Source: a virus (lineage: Duplodnaviria; Caudoviricetes). Taken from it: DNA of 53,296 nt. Made by a program: the position numbers and the translations under genes. Below, piece after piece: positions 1 through 53,296 of this stretch. Position 1 is the first letter of the stretch. Every line of letters begins with the position of its first letter. The DNA is taken from IMG/VR virus record IMGVR_UViG_3300025769_000158, positions 1-53,296 of that record; one strand, given 5' to 3'. The notes beneath the pieces are model-generated. The model saw only the letters and a list, made by a program, of their open reading frames with translations, did not search any database and was not told the DNA's origin.

Positions 1-16
1 AACTTTCTGTAGCCAT
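1..16 (-). CDS. 5' end (MATES...) of the tail-fibre/RBP gene that continues across the window junction into 53296..51771
   Basis: ATG at 16, just downstream of the stop of 20..238. These 16 nt plus the 89 nt upstream of 53207 make 35 in-frame codons with no stop. Confidence 0.7.
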
Positions 17-19
17 ATC

Positions 20-238
20 TTAAATTTCTTCTGATGGGTACCATTCAGCACCTAATGATTCTTCTATCGTTAGCGTAGCATCATAATTAGGATGCTTGAG
101 TATTGCAAAATCCAATCCGTTGGGATGATCTACGATGGTTGCCCATTGCGTAGTCGTTCCGTTGTACCCCTCGCCAGTCGTTACAAGGGTGTTGTAGGCT
201 TCCAAATCTGCCTTTGTTGTGCTTGTGTAGTACGCCAT
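20..238 (-). CDS. small protein paralogous to 51553..51771; putative tail-fibre chaperone/accessory
   Basis: 72 aa. Shares YYTSTxKADLEAYN, W..(I/V).HPNG.DFA.LKH and LGA.W.P..I with the 51553 ORF. TAATG stop/start overlap with the upstream RBP gene. Confidence 0.7.
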   Translation of the reverse strand: MAYYTSTTKADLEAYNTLVTTGEGYNGTTTQWATIVDHPNGLDFAILKHPNYDATLTIEESLGAEWYPSEEI

Positions 239-1212
239 TAGTAGATTGAATAAAAGTCGTTAATGTTCGTTTCAATGCCCGTGCGGTTGGTGCTTTGGTT
301 TACATCATATACAATTAATTCATAAATAGAGCCTACCCATCCGTAAGAAGAACTTACTGGTGAACCAATTCCCCTTGCACCACCAATTGTTATTCCATTT
401 GCTCCATTATATCCCGCATTTGAATTTGCAGTGCTTCCATTATATCCCGCATTTGAATTTGAACCATTAAATAGCCCGTAATGAATAGCACTACCATTTA
501 TGGCTGGATTTTTATATACTAATAACCCCCCAGCGCCAATAGCATAAGCATTTGAGTTCACTTGAATTGCTAATCCAGCAGATACAGTAGAGTCCCTATT
601 ATCTGTAAGTTGTTGTGTATTATCGCTGACATCGTAAGCCGTTGCTACTCCAAACATTGTAAATGGTTGAGTTAATGAAAACTCTTGAGTTTGTAATCTA
701 ACAGAACTTGAGACCGATGTTGCGTTAATCAAAATGCTCGGTTTTCCACCATCCAAGATAGTAGACCCACTTGAAACGATTTGAGGTTGAGCCGATGCAG
801 TCGTTTGCGTTGCATTATTCCCATTCCCACTTTGGTCGTACCAAGTCGTTACAAAGGCATCCGTACCACTCGCAAAAGTCTCAAGCGTTGCCGTATCCAA
901 TTCATTATTGCTGAACGCTATATCTTGCTCGGCATTGTCCGATGCTCTACGAACTTTGATAGCGTTGCCCGAATAGGTGTTATCCAACAAGCGCAAAGAG
1001 TATGCTGCCGCCGCTCCGCTATAGTCATTAAGTAACCCTGTGTATGCTGGTGGCTTAATAGGATTAAGCACCTTCAAGTCGGCCTTCAAGCAAGACATAC
1101 TCTCTACTGTACCGCCATCAGCCTCTACTCTATCTTTAAAAGCAGCAGCAACAACAGCATAGTACGGTCTTAATGAACCACCAGTAAGTAATGATAACCC
1201 TAAACCTAACAT
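238..1212 (-). CDS. putative receptor-binding/tail-fibre protein with ConA/LamG (arabinofuranosidase-B-catalytic-like) domain
   Basis: AAAAYSLRLL...YSGNAIKVRR...WYDQSGNGN and C-terminal IETNINDFYSIY motifs; paralog of the 51771 ORF. Confidence 0.7.
   Translation of the reverse strand: MLGLGLSLLTGGSLRPYYAVVAAAFKDRVEADGGTVESMSCLKADLKVLNPIKPPAYTGLLNDYSGAAAAYSLRLLDNTYSGNAIKVRRASDNAEQDIAFSNNELDTATLETFASGTDAFVTTWYDQSGNGNNATQTTASAQPQIVSSGSTILDGGKPSILINATSVSSSVRLQTQEFSLTQPFTMFGVATAYDVSDNTQQLTDNRDSTVSAGLAIQVNSNAYAIGAGGLLVYKNPAINGSAIHYGLFNGSNSNAGYNGSTANSNAGYNGANGITIGGARGIGSPVSSSYGWVGSIYELIVYDVNQSTNRTGIETNINDFYSIY
403..461. repeat. in-frame tandem duplication (26-bp identical core, 33-bp period; NSNAGYNG x2)
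   Basis: tccattatatcccgcatttgaatttg at 403-428 and 436-461. Confidence 0.85.
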
Positions 1213-1215
1213 AAC

Positions 1216-1479
1216 TTACCCTTGTGCTTCTCTATACGCTAGGATCTTGCCGGAAGCCACAGTAATAGATGTGAATCGGCTGTATACTGTTACGCCTGCA
1301 GGAACAACCACGGAAGTCAAACTATCACCTACCTCTGCGGTAGCAGTAATAGTTGCATCCTCCAATGCTGTAATAGCAATGTAGGTGTCCGTATCTATCG
1401 TTCCTGTAGTGACATAATCAAATCCCGATTGTCCAAATGACTGTAGGTTTGCATCACCTTGTCTAAATAATTTTCCCAT
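1216..1479 (-). CDS. small beta-rich hypothetical virion protein
   Basis: 87-aa Thr/Val-rich ORF between portal and RBP; preceded by TACCTTTG (1496-1503, minus). Confidence 0.65.
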   Translation of the reverse strand: MGKLFRQGDANLQSFGQSGFDYVTTGTIDTDTYIAITALEDATITATAEVGDSLTSVVVPAGVTVYSRFTSITVASGKILAYREAQG

Positions 1480-1508
1480 TTTTTTTATCTTTTTACAAAG
1501 GTACTAAA

Positions 1509-3950
1509 TCATTGATTGCTAAATATTTCTTGTAGGGCGTCTCCTTGATCAGCAAGCTCTCCTCGCTTCCCTTGACGTTGAGCGATCAGTTTACTTTGTT
1601 CAACGGCTTGCTTTTCTACGCGCTCATCTTTCCGGTCTTCCTTCATTCCCTCAAGGTTTTGCTTGAAGGAGTTCCCACCTTGTGTTTGCGCCAATACAAT
1701 TTGAGACTTCATTGCTTGAATCTCTTTGTCGTATTGATGTTGAAGTTGCATCATCTGCGCTTTTATCTTCGCTTCGATTTGCATCTTTTGAATCTCAAAC
1801 TCCGACTCCATTTGCTTCTTCTGCATCTCCAGTTGTGTAGACTGTTGTTGCGTTTGAGCATTGGCTTGTGCTTGTGCTTGGATATTTTGCATCTGCGCCT
1901 GTTGCTTTTGCTTTAGGCGTTTCTTTCTTCGTAGGATCAGTAAGCGTTCTGCCTGATCGATGTCGCGAAGGTTACGGATGGCGATGGCATCTTCAAGGTC
2001 GATCTCTTGTTGACTCAACGCTATTTGGATGTTTTGCTCCATATATTGTCTGTCGAGGTCGTCCATGGCAGATACTATGCGTACCCCGAAGTTATACATG
2101 GGCAGTTCCTTGAAACTGTTAAGGATGCTCATGTTGGTCTCTCCAATGGCGTTGGCATAGATTCTATACAACACACTTTCTTCCGGGATAATTTGTAGAC
2201 ATTTAACGACGTCTTCAGACACACGCTTGTAGAGCAGTTGTGCTGCATGGGTGATGTCGTAGATGGCGTTGTTCCCGGCTTGAAGTTGTTGTTGACGCAC
2301 GCCTACGAGTTGGTCTCCTTTAGGTGATGTTCCATCCATCACTTCATTGATTCCTGTAGCATCACGAATCATTCGTAGGTTATGGTTGTAGATACCTATG
2401 AGTTCATTGATGTTGCGGATGCTGTTGTCGATAGCTCGTACCGGTGGGTTTTGGAATCCACCTTCCGGGTTTTTCGATCGGTAGTAGAAGACCCCGGTTT
2501 GTTCGTAGATGTCTTGAAGTTCTAGCGGCTGTAGTTCCCCTCCTTTTCCGAGTTGTACATTCTCTAGTCCTTCGATGTCTATGATTAGGCCATCGGGTTT
2601 TGCTTTGGCGATGGCTTGTTGTAGTTTGAGGTGTGACAACTGCAACTGATCGGCGAAGCTTATGATTCCACTCACTAGGGACTTTGGCATCATGCGACGG
2701 AGGTTTGTCGAGATGACGTTGTAGGACAACCGTGTCTTTGTGATGTCGTGGATGTTCTTCGGTATATTTCTCTTTAGTCCATAGTTGAATACATACTTGG
2801 TGCCTATCACAAAGCATCCACCATATAAGGTGGTGTTGGTCATGCAGTGGGGCTGGCGGTCGTAGATACTTTCCGCGGGTGCCTTGTATTCATTCCCTTT
2901 AAAGTAGAACCCGGTATGTCCGTGGCGTGTTTCCTTTTCTTCAAAGAACATCTTATCAACGGAGAGGAATTCGAAGTCGAGGACCTCAACAAAGTATTCG
3001 TCGTATCCGTATGTTGCGCGCTGTAGGTTCTTATCGTAGTAGGAGTGTGTTAGCCTACTAGGATTGTTTTGGAACCTGTTGCGTACTGTGCGGGCAATGT
3101 TTTCGTATTGTTCTTCGGAGAACTGATCCCCGGCAAGTCTTTTTAGTTCTTGTATGGTGATGCGCTTGATGTGCCCGGCATATACCATATCGTCGAAGTT
3201 GTGGTCTTCGGTATAACTGTGTATGAAGTAGGAAGGGTCTACATACTCTTCTACAATCCCATAGTTTGGGTCGTTGTTCCTCTTGACCACGGCCATCCCA
3301 TTTGTTACCAGGTCGGTGACGGCTCTTCGGTATGTGGTGTCGTGGAAGTTGTTCCAGTCCAGGGTCATCTTTGTCGCTAGTTGAGCGGCGACCTCGGCTT
3401 CTGTTTTTACGTTGGTGTCTAGGAATATCTCGGCCTCCTCGAGGCTTTCTGGTATTTCGTTGGGGTCAACATCAAGGTCCACGCCCATCTCCTTTGCTTT
3501 AAGGAGGAATTCGCGGGTCATGATTTGAGCCTTGATTTTATTTTTCTTTTTGTCTTTCTCCGAATGTGAAAGTGGGTCTACGGCCTCCACGTTTGGGTAG
3601 GGGTCGGCAGATAGAATCTTGTTTACGACGATCTTCACGAACTTCGGGATGATAGGCACGGGTGACCAGTCGAGGTTTAGGAGGGTACCGTCCCCATTGT
3701 TGGGGTCTAGGGAATTTAAGATTTGCTTGTACCTAGAGGTATCTTGCGTACCGTTTGCGTAATCGCGGTTGGTCTCAAATTCTTTTTTACGACGGTAGTA
3801 TAGGGAGCCTTCATCATCCGAGCTGCCCCATTGTCCTTCTATTGCTTTTGCGTATTTTAATCCATAGGCGTTACTCCCCTTAATTTCTGGGGATGCTAGT
3901 GGATCAGGGAAACTTCCGTACCTTTCGTTTTCTTGAGGATTATCAAACAT
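1509..3950 (-). CDS. portal protein (crAss-like)
   Basis: 813 aa, next to TerL. LNLDWSPVPIIPKFV and IRDATGINE motifs plus a Gln-rich C-terminal coiled coil. Confidence 0.88.
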   Translation of the reverse strand: MFDNPQENERYGSFPDPLASPEIKGSNAYGLKYAKAIEGQWGSSDDEGSLYYRRKKEFETNRDYANGTQDTSRYKQILNSLDPNNGDGTLLNLDWSPVPIIPKFVKIVVNKILSADPYPNVEAVDPLSHSEKDKKKNKIKAQIMTREFLLKAKEMGVDLDVDPNEIPESLEEAEIFLDTNVKTEAEVAAQLATKMTLDWNNFHDTTYRRAVTDLVTNGMAVVKRNNDPNYGIVEEYVDPSYFIHSYTEDHNFDDMVYAGHIKRITIQELKRLAGDQFSEEQYENIARTVRNRFQNNPSRLTHSYYDKNLQRATYGYDEYFVEVLDFEFLSVDKMFFEEKETRHGHTGFYFKGNEYKAPAESIYDRQPHCMTNTTLYGGCFVIGTKYVFNYGLKRNIPKNIHDITKTRLSYNVISTNLRRMMPKSLVSGIISFADQLQLSHLKLQQAIAKAKPDGLIIDIEGLENVQLGKGGELQPLELQDIYEQTGVFYYRSKNPEGGFQNPPVRAIDNSIRNINELIGIYNHNLRMIRDATGINEVMDGTSPKGDQLVGVRQQQLQAGNNAIYDITHAAQLLYKRVSEDVVKCLQIIPEESVLYRIYANAIGETNMSILNSFKELPMYNFGVRIVSAMDDLDRQYMEQNIQIALSQQEIDLEDAIAIRNLRDIDQAERLLILRRKKRLKQKQQAQMQNIQAQAQANAQTQQQSTQLEMQKKQMESEFEIQKMQIEAKIKAQMMQLQHQYDKEIQAMKSQIVLAQTQGGNSFKQNLEGMKEDRKDERVEKQAVEQSKLIAQRQGKRGELADQGDALQEIFSNQ

Positions 3951-3973
3951 TTCGTGAGATAATAGTTAATATG

Positions 3974-3981
3974 CAAATATA
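3974..3981 (-). promoter_or_regulatory. Bacteroidota sigma-A -7 promoter element (TATATTTG) upstream of portal
   Basis: Matches TAnnTTTG; 23 nt upstream of the ATG. Confidence 0.7.
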
Positions 3982-4010
3982 CTGATTAATAAAGCTTTAA
4001 TCTACGGGGG

Positions 4011-6128
4011 TTAAAGTTTGTATCTTCTAAAGAATTTCTTCTCGCTAAAGTCCGCCTGTTTTTTTTCTTGTTTGACTTTTTGAGCGCCTAATAAAGCAAG
4101 TCCACTTGAAATTGTTAAATCGTATTTTGTGCGGTTATCGATCTTAAATCCTATCCAATCTTCGAGGGTCCGGGAAAAGTACATGTTCCCCATTGACCCG
4201 TCGTTGTCGTTGGTCCCCACATAGTTGTGTATGTATTCTTCTACGGCTTGAGCATGTGCTTGGATAACATCGGCGGAGTTTGATGGTATCCCCTTTGTTT
4301 TTACGTTGACCTTGGCGGATGTTGAGGTAAGGTGTTGAGGGCGGTCCATGATGTATCCGTCGTATCCGCGTTGCTCGAAATACCGTACGATGCCGTACTT
4401 GTTGTTTTCGATCAGTAGTGGGTACCCGTAGAATACGGCGCACATGAGTACATCTTCATAAAATATTTTTGCTAGTGGTGGCCTTGAGGCATACTCAACG
4501 ACGAACATATTAGAAGGGCAGGCGAGGTTGAATTTATTATAAAGGTGCATCGCGCCTTTAGAGCCTCTACCATCAAGCGTAGCATCGAGGTCGTAACTAT
4601 CGACCCCACCAACACCGATATGAGCATTTCCAGGTTTCTTGATACCTCGCTCGATAACCATGTTGTTTCGCATCTCGGCTGGGGGGAGCCATGAGATATG
4701 AAACCGCCCGTTAATATCAGGGGTAAATATAACCTTTGTATTTTGAACGGCGTTCTCCCACACGAAGTTTCCTCGTACGATGGGGTTTGGAAAGAGGTTG
4801 TCGTTGTGTGTTACTTGCTCATATATCTTCGTGAGGTTAAACAGTGAGCCTTGTATACTGTCTCGGAAGGCTTCATCCTCATTAAAGGGGAATTGTCGGA
4901 TGACCTCGTTAAGTTCTGAATGGTCGTTCTTTAGGGATTCGCGCTCATTTTTTAGGAAGGTCTTTGCCCCGATTTCTATATCTTCTCCGTCGATTCCTTT
5001 GACGGGTTGTTCCGGGTCTTCGATTACGGGGTTGCCGTATATGTCGAAGAATCCTTCGAGTGCTTCGTATGAGGGTATAAATATCCTGTAGAGTCCTGAT
5101 CTAGTCCTCCCGTTTTTATTTCTTTGGTATGGGGAGGAGTCTTGCCACAGTTCTTTGTATTCTTTCCCTCCTTTGTTCATTGGGTTTACGGTGGAACCCA
5201 TTAGGCACTTACCAATTACTCTACGCCCTACGATCAGACAGGTCCTTTGTATGCGCCATGCCTCTCGTATGTCGGTAGGCTTTTCCCACTTCCCGGCCTC
5301 ATCGAGGTAGAGCATGTGTAGTTTTTCCCCATCGTATGCGTTGTTGGTTGTGTTCTTCCAATTGATTATGGTGTTGAGTGCCTCTCCTTGTTGTGACGTT
5401 TTATTTTTCTTGGTGATTCTTTTCGCGGGTTCACGGAAGGCAAGTTCCATGCGTGGGTTGGTGGTACCGTCTTGTATGGGCTTAAAGAAGAATGGGTAGG
5501 ACTTGAACACGGAGACGATCTTTTTCATGAAGATATTTTCTTGGGCGTCTTTCCCGGTCTTGGACTGTAGTCCTAATAGTTTTTCTTTTACTTGTGTTGC
5601 CTCATCTACTAGTGTGCAGGCGCTCATGTTGGTATATCCTGATCGGCGGCACTTGGTGTATACTTGCCCCAGTGACCTAGGGTCTACCTCACAGGCTTTT
5701 TGATGTATGAACAGTTTACGTTGAAAGTCGAGGAAGTATGGGTATCCGATATCGAGCTTGGACCATTGAAGCATCATATAGTGTCTTCCTGTGATATAGG
5801 TCGGTGTGCCGTTATTCATGAACCATACCCCATTGTTTCTACGCTGAAATTCTTGTTGTATGTACGGCAGGTACCTCGCTCTAAATTCTTTAGGCATCTC
5901 TAGCCATTCGTCCATCGATCTTATCCTGGACATTTCTTGGGGCATGGATATCCTTCTCCAACACTGTTCCTTTTTAGGGAGGTCGGAAAACAAAATAGTT
6001 CCCGTATTGGGAACTTTGGGCAGTTGTATGTATAGACCGGCGAGTTCTATGATTTCACCTTCGGTGTCGTCTGTGCAGATATTAATTACCGAATCATCAT
6101 AGCCTTCAACTTCTTTTAGTTTAGCCAT
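4011..6128 (-). CDS. terL: terminase large subunit
   Basis: Walker A-like KCRRSGYT, Walker B LYLDEAGK, coupling motif GST, nuclease motifs GGVDSYD and YDLTISSG. Confidence 0.93.
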   Translation of the reverse strand: MAKLKEVEGYDDSVINICTDDTEGEIIELAGLYIQLPKVPNTGTILFSDLPKKEQCWRRISMPQEMSRIRSMDEWLEMPKEFRARYLPYIQQEFQRRNNGVWFMNNGTPTYITGRHYMMLQWSKLDIGYPYFLDFQRKLFIHQKACEVDPRSLGQVYTKCRRSGYTNMSACTLVDEATQVKEKLLGLQSKTGKDAQENIFMKKIVSVFKSYPFFFKPIQDGTTNPRMELAFREPAKRITKKNKTSQQGEALNTIINWKNTTNNAYDGEKLHMLYLDEAGKWEKPTDIREAWRIQRTCLIVGRRVIGKCLMGSTVNPMNKGGKEYKELWQDSSPYQRNKNGRTRSGLYRIFIPSYEALEGFFDIYGNPVIEDPEQPVKGIDGEDIEIGAKTFLKNERESLKNDHSELNEVIRQFPFNEDEAFRDSIQGSLFNLTKIYEQVTHNDNLFPNPIVRGNFVWENAVQNTKVIFTPDINGRFHISWLPPAEMRNNMVIERGIKKPGNAHIGVGGVDSYDLDATLDGRGSKGAMHLYNKFNLACPSNMFVVEYASRPPLAKIFYEDVLMCAVFYGYPLLIENNKYGIVRYFEQRGYDGYIMDRPQHLTSTSAKVNVKTKGIPSNSADVIQAHAQAVEEYIHNYVGTNDNDGSMGNMYFSRTLEDWIGFKIDNRTKYDLTISSGLALLGAQKVKQEKKQADFSEKKFFRRYKL

Positions 6129-6168
6129 TTAATTATTTTTTCGTGCTCTACATTAAATTAACATTCAA

Positions 6169-6297
6169 ATGAAAAAGATATTTACACTTCTCGTTGGTCT
6201 ATTGTTGTGTGCTTGTGCTTCGTCAGATGCTTATGTGATGCAAAATTGCACCATCTCCGATTGTGAAATCACATCTGTTCATCATCATGTGTGGTAG
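6169..6297 (+). CDS. small lipoprotein (42 aa), not in the ORF track
   Basis: MKKIFTLLVGLLLCACASSDAYVMQNCTISDCEITSVHHHVW: basic N-terminus, hydrophobic core, lipobox LCA-C. Confidence 0.65.
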   Translation: MKKIFTLLVGLLLCACASSDAYVMQNCTISDCEITSVHHHVW

Positions 6298-6457
6298 AAT
6301 CTTCCAAGTGTTTTAGGATCAGTTCATACTTTAGTGTCCTTCTGTCGTATATATTAGGTACACTCATGTATATTATCTGCTTGCATTGCTTGATGGCATA
6401 TTGCAGGCTCCCACTTTTTCTGATGAGGCTTATTGCTTGTTGTTTTGTCGACATCAT
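6269..6457 (-). CDS. hypothetical protein
   Basis: 62 aa; ATGA overlap with the upstream ORF. Confidence 0.5.
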   Translation of the reverse strand: MMSTKQQAISLIRKSGSLQYAIKQCKQIIYMSVPNIYDRRTLKYELILKHLEDSTTHDDEQM

Positions 6458-6648
6458 TTCACTAGCATTCTATCAATTTTTTCTGGGTCGAATTTACGAA
6501 TTCGCTGTAGTCTTTCGTTTTCTATTTCCCGGGCTTTAGCGTATTCTTCGGGTGTGCTGTCTAGACCGAGGTTTGTAAACATCTTTGCGTTGCGTTGCAG
6601 TACGCAGTCGATCACTTGTTTTGCTTGGGGATTTGTTGTGTAGCTCAT
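6454..6648 (-). CDS. hypothetical protein
   Basis: 64 aa in a tightly packed small-gene run. Confidence 0.65.
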   Translation of the reverse strand: MSYTTNPQAKQVIDCVLQRNAKMFTNLGLDSTPEEYAKAREIENERLQRIRKFDPEKIDRMLVK

Positions 6649-6651
6649 GTC

Positions 6652-6771
6652 TTAATCTTTTTCTATTCCGTATTCTTCAAGGTCTCTATAACATAGGTTG
6701 ACCATGTGTAGAGCCTGATCGTAATCTTCGTAGTAGTGGTTGCCTACTTTCCACAATAGTATTGGCTTCAT
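6652..6771 (-). CDS. small hypothetical protein (39 aa)
   Basis: MKPILLWKVGNHYYEDYDQALHMVNLCYRDLEEYGIEKD, read manually; ATGA overlap with the upstream ORF. Confidence 0.45.
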   Translation of the reverse strand: MKPILLWKVGNHYYEDYDQALHMVNLCYRDLEEYGIEKD

Positions 6772-6866
6772 TTTTTCTTTTTATTAATTTCTTTTATATG
6801 ATAAGCAATAAGCCAAAGAGGGACAGATACATTAAGAAGTAAAATAAATACCGTTGTGTCGCTCAT
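6768..6866 (-). CDS. small single-TM protein (32 aa)
   Basis: MSDTTVFILLLNVSVPLWLIAYHIKEINKKKK, read manually. Confidence 0.45.
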   Translation of the reverse strand: MSDTTVFILLLNVSVPLWLIAYHIKEINKKKK

Positions 6867-6997
6867 TTCTCTTTGGTGTTAAATGTTATTTCATTATGAT
6901 GTGAAATCCTTTTTTCATCTCTCTTTGGTGTTAAAGGTTCTATTAAAGACACAAAACCCTATCGTTTTGTATGATTATTGGTTATATGTCTCCGCAT

Positions 6998-7483
6998 TTA
7001 TAATTTGTCAGTTGCTATTATGTCTATACCAAATGCTTTTGCATATTGTAAAAGACCATCAAACACAAAGTTTGTCTTGCCTTGCTCTATTTTCCTTACA
7101 ACAGTAAGTGCTATACCTAACCTATCAGCAAATTGTTCTTGAGTTAATCCTGCCAATCTTCTTTTTTCTTTTAGGTACGAACCAAGAGTAACAGACTCTT
7201 GAGACAAAACAAAATAACTTCCGCTTACAACTTTATTGAAAAGGCTGTGTCCCAGTTCTTCAAAGTGTTTAATCCATTTTGTCTCTGCGGCACGGATATC
7301 AAGAATGTCTTTCTCAAGTATTTGAACTATCGGTTCATAGCTTAAAGAGTTGTACCATTCCTTCAAACCTTCATTATGAGACATTCTATGTTGATAAGGT
7401 CTGACTAAATCTTTAGTTTGAGACATACCTACATAAACAACATTTAGTTCATTGTCTGATAAAGCATAGATATAGTTTGTCAT
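6998..7483 (-). CDS. GIY-YIG-like nuclease fused to an XRE-family HTH domain
   Basis: N-terminal YIYAL...VVYVGMS...RPYQH...E..WI; C-terminal RRLAGLTQEQFADRLGIALTVVRKIEQG. Confidence 0.8.
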   Translation of the reverse strand: MTNYIYALSDNELNVVYVGMSQTKDLVRPYQHRMSHNEGLKEWYNSLSYEPIVQILEKDILDIRAAETKWIKHFEELGHSLFNKVVSGSYFVLSQESVTLGSYLKEKRRLAGLTQEQFADRLGIALTVVRKIEQGKTNFVFDGLLQYAKAFGIDIIATDKL

Positions 7484-7498
7484 AAGTAATTAGTTTTA

Positions 7499-7558
7499 AT
7501 TGTAAGGTTTTACCCTTACTTTGTGCACTACATTGTAAGGTTTTACCCTTACTTTGTG
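7499..7558. repeat. 27-bp direct repeat, each copy holding a GTAAGG-N6-CCTTAC palindrome
   Basis: attgtaaggttttacccttactttgtg at 7499-7525 and 7532-7558. Confidence 0.9.
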
Positions 7559-7628
7559 AAAATTTAAGGTTCATCGTTGTGAGGATTTGCGATTCGCGAA
7601 TTACGAATGTGTACCACTTTGGTACGCA

Positions 7629-7940
7629 TTACTCTTCTCTATGTTCTTCTATCACCCATTTCAGTTGAGCGAGTTCTTGTGTTGTTAGGGTGTTAATCAT
7701 CTCGACCCTTTCTTGTAGTGCGGAAAACAACTCACTGGTTTGTGGGTCGGCATCAACTGTCCCTAGGGGTTTTCTGATCATGAACTCGATTTTCTTTTCG
7801 AGGTTGTTCATGAGTTTTTTGATGTCGTGTTTGTACAGTGCGGTCCCTTTGAAGTCGTCCATGGCATCGAGTGATGCTTGGTAGAGGACGAGTAGTTTCA
7901 CGGCGTTTTGGAATACTTTGAATTCTTTCTCTTTTGACAT
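7629..7940 (-). CDS. hypothetical helical protein
   Basis: 103-aa ORF with an AT-rich upstream region. Confidence 0.65.
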   Translation of the reverse strand: MSKEKEFKVFQNAVKLLVLYQASLDAMDDFKGTALYKHDIKKLMNNLEKKIEFMIRKPLGTVDADPQTSELFSALQERVEMINTLTTQELAQLKWVIEEHREE

Positions 7941-7958
7941 AGTATTTAATTTAATTGG

Positions 7959-8108
7959 TTAGCATTCGTGAGCGCATGCTTCGGTGCATGCTTCGCAGCA
8001 GTCGCATAGTGTCTCTATGTCTTGCTCGTGCTTTTCTCTATATGGGCATGAGTGTTTAAATTCGGTAGACCCGCAACTACACATCCCGGTTGTTATCTTG
8101 TATGTCAT
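7959..8108 (-). CDS. small Cys-rich putative metal-binding protein (49 aa)
   Basis: MTYKITTGMCSCGSTEFKHSCPYREKHEQDIETLCDCCEACTEACAHEC, read manually. Confidence 0.55.
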   Translation of the reverse strand: MTYKITTGMCSCGSTEFKHSCPYREKHEQDIETLCDCCEACTEACAHEC

Positions 8109-8143
8109 AATCGTCCCAATATAGGAAGATGTATCGAGGGTCT

Positions 8144-8434
8144 CTACTTTGAAAACCTTTCTGCGAATCCTCCTCCGTAGTCTTTTTCTTCTGATATTTC
8201 TCCACTGCTCTTTAGGTCTTTGACCATTTGTTCTAGCCGTTGTCTTTCTATGATCAGTTCTTTACAGTCTACTGCGGTTTGTTTTATGGACTGTAGTTCG
8301 GCCTTTCGTTGTGTCCCTCCTAGATCGGGGTCTATGGGCTTACGTATTTCGCCGATCATATTCTCGATTGCTACCTCCATGCTCTTCATTAGTTTTTGGG
8401 AGGCTTCTATGGTTGTGAATTCTTTTTTAGCCAT
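8144..8434 (-). CDS. putative terminase small subunit
   Basis: 96-aa coiled-coil protein ending GGFAERFSK, upstream of TerL in the same unit. The function is inferred from position. Confidence 0.45.
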   Translation of the reverse strand: MAKKEFTTIEASQKLMKSMEVAIENMIGEIRKPIDPDLGGTQRKAELQSIKQTAVDCKELIIERQRLEQMVKDLKSSGEISEEKDYGGGFAERFSK

Positions 8435-9008
8435 ATACCAGTTCTAGATCAGATATACGCATTCTCCAGTAGGGCTTCCCTTCGATTTGAATTTCGTAGT
8501 CGGAATGTTTTGAGAATCTTACGCGGTCTCCTTTGCGGAGTCCGTTCTCGACCATTTCGGAGGTTAGGAAGGTAATGACGCCGTCGGTGGCTAGTTCTTC
8601 GTCGAAGCTCACAATTTCTAGTAGGTCGCTCTTTAGTTTTTTCTCGGGGCGTATAGGTTCTAGCAGGACCCAATTAGATAGTGGGTGTATGTTTCCTTGC
8701 TGATCCTTGTAGGCGAATGCTTGAGAGTTGATGCTGTCGGTCGGGTGGTATTTTACCTGGTATATGTCTTCCCCGTCGTATTTTATTTGTTGTGATTTTT
8801 CTACTACTACGTGGTGGTGGAAGTATATGGTGTCTCCCTTATTGAATGGGCAGTCATACTTTATGGGTGTGCTTACAACCTCCCCTTCCATAACTCTATG
8901 GGCGAACTCGTCGAACTTTGTTTCTAGGTAGAGTTCTTCGTTGTTGACATTGATGGTGTCCTTGAATCGCTTGGGTATGCGCACAAGGATTGTGGTCATT
9001 GTTTTCAT
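8427..9008 (-). CDS. GroES/Cpn10-like co-chaperonin (two tandem GroES-like halves)
   Basis: HPLSNWVLLEP...G.I...GLRKGDRVRFSKHSDYEIQIEGKPYWRMRISDL, plus an N-terminal GEVVS...KGDTIYF half. Confidence 0.75.
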   Translation of the reverse strand: MKTMTTILVRIPKRFKDTINVNNEELYLETKFDEFAHRVMEGEVVSTPIKYDCPFNKGDTIYFHHHVVVEKSQQIKYDGEDIYQVKYHPTDSINSQAFAYKDQQGNIHPLSNWVLLEPIRPEKKLKSDLLEIVSFDEELATDGVITFLTSEMVENGLRKGDRVRFSKHSDYEIQIEGKPYWRMRISDLELVYG

Positions 9009-9235
9009 TAGAAGTTTAAATTATATTCAACTATGACGGGCAGTCCTTCGATTACTTTCCAGAGCATTACTCCGTCGTCTGATGTTAAATATATTAAATA
9101 TCTTCTAATATTGTGTTTTATTAAATACTTTTCATCAACAACGATATTGTCGATGGTCATCTTCCCTATAGACATTCCTGTATAGTATGCCATGGCGTCT
9201 TTTGGGTTTACGCCTACGATAATCTTTCTGATCAT
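9008..9235 (-). CDS. hypothetical protein
   Basis: 75 aa; TAATG overlap with the GroES-like gene. Confidence 0.7.
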   Translation of the reverse strand: MIRKIIVGVNPKDAMAYYTGMSIGKMTIDNIVVDEKYLIKHNIRRYLIYLTSDDGVMLWKVIEGLPVIVEYNLNF

Positions 9236-9240
9236 TTTAT

Positions 9241-9534
9241 TTAATTTATTCTATCTATCCACCAGTCGATGGTCCCTTCATCGGGTCTGTTTTTAATTTC
9301 TTCAGCGATCATGTTGTCGAGGAAGTCCAGTCCTGTGACCATCACTTCATCGGAGGGTGCTAGTGCGTCGTAGATGGCTTCTATCTGGTTATTTTCTTTA
9401 TTGTATACTCCGGCCATGGCAATGAACACCACTTCATCTTGTAATTCTAAAAGTTCTGCGGTTGCGCGCAGGGAGGAGAGTATGTCGTTGCACAGTTCTA
9501 AAAATTCTTGTTTACTACTTTGATTCTCCTCCAT
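9241..9534 (-). CDS. acidic hypothetical protein
   Basis: 97 aa; first gene after the TATATTTG promoter at 9559-9566. Confidence 0.65.
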   Translation of the reverse strand: MEENQSSKQEFLELCNDILSSLRATAELLELQDEVVFIAMAGVYNKENNQIEAIYDALAPSDEVMVTGLDFLDNMIAEEIKNRPDEGTIDWWIDRIN

Positions 9535-9558
9535 TTTCTTGTAGTTTAGTCGCTATAG

Positions 9559-9566
9559 CAAATATA
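9559..9566 (-). promoter_or_regulatory. TAnnTTTG promoter of the GroES-TerS-TerL unit, divergent from 9575
   Basis: caaatata on the plus strand. Confidence 0.65.
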
Positions 9567-9574
9567 TTATTTTA

Positions 9575-9988
9575 ATGAATAAGAGTGTAGAGGTTCTTTA
9601 CGACTATAGGAATTTCGTTCAGGAGTTTGAGGTTACTCAAAGTCGTGAGCGTAGGAACATCATTTACAAGTATGCATATATAAATGCGTTAAAGCCTTTC
9701 TTGGGATGCAGTGATGCGGGCCATGTCATCGGGTGTAACCACGCTACCATCCTGCATGCTTGGCGCGCTCATGAGACGAACATGCGTTATTCTAGGGACC
9801 GGTTGGAGTATGCTGATATCTATGAGATGTGTGTCAACCGCATCAGTAACAGTATTGGGGATGATTGTGACCCATTGTTCTTTTACACGAAGGGTGAGGT
9901 TATACGTATGTATCGATCATTAGAAAAGAAATACGAGGGTTATGCCAAGGAGCCATATATCGAGTTCGAAGAAATTTCGGGAGTTTAG
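9575..9988 (+). CDS. putative DNA-binding protein (DnaA C-terminal/TrpR-like HTH)
   Basis: SRER...AGHVIGCNHATILHA resembles the G.DH.TV.HA motif of DnaA domain IV. Confidence 0.6.
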   Translation: MNKSVEVLYDYRNFVQEFEVTQSRERRNIIYKYAYINALKPFLGCSDAGHVIGCNHATILHAWRAHETNMRYSRDRLEYADIYEMCVNRISNSIGDDCDPLFFYTKGEVIRMYRSLEKKYEGYAKEPYIEFEEISGV

Positions 9989-10358
9989 TAGGCTCCCTGA
10001 TCGCTACTTGGGTCATAATGGCTTCAAGAATTCTTCTTTGGTCTACCGTAAGATGAGGGAGAAGTATGGGCTTGCCCGCCCGGAGTTAGACTTCATGCTC
10101 TTTATTTACGACCTTGAGTTCTTTACCATCGATTATATATGCCAGGCGTATGAGCAGTCAAAGAAGCAACTCCCCATCAAGGTGTTGTACCCACTTCAGC
10201 GTCGCGGCTATATCTATAAGCACTTTGACAAACTCACTTCAAAGAAGGACCCGGCGGATCAGATGTTTCATAGTGAGACCAAGTTTAACTATCGTGTGCG
10301 CTATGCCCTCTCTCAAAAGGGAAGGTTGATGGTTCAACGCTTTTACAACGAGCTATGA
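9942..10358 (+). CDS. winged-helix (MarR-like) DNA-binding protein
   Basis: L..RGYI...YALSQKGR wing motif. Confidence 0.6.
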   Translation: MPRSHISSSKKFREFSRLPDRYLGHNGFKNSSLVYRKMREKYGLARPELDFMLFIYDLEFFTIDYICQAYEQSKKQLPIKVLYPLQRRGYIYKHFDKLTSKKDPADQMFHSETKFNYRVRYALSQKGRLMVQRFYNEL

Positions 10359-10903
10359 CCTCACTAGAGATTCCACAGTCCCTAAAAGAATTTTGTTGGG
10401 ACATCCTCAAAAACCACAGCCTAGGCCATAGGCATTCCTTCAACGGAAGTAAGGAGGATCAGTACATCGGATTGTTAGGGGAATACATGACCGCTCTTAT
10501 TCTTGAACTCCCCGTAGAATTCATAGAGGGATTTGACGGAGGTTACGACCTCCTTTACAAAGGGTATAAGATCGACGTTAAGACCATGGGAAGAACAGTT
10601 GATCCCAAGCCTCACTATGTAAACAACTTCGTAGGATACCAAGAAGATCTAGATTGCGATATCCTCATGTTCACCTCCATAAACAAGAAGACCTCTACCT
10701 ACACCTTGTGCGGATGGATATTCAAATCCGAATTCCTGGAAAAAGCAAAATACTTCCCCATAGGAGCAAAAAGAAAAAGAGACGATGGATCAGAACTTAC
10801 CGTTCAAGCTCCACTCTACGAAATAACCAATAACCAATTAAGAACAGTTCAAACAAACAATATCAAGTCTCCAGACTCAACATCATCCCAGAACTCACAG
10901 TAG
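10355..10903 (+). CDS. PD-(D/E)XK restriction-endonuclease-fold protein
   Basis: GLLGEY...DGGYDL...KIDVKT pattern. Confidence 0.55.
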   Translation: MTSLEIPQSLKEFCWDILKNHSLGHRHSFNGSKEDQYIGLLGEYMTALILELPVEFIEGFDGGYDLLYKGYKIDVKTMGRTVDPKPHYVNNFVGYQEDLDCDILMFTSINKKTSTYTLCGWIFKSEFLEKAKYFPIGAKRKRDDGSELTVQAPLYEITNNQLRTVQTNNIKSPDSTSSQNSQ

Positions 10904-11667
10904 CATTGCTCCTGATCCGTGCAATCACACATGATTAACCCCCCATTAAAAATTAGACATAGTATCCCCTAATTCAACTTCAAATCAAGATTGCAATCTA
11001 CATTCTTGATGTATGCGGTTGCCCCTCAAAGGCAAACCGCCTATCTCTCGATCTAGAAGATAAGCAAAGTTACAACTTATTTTTGATTAAATCAAGTCCC
11101 AAATGAGACAAAGTTTAAAGGCAACTGCCCCATAAAACCTAAAGGAACAGTTTAACACAAGGAGGGAAAACCCTTGAAAACCAATGAGTTACACCACAAA
11201 GTTAAAGGATCACTTTAAGCCAAAAAAACAACCTGGAAATATAGAGCGTGGGGATTATACGCTATATGACAGCGTGAGCGAGAGAGAACCAAAACGATAA
11301 TCCAAACCCACCCCCCAACCCGGACCAACCAAATCCGAAAAACATTTGGCGTTTTACCTCAACCTCCTCAAGATCAGAGAACTAAACCCACATACCTACA
11401 CCATCAAGTTAAACATCAAGACCTAATCGATTGCTAACGAGACAATTGCGCGACTCGCGTTCGCAACCCTAGATGGTTGACAATCCACCCCCCGGATTTC
11501 GTACGCTCATCATGTTAACTAAATAGATACCACATGTTTACCTATCCTTACTTCTAGACTGTATTTAGGTACCAGGCCTTATTGTGTTGATTATTAGTCG
11601 TTTACCCATTTCAATTCTCCTTGGGTAATTGTCCTTGTTTTTTCTTTGTCTTTTATCCTAGGTATGC

Positions 11668-11715
11668 TATCTTAATGGTGTACCAATCGGTACGATGTTC
11701 TTTGACATATGGGCA
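11668..11715 (+). promoter_or_regulatory. early promoter + hairpin + boxA-like element (copy 1)
   Basis: TATCTTAA, hairpin GTACC-aatc-GGTAC (11680-11693), GTTCTTTGACAT (11697-11708), then ATGGGCA. Confidence 0.65.
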
Positions 11716-11769
11716 TTTTTCTAACCACCTATGAAGGGGTCTCCTTCATGGGCTAAATCTTTATTTATT

Positions 11770-12426
11770 ATGAGACATTTAAATTTGTCAACGATGATTG
11801 AATCATCACTCGAAACCTACCAACATGTGGTAGCGGAAATCGCAAAAGAGATTGTGAAGTCAATGAAACTATCCGACAAAGGATTTGAGACAATTGATGA
11901 CCTAATCAATAGGGAGTTCAATGAAGCATTCTATGTTGATTTGAACATCCTAAATGAGGCCGAAAATCTTCTCAATGAATTCCTGGATTGTGCCAAAGCT
12001 TTGGATGTTGACCAAGTCAACGGAGCGGCTAGTGACAACCTCACTTTCTTTTGTGAACTAGGAGAAAAAGACAACTACTTGATAGGAGTTTTGAAGCGAT
12101 TAGAACGCCGAATGACCCTTAAGACTTTGTTGGACATTGAGCGGTCCCCGACACAAATCGACTACGGCATGCACGCGTTGGATGCAAAAGATTTGAGGGG
12201 AGTTCGTTTAGGTATGAAACCGGATAATGACTTCATCTTATTTCAAGCGTTCATCCACTCCCTTGAATTAGGCAAAAACATCCATGACCTTGAAATCATG
12301 TTTGATGTACGACCGATGGGGGAGAAGTTTGATGCGCTAGGCCATCGAGTTGAGTTCGATTGTGATACCATGGAACTTGCTAACATTCAATTAGAGCAAG
12401 AACTCAAAACGGGCATGAATTTATGA
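11770..12426 (+). CDS. early hypothetical protein (acidic)
   Basis: The track starts at 11731; the ATG at 11770 after an AT-rich leader is more likely. Confidence 0.7.
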   Translation: MRHLNLSTMIESSLETYQHVVAEIAKEIVKSMKLSDKGFETIDDLINREFNEAFYVDLNILNEAENLLNEFLDCAKALDVDQVNGAASDNLTFFCELGEKDNYLIGVLKRLERRMTLKTLLDIERSPTQIDYGMHALDAKDLRGVRLGMKPDNDFILFQAFIHSLELGKNIHDLEIMFDVRPMGEKFDALGHRVEFDCDTMELANIQLEQELKTGMNL

Positions 12427-12508
12427 TGTGCCTAGTCCTGATCCTAATCCTCGCGCCCTTACTTATTGAAGTAGGGGAGGTGATACAAATCTTCAAAAGA
12501 AAGTAGTT

Positions 12509-12775
12509 ATGACAAAGAAAGAAAAAGATGCAATGTGGGGGTTCATTATGGTGAACCTCGATGAAGTGTTAGATGATATCCTTCACGAGAAAGCAAGAAG
12601 GTACATGGATGACCTAGATGAAATCATCAAGGACAAACACCGGATTGATGGATGCTATGAATGTGAATTGAGTTTAGATGAGTTCTTATGTGAATATCAA
12701 GACTTACTCACATCGGCTCAATCGAATGAAGGATACGCTATCCTCGATGCATTCTCCGTAGTACGGAGGCACTAG
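12509..12775 (+). CDS. early acidic hypothetical protein
   Basis: 88 aa followed by an intrinsic terminator. Confidence 0.65.
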   Translation: MTKKEKDAMWGFIMVNLDEVLDDILHEKARRYMDDLDEIIKDKHRIDGCYECELSLDEFLCEYQDLLTSAQSNEGYAILDAFSVVRRH

Positions 12776-12781
12776 CAATTA

Positions 12782-12808
12782 ACCCTCGCCATCGGCGGGG
12801 GTTTTTTT
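12782..12808 (+). terminator. intrinsic terminator
   Basis: accctcgcc-atc-ggcgggggt followed by a T-run. Confidence 0.85.
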
Positions 12809-12974
12809 ATGCTCAAAAATGGATGACAAGATCTTGTTGGGCGATTCGCTAACCCCTATAAACACTAGGATTTTATATAGGGGCGACCCCTGGCCGATGA
12901 AGTTCAAGATTTACATGGGCGGTGCTTCAAGATTAAGAGCAAGGATATGAGTTGCATAATTAGTTATAAGGTGC

Positions 12975-13021
12975 TATATTAGGGTATCGCTTCGGCGGTC
13001 ACGTTCTTTGACATGTGGGCA
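12975..13021 (+). promoter_or_regulatory. early promoter + UUCG hairpin + boxA-like element (copy 2)
   Basis: TATATTAG, ATCGC-TTCG-GCGGT (12986-12999), GTTCTTTGACAT (13003-13014), then GTGGGCA. Confidence 0.65.
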
Positions 13022-13071
13022 CAACTAAATCCAACCGCTCCTCCTATGAGGGGCACAAATCTTTTATTGTT

Positions 13072-13749
13072 ATGAAAACGATTGAATTATTATTCACTTA
13101 CTTGAAAGTGATGAACGAGCAAGGCTTGAAGGGAAAGAAAACAACCATGAAAATGATTGCAATCTTGAACGGCACGAATGAAGAGAAGAAGTCGGATTTG
13201 ATGTTGAAGATGATTGCAAATGGAGCACCAACGAGTACTGTACTTTACATCCATCACGACATCGCTAGACATATGGCTTCATTAGAGGTGCAAGGGTTAC
13301 TACCTAAACTACCACCTAATATGAGGGGCCACTACGATACAAACTTCAAATCTTACAAAATTAGAGGCCTCATCACTTACAATCGAGATGGTGTTGAAAT
13401 CACCAAACTTGGTCTCCAATACTTGGATGAACCAAACAAGTACAAGGAAGAAAGAAAGCAACAACTTGCTCTTCAAGAAGCAAGGCTAGAAGGATTCAAA
13501 ATTGGTCGCAAAAGAGAAAGTGAAGTCAACTTCTACAACGACAATTTTGTCTTTGGAAGATTGCTTGAACGGATGGTTGAATTGGAGAAACAATACAACC
13601 TATATTCTTGTGACATGGTCCATGACCAAGATGCACTTTTTGATATTCAAAGTGAACTTTTAGACATCATGATTGCGATGAACAATCGCACAAATGTCAT
13701 CAACCTTGTGAAAGAATTACCTTACTTGTTTACGCGAGTAAAAGTCTAA
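13072..13749 (+). CDS. early hypothetical protein, possible winged helix + coiled coil
   Basis: RGLITY...EITKLGLQYL wing-like motif; ATG at 13072 preferred over 13015. Confidence 0.65.
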   Translation: MKTIELLFTYLKVMNEQGLKGKKTTMKMIAILNGTNEEKKSDLMLKMIANGAPTSTVLYIHHDIARHMASLEVQGLLPKLPPNMRGHYDTNFKSYKIRGLITYNRDGVEITKLGLQYLDEPNKYKEERKQQLALQEARLEGFKIGRKRESEVNFYNDNFVFGRLLERMVELEKQYNLYSCDMVHDQDALFDIQSELLDIMIAMNNRTNVINLVKELPYLFTRVKV

Positions 13750-13755
13750 AACTAG

Positions 13756-13787
13756 ACCCTCATCGGGAAATCGATGGGGGTTTTTTT
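13756..13787 (+). terminator. intrinsic terminator
   Basis: accctcatcg-ggaaat-cgatgggggt followed by a T-run. Confidence 0.85.
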
Positions 13788-14018
13788 ATGCCCATACCTC
13801 ACTCCTGATCGGTGGAAATTTGACGAAATCAAGATTCACATGGGAAGTTCTTGGGCGGTTTTTTGGCTTGAGGCCCGGGTGTTTTTCCTTGCTCGAAATG
13901 TTGAAATCCACCCCCTTGAATCGCCCTTGATTTTTCCTCCCTCATCGACCCCTGGACTGTAACTTTTGAAAGATCTCGAGCTCGAAAAAAAACTCCCCCT
14001 CGCAACCCCTATATCGTT

Positions 14019-14076
<58 letters not shown>

Positions 14077-14081
14077 ATCTT

Positions 14082-14429
14082 TTATTCTTCATCGCCTTCA
14101 ATGAAGAGTGTGAGGAGTTTTACGGATTCATCGAGGATGCCATCTTGTACATCTATCTCGAATATTGATTGAACATATCTAGGCATAAGGGTTTCAATCA
14201 TCTCTTGAGTGGAGTCTTCGGTAAGTCCTCCGAACTCATTAAAGTCGTAGTAGTCGTTAATTGCATCAAGCAATTGAGTTGTGCTTAAACTATTGTTGAT
14301 GTTGTAGGTGTCAACTACACTATGGAAGAAGTGTTTGTTTTGGTACATGGCTTCCATTACTTCGCTAGTTCCTCTAGCGACTACACTTTCTTGAAGCAAA
14401 CGAATTGCAAGGTTACTGATCTTACTCAT
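14082..14429 (-). CDS. stand-alone acidic hypothetical protein
   Basis: 115 aa with its own promoter-like TATCTTTA (about 14455-14462, minus) and its own terminator. Confidence 0.7.
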   Translation of the reverse strand: MSKISNLAIRLLQESVVARGTSEVMEAMYQNKHFFHSVVDTYNINNSLSTTQLLDAINDYYDFNEFGGLTEDSTQEMIETLMPRYVQSIFEIDVQDGILDESVKLLTLFIEGDEE

Positions 14430-14732
14430 GATAAAGGATTTTTAGTTAGTGGTATAAAGATATGCAAAATATCCTACCAAACAAGCCGGTGTAACTAAAA
14501 AAACAAATAATCGACTCATCAAGAATTAGTTGGAGTTAAAGTATCACTTTAAGTACGGACCATAAAAGCCTGGTAAACAAGGTGTTGACACGCTATAGTT
14601 AAACCAAATTTTAGGAGTGACCCATACATATATATAATAAGAGTGAGAGAGAGCGTAAAATATTTTATCCTATGTGTTGCATGTTTAAAATATCCTACTT
14701 ACATTTACCTCACTAACTAAAATTTATTTGTC

Positions 14733-15347
14733 ATGAAAGATTTAATTGATCAGTCGCTACAAGTCGGCACAGTCGTAAAGTTCGAAGCGAGCAACATCCA
14801 GGGAATTGGGATTATCTTGGGGCAATCCAAAATCTCAAAGTACTACCTCGTACACTACAAGAACTACCCATCACTAACCTACAACCTCAACCGCTCGAAC
14901 ATGGCGTACATCACTCAAGATGAGATTACCGAAGTATGTGATACCGGAGCTCGTGTTTGCAACATAACGAGCAAGCCTATGAATGAGGGCTACCTATGGG
15001 AAGGCGGAATACTCTACTGTAAAGAGGATAAAGATTGTGCCGATGAAATTAGAAGAGAGATAAGAGAAGACATCGCATGGGCTAATGAAGACAAGGTCTC
15101 TTACGAAGGAAAAGAGTTTAGTAAGGAAGAACTCCTCAATATGGATGATATCAAGTTGATTGATATATACTACGAAATTAGCGAGGAGGTAGGCTTTGAA
15201 TTCTACTACACCGATTGGGACCTAGAAGATGCCGTTGAGAATGGAGATGGATGGTTTGTTCTTGATGGAGAGACCGAAAACATCTTTGACATCTTCAACT
15301 ACGCCGAAGTAAAGCAATGCCTGATCGCGGGTACAATTTTAAAATAA
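14733..15347 (+). CDS. hypothetical protein
   Basis: 204 aa; first gene of the middle unit. Confidence 0.7.
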   Translation: MKDLIDQSLQVGTVVKFEASNIQGIGIILGQSKISKYYLVHYKNYPSLTYNLNRSNMAYITQDEITEVCDTGARVCNITSKPMNEGYLWEGGILYCKEDKDCADEIRREIREDIAWANEDKVSYEGKEFSKEELLNMDDIKLIDIYYEISEEVGFEFYYTDWDLEDAVENGDGWFVLDGETENIFDIFNYAEVKQCLIAGTILK

Positions 15348-15353
15348 TATATC

Positions 15354-15530
15354 ATGCTAGAAGAAAAATTCAAAGCCTACTTGAACATACAAGAGGTAGG
15401 GTGCTACAACATGTTTGACCCAAGAGCGAGAGAACTCGCTCAAGAAATGAGCGGGATTGAGATTAGTCGTAAAGACTGGTCCTACATCATGGCCAACTAC
15501 GAACAATTAAAAAATACGTACGATGTCTAG
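15354..15530 (+). CDS. small hypothetical protein (58 aa)
   Basis: MLEEKFKAYLNIQEVGCYNMFDPRARELAQ..., read manually; fills the gap between ORFs. Confidence 0.65.
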   Translation: MLEEKFKAYLNIQEVGCYNMFDPRARELAQEMSGIEISRKDWSYIMANYEQLKNTYDV

Positions 15531-15732
15531 ATACTATAGAGCCGTAGAAACCGCTCACGTGAGGGTGGAGGCAACCATAAAGATTGTTGTTAAAGGGAGG
15601 GCCAATATGCAATCCTTTGATGATATGGATTTCGTGCACGATATGCTAGGCATAGGAGAATACGAATTGGTAGAGTTGATAAATGATTCTATTGAGATCA
15701 GCGACCGGGAAACTGAAATTGAGGACTATTAA
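15523..15732 (+). CDS. hypothetical protein
   Basis: 69 aa, tightly packed. Confidence 0.55.
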   Translation: MSRYYRAVETAHVRVEATIKIVVKGRANMQSFDDMDFVHDMLGIGEYELVELINDSIEISDRETEIEDY

Positions 15733-15733
15733 T

Positions 15734-15892
15734 ATGGACAAAGAACTAGAAAGACAAGTGGAGCGTGCCCTCGAATACCTCGAGGATGCATGCTTCATTT
15801 TTGGGATGAGAGAAAACTCCCTATACATCAATAAGATGAGGGAGGTACAAAAAACTATTTTAACACTTAAAGAAAAGATCGATGGCAAGTAA
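15734..15892 (+). CDS. hypothetical protein (52 aa)
   Basis: ATG 1 nt after the previous stop. Confidence 0.55.
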   Translation: MDKELERQVERALEYLEDACFIFGMRENSLYINKMREVQKTILTLKEKIDGK

Positions 15893-16253
15893 GAATTTGA
15901 CCCAAAAGATTCTTGAGTTTATCAAGATTGAGCGACCAGAGCAACTCGTTCAAATACAATCTTACATCCGAGCGGTTAACGGCTCGAGTGTAACAAAGCT
16001 CAAGGGATACTACTCCTCAAATATATCGAGGCTAGTAGAGAATGGACTCTTGGAAAAGAAGTCAAGAGGTGTGTACCAAGTGACTGATCTAGGAGAAATA
16101 TATATCGAAGATAGAGTAAGAGCACAACGCATCATTAGAAGCCAACGAGATTCGGTAAGAATCCAAAAGGCTATTCAATTGATAGATGAAGTGCGAGAGG
16201 GAATCCTCCTAGGAGAGATTAAAGAGGGAGACAGTGTAACCATAAAAGTATAA
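15882..16253 (+). CDS. winged-helix DNA-binding protein
   Basis: ISRLVENGLLEKKSRGVYQVTDLG. Confidence 0.65.
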   Translation: MASKNLTQKILEFIKIERPEQLVQIQSYIRAVNGSSVTKLKGYYSSNISRLVENGLLEKKSRGVYQVTDLGEIYIEDRVRAQRIIRSQRDSVRIQKAIQLIDEVREGILLGEIKEGDSVTIKV

Positions 16254-16255
16254 TC

Positions 16256-16435
16256 ATGCTACTAACAAAAAGAGCGCGCCGACACAAAATGATCAGTAAT
16301 CTAGAGCGCACAGTAAAGGAGCTCGATGCTAAAATAGTGAGCGGCGAAGACGACCAAACAGATTACCTCATCGCGAGTTTATTTGCTATTTCACAGCAAC
16401 TAAAAATACTTGCAGATGACTTCACAAACGACTAA
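16256..16435 (+). CDS. small hypothetical protein (59 aa)
   Basis: MLLTKRARRHKMISNLERTVKELD..., read manually. Confidence 0.55.
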   Translation: MLLTKRARRHKMISNLERTVKELDAKIVSGEDDQTDYLIASLFAISQQLKILADDFTND

Positions 16436-16461
16436 ATTGCAACTAATTAAATTTAATAACT

Positions 16462-16995
16462 ATGGCTAAACACCAATTCAAAACCACCAACATTCGTGGT
16501 AAGGAATACGTAGAGGTAAATCAGCGTATCCTTTATTTCCGCACCGCTCCTGAATACAAGGGGTGGGCATTGTGTACCGAGATGGTACACCTCGACAATG
16601 AATCTTGTGTAATCAAAGCAATCATATCTGATCCTGAAGGTCGCGAGATAGCCACCGGCTTTGCTCAAGAAGACCGCACAAGTTCACACATCAATAAGAC
16701 CAGTTATATCGAGAATGGAGAGACCTCGGCATGGGGTCGTGCACTTGCTAACCTAGGCATTGGTATAGAAACTTCTATCGCTTCAAGCAATGAGGTAGCC
16801 ATGGCCGTAGCCAAGCAAGATTCAGCGCCCAAGGCGGTAAAGACCGCTCCTAAAACGAATGTCTTTGAAGATGCCGTTGAATACATAAAGAAGTCCAAGG
16901 ACAAACCAGGCGCATACGACCGCATCATCGGTAAGTATGGGGAGACCTTTAGCGAGAAGCAAAAAGAAGCCCTCATGAAATTCGTTAAGAAATAA
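16462..16995 (+). CDS. single-strand annealing protein (Rad52/Sak-like)
   Basis: GKEYVEVNQR...ATGFAQE...IENGETSAWGRALANLGIG; adjacent to the exonuclease. Confidence 0.75.
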   Translation: MAKHQFKTTNIRGKEYVEVNQRILYFRTAPEYKGWALCTEMVHLDNESCVIKAIISDPEGREIATGFAQEDRTSSHINKTSYIENGETSAWGRALANLGIGIETSIASSNEVAMAVAKQDSAPKAVKTAPKTNVFEDAVEYIKKSKDKPGAYDRIIGKYGETFSEKQKEALMKFVKK

Positions 16996-17762
16996 TGGAG
17001 TTTGCTAATAAACTAGTAAATAAAGTAGGGAAGGAATACCTTTCCTACTCCTCCATTAAGTATGCCCTACAAGACATGCGCTTGTGGGAGATGTACATGT
17101 CGGGACAGTTGAAGAAGACATCGCAAGCACTATCTTTTGGATCAGTATATGACTGTCTTTTATTTGAACCCGAGAAGTATGAGGAGCGGTTCGTTACTTT
17201 TGATGACAGTGAAATCATCAAGGAGATAGGTGGTAAATCGCCACGAGCTACATCAAAGTATAAGGTGTGGAAAGATGAACTGATCGCTCAATCGAAAGAA
17301 CGCAAACTAGAAGTAGTGAGTGAGGAAGACTTTATGATGGCGCTTGATATGATAAACCGACTTGATGAGACAGGCCTTAAGGATAGTTTTCTTACCGGAG
17401 AGGTCCAAGTAGAATTCAATTCTTTTATTGATGAGGTGCCGGTCCGCGGTTTTCTAGACTGTAAGGGCGATACCTTTATAACCGATAGTAAGAGCTGCCG
17501 ATCAGTAAAAGGGTTTGGTAGAGATGTGTTTTCTTTTGGTTATGATATCCAAGCATACATCTACACAAGCGTGTTCCCGGGTCACGACTACTACTGGGTT
17601 GCACAAGAAAAATCTTATCCGTACCTTCCAGCGTTAGTTAAAGCATCGGAAGATACCTTAATGAGGGGAAAGCAAAAGTATGATACGGCTATCGATAGGA
17701 TTATGAGTTACCTTGATAGCGATGCACCGACCGAAACTTTCTTCGCACAATTTGAAGTTTAA
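16995..17762 (+). CDS. PD-(D/E)XK exonuclease (RecE/ExoVIII-like)
   Basis: LSYSSIK, FGS..DC, RGFLD...DSKS and YDIQAYIY motifs. Confidence 0.8.
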   Translation: MEFANKLVNKVGKEYLSYSSIKYALQDMRLWEMYMSGQLKKTSQALSFGSVYDCLLFEPEKYEERFVTFDDSEIIKEIGGKSPRATSKYKVWKDELIAQSKERKLEVVSEEDFMMALDMINRLDETGLKDSFLTGEVQVEFNSFIDEVPVRGFLDCKGDTFITDSKSCRSVKGFGRDVFSFGYDIQAYIYTSVFPGHDYYWVAQEKSYPYLPALVKASEDTLMRGKQKYDTAIDRIMSYLDSDAPTETFFAQFEV

Positions 17763-17779
17763 TTTAAATCTATATTGTC

Positions 17780-18061
17780 ATGTCAGAGAAAAAGTATGAT
17801 TCAGACTTGATCGGGTTCGTTGATGAACCCAAACGTGGAGACGGAGGAGAAATCCGTTCCTGGAAAATTGCCTTGAGCGCTACACACCTTGAGGATTTAC
17901 AAAAGTATAAAACCGAGAAGGGGTATGTGTATATCACTCTATTCTTTAGCCGTGCGGGTAAGCCTATGGCTAGTGTTTACAATCCTCATAGCGAAGGTGC
18001 TAAAGAGTACAAGAGTAACACCCCAAAGAAAGAAGCGGTAGAGGATGACCTACCATTCTAA
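17780..18061 (+). CDS. putative single-stranded DNA-binding protein
   Basis: Acidic C-terminal EDDLPF tail; follows the SSAP and exonuclease. Confidence 0.6.
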   Translation: MSEKKYDSDLIGFVDEPKRGDGGEIRSWKIALSATHLEDLQKYKTEKGYVYITLFFSRAGKPMASVYNPHSEGAKEYKSNTPKKEAVEDDLPF

Positions 18062-18386
18062 TCTTAAGGAAAAACTATTCCTTATGATAGCATTGAGTTG
18101 GGGGTTGCGGATAAAGAAGTCTGCTACCCCCTTCTTTGTTACTAATAAGAATGGTAAGGAGATAACTTTTTATATAGAGGTACTTAATCATAGGAATTCG
18201 GAATTGGAGTTAACCGCTCCTAAAAAAGATGCGGACTACGCAATCGTTATCATACCGAATAAAAGGGGAGACAATCTTATCCTCTTTAAATTCAAGGAGT
18301 TGTTCGAACTCCCTGATCACACCTTTGAAAGCCTCGCAAAAAAATTAATTTTTAAAGAGCGAATAGATATTAGTCATGGAGATTAA
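18045..18386 (+). CDS. hypothetical protein
   Basis: 113-aa ORF; start uncertain. Confidence 0.5.
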   Translation: MTYHSNLKEKLFLMIALSWGLRIKKSATPFFVTNKNGKEITFYIEVLNHRNSELELTAPKKDADYAIVIIPNKRGDNLILFKFKELFELPDHTFESLAKKLIFKERIDISHGD

Positions 18387-19335
18387 TCAACTAGACTTGT
18401 TCTCGGGCATCGGAGGATTCCACAAGGGATTTGAGAAGGCCGGGTATAAAGTAAACAGTTATTTTAGTGAGGTAGACAAACATGCCGTCGCTGTATATCA
18501 ATACCAATTTAAATCATCAACCTATGTCGGATCAGTTACAGATGTTCACGGAGGAGACCTCCCTAGAATCGACCTTATCACTTTTGGAAGTCCATGCCAA
18601 GACTTCAGCCTTGCTGGGAAGCGAAAGGGCATGGGTGGGGAACGCTCAAGCCTTATCCTTGAAGCAATACGGCTTATCAAACAATGCAGACCACGAGTTT
18701 TTATTTGGGAAAATGTTAAAGGAACTTTCTCCTCAAACGCTGGGGCAGATTTTGCGGGAATCCTCCAAGCCTTTGCCGACATTGGGGGTTATGACTGCGA
18801 ATGGCAACTGCTCAACACTGCGTGGTTTTTACCCCAAAATCGTGAGAGGGTGTACCTTGTCGGATATCTTGCAGAACCCCGAAGAGATTGGCGAGGAGTT
18901 TTTCCTCTCGTCGAGCCAAGTGGAAAAGATGGCGGGGTGGAAGGCGCAGGAGGACCCACTAGCAAAACTCTTACCGCAAGAGGACAACACGACCTACACT
19001 CCGGGATGCAACTCGTAAAGGTGGTCGGGTACAGTAGAGACAGCCGTGGTGTAGTTACCAATAGAAGCTTAAAAGACGAGGCTAATACATTACATACAAG
19101 CACAGGTAGTGGGGGAAACACGGATCAGTTTATAACTGATGGAAGGATACGTAGGCTAACACCTATTGAGTGTGAGCGCTTGCAAGGGTTCCCCGATAAT
19201 CATACCTTGTATGGAATCTTTGATGATGGAGTCAAAGAGGTAAGCAGGTCACAACGCTACAAGCAATGCGGGAATGCCGTGACAGTAGATGTCGTGAAAG
19301 CCATTGCGGAAAAAGTAAAACCTCTTTTTTTATGA
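18376..19335 (+). CDS. DNA (cytosine-5) methyltransferase
   Basis: DLFSGIGG (I), GSPCQDFS (IV), ENV (VI), QNRER (VIII), RRLTPIECERLQGFPD (IX), YKQCGNAV (X). Confidence 0.95.
   Translation: MEINQLDLFSGIGGFHKGFEKAGYKVNSYFSEVDKHAVAVYQYQFKSSTYVGSVTDVHGGDLPRIDLITFGSPCQDFSLAGKRKGMGGERSSLILEAIRLIKQCRPRVFIWENVKGTFSSNAGADFAGILQAFADIGGYDCEWQLLNTAWFLPQNRERVYLVGYLAEPRRDWRGVFPLVEPSGKDGGVEGAGGPTSKTLTARGQHDLHSGMQLVKVVGYSRDSRGVVTNRSLKDEANTLHTSTGSGGNTDQFITDGRIRRLTPIECERLQGFPDNHTLYGIFDDGVKEVSRSQRYKQCGNAVTVDVVKAIAEKVKPLFL
18524..19018 (+). CDS. nested +1-frame ORF inside the methyltransferase; putative beta-subunit-like partner
   Basis: 164-178 codons open in the +1 frame; MSDQLQMF start; GVMTANGNCST and TLSDILQ...EEFFLS motifs. 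Confidence 0.55.
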   Translation: MSDQLQMFTEETSLESTLSLLEVHAKTSALLGSERAWVGNAQALSLKQYGLSNNADHEFLFGKMLKELSPQTLGQILRESSKPLPTLGVMTANGNCSTLRGFYPKIVRGCTLSDILQNPEEIGEEFFLSSSQVEKMAGWKAQEDPLAKLLPQEDNTTYTPGCNS

Positions 19336-20192
19336 AGACAGTAAACTCATTAAGTGGAGGTAAGACCTCATCATATATTGCGGTGCACTACCCCGCGGAC
19401 TACGATGTATTTTCTTTGGTGCGTACCGATGACAAAGCATGTTTGTTTCCTGATCCCAAGGTTAGGCAGATAGTAAGTGATAAGCTCGGAAAGGAGTTTA
19501 TAGGAACCCTTGAGCAAGATGAAATCATATATACCATACTCGATCTTGAGCAGTTCATAGGAAGGGAAATACATTGGGTAACCGGACCCACCTTTGATGA
19601 GGTCATCGTTAGGGGCGAGCGTAAAGAGGGAGGCGCATACATATACCTTCCAAATGTTACGCAACGCTATTGCACAACCGAACTAAAGGTCAACCCCATC
19701 AAGCAATGGTGCTATGAGAATATGGAGTTGCCTATAGATATGCGCATAGGATTTAGAGCGAATGAAATCAAGCGTGCAAATTCAATGATGAACCGCTATC
19801 GCGAAGATGGATATCAATGGGACAAGTTTATTATAGGTAAGAGTAAGACCGGGAGAAGCAACAGGTATAAAGAGATGGCCTATCGTGTGTGTTCATTCCC
19901 TCTTATACATGACAACATATATAAGGATCAGATAGAATCCTATTGGAAAGACAAGCCGGTGCGCTTTGCCTACCTCAACAATTGTGTGGGCTGCTTCCAT
20001 AGAAACGAGATGCTCCTTAAACATATGTCGGATAAAGAACCTAGTAAGTTTGACTGGTTCGCAAAGCAAGAGAACGACAAAGCAAGATTTAAAAAAGGGG
20101 TGAGGTATGAAGATATCAAGTCCTATAAAATGCAATTTCAATTATTCGATGAAGACTTTAACGAATGCGATAGCGGATACTGTGGACTATGA
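19332..20192 (+). CDS. PAPS-reductase-family (PP-loop) Fe-S protein
   Basis: SLSGGKTS PP-loop, RYCT, IGFRANE, NCVGCF, C-terminal CDSGYCG; ATGA overlap with the MTase stop. Confidence 0.8.
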   Translation: MKTVNSLSGGKTSSYIAVHYPADYDVFSLVRTDDKACLFPDPKVRQIVSDKLGKEFIGTLEQDEIIYTILDLEQFIGREIHWVTGPTFDEVIVRGERKEGGAYIYLPNVTQRYCTTELKVNPIKQWCYENMELPIDMRIGFRANEIKRANSMMNRYREDGYQWDKFIIGKSKTGRSNRYKEMAYRVCSFPLIHDNIYKDQIESYWKDKPVRFAYLNNCVGCFHRNEMLLKHMSDKEPSKFDWFAKQENDKARFKKGVRYEDIKSYKMQFQLFDEDFNECDSGYCGL

Positions 20193-20508
20193 TTTAGATA
20201 CGGTGCCTTCTTACTATATAGGAAAGCATAAAGGCATAGAGGCGATGGATGTAGTGTTAGATTTCCAGAGTGACAACTACAACCTAGGAACTGCCCTAAC
20301 CTACATCATGAGGGCGGGGAAGAAGCCGGGGAACCCAATGAGTCAAGACATCATAAAAGCGATAGTACATTTAAATAGAGAACTAAACCACCAACTATAT
20401 CTAGAGAATGAAAGAAGTAACGATATACAAGAACATATTTCAAAAGGATCAGCCCTACCACAAAGATATTTCCGTAGCACTACAGCGGATAAAAGAGGGG
20501 AAGAGTAA
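20149..20508 (+). CDS. DUF3310-like protein
   Basis: PSYY...GIEAMDV...YNLGTALTYIMRAGKK...DIIKA; start uncertain. Confidence 0.7.
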   Translation: MKTLTNAIADTVDYDLDTVPSYYIGKHKGIEAMDVVLDFQSDNYNLGTALTYIMRAGKKPGNPMSQDIIKAIVHLNRELNHQLYLENERSNDIQEHISKGSALPQRYFRSTTADKRGEE

Positions 20509-22261
20509 AGACCTCATAGAACAAATAAGGGAGACGGAAGACAATAAGAAGAGGGCCGAGCTAAAGAACCAACTGCCGTGTGTATTGTGGAGCGGTGTGT
20601 TTACTGTGCGTAAGGATAGTGGACTCGCTGATCACAGCGGATTTATATGCCTCGACTTCGATCATCTTGACATCCAAAAAAACAAGGGTGTCATCGCCAT
20701 GGACCAACACGTATATGCATGTTGGGTGTCTCCAAGTGGAGACGGAATCAAAGCCCTCGTTCCTATCACAAATCCAGAAAGACATAGGGACCATTTTAAC
20801 GCGCTTGAGAAGTACTTTGACAAGACTTATGGCCTCGAGGTAGACCCAACAGGAAAGAACGAATCACGAGCGTGCTATGAGAGTTATGACCCGGAGATTA
20901 TTATCAACGATGAATGCGAAAGGTTCGGAAGCTTCTACACGGATCAGGCCGTTCAAGAAAAGAAGAATGAAAAGACCATAGAGCGAAAGCCTACTACGGA
21001 CTATGTAAAGTTTAACCTTGTTGCTACCATGATATCGAATGCGGTGGATGGTGAGAAGCACAGTGCACTACTCCGCGCATCACGACTATGTGGTGGGTAT
21101 ATCGGAGCGGGTCGGATGGAAGAGGAAGAAGCGATACATGTCCTTGAGAGAGAGATAAGCAAGAGAGATATCAACTCGATGGAGACGGCAAAAGAAACCA
21201 TCCGCACGGGCATCGAGTATGGGAAGAGCCTCCCTATCAATGAGGTGATGAGCCTTGAGAAAGAATCCAAGAGAAAGATGAGTGTCGATGATGGGGACTA
21301 CTCATTTATATCTTCGGACTCGGAAGACTTCAAGTGGATTAATAGATATGCCGAGGGCAACATCGAGATAGGATTAACCTTGGGACATGAACACTTCGAT
21401 GAATACTTTAGATACAAGAAAGAGTTTGTCATCCTCAACGGACACAGTAATGTAGGGAAGACCACCTTTTGTTTGTACCTAATGGTGAACAGTTCCGTTC
21501 ATCATGGGTGGAAGTGGTGTGTGTATTCTTCCGAGAACACTACGGCCACAGTAAAGATGAAGCTCATGGAATTCCTGGTCGACCGACCGATAGCGGAGAT
21601 GACCTACTCACAACGTAAGCATGCCTACGAATGGGTAAAGGACCACTTCATTATCTACGGGAATAGAGATATGTATTCCTACACCGACATCTTAATGTTT
21701 ACCGAGAAGTGTATGAAGCAGGGGAAGATTGACGCCCTATTTATAGACCCATACAATAGTCTTAAGATTCAAATAGGATCAGAGAATAAGATAGGTATAC
21801 ACGAGTACCACTATGAAGCGGCAAGTGAACTGCTCAACTTTGCAAACAATAATGAGATAGCCGTATGGTTAAACACCCACGCGGTAACCGAAGCACAAAG
21901 AAGAAAGGATGCGATGGGGCTACCTATTGCTCCATACGCGGAGGACAGTGAGCATGGCGGTAAGTGGGTGAATAGATGTAGCGCCTTCTTAACTATACAT
22001 AGAAAGGTGCAGGCGGAAGACCCGGTAACACGACGGACCACAGAACTACATGTTCGTAAGGTTCGTATGACCGAGACGGGGGGTCAGCCCACCCCCTTGT
22101 CTTCCCCTATAGAGTTTGAAATAAACAATCAAAAGACAGGCTTCTATCTAGTACATGGTGCTGATCGTAAGCGATTATATGAACCCATCTCCCAAAGCCT
22201 TGAGCAATATAAGAGGTACGATATCCCTAGGATGAACATGGAAGATGGAATAGTTTTTTAA
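20408..22261 (+). CDS. primase-helicase fusion (VirE-N/BT4734-like N-terminus + SF4 DnaB-like helicase)
   Basis: KNQLPCV.WSG...HSGFICLDFD and SPSGDGIK; Walker A GHSNVGKT; Walker B FIDPYN; VRKVR. Confidence 0.85.
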   Translation: MKEVTIYKNIFQKDQPYHKDISVALQRIKEGKSKDLIEQIRETEDNKKRAELKNQLPCVLWSGVFTVRKDSGLADHSGFICLDFDHLDIQKNKGVIAMDQHVYACWVSPSGDGIKALVPITNPERHRDHFNALEKYFDKTYGLEVDPTGKNESRACYESYDPEIIINDECERFGSFYTDQAVQEKKNEKTIERKPTTDYVKFNLVATMISNAVDGEKHSALLRASRLCGGYIGAGRMEEEEAIHVLEREISKRDINSMETAKETIRTGIEYGKSLPINEVMSLEKESKRKMSVDDGDYSFISSDSEDFKWINRYAEGNIEIGLTLGHEHFDEYFRYKKEFVILNGHSNVGKTTFCLYLMVNSSVHHGWKWCVYSSENTTATVKMKLMEFLVDRPIAEMTYSQRKHAYEWVKDHFIIYGNRDMYSYTDILMFTEKCMKQGKIDALFIDPYNSLKIQIGSENKIGIHEYHYEAASELLNFANNNEIAVWLNTHAVTEAQRRKDAMGLPIAPYAEDSEHGGKWVNRCSAFLTIHRKVQAEDPVTRRTTELHVRKVRMTETGGQPTPLSSPIEFEINNQKTGFYLVHGADRKRLYEPISQSLEQYKRYDIPRMNMEDGIVF

Positions 22262-22263
22262 AA

Positions 22264-22716
22264 ATGAGAAGAGGAAATAAAAGAAAGACAGGAGCGATCA
22301 ATAGAACGAAGGTTACCTATGATGGGTTGATCTTCCAATCAAAACTTGAATTGTATTGCTACAAACAATTAAAACTTGCGGGTATAGATTTTAAATATGA
22401 GCAAGATACCTATGAGATATTCCCATCGTTTCGGCATGAGGGCAGGTATGGTAAGAAAGCGGCGAGAGGATTTAGCATCAAGGACAAGCGCGTGATCAGA
22501 GCAGTTACCTACACCCCGGACTTTGTGAGTGACAAACATAAATTTATTATTGAGACTAAAGGATATGTGCCTAGCCAGCACAGTTTTCCATTAAGGTTTA
22601 AAATGTTTCTTCAATATTGTAGAGCAAATAACATGGGTGACTATGCTATCTATATACCTAGTAATCAGAAACAAGTGGATGAAGTAATAAAAGACATTGT
22701 TAATAACTCAAAATAA
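22264..22716 (+). CDS. T7 endonuclease I/DUF1064-like PD-(D/E)XK nuclease (resolvase candidate)
   Basis: FQSKLE, YEQ, YTPDF, IIETKG. Confidence 0.8.
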   Translation: MRRGNKRKTGAINRTKVTYDGLIFQSKLELYCYKQLKLAGIDFKYEQDTYEIFPSFRHEGRYGKKAARGFSIKDKRVIRAVTYTPDFVSDKHKFIIETKGYVPSQHSFPLRFKMFLQYCRANNMGDYAIYIPSNQKQVDEVIKDIVNNSK

Positions 22717-22763
22717 GAAGCAATACCTTTGTCACAATTGTTGTCTAAATTAATGACAACGCC

Positions 22764-22979
22764 ATGGACCAAAAAGAACTCGCAAAATATTACCATCTAG
22801 CTTGTGATAAAGCACACGAAGAAATAGACGCGCTTTATGAAAATCTATTTGATTACCAAGGCAATCCAATTGTTAGTCAAGAGAAGATAGTTTCGGTGTT
22901 ACAATCGACAACTCAAAGGATCAGATTAGAATTGGAGATAATTAAATCTTCTCTTCAAGAACATGATGAGTCTTCATAA
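22764..22979 (+). CDS. hypothetical protein
   Basis: 71 aa, preceded by TACCTTTG (22724-22731). Confidence 0.65.
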   Translation: MDQKELAKYYHLACDKAHEEIDALYENLFDYQGNPIVSQEKIVSVLQSTTQRIRLELEIIKSSLQEHDESS

Positions 22980-23310
22980 GTGTAGTCGATGTCAAAAGAA
23001 AAAACCTGCGAGTGAATTCCATAAGAGCAATACACGACAGGCAGGTGTCCAGAGGTATTGCAAGGAATGCAAAAGGTTGGTGGACCGCAATGGCAAAAAG
23101 GCCCACAATGGAAAGTACATCGTATACTACCTACCTAAAGAAAGGTATGTCGGCATGACTCAAAACTACAGGAAGCGAATGTACAAGCATAAGATCAGAG
23201 GCCGTAATACCCGGGGCAGTAGGATACTACTTATCACTGGGAGCAGTAAACTTGCCCACCTATTAGAAACATTACTACACCTAGTAGGTTACAAAGGGTT
23301 TCGGTACTAG
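22963..23310 (+). CDS. zinc-finger + GIY-YIG-like protein
   Basis: CSRC...YCKEC, then YIVYYL...YVGMT...R...H. Confidence 0.65.
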   Translation: MMSLHKCSRCQKKKPASEFHKSNTRQAGVQRYCKECKRLVDRNGKKAHNGKYIVYYLPKERYVGMTQNYRKRMYKHKIRGRNTRGSRILLITGSSKLAHLLETLLHLVGYKGFRY

Positions 23311-23774
23311 CCGAAATCAATGTATGTGATGGTTACTTCTTCCCCTTCTTCAATCGCTTTAGCAATCGGAGGGTAAATTCTTTTGTACGAATTAACACTT
23401 GAACCAATGAACCCATCACTATCACCAAAATTCGTTTGTTGACTATCACCAACAATGAGGCACCCAGCAGTATGCTCGTCAGTATTACCAGTGTGAATAA
23501 GAATATACTCGAAGTTAGGGACATCGCGAACCCATAACATTCCTTTGTGCATTTCCCCATACTTGCTTTTGTATCGCCCATGGAACCCACCGACTGTTCG
23601 TAATGTAATCTTATAGGTTCCTGCCGGAACGCGTGTCTCCGCCATGACCTTCACATCTCTATGCTCATCTTCTAATGTATAGCACAAGAACTCACGCTTG
23701 CCTCCGGTCACATCAAACAACAAACCATTTGTGCTATCGGCTTGACTGCTAAATCGTAGTACTTCTAATTCCAT
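23307..23774 (-). CDS. DUF5675-like putative endolysin (L,D-transpeptidase-like)
   Basis: CYTLED, RVPAGTY, ILIHTGN...TAGCLIVG; adjacent to a holin-like gene. Confidence 0.75.
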   Translation of the reverse strand: MELEVLRFSSQADSTNGLLFDVTGGKREFLCYTLEDEHRDVKVMAETRVPAGTYKITLRTVGGFHGRYKSKYGEMHKGMLWVRDVPNFEYILIHTGNTDEHTAGCLIVGDSQQTNFGDSDGFIGSSVNSYKRIYPPIAKAIEEGEEVTITYIDFG

Positions 23775-24232
23775 TATTTATCTGTGTCTTTAATTGCTGC
23801 TCCAAAGTAATATCCAAAGATCGAAAGTGCTACACCTTCAACGATACCTATTAGATGAATGAATATCTCTTTGTTTTCTTTAGGCACATCAAGGAATACA
23901 ATCGATAAGACAAGGAATGCAAACGCACCTAGACCCACAAGTCCCGTTACATTAAACAACCAATCTTTAGCACCGGCCTTTACCATATCGGCTTGGCGCT
24001 TACGGGCACTGTCACGATCAGCAACCTCGAGTTCATACATCTTCATTAGTTCGGCGTGAAGTTCAGCACGTTCCTCGGGAGTCATTAGAGGAGACTGCTC
24101 CTTACTATCGATAAGGTTCTTTACAATACCTAGCGCCCCTTGATCAGGTAGCAAGTCCCCCACCATCTCGAGGATGTGAGGGGCTTTGTCCTTAAGTAAA
24201 CTACCTATCTTACTGTCTTTAATTTTTTTCAT
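23774..24232 (-). CDS. putative holin (2 TM)
   Basis: DRDSARKR followed by two TM helices ending FGYYFG. Confidence 0.7.
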   Translation of the reverse strand: MKKIKDSKIGSLLKDKAPHILEMVGDLLPDQGALGIVKNLIDSKEQSPLMTPEERAELHAELMKMYELEVADRDSARKRQADMVKAGAKDWLFNVTGLVGLGAFAFLVLSIVFLDVPKENKEIFIHLIGIVEGVALSIFGYYFGAAIKDTDK

Positions 24233-27200
24233 TTAGTTTTTGATTAATCATTTCTTGTCTACGCTTGTACCACTCAAAGACTTTTCTATTACCGTCTTCT
24301 AATGTGATGTAACCGGTAGAGTATTTACCATTTATCTTTCTTAAGATGTTAATCTTTTGCTCGTCCGTAGCATCCTTCCAAAGAGATGTGTTAATCGTAT
24401 TTGAAAGGTCCTTGGTTCTTTGTTGACCCAGCAACATGAGCAGTTCGTTTACTTCCCCGGTAGAGAAATTGATAGGCTTTGAACCTTTATCAATAACCAT
24501 TCTCTTATTAAGAATTAAACTAGGGATAGAAGGTAATGCGTCTTCATCTCCTGTTCTTTTGTACAAGTTGTACAACTCAACCTTTAATGGGTCGTCGGTC
24601 GCGAGTCTTGTACCTGTAGGGTCAAGGAATTCATAGAATACAGGGTTTGTTCCCGGAGGAGTTTGATTAATCTTCTCACCCCATACATTAATACGGATAG
24701 GAGCCGGGTCATCACCTCGACCGAAGACACCGAAGGTTCTATCGTACACAACATTCATGAAGCGTTGATCGAAACTGTTGTCTCTATAGTCTGGTAGGAA
24801 CTCACGCTCCGCTCTAAAGAATGAAGTGAATAAGTTAGGTAGTGGAACGGCAACCATCGCCCGCGACAACTGCTCAAAGTATTTAGAAACCACGTTGACA
24901 TCCTCGGTATTCTGTAACAACTTGGTCATGTTCTCAAGACCTGTGAGGAACGACTGATCAAGCAATGCTCCAAGTGAACCTAGTGTAATGCCTAGACCTT
25001 GCTCTAGGAATTTACTAATAGCGCTTTGCTCATCAATACCATACTCTACTAGTTCTTCTTCCGTTGAGAAATTAGGCTTTCTATCAATAACCTTGAAGGC
25101 CTCAACATATGCAGCCATCACCGCTCCATACAATCCTAGTTTAGCAAACCCAATTCTACGATCAGAAGGTTGGAATGGCTCGCCTACCTCACGGCCTAGT
25201 GCCGAGACATTGATGGTAAATGGAGGCTCCACTTCGTAGGCTACACTACGAGCTTTAGGACTCAACTTATCTACGGCACCACTAACCGCTCCTTTGTCAT
25301 ACAACTTACGAGCATATAAGAATAGCATGTACCCCATGATAGCCGTGGCTAGTTTCTCTGATCTATCACGAGCGGATATTCCAGGAGAGAAGGCTTGTGC
25401 AAAAGTGATAGGGAACAGTGTAATCTCTAGCGACTGTGACAAGATGTTAAACGGAGTCTTTACAAACGGGAAGTTTGATTTGACCAAGAACTTCACAGCA
25501 TTACCAAACATACGGGTAGTGTAACTATCGCTAGCCAATGCTTTAGCACCTGCCTTATTAAATATATTTTGTACTTGCTGTGTATCAACCAACCCAAACA
25601 ATAGAGTACTATCATTCTCTTGGAAGGTTAACTTCAATCCCTTTTCTCTAGCGATTTTAAAGTGTTGTTCCGTAGGATACTTTAAGAATCTTTTTAACTC
25701 TTCACCCTCTAGGCCCAATCGTTTACCTTGTTGATATAACTCGTAACCTTCCATACCTCTATAGAATGGGCGGTCACCAAGAACAAGCAACTTAAAGTTT
25801 GATGATGCCGTGATACCAAAGATTCCTTCAAAGAGTTTCTTTGCCTTGAAGTTGATATAGTCTACTTGACTATGGAACTCTTGAGGAAGGCTGTCCTTCC
25901 CGCGCCCGAACACAGTAGCCAGGGCAACGAGTGGTTGTAGTTGATGACCCGAAGTGTATTCAAAGTCCCCGGGAGCTTGACCCGTCTTGATGGCCTTCAT
26001 TGATTCCTTTAATCCATAGAATGCACGCTGCGCCCCGTATACCATAGCGCCAAATGAAGGGCGGAGTTCACGGTTTCTAGGGTTGATCATGTACTCTATT
26101 GGAGCAGCAATGGCCTGCTGAATCAATCTTCCCGGCAATGTCAAAGCATTCGCTACGACGTTCGTTGTAATAGAGCGAAGCGTCAACAAGTTACCTTGCA
26201 TGATAGTAGAGAGTAATGTCCCCCACGTAGGAGCATTGAATTTTTGGAAGTCATTGAGAGCACCGATAGCATCTTCAAGTCTCTTTTGAGATTCCTCAAC
26301 TAGTTTGTCTAGTGTATCAAACTCTTCGGGATCAGCATCTAATACCTTATCTACATTTGAATCAAAGGCATCCTTCGCTGCGATGTATTCTTCAACAATA
26401 GTTGTGAGGTCTTCTATCGCATCTTCCTTAAGAGGAGTTCCCTTTTGCTCATACTCATTTGTGATGAGTGCAACCATACCTTCCGCGGTCTTGCCTTTTA
26501 TCTCACCGAATTGACGGAGCAGTTGTCCAAAGGTAGTACCCATCTGTGTCAACTTCGCGAGCTCGGCTTTGTATCCTGTGATGTCCCCCTCCTTACGCAA
26601 CCGCTCAAGGTATTCCACTTGTGCAAGTACAAGGATGTTTCCATCGGTATTGAAGTCTAGCCCACCACTCACTGAAGTGATGTCACGAAGTGTGTTGGTA
26701 TTCAAGGTGGCTACCACTTGTGCGGTAGACATCCCTGAAAGATTCTCTTGGATATCTCCTATGCTTTGTGGTTCATAGAAGAACTCTGATGCTTCCTCAC
26801 CCGGCTTGAGTCTACCTTTTTGAGCACGACGTGCGGCATTGAGAATGGACTCACTAAAGGCTACCTCTTGAGGCACGCCTCCTTTGAGCATGTCCACGAA
26901 TTTCTCCGTGGCCTTTCTCATCTTTAGAGCAGCCCTTCCGGTAGCGTCGCCATCACCTCCGGGTGTACCTGTCTCGGCACCTGTTCCGCTAGGTAAATCT
27001 CCTCCAGCCAATTGTCCTTCGTCAGCGACTTGCCCTTCCGTAGCAGTTCCTTCGCTATCAGTAGGTCGGTACCAACTAGGGTGTTTAATATTTCTTCCTC
27101 TTGGCGTGTCTGTGTCTGTGTCTTTTTCATCAAAGTATTTTTTAATTTCATTTTGTACATCTGCAATATCTTCTCCCTTATAGTCATTGTAGATTTTTGC

Positions 27201-30200
27201 AATGTCTGATCTACTAGTGTTATCACGAAGGGTTGATGGCATAAACAAACGAATGACCTCCCATGTAATAGATTGCATCTCACGAGGAAGGATGCCTCTT
27301 TGTTTGGCCGCTTCAACATAAGCGTCAAGGTAGGCCCAATAGTTTCCTGACAATGCATTAACGGAAGACGACATGATACCCGCCCCTCCAAAGTTTTCAT
27401 TTACGGCGGCGCTTGATTGTCCGTAAGGCATAAGTTCTGCCGCGGCAACAGCATGGGTGTCCATAGTAACATCACCATCCGTAGCGTCTGGGTTAGCGAT
27501 GTTATTGTAGAAGTGTCTAATCTTATGGCTACCACCGAGCAGTTCACTGATCATAGCGATGTCGTTATTCTCAAACATCATCACAGCCTTCGCCATGTTA
27601 GAGAAACTTTGAGTGACTACCTTTCTAGGTGAACCATCCTTTGTAGTATATGTTCCTAGGTCATCACCAATAGGGCTATACACTTGTACAGTGTCAGGCA
27701 TGTAGACCTCTCTATAGTAGCGGATAAACTTGGCTTTCTCTAAAGCATCCATACTATTAAGAGTTCTTCCTCGAAGAGCATCCATGGAATCCTTGAAAGA
27801 ATCAAAAGCAACACGGTCTTTCTTCAATAGTTTTGAAGGGGTCATTTTCTTACCCTTCGCCTTCTTCTTGTAGACTTTGCTATTGGCTCCGGTTTGACGG
27901 AAGGACTCTAGTTTTCTTTCGATGGCCATGTTGTACATGGTGTCATCGAATGTAGACTCTTGATTGTTGAATAGAACCTCGGCAATGTTGTAGGCGTTTT
28001 GGATATTGATAAACCAATCCGCACCAGGAGATAGTGCCGCTAGTATACCCGCGGACTGCTCAACCGAAATGTCATACTTGCTGGACATGTCCTTGGCAAT
28101 CTTGTTCGCCCCATCATACCATCTACGCATGTACTCGCGAACCTCGGGATCGGCAAGATCGTGAAGGAATAATAGGTTAGAAACCACGCGATCCTTGAAT
28201 ATTTCGTACACTCCATCGGCCCATTCTTTTTGGCTTTGGAGTTTTACCGAACCTTTATCGATGGCGCTTTGTGGATTTAACACCACCATGTTTTGTACAA
28301 GGCGAGGGCTTTTAGTTTCGTCTGCTTGATTGTCCGCAAAAGACACAGCATCAAAACCCGCGGCCTCAAGAGCACTAAAGTATTTCTTACGCTCTTTCTT
28401 GTTAAGTATAAATGGAATATCCTCTAAAGGAATTTCTCTAGCCTCCGTACCTTCTATGTCTATCAACATAAAGAACATAGAATCACCTTGGGCATCGTAT
28501 TGAGCCATCTTTGCCGGGAACAGTTTCCTTGCCACCTCTAATGCTTTTTCTTCAGAGGCTACTCTTGACTCTTGAATATATACCGGGTTGAGTAGTTTGC
28601 TATCAACACTTTCTCCTGGGTCTTGAAGGCGTAGGTAATCCATCGCCTCTCCTTCCTCGGGAGAAATGTAAAGAGGTCTATCGTTAGAAATATCCTCAAG
28701 TCCATAACCACCATGGTAAGCAGTGACCATACCCTCTCTAGAGTAGTCCTCTTTAGGCATCTGATCAATGAAAGAAGGAACCTCTACATCAACCATCAAC
28801 GGGTGGTTTTTAGTATTTGTAAGAGCTACGGCGTGGTCTACATATATAGGTCTAACATTTTTGTTAGCCGCAGGTATCTCACGCACCGTTGCTGACGACA
28901 TATCAAATACATCTGTAGCAACCCCTCGGCTTTTCGCGATGCCTTGACCTACGCGTTTACCCGCAACGATACCTTCTTTAAGTTTGTCTATCGAGGCTTG
29001 ATTTAATGCGGCGCGACCATCTAACAATTCATTGCGTGACTGATCAATCTTCTCGGCTACTTTTTGTTGGAACAGTTTGTTATCTATCTCTGCATCGATA
29101 CCTTCTTCTAGGTTGACTAGGTGTTCACTCATGTAAGATAGGTAGTCGATACGTTGCAATGGATCAGCGATGTTGTCGGCATCAGCAAGTAGTTGATTCA
29201 TTGTTTTAGGAACACGCTTACCCGTAAGGTACCAAGTCACATCCGAACCAAAGTTTCTAGTGTATGCTTTGTATTCTTCTTGTTCAATATTAAATACTCT
29301 ATTTGATGGGCGTGCGCTAGGGTCTAAAGAGAACGTCTCTAGGTACGGCTCTACACTTGAACTGTTCTCATCCTTATCCAAGAAGGTTATTTCTTTTAGG
29401 CTAACCGCAGGTGCCTCGAGATCGATTAGGTCAAACATAATCTTTCTCATGCCCTCATCAAACTCAATCATACGCTCTCTATCCAAGAAGCTCTCGGCGT
29501 CAGCGATACTTTCAATCTCTGCCGGCTCAACACCATATGCATCTTTGTAAAGGGTACGAGCATACAAGATATCCCCAAGAGGCATCATTGATTTTCTAAT
29601 GAGTTCTTTTGCTACTTGGTTTGCTCTTTTCTTATCACCCGTGCTAGAAACAATATGGTTGTATATCTTAACAGCATCTAGGTAGGTGGCATGGTATATG
29701 TTATCATTGTAACTGCCCAAGCCAGGAATCCATCCTATGCTGTCCGGGTGCATATGCGTTCTATATAGCGCTCGGTATTCTTCACTGTCCAAGAAGCCGG
29801 TTGTATCTTCTCCCGTTCTACGAATCTCTGCGCCCTTCATATATGTTTCAAGCGCCTCTAGAGGCAAGCCTTTAACGGGAGCGTATGACATTGCTCCGGC
29901 CTCAATAATATCTTGATAGACATCGCTTTCATCTAGAAGTAAACTCTCATCGCCATCTAGATACTCATTGATATCATCTGCATATACATGTCCTTGGAGT
30001 TCTTCGTTTTCGTAAATACCTAGAAGTACCATGTCGTCACCTATAAGAATCATCGGTGCCTTTGTAACTCCTTGTATGAGCAGTTCTTTATGGATTCCGG
30101 AGATGTCGTTTAATACTTCTTCAGCAAGGAACTTATCTCCTCGTGTACCATCAATGCCTCCGGGGCGTCCGGTACCACCCGTTACGGTAGACCTTCTAAC

Positions 30201-33200
30201 CGTGGTCCCACGATCAGGCATCAAAGCAAAGAACCTAGGCTGTAGTGATTCTCCTGGATTGAGTTTATCTATCTTTGGACTAGACTGTAGTTTACCTTCT
30301 TTCCAATTCTCGGTATACCCTTCTGCAGTACGAGGCATAAAGAACCCACCCGTAACGATAGGTAGACGGAGGTTTCTAGAGGAAGGAGTGCCGTCGGCTT
30401 TCTTCCCTTTTATAGACAGGTCTGTTTCTGTTTTATAAGTATTCCAATCTACATAGGTTTCTATGTTGTACTCCGTATCTTCTTCTAAAGCTTGATTAGC
30501 AATCTCAAAGACCTCAACAGCCCCGAGTCTCATGCCTACGCTAGCATCAATTTCTCCCCATTGATCAGGAAGTAGGTTTAAGTCTTCGATGTCACCCATC
30601 GCCTCAATAGCCTCTTCCTCCGTAGCATATACTATATCCTCTCCATAGTTTTGTCTTCGCTCCCAATATTCACGAGAAGTGAAAGCAAATGTTTCGCCAC
30701 TCCCTTTAAGGTTTAACTGCTTTATAGTTTTAGCGTCGAGGCCTAGAATGTCTGCAAGCATTAAGATGCTAGCACGGCCACCGTCCGAGACCGGTTGTGT
30801 TCTATATGGTTGGCTTACACGTTGTTTGATAGGCTTACCTAGTCGCGTTGCAATAGCAAAGGTTTCCGCTAACTTGGTAAAGGATGTATCATCCGTGATT
30901 GTTAGTTTCTTAAGACCAATGGCAGTAAGGGCCTTGTTAATGATACGTCTTAACTTACCTCTTAATGAAGCGTCGATTTGATTTAGGTTGGTAGTGTAGC
31001 CGGCAAGCACCTTCATCACAACCTCTTCTTGGACCATTGCTTCTATTGCGGCATCACTCATGCCTAGACTCTTTCCGTATGCGGTGTATGCAGCGCTGAT
31101 CGCCTCAACATCCACACCTAAAGAACTGTTCTTTTTTGCTAGGTCTAGAACTTCACTATATAATCTTCCACGAACTTTATCATCCGACATGATGCCTCCA
31201 AAGCCTGCGTGTGCAAATTCTTCTTTGATGACAGCATCACTCGAATCTATAGTAAGGTGGATGGTGTTTGTGCCAAATTCATAAAATGCCTCTAGACCTT
31301 CTTGACCTAGAGCGGCGTTAAGGTCTTCGGTGTTGTTCCAAAAGACAACATTTACATCCTTGCCTATATTATCACTCAAGGCTTTAACAAGACCGTTCAC
31401 TGTTTTAGCAACACGCTCGGTGATTCCTTTTCTAGGAAGTATGTTCTTGACTCTAGAGCGAAGCGCCGGTTGTGGACCTTTAGGTGCTGCTTCCGTTGGT
31501 GGCGTTGGCGCCTCCTCGACAGGAGTTACGGGTGCTTCTTCGGCTACCGCTTCCTCTGTAGTTTCTTCAATTGGACCCCCAACAAGTTCTTCGTTGGTGT
31601 CAACAATAATCTCATCAAGACTTCTTGTGTCCTCTTGTTTTGATTTTGGCTCGCTAAACAAGAAGGCAACCTCTTGAGCTGTGTCCCCTCTAAATGTTCT
31701 GTTTCGACCCTTTGCATCTTTTAATGTGACGCTAACAACCTCACCCTGATCATTGAAGTTTACCGACTTCTTACCACGAGGAGCAGTGTATTGCTTGCCT
31801 CGTATGGTAAATGATCCGTCCTCATTGAGGCTACTTTCAATCGTGCCAAACCCAGCATCTTCAAATGTCTGATCGCCAATGTCTTCAATGTTTCCAATCT
31901 CGGTAATGTTTCCATTAGCCTCAATAATAGATACCTTTCCTCCCTCATCTACTTGGACAAGTCCTCGAACAATACCTGTAGGTAATTTCACTACGGCTTG
32001 TTGGTTAAGGCTCTCACTTATTGTTGGGGTTACAGGAGCCGGTGCTTTAGTAACGGGTGTAGGTGCTACTCCTTCAACAGGCACCTCGACTGTAGGTGCT
32101 ACTTCCGTGCCAAGAGGAGTCTCACGAGCAGGCTCTCTGTTAACGATTTGTTTTATTTCTCCATAGATGCGACCTATCTCTTCAACCTTTGCTTTGTAGC
32201 CAGGCTCATTTTTCTTGAAGCTTCGTAGTTCCGCAATATGGTTTACTAGGTTATCGGACAGTTCTGCTACACGAGCGCGTTCATTCTCGGGAAGGTTTTG
32301 TAGCGTCTCAATATTTCTATTGAGCGTAGTATACTTTTGCTCTTGTAGTTTTCTAGCATTCTCTCTATGTGTAGCACGTGACTCACGAGTCTTTGCTTTA
32401 CGAGCGGCTTGACGTTGCTCCTTAATCTTCTGATCTATAGCGGTCACTTCTCCATAGTTCATGGTCGTTGCCACCGTTGTAAGTTCATGAGCATCTTCAG
32501 CCATAGTAGCAAAGCGGATATAGTCTGCCTCGGCTTGACTTATATCTTTATTCTTTATTGCTAGGTAGGTTTGAACGGGAGCAGTTTGAATCCCTTGACC
32601 TATAAATTCAAGGGCAATACCCTTAAGGTCATAGATGGTTCCTGTCTCCGTCAACTGCCCCAATGCCTCACCCGTAGAACCGGCAACGCCTTCAACCGTC
32701 TCCGTCAACAATCTAGATGTAGTTGTAGAATATCCCTTCTTTAAAAATTGCTTGAGTATAGCACCTCCAAAACGAGCAGTCACCGCATCGACAATAGCGA
32801 TAGGGATACCCTTCTTTAACCCACGCTCGCGTGCCTCACCCATAACTTCCGGGTCTTGTGTAGCACGTAATAGTTCTTCAGGGTTTGTGGTATCAAGTCC
32901 TAATTCATTGAAGACCTCTAAAATCTTTGATGAATATTCTAACGCAAGACCTTCACGACCAAATGCAACAGGAGCAAGTGTGCCACCTGAAGCCACAGAA
33001 ACTCCAATGTTTACCGGGTCGATCATGCCTGCCCACATTGCCGCTACCGATTCAAGGACCGGGCTAACAACACTAGACAATACAACATCAACTCCCTTTA
33101 AGAATCCATTATCTGTGTCCCAAGAAACCGCTTGGTTCTCACGCAATAGTTTTTGATAGTATGCAAGTGCTGTAAAGTCTACCTCATGAGTATCAATCAA

Positions 33201-34088
33201 TGGGTCAAACATATCCGCTTGACGCTTACTGATCATCGCTCTATTGTAAAAACGAACAAGGTCCTTTCCCACACCAGCCTCTTGACCCGGGGCATTCTCC
33301 TCATCAATCAACCAAAAGGAATATATATCTTCCCCGGGAGTTAGGTATCCTTCATATAATGTATTATGATTAGCAACCTTTAAACCAAGGTCTTCCGCGG
33401 CCTGATCAACATCCATGCCTTTATCCAACCAATAAGCCACATTGGTTGCTTCTTGAGCGGCACCCTCAAAGTCGATAACAGTCTTGTATCGCTCTTGATT
33501 CTCTATAGTGATACCCTCTTGTTCTAATGCTTGGGCAGTGTACTTGCCGTAGTCGTAGATATAGGTCTCATTAAATATTTGATTTAGAGGCTTCTTTTCT
33601 TCTTGAGAACGCTGCACCATTTGATTGGTAGCCTGCTCCGCCTTCTCATCACTATAACCTAAATACTTGTAGGTGTCGTATGCTTGTTGGTAAGATACGT
33701 TAGACATATCTTCAACCAACTTCTTTTGCTCTTCTTCAAATACCTTTTCTTCAAGAGCATTCTTTTTACCTACCGCGGACTCACCGCTATAATCATACCC
33801 TAGACCTCCAGCGTATTTCGAGTCTTCCGATTTTGAAAACCCAGTCTCTTCCACTGCTTGTTGATAAAGCTCTTGAGATGTAGGAAGTTGGATTTGCTCT
33901 TCTTTTTTTTTTACAAATTCAGAACGAAGTTGTTCCATAGCAGGCTCCATATCTACCATGGAGTAACCATTCATAATACCGGTACGAAAAACATTGTTCT
34001 CATACTTGGTTAATTCTTCTTGGGTCTCAAGGTTAAAATAATCATCACTAAATTGACCGCGTAGATATTCTAGAATTTCTTCGTTCAT
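24219..34088 (-). CDS. giant virion ejection / polyvalent protein (3,289 aa)
   Basis: Follows two smaller ejection-type genes. Holds zincin-like, ART-like and glycosylase-like motifs and a helical C-terminus (PFVKTPFNI, NVWGE). Confidence 0.75.
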   Translation of the reverse strand: MNEEILEYLRGQFSDDYFNLETQEELTKYENNVFRTGIMNGYSMVDMEPAMEQLRSEFVKKKEEQIQLPTSQELYQQAVEETGFSKSEDSKYAGGLGYDYSGESAVGKKNALEEKVFEEEQKKLVEDMSNVSYQQAYDTYKYLGYSDEKAEQATNQMVQRSQEEKKPLNQIFNETYIYDYGKYTAQALEQEGITIENQERYKTVIDFEGAAQEATNVAYWLDKGMDVDQAAEDLGLKVANHNTLYEGYLTPGEDIYSFWLIDEENAPGQEAGVGKDLVRFYNRAMISKRQADMFDPLIDTHEVDFTALAYYQKLLRENQAVSWDTDNGFLKGVDVVLSSVVSPVLESVAAMWAGMIDPVNIGVSVASGGTLAPVAFGREGLALEYSSKILEVFNELGLDTTNPEELLRATQDPEVMGEARERGLKKGIPIAIVDAVTARFGGAILKQFLKKGYSTTTSRLLTETVEGVAGSTGEALGQLTETGTIYDLKGIALEFIGQGIQTAPVQTYLAIKNKDISQAEADYIRFATMAEDAHELTTVATTMNYGEVTAIDQKIKEQRQAARKAKTRESRATHRENARKLQEQKYTTLNRNIETLQNLPENERARVAELSDNLVNHIAELRSFKKNEPGYKAKVEEIGRIYGEIKQIVNREPARETPLGTEVAPTVEVPVEGVAPTPVTKAPAPVTPTISESLNQQAVVKLPTGIVRGLVQVDEGGKVSIIEANGNITEIGNIEDIGDQTFEDAGFGTIESSLNEDGSFTIRGKQYTAPRGKKSVNFNDQGEVVSVTLKDAKGRNRTFRGDTAQEVAFLFSEPKSKQEDTRSLDEIIVDTNEELVGGPIEETTEEAVAEEAPVTPVEEAPTPPTEAAPKGPQPALRSRVKNILPRKGITERVAKTVNGLVKALSDNIGKDVNVVFWNNTEDLNAALGQEGLEAFYEFGTNTIHLTIDSSDAVIKEEFAHAGFGGIMSDDKVRGRLYSEVLDLAKKNSSLGVDVEAISAAYTAYGKSLGMSDAAIEAMVQEEVVMKVLAGYTTNLNQIDASLRGKLRRIINKALTAIGLKKLTITDDTSFTKLAETFAIATRLGKPIKQRVSQPYRTQPVSDGGRASILMLADILGLDAKTIKQLNLKGSGETFAFTSREYWERRQNYGEDIVYATEEEAIEAMGDIEDLNLLPDQWGEIDASVGMRLGAVEVFEIANQALEEDTEYNIETYVDWNTYKTETDLSIKGKKADGTPSSRNLRLPIVTGGFFMPRTAEGYTENWKEGKLQSSPKIDKLNPGESLQPRFFALMPDRGTTVRRSTVTGGTGRPGGIDGTRGDKFLAEEVLNDISGIHKELLIQGVTKAPMILIGDDMVLLGIYENEELQGHVYADDINEYLDGDESLLLDESDVYQDIIEAGAMSYAPVKGLPLEALETYMKGAEIRRTGEDTTGFLDSEEYRALYRTHMHPDSIGWIPGLGSYNDNIYHATYLDAVKIYNHIVSSTGDKKRANQVAKELIRKSMMPLGDILYARTLYKDAYGVEPAEIESIADAESFLDRERMIEFDEGMRKIMFDLIDLEAPAVSLKEITFLDKDENSSSVEPYLETFSLDPSARPSNRVFNIEQEEYKAYTRNFGSDVTWYLTGKRVPKTMNQLLADADNIADPLQRIDYLSYMSEHLVNLEEGIDAEIDNKLFQQKVAEKIDQSRNELLDGRAALNQASIDKLKEGIVAGKRVGQGIAKSRGVATDVFDMSSATVREIPAANKNVRPIYVDHAVALTNTKNHPLMVDVEVPSFIDQMPKEDYSREGMVTAYHGGYGLEDISNDRPLYISPEEGEAMDYLRLQDPGESVDSKLLNPVYIQESRVASEEKALEVARKLFPAKMAQYDAQGDSMFFMLIDIEGTEAREIPLEDIPFILNKKERKKYFSALEAAGFDAVSFADNQADETKSPRLVQNMVVLNPQSAIDKGSVKLQSQKEWADGVYEIFKDRVVSNLLFLHDLADPEVREYMRRWYDGANKIAKDMSSKYDISVEQSAGILAALSPGADWFINIQNAYNIAEVLFNNQESTFDDTMYNMAIERKLESFRQTGANSKVYKKKAKGKKMTPSKLLKKDRVAFDSFKDSMDALRGRTLNSMDALEKAKFIRYYREVYMPDTVQVYSPIGDDLGTYTTKDGSPRKVVTQSFSNMAKAVMMFENNDIAMISELLGGSHKIRHFYNNIANPDATDGDVTMDTHAVAAAELMPYGQSSAAVNENFGGAGIMSSSVNALSGNYWAYLDAYVEAAKQRGILPREMQSITWEVIRLFMPSTLRDNTSRSDIAKIYNDYKGEDIADVQNEIKKYFDEKDTDTDTPRGRNIKHPSWYRPTDSEGTATEGQVADEGQLAGGDLPSGTGAETGTPGGDGDATGRAALKMRKATEKFVDMLKGGVPQEVAFSESILNAARRAQKGRLKPGEEASEFFYEPQSIGDIQENLSGMSTAQVVATLNTNTLRDITSVSGGLDFNTDGNILVLAQVEYLERLRKEGDITGYKAELAKLTQMGTTFGQLLRQFGEIKGKTAEGMVALITNEYEQKGTPLKEDAIEDLTTIVEEYIAAKDAFDSNVDKVLDADPEEFDTLDKLVEESQKRLEDAIGALNDFQKFNAPTWGTLLSTIMQGNLLTLRSITTNVVANALTLPGRLIQQAIAAPIEYMINPRNRELRPSFGAMVYGAQRAFYGLKESMKAIKTGQAPGDFEYTSGHQLQPLVALATVFGRGKDSLPQEFHSQVDYINFKAKKLFEGIFGITASSNFKLLVLGDRPFYRGMEGYELYQQGKRLGLEGEELKRFLKYPTEQHFKIAREKGLKLTFQENDSTLLFGLVDTQQVQNIFNKAGAKALASDSYTTRMFGNAVKFLVKSNFPFVKTPFNILSQSLEITLFPITFAQAFSPGISARDRSEKLATAIMGYMLFLYARKLYDKGAVSGAVDKLSPKARSVAYEVEPPFTINVSALGREVGEPFQPSDRRIGFAKLGLYGAVMAAYVEAFKVIDRKPNFSTEEELVEYGIDEQSAISKFLEQGLGITLGSLGALLDQSFLTGLENMTKLLQNTEDVNVVSKYFEQLSRAMVAVPLPNLFTSFFRAEREFLPDYRDNSFDQRFMNVVYDRTFGVFGRGDDPAPIRINVWGEKINQTPPGTNPVFYEFLDPTGTRLATDDPLKVELYNLYKRTGDEDALPSIPSLILNKRMVIDKGSKPINFSTGEVNELLMLLGQQRTKDLSNTINTSLWKDATDEQKINILRKINGKYSTGYITLEDGNRKVFEWYKRRQEMINQKLNEKN

Positions 34089-34094
34089 TCCTTG

Positions 34095-35378
34095 TTATTT
34101 ATTGAATGGTAATCCTTGTCTTGTTATTTCGTTATAGAAACTTTCAAATAATTTAGGGTCGTCAACCACCTCTGTTTTAGAGATAAGGTCTTTACGGAAA
34201 TTATATGTAGTTCCTAGGTTTGCTTTGTTAGTGGAATAATCTAACATCGCTTCTTTAAGTTTGTCTCCTTGTAATTCATTACCGCTCATGTCAACAAAGT
34301 TAACCATCTCTTGAGCGTAGTCCACAACAAGTTCGTTGCCTACAACACGGTACCCACGAATTCTATATATATCTACAGGAGTTTCTTCGGAGCCTGGGTC
34401 ACGCTCTACATAAACGGCCACAGGGTTTTTGAGTAGGTCGATCTCATACTTATTTTCGCCTACCAACTTTGATGTGGTACCGCTGTATGGATTTGTCTTC
34501 TCGGCCTCATCTTGCATTTGAGACTGCTTGATACCTAGTATTTCGTTTTTAGCATTTTCTAGGTAATATTCTTTAGCATCTTGCTCCATACCTTCGGAAG
34601 AAAGAATCGCTTGAGGCGTTGTGTTCATCACTTCGGCATACGTCATGATAACACTATTCTTAAGGTTGGCATCCGAGTTGTATTCAGCGTCAAAGAAAGA
34701 GCCGAACTGATCTACCTTATTAGATACAATAAGCGGTTGCGCCTTCTTGTATCCGTAAGATATAGGATCAGTATAGTTGAAGCGACTCTTTGGTGTAAAT
34801 ACTAGAGCAGTTTCTTGGTCTGCTTTGTAGCGACCTCCATACACACTTCCGTATTCCGTTTGACCATTTCTAGAATCAACCATCTCTACTTGTAAGGTTT
34901 CAGGGTTGTAACGGACATCATCAACACGCCCCCACTTTTGATTGTAACGAGATTGCATCTCATCCGGAGACTCCTCATATTTCTCGTTATCCATCATCCC
35001 TCTTACTAGGGTATTGTTATCTGAACTGTATGCGGCAGGAGCAACACTTAAAAAGTTTTGAGCGTCCGAAACGATAGTCATTAATCGGTTGAGGTTTTCT
35101 TGACTAGGGTCTAAAGAGTATTTGTTTAACTCCGTAGTATACCCTTGCATATATCCTTCTTGAAAGATTTTCTTGCTTTCAGCATCAAGCCCTCCTATCT
35201 TACCTTGAAGCGTAGAGAACTGCCCCTCAATACGAGAGGTGATATTATCTTGGCGCTTACGCTCGGCTTCAGCCTCTTGACGCATGCGCTCTTGCAATTG
35301 CATCTGACCACGAATACCCTCGATGGTAGTCTTGGTTGTTTGTGAGGAATAATCTAAAGGCTTACTTAATAAACTCAT
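34095..35378 (-). CDS. putative ejection/internal virion protein
   Basis: 427 aa, helical; lies between the muzzle and the giant protein. Confidence 0.55.
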   Translation of the reverse strand: MSLLSKPLDYSSQTTKTTIEGIRGQMQLQERMRQEAEAERKRQDNITSRIEGQFSTLQGKIGGLDAESKKIFQEGYMQGYTTELNKYSLDPSQENLNRLMTIVSDAQNFLSVAPAAYSSDNNTLVRGMMDNEKYEESPDEMQSRYNQKWGRVDDVRYNPETLQVEMVDSRNGQTEYGSVYGGRYKADQETALVFTPKSRFNYTDPISYGYKKAQPLIVSNKVDQFGSFFDAEYNSDANLKNSVIMTYAEVMNTTPQAILSSEGMEQDAKEYYLENAKNEILGIKQSQMQDEAEKTNPYSGTTSKLVGENKYEIDLLKNPVAVYVERDPGSEETPVDIYRIRGYRVVGNELVVDYAQEMVNFVDMSGNELQGDKLKEAMLDYSTNKANLGTTYNFRKDLISKTEVVDDPKLFESFYNEITRQGLPFNK

Positions 35379-36178
35379 TTGGCTTTCTTATCAAATTTAG
35401 TAAGTAGGCTAGTCACGTATTTACCTAGTGGAGACTTTTCTTTACTCGCTAGTTCCTTAATCTTTTTAGACTGTTCCGGATTGAAGATATACTCACCACC
35501 TGTAGCCTCACCTATCTTTTCTCCGTTTTGAACAAGGTCGATGGGGTTAGAGTCATGGTCAAATTCACCGGGAGTCTTCATTCCCGTTTTAGCGAACGCA
35601 CCATCTGACAATCCTTGATTAGCCATGTTTTGACCAAACGCAGAAATAGTCGATGCAAAAGCATCGGTAGCACCTGCCTGCATTTGTCTACCTGCTTGGT
35701 AGCCCGCTTGTGCGCTTTGTAGATCAGACATGTATTGACGAGCACCAAGTTGTGTGTTCATGCCGCCTGCATATTGTTGTGCTTGGGCGAGAGATTCTAA
35801 AGCCTTTAATTCACTTTGTTCTTGTTGGGCCTGGATACCGTAAATGTCTTGTGTTGTTTTACGAGCGGCCCCAGTCAACCCACCTATCAATCCACGTGCA
35901 CCCCCCGCCGTGGCAAGAGTGTCGGATATAGTTGCTAGATTTTGTTGGGCCTGTTCCGTAGCGATTTGCGAAGCCCTCCCTTCTTTTGCTTTTTCGTAAA
36001 GGTCAAAGTATTCTTCAGGAGTCTCCATTTTAGGCATACCTTGAGCGCGAAGTTCTGCCTCCATGCTCTCCGCCTTCTTGGCCTCTTTTCTACCTTGATA
36101 GCCTTGGATGCCAGAGCTAATCGCTTGTGCTCCTAGACTTGCGCCCGTGCCTATAAGGTACATTGTAAGTGGATCCAT
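35375..36178 (-). CDS. putative ejection (pilot-like) protein
   Basis: MDPLT + Gly/Ala-rich N-terminus, Gln/Ala coiled coil, GEATGGEYIFN; TAACTTTG promoter at 36195-36202. Confidence 0.6.
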   Translation of the reverse strand: MDPLTMYLIGTGASLGAQAISSGIQGYQGRKEAKKAESMEAELRAQGMPKMETPEEYFDLYEKAKEGRASQIATEQAQQNLATISDTLATAGGARGLIGGLTGAARKTTQDIYGIQAQQEQSELKALESLAQAQQYAGGMNTQLGARQYMSDLQSAQAGYQAGRQMQAGATDAFASTISAFGQNMANQGLSDGAFAKTGMKTPGEFDHDSNPIDLVQNGEKIGEATGGEYIFNPEQSKKIKELASKEKSPLGKYVTSLLTKFDKKAK

Positions 36179-36203
36179 AATGAGTTATAATTTACAAAGT
36201 TAA

Positions 36204-39200
36204 TTATTTATTTGCAACACTTTGCACTCCCAAATTGCTGTGTAAAGTTTCGTTATTAAAGTGCATATTTACCGCAAACAATTCTATCTTATTACTAGAA
36301 TGTGAGCTTTGGAAATCTACCTTGCAATAGTAGTCTCTTAACTGATCGCCTTCCTCTTTCGCAGAAAGTGATAACACCACTATAGAGTTTACAGGTATAC
36401 TTGAGATTGAAGCACTTGCAGTAATCTTCTTTGATGTATCTACACTAGCAAGGTTTGCAGAAAGGCTTGTAAGCGTGCCCGCATTGTCGTAGTATAACGC
36501 TGCACCGATAGGGAGCGGTTGTGTATTCACCTTATTCTTAAATGTGATTTCCGTACCATTGGTTACCGCTGTAGCCGTCTCCCCAATAACAATATAATTT
36601 CCCGTCGAGTTTTGAGTATCTCTAGGAATAGAGGCTACAAACTCTCGCTCTCTTTCGTCGTAATCATTTACGGCAATAGTCGTTTGCTGATCGCTAGTTG
36701 AAAGCGTTGCGGACCACGCCTTGTTTCCTTCAATGCTAATAGTATCATATGATTTAACCGCACTAGCATCAAGGTTAGAGACAACCGAAAATTTAGCGGG
36801 GTAATTTACATTGTAGAATCGACCATATGTAGAATTTACCCCATGCTCCCACATCACTTGGGACTTATTATTATCAATACCATCCCCATAAAAAGAGAAA
36901 AACTTATCATTGATATTGCTATACAAGTTAGGCTTGAACGAATAAAAAGATGTCCACTGTTTCTTTTGATGGTCAAAGGCAACTGTAAACCCGGTATATG
37001 TAGATATGTCTTTTGATGTAATTACATATTCATCATTGTCGGGGTCATACCCAGCGACAATATCCATTTCAGTTTTATTAGAAACAATCAAGTACTCCGA
37101 AAACTTTGAATCAAAATAAGAGTCCATGTTGTTGTCGCTAATAGGATAGATACCATCTCTTGATATACGTAATACCTTTTGCGCTTTAACATCTACATAG
37201 TACATAATACCAAACCGCTCAACGATTGCCGCGGGGTATCCACTCGAACCAAAGTCACCGGCGTAGTATGAGGCAGTACCTAATACATTACTACTAACTA
37301 CAACATTACCATCCGTAAGTGTTTGGAGCAGTTGTCTATTTACTTGGGCGAATCCTACCTTGTGCTCTTGGAATATGTATAGCCTATCCGTCTGATCTAT
37401 TAGTCGATCAATTTTTCCATGACGTATATCATAGTCAACAAAGTTTGCTGTAGATACATTGAAAGAAGAAAGACTCAACTTGTCTCCATCAATGACGTAT
37501 GGATCAGAATAAGTAATACTAGCTCTTCGCCTTACTTCCCTAGCATCATCTAAAATAGCATGAGGTCGGCCACGGCTTGTATAGTCGGAATTAAAGAAGT
37601 CGCTATATGCATTTGATTCAACATATAAAACATCGTATTCATATCCGTCATAGTCGTCTTCATCATATTTACTAGCGCCACTATCAAATGGAGCAGATAG
37701 GATTTCTCTAGGTTTAAAGTATACGTCACCATCCTCAAGGATTACCACAGGAAACCCACCATCGGTAGTGTCACCAACGTGTGCTCCAGATACGATGTCG
37801 TACACCTCTCCTATTTCGTGGTAGACAATATCATTATTAACCTTTTTAGGAGACGCTATCTCTACAATAACTCTTTGGCCCCATTTGTCACTTCCCGCAA
37901 CAACGTCCGCAAGGCTCCAGTCGTCCAATGGCTTATTGCCATAGTCTTCATCTCTAATAACAACAAAGGTCGACTTACGAGGAGGAGTTACTTCAGCCGC
38001 AGTGGTCACTACTTCCTTACCTATGACAGCAAATTCATAACCATCGATATACTGACGTGTCTCGTTATCATCATAGTATGATACAATCCTTAATATATCA
38101 TTCTCACTATAGGTATAGTCAATGTTTGCTCCCCTATCGTTTACATATGAATTAGGCTTACCTTCTAATGGGAAGAGGTCTAGATAGATACTGTTCTGAC
38201 CCTCGTTGGTACTAGCGTCTGCAGTAAGTTTATGAGCACCACCAACACCAAACTGCAAAAAGTCGGTGTATGTTTCATTGCCTGCATATACAATTTGATA
38301 TTTCGTAGCCCATGAAGGTGGGTTGTGCTTAATCTTTAGATGTATCCTTACTCGTCCCTTATTTGTTGAACGGCTAGGATCAGCATAACCACCTACATAT
38401 ACGCCGTCAATCTTTTGAACGAATGAAGACCTTCCTTTATCATCGTAATACACAATGCCAAAACTGTGTATGGCGCTAGTTTTAAAACTAGTAATACCCG
38501 CTTCATAAGCATATTGTATATTGATAGGTAGGGTCATGTTGGTATGTAGAACATACTCAATATTTGCTGGGGGTATGCTTGTCGCTACCGTTGCGTTAGG
38601 GTCGTTAAATAAAGTTCCATTGACCGTAATCATACGCCAACCCGTAAGAGTGTTTAAATGAACCTTGGTTTGTAGGGTGACAATATCAAGGTCGATCTTG
38701 CGCTTTGATGTAACCGAATAAGCGGTGTCCTGATCAAAGTCAATCTCTATGCTAGGGAAATCTAACCCCATCTCTACCGGGTCACCCGGGTCATGGTTAT
38801 GGCCCGTGCCGTCCGATGTAATTACATATCCTGTGGCGTTGAAGTTAACTCCGTTATTTACATAGGAATAAGATATATTCTCCTCGGCATCTAGTTGGGA
38901 TGCTAACTCATCAAGTATCTCGTCCCTAGTCATAGTAACCGAAGGCACCACAGTTGCAGATAAGACTACTTGTCTATTGTAAAAAGGAACATCGACGTAT
39001 GAACCTACATCATTTGTTTTACCAACCCCCGCTGTAAAACTATGGGAACCGTCATCAAAACTCTCGCTAAATAAATAGGCCTCAACTTCAGCCTGCCTAG
39101 AAAGCCTAAACGCACCCGAAGGACCACCGGTTAATGTAACGCGCAGGGTTATGATAGCACCATCATTGTATGTCGAGGCCATAGAGGTCCCATCAATAAC

Positions 39201-40358
39201 TATATGACTAGGTCCCCCATTAGGTTGTTCTAGTGTTGCAGTGATTACCCCAGGGTCTTCTACAGTATCGTAGACTACCGATGAATCTACATTTATTGAG
39301 ATGTTGTTAAAGCCTTCAGTGTAATCGCCATACATAAGACGGTTGCCTGATATCGATTGGGCGTTGGCCTTGAGTGGGACATTGTCATATATCTTATCGA
39401 CTTCGGTAGTAGATACCGCTGGGTAGGAGCCATCATTAAAAAATGTAAATGTGCCAGTCGCAGTAGATGGATTATCAACCTCCCCTATCTTATAAAAAAC
39501 TGTAGAGCCACCTAGACGAGAAAGTATACGCACCTTCTTAACTTCACTGTCCCCACTTGTGAATGTTAGCGTAAGCTTGTTATTTAGTGTTTGAAAGGAA
39601 GTGTTTACCACACCCTCACCATACGTATTGGGATTGATTGCTAGTTTAGAATAAGTACTAATAGCACTGTTCTCCCCATCTTGATATATATATTGATAAG
39701 CAAATTGAAAAGACTTGTCAATAAGGTTGTTTTGCAAGTAGTTGGTGTCGGTAGAATACTCAAAGGTTATAGGCTCGAGCGGTGGTGATTTACATACCTC
39801 TAAAAATTCTTTACGCTCGTCATCGCTATAGTAGTTCAATCCGTCAGGATCAGCCCATATATCACTTTTATCCGCAATTGCTCTATCAACATTTATCTTT
39901 CTTGGAGGATTAAATCCGTCAGTAAAGTACACCAAGGTTTCATCCTTGTCGTTGAATACAACATTAGCCTCTATGAAGGTGTTGTCTTGAAAGTTTAATA
40001 CACTACTTTGAAATATACGCTCATAGTTTCGTGATTCAACATCGTACTTATAGATAGTGTCTACACCGGCTAGTTGAGCGTTAGAGGTCACATGAACAAA
40101 AAAGATTATCTGTTGCTTCTTTGCAATAGATACTTGACCAAGAACTTGGTATACATCGGAGTCTATTTCAAAGGGCAGTTCATCGTTTATGTTTGCAGCG
40201 AGTACCGCTTGATTTCCCTTGATAGTTTTCAATATACCAGCATCGCCGTCATCGTCCGAGGAGATGCGGATATTCTCTGCATTGGTCATCTCAACAGCCT
40301 TGACGAGTCTTTCATCGTCGGACTTATTGAGGTATTGTGGTACAATCTTGTTTATCAT
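36204..40358 (-). CDS. tail muzzle/stabilization protein (crAss-like)
   Basis: 1,384 aa; LNKSDDER, FTDGFNPPRKIN, FAYQYIYQDGENSA, GNRLMYGDY, WTSFYSF. Confidence 0.85.
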   Translation of the reverse strand: MINKIVPQYLNKSDDERLVKAVEMTNAENIRISSDDDGDAGILKTIKGNQAVLAANINDELPFEIDSDVYQVLGQVSIAKKQQIIFFVHVTSNAQLAGVDTIYKYDVESRNYERIFQSSVLNFQDNTFIEANVVFNDKDETLVYFTDGFNPPRKINVDRAIADKSDIWADPDGLNYYSDDERKEFLEVCKSPPLEPITFEYSTDTNYLQNNLIDKSFQFAYQYIYQDGENSAISTYSKLAINPNTYGEGVVNTSFQTLNNKLTLTFTSGDSEVKKVRILSRLGGSTVFYKIGEVDNPSTATGTFTFFNDGSYPAVSTTEVDKIYDNVPLKANAQSISGNRLMYGDYTEGFNNISINVDSSVVYDTVEDPGVITATLEQPNGGPSHIVIDGTSMASTYNDGAIITLRVTLTGGPSGAFRLSRQAEVEAYLFSESFDDGSHSFTAGVGKTNDVGSYVDVPFYNRQVVLSATVVPSVTMTRDEILDELASQLDAEENISYSYVNNGVNFNATGYVITSDGTGHNHDPGDPVEMGLDFPSIEIDFDQDTAYSVTSKRKIDLDIVTLQTKVHLNTLTGWRMITVNGTLFNDPNATVATSIPPANIEYVLHTNMTLPINIQYAYEAGITSFKTSAIHSFGIVYYDDKGRSSFVQKIDGVYVGGYADPSRSTNKGRVRIHLKIKHNPPSWATKYQIVYAGNETYTDFLQFGVGGAHKLTADASTNEGQNSIYLDLFPLEGKPNSYVNDRGANIDYTYSENDILRIVSYYDDNETRQYIDGYEFAVIGKEVVTTAAEVTPPRKSTFVVIRDEDYGNKPLDDWSLADVVAGSDKWGQRVIVEIASPKKVNNDIVYHEIGEVYDIVSGAHVGDTTDGGFPVVILEDGDVYFKPREILSAPFDSGASKYDEDDYDGYEYDVLYVESNAYSDFFNSDYTSRGRPHAILDDAREVRRRASITYSDPYVIDGDKLSLSSFNVSTANFVDYDIRHGKIDRLIDQTDRLYIFQEHKVGFAQVNRQLLQTLTDGNVVVSSNVLGTASYYAGDFGSSGYPAAIVERFGIMYYVDVKAQKVLRISRDGIYPISDNNMDSYFDSKFSEYLIVSNKTEMDIVAGYDPDNDEYVITSKDISTYTGFTVAFDHQKKQWTSFYSFKPNLYSNINDKFFSFYGDGIDNNKSQVMWEHGVNSTYGRFYNVNYPAKFSVVSNLDASAVKSYDTISIEGNKAWSATLSTSDQQTTIAVNDYDEREREFVASIPRDTQNSTGNYIVIGETATAVTNGTEITFKNKVNTQPLPIGAALYYDNAGTLTSLSANLASVDTSKKITASASISSIPVNSIVVLSLSAKEEGDQLRDYYCKVDFQSSHSSNKIELFAVNMHFNNETLHSNLGVQSVANK

Positions 40359-41185
40359 TAGAATTTAGGAGATTGCTTAAAGTTCTTACGAATCGTTTTA
40401 AGTGCTTCGTCCTTGCCAAACGATTTCATTCTAGAATTAGCGAGTCTTCTTTCGTTGTAGTATTCTTGTCGTGCTCTTGCCTTCTCACCCAATGGAACAT
40501 CAGACTTCTTCTCAATAGACTTAAAGTATATGTATGAGCGTAAAGCAGATTCCATATAAATGTGTACCGAAGGATTTTTACTACGACCTTCATCACAAAC
40601 ATATTCCATGACGATTTCGCTAATGTCTTCACCAGCACTTAATTCAATGCGATTTTGATCGAGGTTAATTCTATATTCCCCGGTATATACTCCACCACCT
40701 AAACCATAGAGCGCACCCATGGTGTTTTCGTACAAGTAGTTTCTAAATACGTAAGAGTCGTATCCTCTTAATCCGTCGTACTCTACAGTAGGGCTATCTA
40801 CATCTACACGGTCATACACACCATCGTTATCGCTGTCACTTGCATTTGCAGCAACAAGGTCGTTACCGGCACTAACATCATACTTCTGTGCGATATGTAG
40901 GTTTTTGTTTTCTCCGTATACATAGACTAGACCATCCGCACCAATGACACCTATCTTTACTAGGTCGACATAATCGTCGGGCAGTTCAACCGTATTGTTG
41001 GCACTGTTTATAGAAAGCTTTAGAGAACGGATTCTGTTGGACATGTCAAAGCCCATCTCACGAATTCCCCTCTTCGCATAAGTTCTAATTAATGTATCAG
41101 AAGCATTGTTGCCATAGTCATCACCTTCCATGGTGATGATATAATCACTAACAATCTGATCTAACGTGGTGTAATTACGAGCCAT
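40358..41185 (-). CDS. tail ring/adaptor protein
   Basis: LPDDYV motif; sits upstream of the muzzle. Confidence 0.7.
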   Translation of the reverse strand: MARNYTTLDQIVSDYIITMEGDDYGNNASDTLIRTYAKRGIREMGFDMSNRIRSLKLSINSANNTVELPDDYVDLVKIGVIGADGLVYVYGENKNLHIAQKYDVSAGNDLVAANASDSDNDGVYDRVDVDSPTVEYDGLRGYDSYVFRNYLYENTMGALYGLGGGVYTGEYRINLDQNRIELSAGEDISEIVMEYVCDEGRSKNPSVHIYMESALRSYIYFKSIEKKSDVPLGEKARARQEYYNERRLANSRMKSFGKDEALKTIRKNFKQSPKF

Positions 41186-41922
41186 TATTTAGCTTTTTTA
41201 ATTTCTTCGGACTGCCCATAAGTATATACGTCCTTGTCGCGAAGGTTAATACCTATTAGTTTAGCAAGCTCACTTACTAGTTCAGGGACATAGTGATCAG
41301 GCAATTCAAAGTCGATACTAGTTGCTGGGTTGTTAATGTTCACACCATTTGTTGTGGTGTATCCATACGATGGGAGGCTTACTGATTTCGCCCCGGTAGT
41401 TGGTACAATACCTTGCGGGTACTTATAGTAAGACACTCTAATATTGCTAATAGTCGTAGGGAACACTTCTATATCACCAGAGACTAAAGCAATAGGATGG
41501 GATGCGCTTGGCGCAGAAAGGTCACTCTTAAGTATATGATCGATTTTTGATTCGTCGTATACCACCTCGATATTTGTGCGTGTACTTTGATTCATGATTA
41601 CACTTCCTATAGTCGTAACACCTATGAGGTAAATCATGTCATCAGGCTTTTGAAATACACCGTTCACACGACCTATGTTCATCGTCTTTGCAAATACAGA
41701 GAGGTCCTCTTTTGCATTGTTTAATTTAGAAAAGTTTCTACCCTCATCTATTCTACGAAGTCTTTTAACAAGTCCTTCGGAGGATGAATCATAGATTTTT
41801 CTAAAAACATTTATCTGTGCTAATTGCGCAAAATTATTAAACACGCTAGGCGTAACAAATCCCTTTTGTTCTTTGTTAGCCAAATCTTTTAATGTATTGT
41901 AAACGACACTGACGCTTGCCAT
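41185..41922 (-). CDS. tail ring/tubular protein
   Basis: LANKEQ.G.VTP..FN..A..AQ, YYKYP and DFELP motifs of crAss-like ring proteins. Confidence 0.7.
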   Translation of the reverse strand: MASVSVVYNTLKDLANKEQKGFVTPSVFNNFAQLAQINVFRKIYDSSSEGLVKRLRRIDEGRNFSKLNNAKEDLSVFAKTMNIGRVNGVFQKPDDMIYLIGVTTIGSVIMNQSTRTNIEVVYDESKIDHILKSDLSAPSASHPIALVSGDIEVFPTTISNIRVSYYKYPQGIVPTTGAKSVSLPSYGYTTTNGVNINNPATSIDFELPDHYVPELVSELAKLIGINLRDKDVYTYGQSEEIKKAK

Positions 41923-41942
41923 ATGCTTGAAATATTGTTTTA

Positions 41943-41982
41943 CAAATATACCAAAAAGAAAGGGGCGGTATTGACCGCCCCC
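41943..41982 (-). terminator. intrinsic terminator immediately followed by a TATATTTG promoter
   Basis: ggggcggt-attg-accgcccc hairpin with an A-rich tail; caaatata at 41943-41950. Confidence 0.8.
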
Positions 41983-42010
41983 CTCTACATCGCTAACATG
42001 AGTGTAAGTG

Positions 42011-42892
42011 TTAGAGTCTTGATACTTTTTGTTCTAACTCACCTAGTACTAAAGAGCCTTTCTCTGTCATACAAAAGCGTGTAAGAACATCTACGCTATC
42101 TTGACCAACAGGCGTAGAAACAATTAATCGACCACTATCAAACCAATATGAACCGTTCTCATCGGTCTTAATGATTTGATACATCTCGGCAGTCTTTATC
42201 GTAGAGCGTACACCAACAACGGGGTTGTCAAATGCACTAATGAATTCAGCAGGGTTTGAACGTGCCTCTTGCAAAAGGTCAAAACGAATCTCGCTACTTG
42301 GTCGATCGATACTCATATTGTAGAACATTGCGATAGGGAGCAGTTCTTCAATGTGTTTGTCGCGTACCATTTGCACAGCGTCAAGTGTTTGGAATTCGTT
42401 GTTGAGTTGTTCTTCCGCAGTCTTTGCGTTGTCAACCAATTCAAATCGATTGCCGCCATTAGCCTTGTTGCCCGGGTGCTTTGATAGATACTCAATTAGG
42501 TTGGGCTTTGTATAAGGAACATATAACAATCCGTCACGGAACATGATATGCTCGCGTTGCGCAAATTGACTTTGCTCATCACGCCATACGGACTGTTCAT
42601 TAGGGCAGTATCGCAATTCGCGAATCGTGTTTTTCCCCTGATCATAAACAGTAACTCCTGTTTGGGGAAGAGAGTATACAATACCTCCACCTGAAATCAC
42701 ACGGTATAGTTTATCTTTTTTCTCCCATGAATCCGTAGGAGTTTTTACCGTAGGTGGGGTTGTTTTTTTAGGGGTAGGAATCTCTTCGATTGAAGAAGAG
42801 ATATCAATAGACGGGGAGTTTTTTCTTGGTCTCCCTCCAGTTTTTTTTGGAGCAGTAGTTGCCATTGTTAAAGTAATTAAATTAAAATCCAA
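42011..42892 (-). CDS. conserved head-associated protein downstream of MCP
   Basis: 293 aa (likely MATTAP start); RELRYCPNEQS...F.DG.L.V...HP.N. Confidence 0.65.
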   Translation of the reverse strand: MDFNLITLTMATTAPKKTGGRPRKNSPSIDISSSIEEIPTPKKTTPPTVKTPTDSWEKKDKLYRVISGGGIVYSLPQTGVTVYDQGKNTIRELRYCPNEQSVWRDEQSQFAQREHIMFRDGLLYVPYTKPNLIEYLSKHPGNKANGGNRFELVDNAKTAEEQLNNEFQTLDAVQMVRDKHIEELLPIAMFYNMSIDRPSSEIRFDLLQEARSNPAEFISAFDNPVVGVRSTIKTAEMYQIIKTDENGSYWFDSGRLIVSTPVGQDSVDVLTRFCMTEKGSLVLGELEQKVSRL

Positions 42893-42894
42893 TA

Positions 42895-42929
42895 AAATAA
42901 AAAAGATAAGGGGAGGAAACCCTCCCCCT
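42895..42929 (-). terminator. intrinsic terminator after MCP
   Basis: aggggagg-aaac-cctcccc hairpin with an A-rich tail on plus. Confidence 0.75.
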
Positions 42930-42940
42930 ATCCTAGGTGA

Positions 42941-44305
42941 TTATGCTGTAATCAAAGCGTGGCGGTTAGCACCACGAGTGACCAAACATACTTCAGAGCG
43001 GTAGTTAAACTGCGCGAAGTCATTTCCGTCAGTACTAGCACCCAAAACAGAACCTGTAATCCAGTGCTCCATCTCGCGAGAGTATCCGTTAGAAGCCTTG
43101 TAGTTCAACTCCAATGATGGGTTGCGGTCTCCACTTTGTGGGTCAACCACAGTAGAAAGAGGAATTGCAGCACCAACAAATTCTTGAGCAGAACCTAACA
43201 ATGTTGGGTCGTTCAACAATTTCCAGTCATGCTTGTGGAAAGTGTAACCACCACGAGTGAATGACTTGAATCCTAATTTAACAGCCATGTCAGAGTCGTT
43301 GTTAAACGCACCGAAGTTAGCCGCTAAACCTGTAGTCGTACCACCAGAAGCAGTGTGACCCGCTGCTGCCAACATATCGTCGATAGCCAAGTCTTGAGTA
43401 CGGTTTACATATAGAGCGTATTCTGGGTTTGCACCTTGCTTGTCAAACTCTTTGATAAGAGCATCGAAGTCAGTCAATGCAGTCATTGCTCCACCTGTAA
43501 CATTGATACCGCGATCAGCGATAGCCGCGAAGTAACCTTCAGAACCAGAGATACCGCTCAATGCTGCATCGTTTTGAGTTACTTTTTGACCTAACAACAT
43601 CATCATTTCACGCTTGTCCATGAAACGCTGACGAGTGTCTGCTTCGTTTTTCAAGTACCAACGGTAATCTCCGTTACCCAAGTTAATCCAACCGATGTTG
43701 GTTGCTTGAGAACCAGATACTTTGTATACTTCTTTCAAGATCATGTAATCGTTTGTACGCTTGATTACGTTGCTCTCGAAGAACTCGCTAGGCTGATCTG
43801 TACCTTGTGCGTACAAGTTACCAATGATTGCGAACTCACCGCTACCTACAGCAATTTCAGGAAGATTAGACTCCAACAAGTGCTTGATAACAAAAGAAGT
43901 ACCAGGAGTTGTAGCAGAAACGTAAGCACGCTCACCAGCAGGAAGCAATACAACATCACCAACGCGAACATTAGTATCGTTACTACCTACAGTAACTGTT
44001 TGTGATTCACCCGCAGCAATAGCCGAGCCTGACACAGTGTACTTCTGTACTTGGTGAAGACGAGTTTCTTCCCACCATTGTACTTGGTCGTTTGTACCAG
44101 CAGCCTTAACTGCTCCAGTCAACTTCAAGAAACCAGTGATACCTTGGTCACCGAAGGTCTTTACCAACAAGTCACGGTTATCCGGCTTGTTAATTTCGTC
44201 AATGTAATCGCCCAACGCTGAATACTTGTCAATCGTTGCGCGGCGAATGTTGCCCTGTGATGGGCTGTCGGCATCGTTAAATGCGCCTGTAATTCCAAAA
44301 GCCAT
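42941..44305 (-). CDS. major capsid protein (crAss-like HK97 fold)
   Basis: 454 aa with strongly biased codons; WWEE.RL, VSGSQ, SEG.FAAI..RG, GFKSFTRGGYTFHKHDW; follows the scaffold. Confidence 0.88.
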   Translation of the reverse strand: MAFGITGAFNDADSPSQGNIRRATIDKYSALGDYIDEINKPDNRDLLVKTFGDQGITGFLKLTGAVKAAGTNDQVQWWEETRLHQVQKYTVSGSAIAAGESQTVTVGSNDTNVRVGDVVLLPAGERAYVSATTPGTSFVIKHLLESNLPEIAVGSGEFAIIGNLYAQGTDQPSEFFESNVIKRTNDYMILKEVYKVSGSQATNIGWINLGNGDYRWYLKNEADTRQRFMDKREMMMLLGQKVTQNDAALSGISGSEGYFAAIADRGINVTGGAMTALTDFDALIKEFDKQGANPEYALYVNRTQDLAIDDMLAAAGHTASGGTTTGLAANFGAFNNDSDMAVKLGFKSFTRGGYTFHKHDWKLLNDPTLLGSAQEFVGAAIPLSTVVDPQSGDRNPSLELNYKASNGYSREMEHWITGSVLGASTDGNDFAQFNYRSEVCLVTRGANRHALITA

Positions 44306-44325
44306 AATATTTTATTTAGGCGTTA

Positions 44326-45420
44326 TTATTTAAATCGCATCAAGGAATCCCCACCTTTAAATAGGGCGTCCATGATTTGTTTCTCTACTTGATTTGTTTC
44401 TTTACTTTGTTGATTTGGGCTAGAGGCGTCAATGTTTGCTGCTTTCTCAACGATTTTCTTTTGTCCTTTACCTAGTCCATATTGGTAGGCAGCCCGAACA
44501 ATGTTCTCGATATTATCGACAACTGCTCTATGAGAACTCAACAACTCATGATTCCACTCTCCGTTATCATTAACATAAGGATCGAAGTACTCATCAAGTC
44601 GAGTGTTTTTGTCCTTTAGTTGATTCTTGTATGAATCTTCCAACGAGAAGGTAAACTCTTCTCCTTTTCCTAATTCAAATGTGAGTCCCTCCATATTGTC
44701 AACTATTGACGACATAGAAGAAATCCAATTATCATCTATTGGACTTTGAACCTCTTGAGCAGTTTCTTGCTTTGCGGGGAGCTTGAATCCATTTCGGACA
44801 TTGTCAATCTCTTCCCTCGCCGCTTTCGCATCTAGTTTCAATTGGAGTTTAGAATACTCAACGTCTTCCGAATCAAATCGGTCTTCGTCAAGTTTATACT
44901 TTCGTCCAATCAAAAGGTCTAGTTCCGTTTGATTAAGATCAGGATTCTGTTGGGCAAGACTAATCCGTACCACAGTCATGTCATCCATTTCGGATGGGTT
45001 GAGCTGTTGATATCGGAACCAATCTTCAGGGCTACGCCCGGTTTGCTCTACAAAATCAGCAATTACCTTAATCGCTTCTGGCAACTCATTTGGTTCACTT
45101 TGAGTAGAAGTTGACTGGACATCTTCCCATGATTCATGGTTCACGCCGAATTTCTCATTGTAGTATTGTAGAAACAATGAGTCGATGTCTACATCTTCTT
45201 CTTCCTCGTTTGTCAAAGAACTTTCCGTTTTAGCAACGGGTTGCTCAATATCTTCTTGTACCTGCTCCTGTACGTTTTCTTGTACAGGTTCTTGTACAAC
45301 TTCTTCTTTTTGTTGCGACTCTTGAGGTTGTGCTTCAGATTCAAAATTAGGGTCGTCACTTATTTGAACGCCCATTGCTTCTGCAGCCTGCTCAAGTGAA
45401 GATTGAACTGAACTAGCCAT
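44326..45420 (-). CDS. putative scaffolding protein
   Basis: Highly acidic 364 aa directly upstream of MCP; TATATTTG promoter at 45444-45451. Confidence 0.7.
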   Translation of the reverse strand: MASSVQSSLEQAAEAMGVQISDDPNFESEAQPQESQQKEEVVQEPVQENVQEQVQEDIEQPVAKTESSLTNEEEEDVDIDSLFLQYYNEKFGVNHESWEDVQSTSTQSEPNELPEAIKVIADFVEQTGRSPEDWFRYQQLNPSEMDDMTVVRISLAQQNPDLNQTELDLLIGRKYKLDEDRFDSEDVEYSKLQLKLDAKAAREEIDNVRNGFKLPAKQETAQEVQSPIDDNWISSMSSIVDNMEGLTFELGKGEEFTFSLEDSYKNQLKDKNTRLDEYFDPYVNDNGEWNHELLSSHRAVVDNIENIVRAAYQYGLGKGQKKIVEKAANIDASSPNQQSKETNQVEKQIMDALFKGGDSLMRFK

Positions 45421-45544
45421 ATGGATAAATTTAAATTATGTTACAAATATACCTATTCTACAATTTTTTTTAGAGGGGGTGTTGTATATGTGGAAAAGTA
45501 TTGTTAGTATTGTTAATATAATTAACCAATTAAATTCAATAATC

Positions 45545-45919
45545 ATGAAAAAGATGTTGTTAGTCGTCGCGACTATCTTCGCGACACAGTCAAGTTCCCA
45601 AGAACTTTTTAAAGAAGAACGTGTAATTCACGGCATTACCTACCTCGCTACATTCAATACACCTACAAAGGCCGTGTACGTGCAACAAGACTACTTCGAC
45701 TTTACACTCGCGGCAGACAGTTTCTACGTCCAAGTTATGACTGATCTAGAGTGGGACGCGTTTAGAACATACTTAATGGTTGAAGAGGATGCTTTCTTTA
45801 GAAACGGTTTATACCACCTTCCAGATAATAGACAGGTGTTTAACACCGGGAAGAAAGATGATTTCTTTGACGGCACGTACATCTACCAACTTTTTGGTTC
45901 TGTAGATACTAGTCAATAG
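45545..45919 (+). CDS. secreted/periplasmic protein (moron-like)
   Basis: Signal-peptide-like MKKMLLVVATIFATQSSSQ; lone plus-strand gene in the late region with its own terminator. Confidence 0.7.
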   Translation: MKKMLLVVATIFATQSSSQELFKEERVIHGITYLATFNTPTKAVYVQQDYFDFTLAADSFYVQVMTDLEWDAFRTYLMVEEDAFFRNGLYHLPDNRQVFNTGKKDDFFDGTYIYQLFGSVDTSQ

Positions 45920-45946
45920 GTTTGGTTTGTTATTTCGGCTAGTATC

Positions 45947-45983
45947 AAAAAGAAGAGGGGCTTGCGCCCCTCTTTTTATTTTT
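45947..45983. terminator. bidirectional intrinsic terminator
   Basis: aagaggggc-ttgc-gcccctctt flanked by A- and T-runs between convergent genes. Confidence 0.85.
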
Positions 45984-46830
45984 CGTCTCCTTCACCGTAT
46001 TTTCTTCGCCACTCATCAACAGCAGCCATACGAGCGTCTTGGTATACACCTTTTTGTTTTGCCATCTCGACGACCTCATCATACGAACCCATGCCCATAT
46101 TGTTGCCATCGGTAACGGCGTATTTACCTCCAACACCGGCCTTACGTAATGCCTCCATAAGGTAGCTTTTGGTAATCATCTCTAGGTCTTTTAAGGCTTC
46201 GGATTTCTTTTTAGGATCGTCATCAACCATCCCCCCGTCTTCGTATTTAGAGAGTAGGCTCTTTGCCATCTCACGTTGTTTCGGGTCATCTAGCAATGCT
46301 TTTAACATACCACCGCTAGCATACATTTCTTTCATTGAGCCACCCTTACCGTATTCGGTCATGCCTCCTTTGGAATATTTTACTTTCATTTTACCTCCGT
46401 TTTCAAATCTTTTATTTCGTTTTCCTTTTTTGTTTTCTCTTGACGCAGCCTCTTCTCTCATGCGTTGCACATCTGGGTCATCATCAAATGGATCAGAACC
46501 ACCAAACATGCTAGAGCCAAATTCACTGTCAAACGAATCCATTAGACTTGGTGCTTTCACTTCCTTAAGAGCTGGGTCTACAGAATAAGAATCCATAGCC
46601 TCATTGCTTTTGTGAGCTTTAGCATTAAGGAACTTCTCAACTTGTTCCGCTCTTTGAAATAAGTCTAGGTCTGGAAACTCTTTTACCAAGTACTCATCAA
46701 AAGCGATTAAGCGATCAGCCTCTTCACCCATGAAATGCATATCGCCTATCTTATAGGTAGACCTACTTTCTGGTGAAGTCTTTGGTGGATCGACTGGGCT
46801 TTTACCTCCCTTGTTGTATTTTACTTTCAT
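45976..46830 (-). CDS. protein with repeated (Y/F)xxGG motifs; putative internal head protein
   Basis: YNKGG, FENGG, YSKGG, YGKGG, YASGG, YEDGG. Confidence 0.65.
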   Translation of the reverse strand: MKVKYNKGGKSPVDPPKTSPESRSTYKIGDMHFMGEEADRLIAFDEYLVKEFPDLDLFQRAEQVEKFLNAKAHKSNEAMDSYSVDPALKEVKAPSLMDSFDSEFGSSMFGGSDPFDDDPDVQRMREEAASRENKKGKRNKRFENGGKMKVKYSKGGMTEYGKGGSMKEMYASGGMLKALLDDPKQREMAKSLLSKYEDGGMVDDDPKKKSEALKDLEMITKSYLMEALRKAGVGGKYAVTDGNNMGMGSYDEVVEMAKQKGVYQDARMAAVDEWRRKYGEGDEK

Positions 46831-46850
46831 AAGACAAAAATAAGAATTAT

Positions 46851-47243
46851 CTACTTACGATATTTAGCGGTCTTCTTTGCAATCGACTTGGGTTGCTTTA
46901 CAAATTGTTTTCCCGATTTGTTTCCTTTAGACTTCGCGGCATTTGTAGCGCGCTTTTCACTTGCTGTAAGATTTTTCCATGCTTTAGCCGGTAGGTATCT
47001 CTTCTTACCTTCACTTGGTTTACCATCACTTGTCGTCCATTTTTGTTTGGTCCATTTAGCAAGACTATTGCTTTTAGATTTTTTCCCTTTGTAGGTACCA
47101 CCAGCCTTTTTATATGCTGCAACTGCTAGTTGTGCCTTACGAGCAGACCACTGTCCTGGACGACCTCCCTTGCTTCCGGATTTAATACGAGCAACGATTC
47201 TTTTCCAAAGGGCAGGATTCTTTTTCTTTGATGTTGTAGACAT
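46851..47243 (-). CDS. highly basic DUF5872-like protein
   Basis: GQWSARKAQL...YKKAGG.Y...SL.KWTKQKW...RYLP. Confidence 0.7.
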   Translation of the reverse strand: MSTTSKKKNPALWKRIVARIKSGSKGGRPGQWSARKAQLAVAAYKKAGGTYKGKKSKSNSLAKWTKQKWTTSDGKPSEGKKRYLPAKAWKNLTASEKRATNAAKSKGNKSGKQFVKQPKSIAKKTAKYRK

Positions 47244-47260
47244 GAGACAAAGATAAAAAA

Positions 47261-47290
47261 TAAAACCGCCCCTATTGGAGCGGTCTCTTT
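47261..47290 (-). terminator. probable terminator hairpin
   Basis: accgcccc-tatt-ggagcggt with an A-run on plus. Confidence 0.55.
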
Positions 47291-47460
47291 TACTTGTGTG
47301 TTGTAATTGTCTTGAAAGGCATTTCTAGTGCTGCTCCTTCGTGAGGTTTAAATTTACCCTCATGAGGCATAAGGTAATATCGACCTTTCTGATTCATCCA
47401 ATGGTAGCCACTTGGGGCCTTTACCATTATTTCGTTTTTGTTTTTTCTTTTTACTTTCAT
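47290..47460 (-). CDS. hypothetical protein
   Basis: MKVK...APSGYHWM...LMPHEGKFKPH. Confidence 0.6.
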   Translation of the reverse strand: MKVKRKNKNEIMVKAPSGYHWMNQKGRYYLMPHEGKFKPHEGAALEMPFKTITTHK

Positions 47461-47511
47461 GACACTTACAATTACCACAAGGGCATTCTACCGGTTCTAT
47501 TTCACACCACA

Positions 47512-47619
47512 TCATGAGCCACACGCTTCACAATCTTCAGGGTTAGAAATGTTACATGTGGGTTGATCTGCCGTTTCGAGTTCACTTACCCAAGAAGAAA
47601 AAGAATCTTGTCCTTGCAT
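47512..47619 (-). CDS. 35-aa peptide ending in an RNR-like redox tail (TCNISNPEDCEACGS)
   Basis: MQGQDSFSSWVSELETADQPTCNISNPEDCEACGS, read manually; below the ORF-track cutoff. Confidence 0.65.
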   Translation of the reverse strand: MQGQDSFSSWVSELETADQPTCNISNPEDCEACGS

Positions 47620-47659
47620 TACAAAGATAGTTTAAAAGGTTAAAAAAATGTTGAGGTAA

Positions 47660-47842
47660 CTACTTGCCTTTCACAGCGTCTACAACGTCCTTGACTTCCT
47701 TTACAGTCTTCTTGTAGCGAGACTGTGCTTCTCTCAAGGCCGCTATAATTTTTTCATCAGCTTCGGTGTAGCCAAACCAATAAGCCCAAAATCTTTTGTG
47801 TGTCTCCTTAATCCAGAGCCAAAGTACTTTCAAGTGTTTCAT
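47660..47842 (-). CDS. hypothetical protein
   Basis: 60 aa, Trp-rich amphipathic N-terminus. Confidence 0.6.
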   Translation of the reverse strand: MKHLKVLWLWIKETHKRFWAYWFGYTEADEKIIAALREAQSRYKKTVKEVKDVVDAVKGK

Positions 47843-47843
47843 C

Positions 47844-48170
47844 TTACTTTTCTTTCATGAAGTTTAGGATGCTGTCCTTACGCTTTTCCTTTAAAGCCTG
47901 TTCATTATCTCGGAACAACACAAATGCAAATATAAGCAATGCTATGATAATAGCGAAGAAGGAGGGCACCATCCAATATTGCAAATTATGAGACAATCCG
48001 TCAAAGTCTTGTGTTTTAGCAATATCGTAATCCGCATCCTTATGTACCCATACAGACTCCCAACCCTCCTCGGTACTATAATGATAGTCAACTACTACAC
48101 TGTCTCTATACACAGCATAGTGAGCTTTGACGCTATCGTAGTTCCAATCAGCTTGTTTTTTCTGTGGCAT
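47844..48170 (-). CDS. single-TM membrane protein
   Basis: TM segment WMVPSFFAIIIALLIFAFVLF. Confidence 0.55.
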   Translation of the reverse strand: MPQKKQADWNYDSVKAHYAVYRDSVVVDYHYSTEEGWESVWVHKDADYDIAKTQDFDGLSHNLQYWMVPSFFAIIIALLIFAFVLFRDNEQALKEKRKDSILNFMKEK

Positions 48171-48717
48171 ACTTCACACCCATTATTGTACCTATAATAC
48201 TAAAACTGTTCGTTAGTAAGATACCAAAAAGATTGCTCCAGGCATTACCTAGTATTGTGGTGTCCTTGTCGGCAAGGATTGCTGTGGTATACATCAAAGT
48301 TGTAGTGACGCCAACTCCTATAATTATGATCAGGGCAACCCTTACGATTAAACCTATAAGTTCAAACTGCGTTCTTTTTTGTAGAAGGTCGAGGTCTTCA
48401 ACGGCTTCATCACGAAGTTTCTCTGCTTCCGCTTTAGCATTCTTCGTTTCTTCCAAAGAGTTTTGCAACTCAATAACAAGAGCCTCCTTAATTACAGAGG
48501 CCTCCTCTAGTTCTTTGTTTTGCTTTTGAACTTGCTTGGTAACATCAAGACGTCTACGCCGGGCTTTAGCATCACGGTCCTTGCATTCCTCTAGGTATTC
48601 CTTGACATCGGTAGGTAAAGACTTCGATAATATCTTTACAAAGTTTCCTTCTATGTAAACCTTTTTAGATTTTGCTTTACGCAAAGCCTCCTCTACCGTG
48701 TCCTTACCATTTATCAT
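48148..48717 (-). CDS. coiled-coil protein with two C-terminal TM helices; putative output partner of the two-component system
   Basis: Long heptad region, then LIGLIVRVALIIIIGVGV and LFGILLTNSFSIIGTIMGV; ATGA overlap with the receiver gene. Confidence 0.7.
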   Translation of the reverse strand: MINGKDTVEEALRKAKSKKVYIEGNFVKILSKSLPTDVKEYLEECKDRDAKARRRRLDVTKQVQKQNKELEEASVIKEALVIELQNSLEETKNAKAEAEKLRDEAVEDLDLLQKRTQFELIGLIVRVALIIIIGVGVTTTLMYTTAILADKDTTILGNAWSNLFGILLTNSFSIIGTIMGVKYATEKTS

Positions 48718-49151
48718 TTGTATACCTTAAACGGGGCAGTTTTGTTTTTATAGCCCTCATAGTCTTTTAAGAATTCTTCTAGTCGAGGTTCGATCTCGTC
48801 ACTCTTAATAATCCAAAATTGAGCGCCCACATCTTTAGCCTTGTCTATTTCTTGGTTGTCGTCCGAGGAAGATATGATTCCGATAACCACGCCATTACCG
48901 TAGTCGGTATTAATCTTACGGATCAGTTCAATCCCATCAAAGCTAGACCCTATAATGTTAAGGTCTACAAAAACACATTTAGGTCTTTCTTCTATCGGAC
49001 CATCTTCAAACCACTTCTTAAATAAACGATCAGCCTCATCAGAAGAGTTTAATGCTTCTAATGACAATGTCATGTCAAGAAGGCTGCATGCATCTTCAAA
49101 TACGAGGTGGAAGAGGTCTTCGTCGTCTACGAGTAGTATAGAGTCTATCAT
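48714..49151 (-). CDS. single-domain (CheY-like) response regulator receiver
   Basis: ILLVDDE acidic pocket, FVDLN phospho-Asp, DGIEL, IISSS, conserved Lys in IIKS; no output domain. Confidence 0.92.
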   Translation of the reverse strand: MIDSILLVDDEDLFHLVFEDACSLLDMTLSLEALNSSDEADRLFKKWFEDGPIEERPKCVFVDLNIIGSSFDGIELIRKINTDYGNGVVIGIISSSDDNQEIDKAKDVGAQFWIIKSDEIEPRLEEFLKDYEGYKNKTAPFKVYK

Positions 49152-50380
49152 TTTAATTCTATCGTTATTTTAGTTCCTTGTTCTATTTTACGAGCGGAGA
49201 TTTCAAATCCGTGTTCTTTAATTATGGCAACACATATGTTTAGTCCTAACCCGGTGCCTTTCTCTTCTTGCTTGCCCCTTGTGTAGGGTTGAGAGTATTC
49301 TTCAAAATCTTCTTGGCTCATGCCGCGACCATTGTCTTCAATGACAATAGACTGCTCATCCCCCATATAGATGGAAACCTTTTTTGTATGACTGTCGTTA
49401 TACTTAAGGCCATTACGGATCAGGTTGTCAACGGCAGTACAGAACAACGCTTCGTTTATTTCATAATCTATTAAATCCTTTATCTCTACCTGGCTTATAT
49501 AAGATGTAGATGAAAGATAGTTAATCAATACTTCTTTTAGGTTGAGGACCTCTTTTTCTAATTGAGTGTCTTTCTTTACCAGGTTGGTAAACTCCTTAAC
49601 CCCTTTATATACTTTTTGAGTATGTATAAGCCCCTCTTGAATCATCTTTAAAGGAGGACCTATCTTTAGTTTTTTTATGTCTTCTTCTTTTAGCCTACGC
49701 TTTAAAGAACTCAATCCCCTAGGTATGTATGTGTTGATGCCACTGTGCATGTCGTGACGAAGTATCTTTGCGGCATGCTCTAGATATCCATTCTTCTTAT
49801 GGATTTCCATCTCAATGATCTTCTTATCGGTAATGTCAGAGGCAATCTTAAGTATCCGGTATACTTCCCCATATGGATTCTTGATAGGGTTGTAGTTCCC
49901 ATATATCCAAAACTCGGTATAGTTCTTCCCCATCCTTTTGAACTCCCCTGATCTAGCATAACCCTTTTTTAGTTTTAACCAAAAGTCCTTGTAGTAAGCC
50001 TCGTTTAAATCAAGAGGGGTAAGCATCTTGTGATTCTTTCCTATGAGTTCATTCATAGTATATCCCGACATCTCACAGAACTTATCGTTACACGATATGA
50101 TTTTTCCATCAAGATCAAACTCTACAAGAGCATTGGACATATTTATTGCAGAGAGGGTATCGTCAATAGATTGAAACTTATAGCGGACCTTACGAACAAA
50201 CTCTACAAGCACAAAAAAAAAGAAGGGCATAAAGGAGATTACACTAACCCATCCAAACACAGCACTGTCGTAAGTAACCTCGGAATATCCGATAACTAGA
50301 GCAGTTTGGTATGCGAAGAAAACAAGCATGATTCCTATCGCAAGAACTATAGATATCCTAGAGGCTATTGATAGTTTCAT
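49148..50380 (-). CDS. membrane-bound PAS/PAC sensor histidine kinase
   Basis: Two N-terminal TMs; PAS (NDKFCEMSGY...ELIGKNH) + PAC (DIT); H-box LRHDMHS; N-box NLIRNGLKYN; G1 EDNGRGM; G2 GTGLGL. ATG at 50380. Confidence 0.93.
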   Translation of the reverse strand: MKLSIASRISIVLAIGIMLVFFAYQTALVIGYSEVTYDSAVFGWVSVISFMPFFFFVLVEFVRKVRYKFQSIDDTLSAINMSNALVEFDLDGKIISCNDKFCEMSGYTMNELIGKNHKMLTPLDLNEAYYKDFWLKLKKGYARSGEFKRMGKNYTEFWIYGNYNPIKNPYGEVYRILKIASDITDKKIIEMEIHKKNGYLEHAAKILRHDMHSGINTYIPRGLSSLKRRLKEEDIKKLKIGPPLKMIQEGLIHTQKVYKGVKEFTNLVKKDTQLEKEVLNLKEVLINYLSSTSYISQVEIKDLIDYEINEALFCTAVDNLIRNGLKYNDSHTKKVSIYMGDEQSIVIEDNGRGMSQEDFEEYSQPYTRGKQEEKGTGLGLNICVAIIKEHGFEISARKIEQGTKITIELK

Positions 50381-50535
50381 TTTTCCTTTTTCTTGCCCAA
50401 CAGGTACCACCTTTGTATGGTGTAACCTATTGAAACTATTAGTAGAAATATCTTTAAGTAAAGTTCTACTTGAGACATAGACACACTAAATGTGACTGCG
50501 TTTAGAGCATATACTTTCAAATCTTCGTGCGTCAT
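50377..50535 (-). CDS. small holin-like membrane protein (52 aa), not in the ORF track
   Basis: MTHEDLKVYALNAVTFSVSMSQVELYLKIFLLIVSIGYTIQRWYLLGKKKEK; ATGA overlaps with both neighbours. Confidence 0.7.
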   Translation of the reverse strand: MTHEDLKVYALNAVTFSVSMSQVELYLKIFLLIVSIGYTIQRWYLLGKKKEK

Positions 50536-51413
50536 TTTTTCAACTTGTTATAGGCTTCCATATCTCTTTCAAAAGAAGACTTACGCTTTTGGGCGTCTTT
50601 CTCCGAGCCTGCCCAATGATATTTTAGCCAATAGTCCGTAAGAGACATTTCATCGTTTAGATACTTCCCTAGATCAGCGGATGGATGCGCTAGTTGATTC
50701 ATAAGGAAGAGGTACTTTTGTTTTTCTAGGTCTACTTGACTAGCGTCAAAAGACTTTTCAGGATAGTATTGTTTAACCCACTCCGGGGTTTTGTATTCAG
50801 CAAGTTCCGGGAAGGCTGTTTCTTTTCCTTCGGTGATGTTGTAAGCCCTATTGATTGCTATGATACCACCGCCCCCTGGTTGAGATTCAAATTGGAAGGC
50901 ACCTCTACCGGGTCCTCCTCCCATTTGTTTTTTGGCGGGGTCACTCTTGCTTTCGTGATACATGATTTTATTCATCATGTCTTCAAGCTTTTCTACTGAT
51001 CCCCCCTTCTTTGAAACGATGTACTCGAGCAGTTCTTGGTAGGTCAACTCTTCTCCCGGAGGAGGAACCGATCCGCCATCCTCATACTTCTTTACCTTTT
51101 GAGATTTAGGTGGAGATTTTTTACTTCCTCCTTTTCCTGCCCAAAAGAATTTATCAGCCCAGTATGCGGCAGACATTTTTCCTTTTTTAATATTCTTTCC
51201 GTGGCGAGCTTTAAATGATTTGCGAGCGGCATCCGAATAATTATGCCCCATCTTCTGATCGCCAAATCGGATGATACGAACCTTATTGCCCTCCTTTGCT
51301 AGAACCATCCCTTTCTTTGTTGGGTGGTTAGGCGTTCGCTTGGGTTTGTTAACCCCTTTAAGACCGTGCTTTTTGAGCAGTCGCTTGATTCTATCTCTCA
51401 ACTTACTATCCAT
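50532..51413 (-). CDS. basic N-terminal domain fused to a lysozyme/transglycosylase-like domain
   Basis: N-terminal KPKRTPNHPTKK...IIRFGDQ...SAAYWA; linker YEDGG; C-terminal HES...Q.GGGPGRGAFQFE. Confidence 0.6.
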   Translation of the reverse strand: MDSKLRDRIKRLLKKHGLKGVNKPKRTPNHPTKKGMVLAKEGNKVRIIRFGDQKMGHNYSDAARKSFKARHGKNIKKGKMSAAYWADKFFWAGKGGSKKSPPKSQKVKKYEDGGSVPPPGEELTYQELLEYIVSKKGGSVEKLEDMMNKIMYHESKSDPAKKQMGGGPGRGAFQFESQPGGGGIIAINRAYNITEGKETAFPELAEYKTPEWVKQYYPEKSFDASQVDLEKQKYLFLMNQLAHPSADLGKYLNDEMSLTDYWLKYHWAGSEKDAQKRKSSFERDMEAYNKLKK

Positions 51414-51417
51414 TGCA

Positions 51418-51455
51418 CAAATATAAAAAGAAAGGGGTCACGTTTTGTGACCCCT
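51418..51455 (-). terminator. intrinsic terminator followed by a TATATTTG promoter
   Basis: aggggtcac-gtttt-gtgacccct (51433-51455); caaatata at 51418-51425. Confidence 0.8.
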
Positions 51456-51552
51456 ATTCTAACCAACTAAATCCTCATTGTCATGAGAATGCCTAAATCT
51501 TTTGTATAGATCAAATGTATAAAAATAATTTCTGATCTACAAGCTCGTGATG

Positions 51553-51771
51553 TTACATTATCTCCTCGGGGAACCAATCCGCCCCAAGCGTTTCTAATTC
51601 TGTTAACTCTGCAATGTAGTCATCGTGCTTTAACATTGCGAAGTCTACCCCGTTAGGGTGTTCTATAACTTGTGCCCAATCGGTTGTATATACTCCGTCA
51701 TAGTTCTCACCCCAAAACACCTTCTTGTTGTAGGCTTCTAAATCCGCTTTGTTTGTGCTTGTGTAGTACAT
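51553..51771 (-). CDS. small protein paralogous to 20..238
   Basis: Same motifs and the same TAATG coupling to its RBP gene. Confidence 0.7.
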   Translation of the reverse strand: MYYTSTNKADLEAYNKKVFWGENYDGVYTTDWAQVIEHPNGVDFAMLKHDDYIAELTELETLGADWFPEEIM

Positions 51772-53296
51772 TAGTAGATAGAGTAAAAGTCATTGATGTT
51801 TGTTTCTATGCCCGTGCGGTTGGTATTTTGGTCGCTTCCGTACATTACAATTTCTTGAATTGTTCCATCAAAACAATAGTTAGTAAAACTTTGGTAGATG
51901 CCGATGTAAAAATTAGCATTAGTATTTGCCATTCCCGTTATAGTGCTTCCAATAGTGTCTCCTAATGTAGATGCTACTCCATTTTTGAACATTGAAAAAC
52001 CATTAACATTCTCGCTTCCATCATAAAATGCAGACATTAACAAATAGTCTAACTGTCCCGTATCTTTATTGTCTTTAGATATTTGATTATTACCTCCGTT
52101 TTCTTTTACAAAGAATCTTAAATCAGTATCAAAATATCCTAAAGCATATTCACGATTTGGTGCACCATCATCTTTTGCAAGCAACATAGAATTTGTTCGG
52201 TTATTGTGATACGCAGTAAATATGTTCAATGGAGTGTCGTTGCCCGCACCATCAGTAAAAGATAAAGAATCAGAATCTGGTGCGACCAATCTATGTGAAC
52301 TACCATTAAAAGACAATACCGGTTTAATTCCTTCTAAAATAGTAGAACCACTTGAAACAATCTGTGGTTGGTTTGCCGCAGTCGTTTGCGTAGCATCATT
52401 TCCATTCCCGCTTTGGTCGTACCAAGTATGGACAAATCCATCCGTACCGCTACAAAAAGATTCAAGTGTTGTAGTATCTAATTCCCCATTAGCAAGGAAT
52501 CCAATATCTTGCAATGCTTGGTCACTATCTCTGCGCACTTTGATAGCACTACCATTATAAGAGCCTCTTAACTTACGTAATGAATAAGCCGCTGCTGCAT
52601 TTGGATAGTCGTCTAACAATCCAATAAATGCTGCTGGCTGAATCTGCCCCGTACTTACACTATTAGCAGTCGCAGTACCTAAAATGTTTTCTTCGGTCTG
52701 CTGAACACGGATGTACTTGTCCTCATCTAATGAGCCAAGTAAATAAGTTGTGCCCGTTGCTCCCGCAATATCAGCCCAGCCCGTAGTGCCGTTATCGCTT
52801 CGTTGCCATTGCAGTACTTGCGTTGGCGTAGGTTCTCCCGATACATTGCCAGCGGTTGCCGTGAGGGTTTCCCCAACATTTAGCGTCCCCGAAATAGTCG
52901 GTAGTGTTGTGATAACAGGCTTGAAGGAATCTGGTGGGATAGCGGCTAATGTACCCGTGTTGCCCACTACAATTCTGTAAGCTGTATTGTTCTCTGAACG
53001 TAAGATGATACCCTTGCTAGGGTCCTTCACCTCAATGTCTCCCTCGGTGTTTATTCTAAACCTTTCTATAGGCGCACCCGTACCATCATTCAAGTAGAAC
53101 ACTAGGTCCGCTTTGGTTGAGCCAAGCGTCCCTGTGTACTCTGGGCGGATATCCACCATATTGATAAGATACTCACCACTAACGATAAGCTCCAACTCAC
53201 TAGCCACACATTCCTCGCTACCCTCAATTGTACCACCGTCAGCTGTTACCCTCTCGCTGAAGTCAGCAAAGATTGCACGTGCTAGGTCTAGGGCTA
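51771..53296 (-). CDS. second receptor-binding/tail-fibre protein (Ig-like + ConA/LamG-like); frame open to the window end, about 513 aa if joined to 16..1
   Basis: PTISG...G.TLT...QWQRS...IAGATG.TY Ig-like repeat; AAAAYSLRKL...WYDQSGNG; same C-terminus as 238..1212. Confidence 0.75.
   Translation of the reverse strand, partial: ALDLARAIFADFSERVTADGGTIEGSEECVASELELIVSGEYLINMVDIRPEYTGTLGSTKADLVFYLNDGTGAPIERFRINTEGDIEVKDPSKGIILRSENNTAYRIVVGNTGTLAAIPPDSFKPVITTLPTISGTLNVGETLTATAGNVSGEPTPTQVLQWQRSDNGTTGWADIAGATGTTYLLGSLDEDKYIRVQQTEENILGTATANSVSTGQIQPAAFIGLLDDYPNAAAAYSLRKLRGSYNGSAIKVRRDSDQALQDIGFLANGELDTTTLESFCSGTDGFVHTWYDQSGNGNDATQTTAANQPQIVSSGSTILEGIKPVLSFNGSSHRLVAPDSDSLSFTDGAGNDTPLNIFTAYHNNRTNSMLLAKDDGAPNREYALGYFDTDLRFFVKENGGNNQISKDNKDTGQLDYLLMSAFYDGSENVNGFSMFKNGVASTLGDTIGSTITGMANTNANFYIGIYQSFTNYCFDGTIQEIVMYGSDQNTNRTGIETNINDFYSIY

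Follow-up and report, generated by a model that had tools for sequence, protein, structure and literature searches.

The genes for a sensor histidine kinase (HK), a receiver-only response regulator (RR) and a coiled-coil protein with two transmembrane (TM) segments (CC) form a conserved unit in an uncultured freshwater phage and its relatives. The conserved unit is HK-RR-CC, three genes rather than the five that the initial annotation had grouped as one functional unit, as only 9 of 81 loci (80 loci plus the window) have the family of the lysozyme-like protein p293, and 25 of 81 that of the small membrane protein p52. We consider it highly probable that the kinase and receiver are a functional pair maintained by phages. 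That the trio is a self-contained, phage-borne signalling module, a phosphorelay to a membrane effector that most likely tunes lysis, is a reading to which we give slightly less than an even chance. The stretch of DNA analysed, hereafter the window (53,296 nucleotides), is a viral record estimated to be ~90% complete and resembles flavobacterial podoviruses.

Organization of the transcription unit

The five genes p293, p52, HK, RR and CC are present on the minus strand where they were first placed (Table 1), and the ATGA overlaps described for them were read directly in the sequence at all four junctions (p293/p52, p52/HK, HK/RR, and RR/CC). The chain is longer than first described, with p108 overlapping CC by 23 nt and p60 following 1 nt further on. 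The fast-diverging p108 family was identified in 32 of the 81 loci, and no relatives of p60 were found among the 80 loci. One terminator-like hairpin ends the upstream p72 gene, isolating the unit, and another comes after a small ORF (47290-47478). The promoter-like box TATATTTG fits what we take to be the Bacteroidetes -7 box, TAnnTTTG, a motif that is not enriched across the window (52 sites vs. 45.4 expected); other starts on the minus strand (3974, 9559, 41943, and 45444) are also preceded by the octamer, at 21-25 nt. In the window the module lies within a run of structural genes encoded on the minus strand, with tail-fibre-like genes on one side and capsid genes on the other, a location that fits late expression.

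Table 1. Features of the HK-RR-CC region and the probable lysis genes of the window.
Feature	Position	Strand	Remarks
Terminator-like hairpin	51433..51455	(-)	9 pairs, 6 GC, then T run
TATATTTG, promoter-like box	51418..51425	(-)	5 nt upstream of p293 ATG
p293	50532..51413	(-)	N-terminal phrog_7595 domain and C-terminal lysozyme-like domain
p52, 52 aa	50377..50535	(-)	Single TM, basic C-terminus; translationally coupled to kinase
HK, sensor histidine kinase, 410 aa	49148..50380	(-)	Domain matches and motifs
RR, receiver-only response regulator, 145 aa	48714..49151	(-)	Domain match and motifs
CC, 189 aa	48148..48717	(-)	Coiled-coil 2-TM protein
p108	47844..48170	(-)	Single-TM protein
p60	47660..47842	(-)	Small helical protein; part of HK-RR-CC transcription unit
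Terminator-like hairpin	47262..47287	(-)	11 pairs; unit end
Probable lysis pair	23307..24232	(-)	24 kb from module; DUF5675 and 2-TM protein

Conservation and distribution of HK-RR-CC

Conservation of the three-gene order in viral databases had been proposed as a check on the original reading. Of 83 distinct loci, viral or metagenomic and from very different phages, 75 have this order, and the remaining eight loci stop at a contig end, 0-4 nt from the last gene seen. The HK/RR and RR/CC junctions of the relatives are mostly 4-nt overlaps. Some of the contigs that carry the trio are about 50-70 kb long and others 248, 321, and 322 kb, and the flanking genes differ. The kinase is encoded by at least 625 viral-contig stretches, and clustering at 90% identity gave 3865 clusters for RR and 4818 for CC; among the best 120 clusters of each, the longest contigs are about 80 kb or less. 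Neither RR nor CC was found in the 50,697 GenBank phage records searched, and RR relatives occurred on only two contigs from 185,579 species genomes, both of them MAG contigs, one of which has the trio beside phage-like genes (L082) and the other fragmented copies of the HK, RR, and CC genes (L083). Synonymous differences relative to the window are saturated (pS 0.74-0.95) and the corresponding median pN values are 0.10 for RR, 0.27 for HK, and 0.33 for CC, with RR values of about 0.05-0.10, a sign of strong purifying selection. A T9SS sorting-domain protein is encoded on the contig of one relative and suggests hosts among the Bacteroidota.

The kinase and its exchangeable sensor

Translation of HK starts at the ATG giving MKLSIA, as in its relatives, and not at the GTG at 50410. 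The protein comprises a 2-TM anchor with an outer loop of ~12 residues, a cytoplasmic PAS domain (about residues 88-195), a DHp domain with H209 and a CA domain carrying the N, G1, and G2 boxes; the TM segments (two in HK, one in p52, and two C-terminal in CC) were located by hydropathy scan. HK matched HATPase_c (3.9e-17) and PAS_3 (2.3e-13), and no HisKA model matched its DHp at E<=0.01. The catalytic motifs of kinase and receiver had been judged intact, and this was confirmed: in HK the H-box H209-D-M-H-S-G, N319/N323, D349-N-G-R-G353, and G375-x-G-L-G-L380 are all present, and H209/D210 and the N, G1, and G2 boxes are invariant among 14 diverse relatives. Of 30 representatives checked, with lengths between 285 and 840 aa, 29 have the H-box sequence YLEHAAKILRHDMHSGINTYIPRG.

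The PAS motif N98..F101...SGY...ELIG.NH117 is present in HK, and the best solved relatives of this domain are the flavin-binding PAS domains of MmoS (3ewk, 5.8e-23) and Aer (8dik, 1.5e-14; 31cj, 2.1e-12); the NifL model TIGR02938 matched at 2.8e-10, below the model cut-off. MmoS, Aer, and NifL are all FAD-binding PAS sensors. The Aer segment ...HNMVRHPDMP... aligns to ...HKMLTPLDLN... of HK, a stretch that is variable among HK relatives, and cofactor binding cannot be read from the alignment. Median identity of HK to its relatives is 57% for the TM region, 52% for PAS, 85% for DHp, and 62% for CA. Sensors are swapped between relatives (TM-only, 2TM+PAS, GAF+PAS, 2xPAS, periplasmic+PAS, and soluble PAS), and in two loci a second kinase is inserted before RR. 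The initial annotation's redox-type PAS therefore holds for the window as a resemblance to flavin PAS domains, but redox sensing is not the common input of the family, since PAS is the least conserved region of HK and GAF, periplasmic or no sensors occur elsewhere. With a near-constant H-box and variable sensors, the module would appear to have one output and many inputs.

The receiver and its membrane companion

RR has no output domain, in agreement with its first description as a receiver-only regulator. It matched Response_reg at 32.4 bits, just over the Pfam cut-off of 30.2, and was missed by a PF00072 profile search of the six-frame translation; JGI annotates it as a CheY-like protein. 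Residues D9, D10, D63, S94-96, and K116 are invariant in the 14 diverse relatives. The only PDB receiver matched by a 14-sequence RR profile at E<=0.001, and thus the closest solved match, is 3ilh (6.3e-5), a 146-aa stand-alone regulator from a Bacteroidota bacterium. Within the module, conservation is highest for RR, with 93 of 145 columns invariant and 72-93% identity in relatives, vs. 45-68% for HK in distant members. Conservation as extreme as this is also compatible with a conserved host target. The kinase/receiver pair is phage-borne and apparently cognate, as first proposed, and its catalytic residues are intact; CC accompanies it constantly.

In CC a small helical region at the N-terminus is followed by a long coiled-coil helix, which lies in the cytoplasm and runs on into TM1, and then by TM2. 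Its AlphaFold2 model has one long helix (residues 36-148) running into a TM hairpin (pLDDT 76). TM2, WSNLFGILLTNSFSIIGTIMGVK, is almost invariant, and the cytoplasmic juxtamembrane segment is also invariant. No family match, to holins or otherwise, was obtained for CC in Pfam, PHROGs, PADLOC, PDB, or Atlas, and the 2-TM holin candidate of the same phage is not detectably related to it (hhalign probability 1.8%). CC is kept even in L085, where the kinase is without a TM segment, which argues that CC lies downstream of the kinase and is not a membrane co-sensor.

p293 and p52

The phrog_7595 domain of p293 (residues 10-91) is disordered in the structure model and shows a match to one portion of the family annotated as "minor head protein and DNA pilot". 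The C-terminal domain (residues 120-293) has a lysozyme/lytic-transglycosylase-like fold (phiKZ gp144, Z 6.4; lambda lysozyme, Z 6.2) with an invariant E154 (in HES) and GRGAFQFE. Where the p293 family occurs it is mostly as a ~97-aa N-terminal protein alone, and p293 is outside the conserved module. Relatives of the C-terminal domain (P0251 and P0254) are fused to a crAss_CARG1 cargo-protein domain, and p293 therefore probably belongs to the virion, as cargo or as an entry enzyme, and does not serve as an endolysin. p52 may be a holin-, antiholin- or kinase-modulator-like protein; it is fast-evolving (median pN 0.29), and in other loci different small membrane proteins take its place, including in L022 a Phage_holin_4_1 protein that overlaps the kinase start by 4 nt.

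Lysis genes near the trio

In 35 of 83 loci the trio has a recognisable holin or endolysin gene no more than 3 kb away; the loci are related by descent, and these are not 35 independent events. The six families represented are Phage_holin_4_1 in 16, the endolysin-like phrog_33083 (1.2e-12) in 12, DUF5675 in seven, GH19 in four, Peptidase_M15 in two, and Phage_lysozyme in one. In L084 a 72-aa 2-TM protein, Phage_lysozyme (2.5e-44) and Peptidase_M15_3 (2.3e-22) are directly upstream of the kinase. No recognisable lysis gene was found within this distance in the other 48 loci, among them L113-L118 (contigs of 165-322 kb with full flanks). Because accessory and membrane genes of phages are often clustered, their proximity does not by itself prove a common function. 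The module of the window has no recognised holin or endolysin gene closer than 3 kb; the likely endolysin of this phage is the DUF5675 protein (23307-23774), encoded beside a 152-aa protein (23774-24232) with a soluble N-terminus and two C-terminal TM segments. In L007 a DUF5675 gene of 80% identity is directly upstream of p52-HK. The link to lysis first drawn through p293 and p52 consequently stands in that holin and endolysin families flank the trio in relatives, but not in its original form, as p293 and p52 are not conserved partners and the DUF5675 gene of the window is distant.

Proposed mechanism and alternatives

Given the holins or endolysins near the trio in these loci, we interpret it as a phosphorelay that would act post-translationally on a membrane effector. 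The membrane-anchored HK would read a cytoplasmic or membrane cue via its exchangeable sensor, here flavin-PAS-like, and autophosphorylate on H209, from which the phosphoryl group would be transferred to the stand-alone RR, at D63. Having no DNA-binding or enzymatic domain, RR would have to act through protein contact, and the likeliest partner would be the cytoplasmic coiled coil of CC, because CC always travels with RR; we regard the chances that CC is the target of RR as evenly balanced. The invariant TM hairpin of CC may then alter a late membrane event, for which the timing of holin-triggered lysis is the likeliest candidate in our view, though at somewhat less than even odds. If this is true, the phage could delay or advance lysis according to the state of its host.

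It is also conceivable, if unlikely, that the relay is directed at the host, with phosphorylated RR binding a conserved host protein (for instance a two-component, secretion/gliding or metabolic regulator) and thereby reprogramming the cell, and CC only anchoring or scaffolding the relay at the membrane. The conservation of RR relative to HK fits a target that does not change between phages, and the similarity to 3ilh and the hint of Bacteroidota hosts are in keeping with this role; however, CC is as constant as RR in every locus extending far enough, its invariant juxtamembrane segment and TM2 exceed the needs of an anchor, and the unit is located with late structural genes, and in many relatives close to lysis genes, instead of with genes for early takeover. 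Our analysis also identified no host partner. Superinfection exclusion or membrane-level defence, with the relay responding to envelope stress or a second infection and CC either preventing the entry of DNA or causing the infection to abort, seems very unlikely to us, given that no PADLOC defence model matched beyond coiled-coil noise (E about 0.003), that a late-block position is unusual for exclusion genes and that the cytoplasmic PAS/GAF sensors of most members point to intracellular cues. Favouring it, a membrane-anchored kinase with almost no outer loop, amid small membrane proteins (p52, p108, and their counterparts), could report envelope perturbation, and phage T4 couples superinfection sensing to lysis inhibition. 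Cytoplasmic regulation of a pinholin has also been proposed for N4 in a preprint (PMC12642591).

Control of p293 and p52 as the effectors of the relay would account for the ATGA overlaps that link p293, p52, and HK in the window, for the lysozyme-like fold with its invariant Glu and for the holin in the p52 slot of L022, but we consider it quite unlikely in view of the sparse occurrence of both families (p293 mostly as its N-terminal part), the rapid evolution of p52 and the cargo-domain fusions and head/pilot match that fit a virion-borne entry enzyme. As for a passenger, two-component systems are bacterial inventions and RR carries simply a CheY-like annotation; yet only the two MAG contigs from the species genomes encode RR relatives, at least 625 viral-contig stretches encode the kinase, clusters of RR and CC number in the thousands with contigs of about 80 kb at most among the 120 best of each, and saturated synonymous sites accompany conserved proteins and gene order. 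The recent capture of a bacterial locus with no phage-specific role, lacking synteny or purifying selection, was the outcome that the initial annotation had set against its own proposal; it is contradicted by these data and we hold it to be extremely improbable.

Comparison with known systems

The phage-borne HK-RR-CC module resembles LytSR of Staphylococcus and Bacillus, a chromosomal system that controls the holin/antiholin-like Cid/Lrg proteins, in that a kinase/regulator pair is tied to small membrane proteins governing murein-hydrolase access and lysis; LytSR senses membrane or energy state. LytR is a DNA-binding (LytTR) transcription regulator and LytS a multi-TM 5TM-Lyt sensor, whereas the module is phage-borne, its regulator is receiver-only and its kinase has two TM segments and a PAS domain. 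No family match relates the module proteins to Cid/Lrg. With stand-alone regulators such as 3ilh, and with CheY and Rcp1, which we take to be single-domain response regulators of the same kind, RR shares a lone receiver domain and action via protein contacts, but it is very divergent, and a flagellar switch or a phytochrome kinase is not what it is paired with.

In T4 lysis inhibition, which involves the holin T and the antiholin RI, the triggering of the holin is delayed in response to a signal. The same is true of N4, with the pinholin gp63 and the regulator gp62; there the regulatory region and the regulator face the cytoplasm and "Receiver domain" is the name of a part of the pinholin, not a CheY-like domain (PMC12642591). 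Neither system is known to have a phosphorelay, and no sequence similarity to the module was found. Histidine kinases in phage genomes have precedents in the AgrC kinase of Clostridioides difficile phage phiCDHM1, which has no phage-encoded regulator and whose signal is thought to reach a host regulator (PMC4124054), and in uncultivated pelagiphages with a kinase within a curli (T8SS) gene cluster, for which the accessible part of the article mentions no paired receiver (PMC9599517). In contrast to the kinases as these excerpts describe them, kinase, receiver, and membrane partner are here all encoded by the phage and move together.

A three-gene signalling module on viral contigs

The initial annotation described a unit of five genes, p293-p52-HK-RR-CC, and all five ORFs proved to be real, to lie on the minus strand and to be joined by four ATGA overlaps. 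That observation stands and its interpretation is only partly supported. What was found is larger than first described: a signalling module of three genes, widespread, mobile and specific to phages, without a cultivated representative and composed of the PAS histidine kinase (HK), the receiver-only regulator (RR) and the coiled-coil two-TM protein (CC). Searched with HK, IMG/VR gave at least 636 matching stretches, at least 625 of which were confirmed, and 80 loci with kinases 55-83% identical to HK were kept for comparison. RR follows the kinase in 79 of these and CC in 72, each absence falling at a contig end; the HK/RR and RR/CC overlaps are mostly 4 nt and the flanks, by gene calling, are widely different. 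Among 81 loci (the 80 and the window), the p293 family was found in nine, usually as an N-terminal protein of ~97 residues only, the p52 family in 25 and the family of p108, the gene following CC, in 32. Synonymous sites were saturated against every relative (pS 0.74-0.95), and because this blocked ratios for most pairs we give pN and pS (nonsynonymous and synonymous differences between the window and its relatives) instead of dN/dS; the median pN was 0.10 for RR, 0.27 for HK and 0.33 for CC.

A full HMMER search, run over 1.84 billion representatives to find the wider kinase family, returned proteins of 285-840 residues with the H-box ...YLEHAAKILRHDMHSGINTYIPRG... in 29 of the 30 checked. 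Queries with two of the longer kinases again led to viral contigs, among them ones of 248, 321, and 322 kb. At 37 of 40 further loci RR (68-92% identical) and CC (40-68%) come after the kinase, the three exceptions being at a contig edge, and the trio is present in 75 of the 83 pooled, de-duplicated loci. The sensors comprise a membrane anchor only, two TM segments with PAS, GAF with PAS, two PAS domains, a soluble PAS, and a periplasmic domain of ~215 residues plus PAS. Two distant loci (L119:6920-8392 and L082:6287-7510) have a second kinase inserted between the first kinase and RR, one with TPR repeats and a TM segment and the other periplasmic, with a single TM segment and an N-terminus like a signal peptide. 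In these loci two inputs may converge on one receiver. An HNH/endonuclease VII-like gene (phrog_3322, 9.8e-23) is situated ~0.5 kb upstream of p52-HK in L003, L005, L008, L009, and L063, and a homing endonuclease adjoining the module could help its movement between phages.

Clustered at 90% identity, 3865 clusters matched RR and 4818 matched CC (E ≤ 0.001). Among the best 120 clusters of each, the longest contigs were ~80 kb or less and the sole names were "CheY-like," "NarL/FixJ family response regulator" and "hypothetical." Neither RR nor CC was found in any of 50,697 GenBank phage records, the kinase protein matched such records through its PAS domain only, and at the DNA level the region had just two matches in GenBank phages, of ~70 nt and inside p293. 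A pattern scan covering 185,579 prokaryote species, each by a single genome, gave two contigs, both from MAGs; the scan was built on window-specific peptides and is thus able to miss variants. On one (L082) the trio adjoins a type II topoisomerase-like gene; on the other, from a MAG labelled Alphaproteobacteria (L083:7000-9000), the matches to all three genes are split over several frames, and either the copy has decayed or the assembly is rich in errors. A T9SS sorting-domain protein on one relative contig and the relatives of the window's portal point to Bacteroidota hosts. A full-text literature search, with subscription journals mostly outside its reach, found no description of the trio.

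The kinase, the receiver, and the membrane protein

HK matched HATPase_c in Pfam (3.9e-17, residues 323-420 of the 420-aa ORF), as well as PAS. Its CA boxes, N319/N323, D349-G353 (G1), and G375-L380 (G2), are invariant across 14 diverse relatives. The H-box has the pattern L-R-H209-D-M-H-S-G-I, that is, a histidine followed by an acidic residue, which parallels the usual H-box consensus, H-E-L-R-T-P-L, and residues 196-229 are almost wholly invariant among relatives. The alignment to HK853 begins at query residue 244, with H209 at the expected distance from the part aligned to DHp helix 2; on the HK853 numbering that we assume, H209-H212 would fall close to its phospho-histidine. No HisKA-family model in Pfam matched HK at E ≤ 0.01. 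Judged by its sequence, the DHp is a divergent, family-specific variant, and HK has the CA boxes and H-box of a class I sensor histidine kinase, for which phosphotransfer is predicted. Median identity to relatives was 85% for the DHp, 62% for the CA domain, 57% for the TM anchor, and 52% for the PAS domain.

Only ~12 residues separate the two TM segments of HK, which therefore has no real periplasmic sensor. The likeness of its PAS domain to Aer-type redox sensors, proposed in the initial annotation, is backed by the closest solved PAS domains, MmoS (3ewk, 5.8e-23) and Aer (8dik, 1.5e-14, and 31cj, 2.1e-12), which bind flavin as FAD. The Aer segment RHPDMP aligns with TPLDLN in HK, a segment that varies within the family, and flavin is thus a candidate cofactor only. 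LOV-type sensing was set aside, as LOV entries ranked lower than the FAD-PAS entries and the cysteine motif typical of LOV domains is absent from the PAS domain of HK.

RR is a receiver domain only, of 145 residues, and matched Response_reg (PF00072) at 32.4 bits against a cut-off of 30.2 bits (E 1.1e-7). A six-frame search of the record for PF00072 gave no hit, which we put down to filtering, given that the protein itself clears the Pfam threshold. Its acidic pocket (D9, D10), phospho-aspartate (D63), S94-96, and K116 are the same in all 14 sequences compared. Relatives are 79-93% identical to RR, with 93 of the 145 columns invariant.

The juxtamembrane segment and second TM segment of CC are nearly invariant among relatives, and CC is kept even in L085, where the kinase has no TM segment. 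Comparison with the PDB gave nothing usable by Foldseek and a best E of 0.33 by sequence, PADLOC returned coiled-coil noise only, and named Atlas clusters gave nothing usable; CC represents a new membrane protein family without known relatives. CC was also considered as a paralog of the phage's own two-TM holin candidate, which was dropped at an hhalign probability of 1.8%.

The transcription unit and the phage genome

The window, an IMG/VR virus record of 53,296 bases, is estimated to be 90% complete. Its genes include those for a portal and a large terminase, several families labelled "virion structural" that are known in Cellulophaga phages, and a plus-strand replication block; no integrase was seen among them. 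The portal shares ~29-33% identity with the portals of Cellulophaga phi38:1/phi40:1 and of Flavobacterium "elemo" podoviruses. The chain of genes runs on past CC into p108, with a 23-nt overlap, and then p60, and since the unit is flanked by tail-fiber-like genes and capsid genes we place it in the late block. Coordinates are collected in the table.

Features of the window discussed in the text (aa, amino acids)
Feature	Positions	Strand	Remarks
Fiber-like protein	238-1212	-	phrog_10356; ArabFuran-catal-like segment
C-5 cytosine DNA methylase, then PAPS-reductase-like protein	18376-20192	+	2.8e-66 (methylase); phrog_424 (PAPS-reductase-like)
DUF5675 gene and preceding 152-aa protein with two C-terminal TM segments	23307-24232	-	Probable lysis pair
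3289-aa giant ORF	24219-34088	-	Sole family match DUF7178/phrog_3842, ~residues 1965-2100
1384-aa virion protein	36204-40358	-	crAss_MUZ 8.5e-27, crAss_MUZ_C 2.6e-14 (Crassvirus muzzle domains)
p284	45976-46830	-	
Terminator-like hairpin	47287-47262	-	One boundary of the unit
p60	47660-47842	-	
p108	47844-48170	-	
CC, 189 aa	48148-48717	-	
RR, 145 aa	48714-49151	-	
HK, 410 aa	49148-50380	-	
p52	50377-50535	-	
p293	50532-51413	-	
Terminator-like hairpin	51455-51433	-	Other boundary of the unit
Fiber-like protein, paralog of 238-1212	51771-53296	-	phrog_10356; ArabFuran-catal-like segment

The octamer TATATTTG occurs on the minus strand at 3974, 9559, 41943, 45444, and 51418, with 5 nt or 21-25 nt between it and a following start codon on that strand, and related TAnnTTTG boxes are found 5 nt ahead of the minus-strand starts at 47243 and 46830. 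This pair of fixed box-to-start spacings may be the mark of leaderless versus leadered late transcripts. TAnnTTTG was dropped as a general promoter signal in the window, as the motif showed no enrichment, and a sigma-70 scan of the window was uninformative on promoters, with fewer sites (12) than in shuffles (18.6).

Several other features of the genome deserve mention. The giant ORF is in the late block, immediately upstream of the probable lysis pair. The muzzle protein, along with the portal similar to those of Cellulophaga and Flavobacterium podoviruses, suggests a crAss-like tail organization in a flavobacterial phage lineage. One fiber-like paralog lies at each end of the record and a 72-aa ORF comes after either of them, an arrangement that looks like a tandem duplication spanning the record ends and is consistent with a permuted genome. 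The methylase and PAPS-reductase-like genes may form a DNA-modification pair.

The upstream genes p293 and p52

For p293, AlphaFold2 gave a model whose confident part is limited to residues ~120-293. In VIA-align, the first 15 rows for this C-terminal domain are, by their titles, all lysozyme-type enzymes (lytic transglycosylases including MltE, phage lysozymes, GH19 chitinases, and a chitosanase), the best being ϕKZ gp144 (Z 6.4, rmsd 4.2, 129 aligned), with a phage lytic transglycosidase at Z 6.3 and lambda lysozyme at Z 6.2 (rmsd 3.7, 113 aligned), all below the caution line of Z 8. Foldseek gave no match to the model at E ≤ 0.001 and Pfam SLT did not match the protein; an Atlas look-alike cluster (score 0.89) in which 15% of members carry SLT is a lead only. 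Residue E154, in the motif HES, is unchanged across 14 sequences, as is GRGAFQFE. Two relatives of p293 carry the crAss cargo protein 1 domain, and its N-terminal domain aligns with a portion of a "minor head protein and DNA pilot" family. We read p293 as a predicted virion-borne, wall-degrading entry protein, which may fairly be called "muramidase-like" but not an "endolysin." Repeated [KE]Y-x-x-GG motifs (KYNKGG, KYSKGG, EYGKGG, MYASGG, KYEDGG) are found in p284, KKYEDGGSV is located at the domain boundary of p293, and the p293 relatives with the cargo domain have similar GG-rich tails; the GG motifs of p284 and p293 could be a cargo-packaging or protease-processing signal.

The 52 residues of p52 include one hydrophobic segment and the C-terminal sequence GKKKEK, and its small size, TM segment and charged C-terminus are in keeping with a holin. 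It had no match in Pfam, PHROGs or NCBIfam, and its gene does not adjoin any endolysin gene in the window. It is plausible that p52 is a holin, an antiholin or a small kinase modulator.

Lysis genes near the module

A recognizable lysis gene was present within 3 kb of the trio in 35 of 83 loci, which are not independent events; the other 48, the window included, have none. Six unrelated lysis families are involved, in varied orders, which does indicate that the trio has been repeatedly associated with lysis genes. Phage_holin_4_1 proteins (1.2e-8; also phrog_199, "holin") are found upstream of the trio, once with a 4-nt overlap with the kinase start. The order DUF5675-small TM protein-p52-HK recurs in several loci (L006, L013, L075), and in L007 a DUF5675 gene 80% identical to that of the window directly precedes p52-HK; DUF5675 is a C82-peptidase-like lysin domain according to a preprint (bioRxiv 10.64898/2026.04.11.717860). 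By sequence, the DUF5675 protein of the window matched nothing in the PDB below E 0.26. Endolysins with PG_binding_1 and GH19 adjoin the kinase in L088 and L109, a two-TM protein, Phage_lysozyme and Peptidase_M15_3 are directly upstream of it in L084, and the endolysin-like family phrog_33083 is encoded three to four genes downstream of CC.

Spanin-like genes also accompany the trio (the L028-L056 class, L085, and L006/L013/L075). One neighbor of 138-162 residues resembles a unimolecular spanin in its lipobox-like N-terminus and the TM segment at its C-terminus, and in L085 the TM-less kinase lies directly downstream of a pair made up of a TM protein and a lipoprotein-like protein of 86 residues.

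How the module may work

In the scheme that we favor, HK would phosphorylate RR, phosphorylated RR would bind the cytoplasmic coiled coil of CC, and the TM hairpin of CC would then alter the membrane late in infection and so shift the time at which the holin fires. With DHp and RR frozen as a pair, sensors could be exchanged and the relay would still be shielded from host systems. The main rival to this scheme is that the true target of RR is a conserved host protein; a complex prediction for RR and CC residues 1-122 (score 0.04, mark 0.32) argues neither for nor against binding. The trio might be a plug-in lysis decision module, a reading that we put forward as somewhat doubtful, in which exchangeable sensors feed one frozen phosphotransfer interface and one frozen receiver, the receiver gates CC, and CC perturbs the membrane to trigger or hold back any holin. 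The inputs would be flavin-PAS, GAF, periplasmic or membrane-only sensors, sometimes from two kinases, and the effect of CC might be, for example, on membrane potential.

The lysis timing of phages is usually ascribed to a holin clock, the exceptions to which are, to our knowledge, superinfection sensing (T4, N4) or small-molecule communication. Should the plug-in reading be true, the trio would be the first lysis timer under phosphorelay control, and it would have spread horizontally among many uncultivated aquatic phages of ~50 to >300 kb, probably of Bacteroidota. If the relay is real, many environmental phages would read the physiological state of their host and respond post-translationally. 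This candidate relay of kinase, receiver, and putative membrane effector is kept under strong selection and recurs in thousands of metagenome protein clusters and on very different phage backbones, with swapped sensors. The trio would also offer a compact and orthogonal cassette for signalling, in which the interface of kinase and receiver hardly varies.

In the literature found, the nearest precedents from phages are kinases that lack a paired receiver (PMC4124054, PMC9599517), whereas here both partners are phage-encoded. The "Receiver domain" of an N4 preprint (PMC12642591) was rejected as a parallel to RR, as it is unrelated to CheY-like receivers. The LytSR-Cid/Lrg system differs in having a LytTR output domain and a 5TM-Lyt sensor, while RR is receiver-only and the kinase combines two TM segments with PAS. 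LytSR with Cid/Lrg acts transcriptionally, and we would regard it as the closest functional analogy only.
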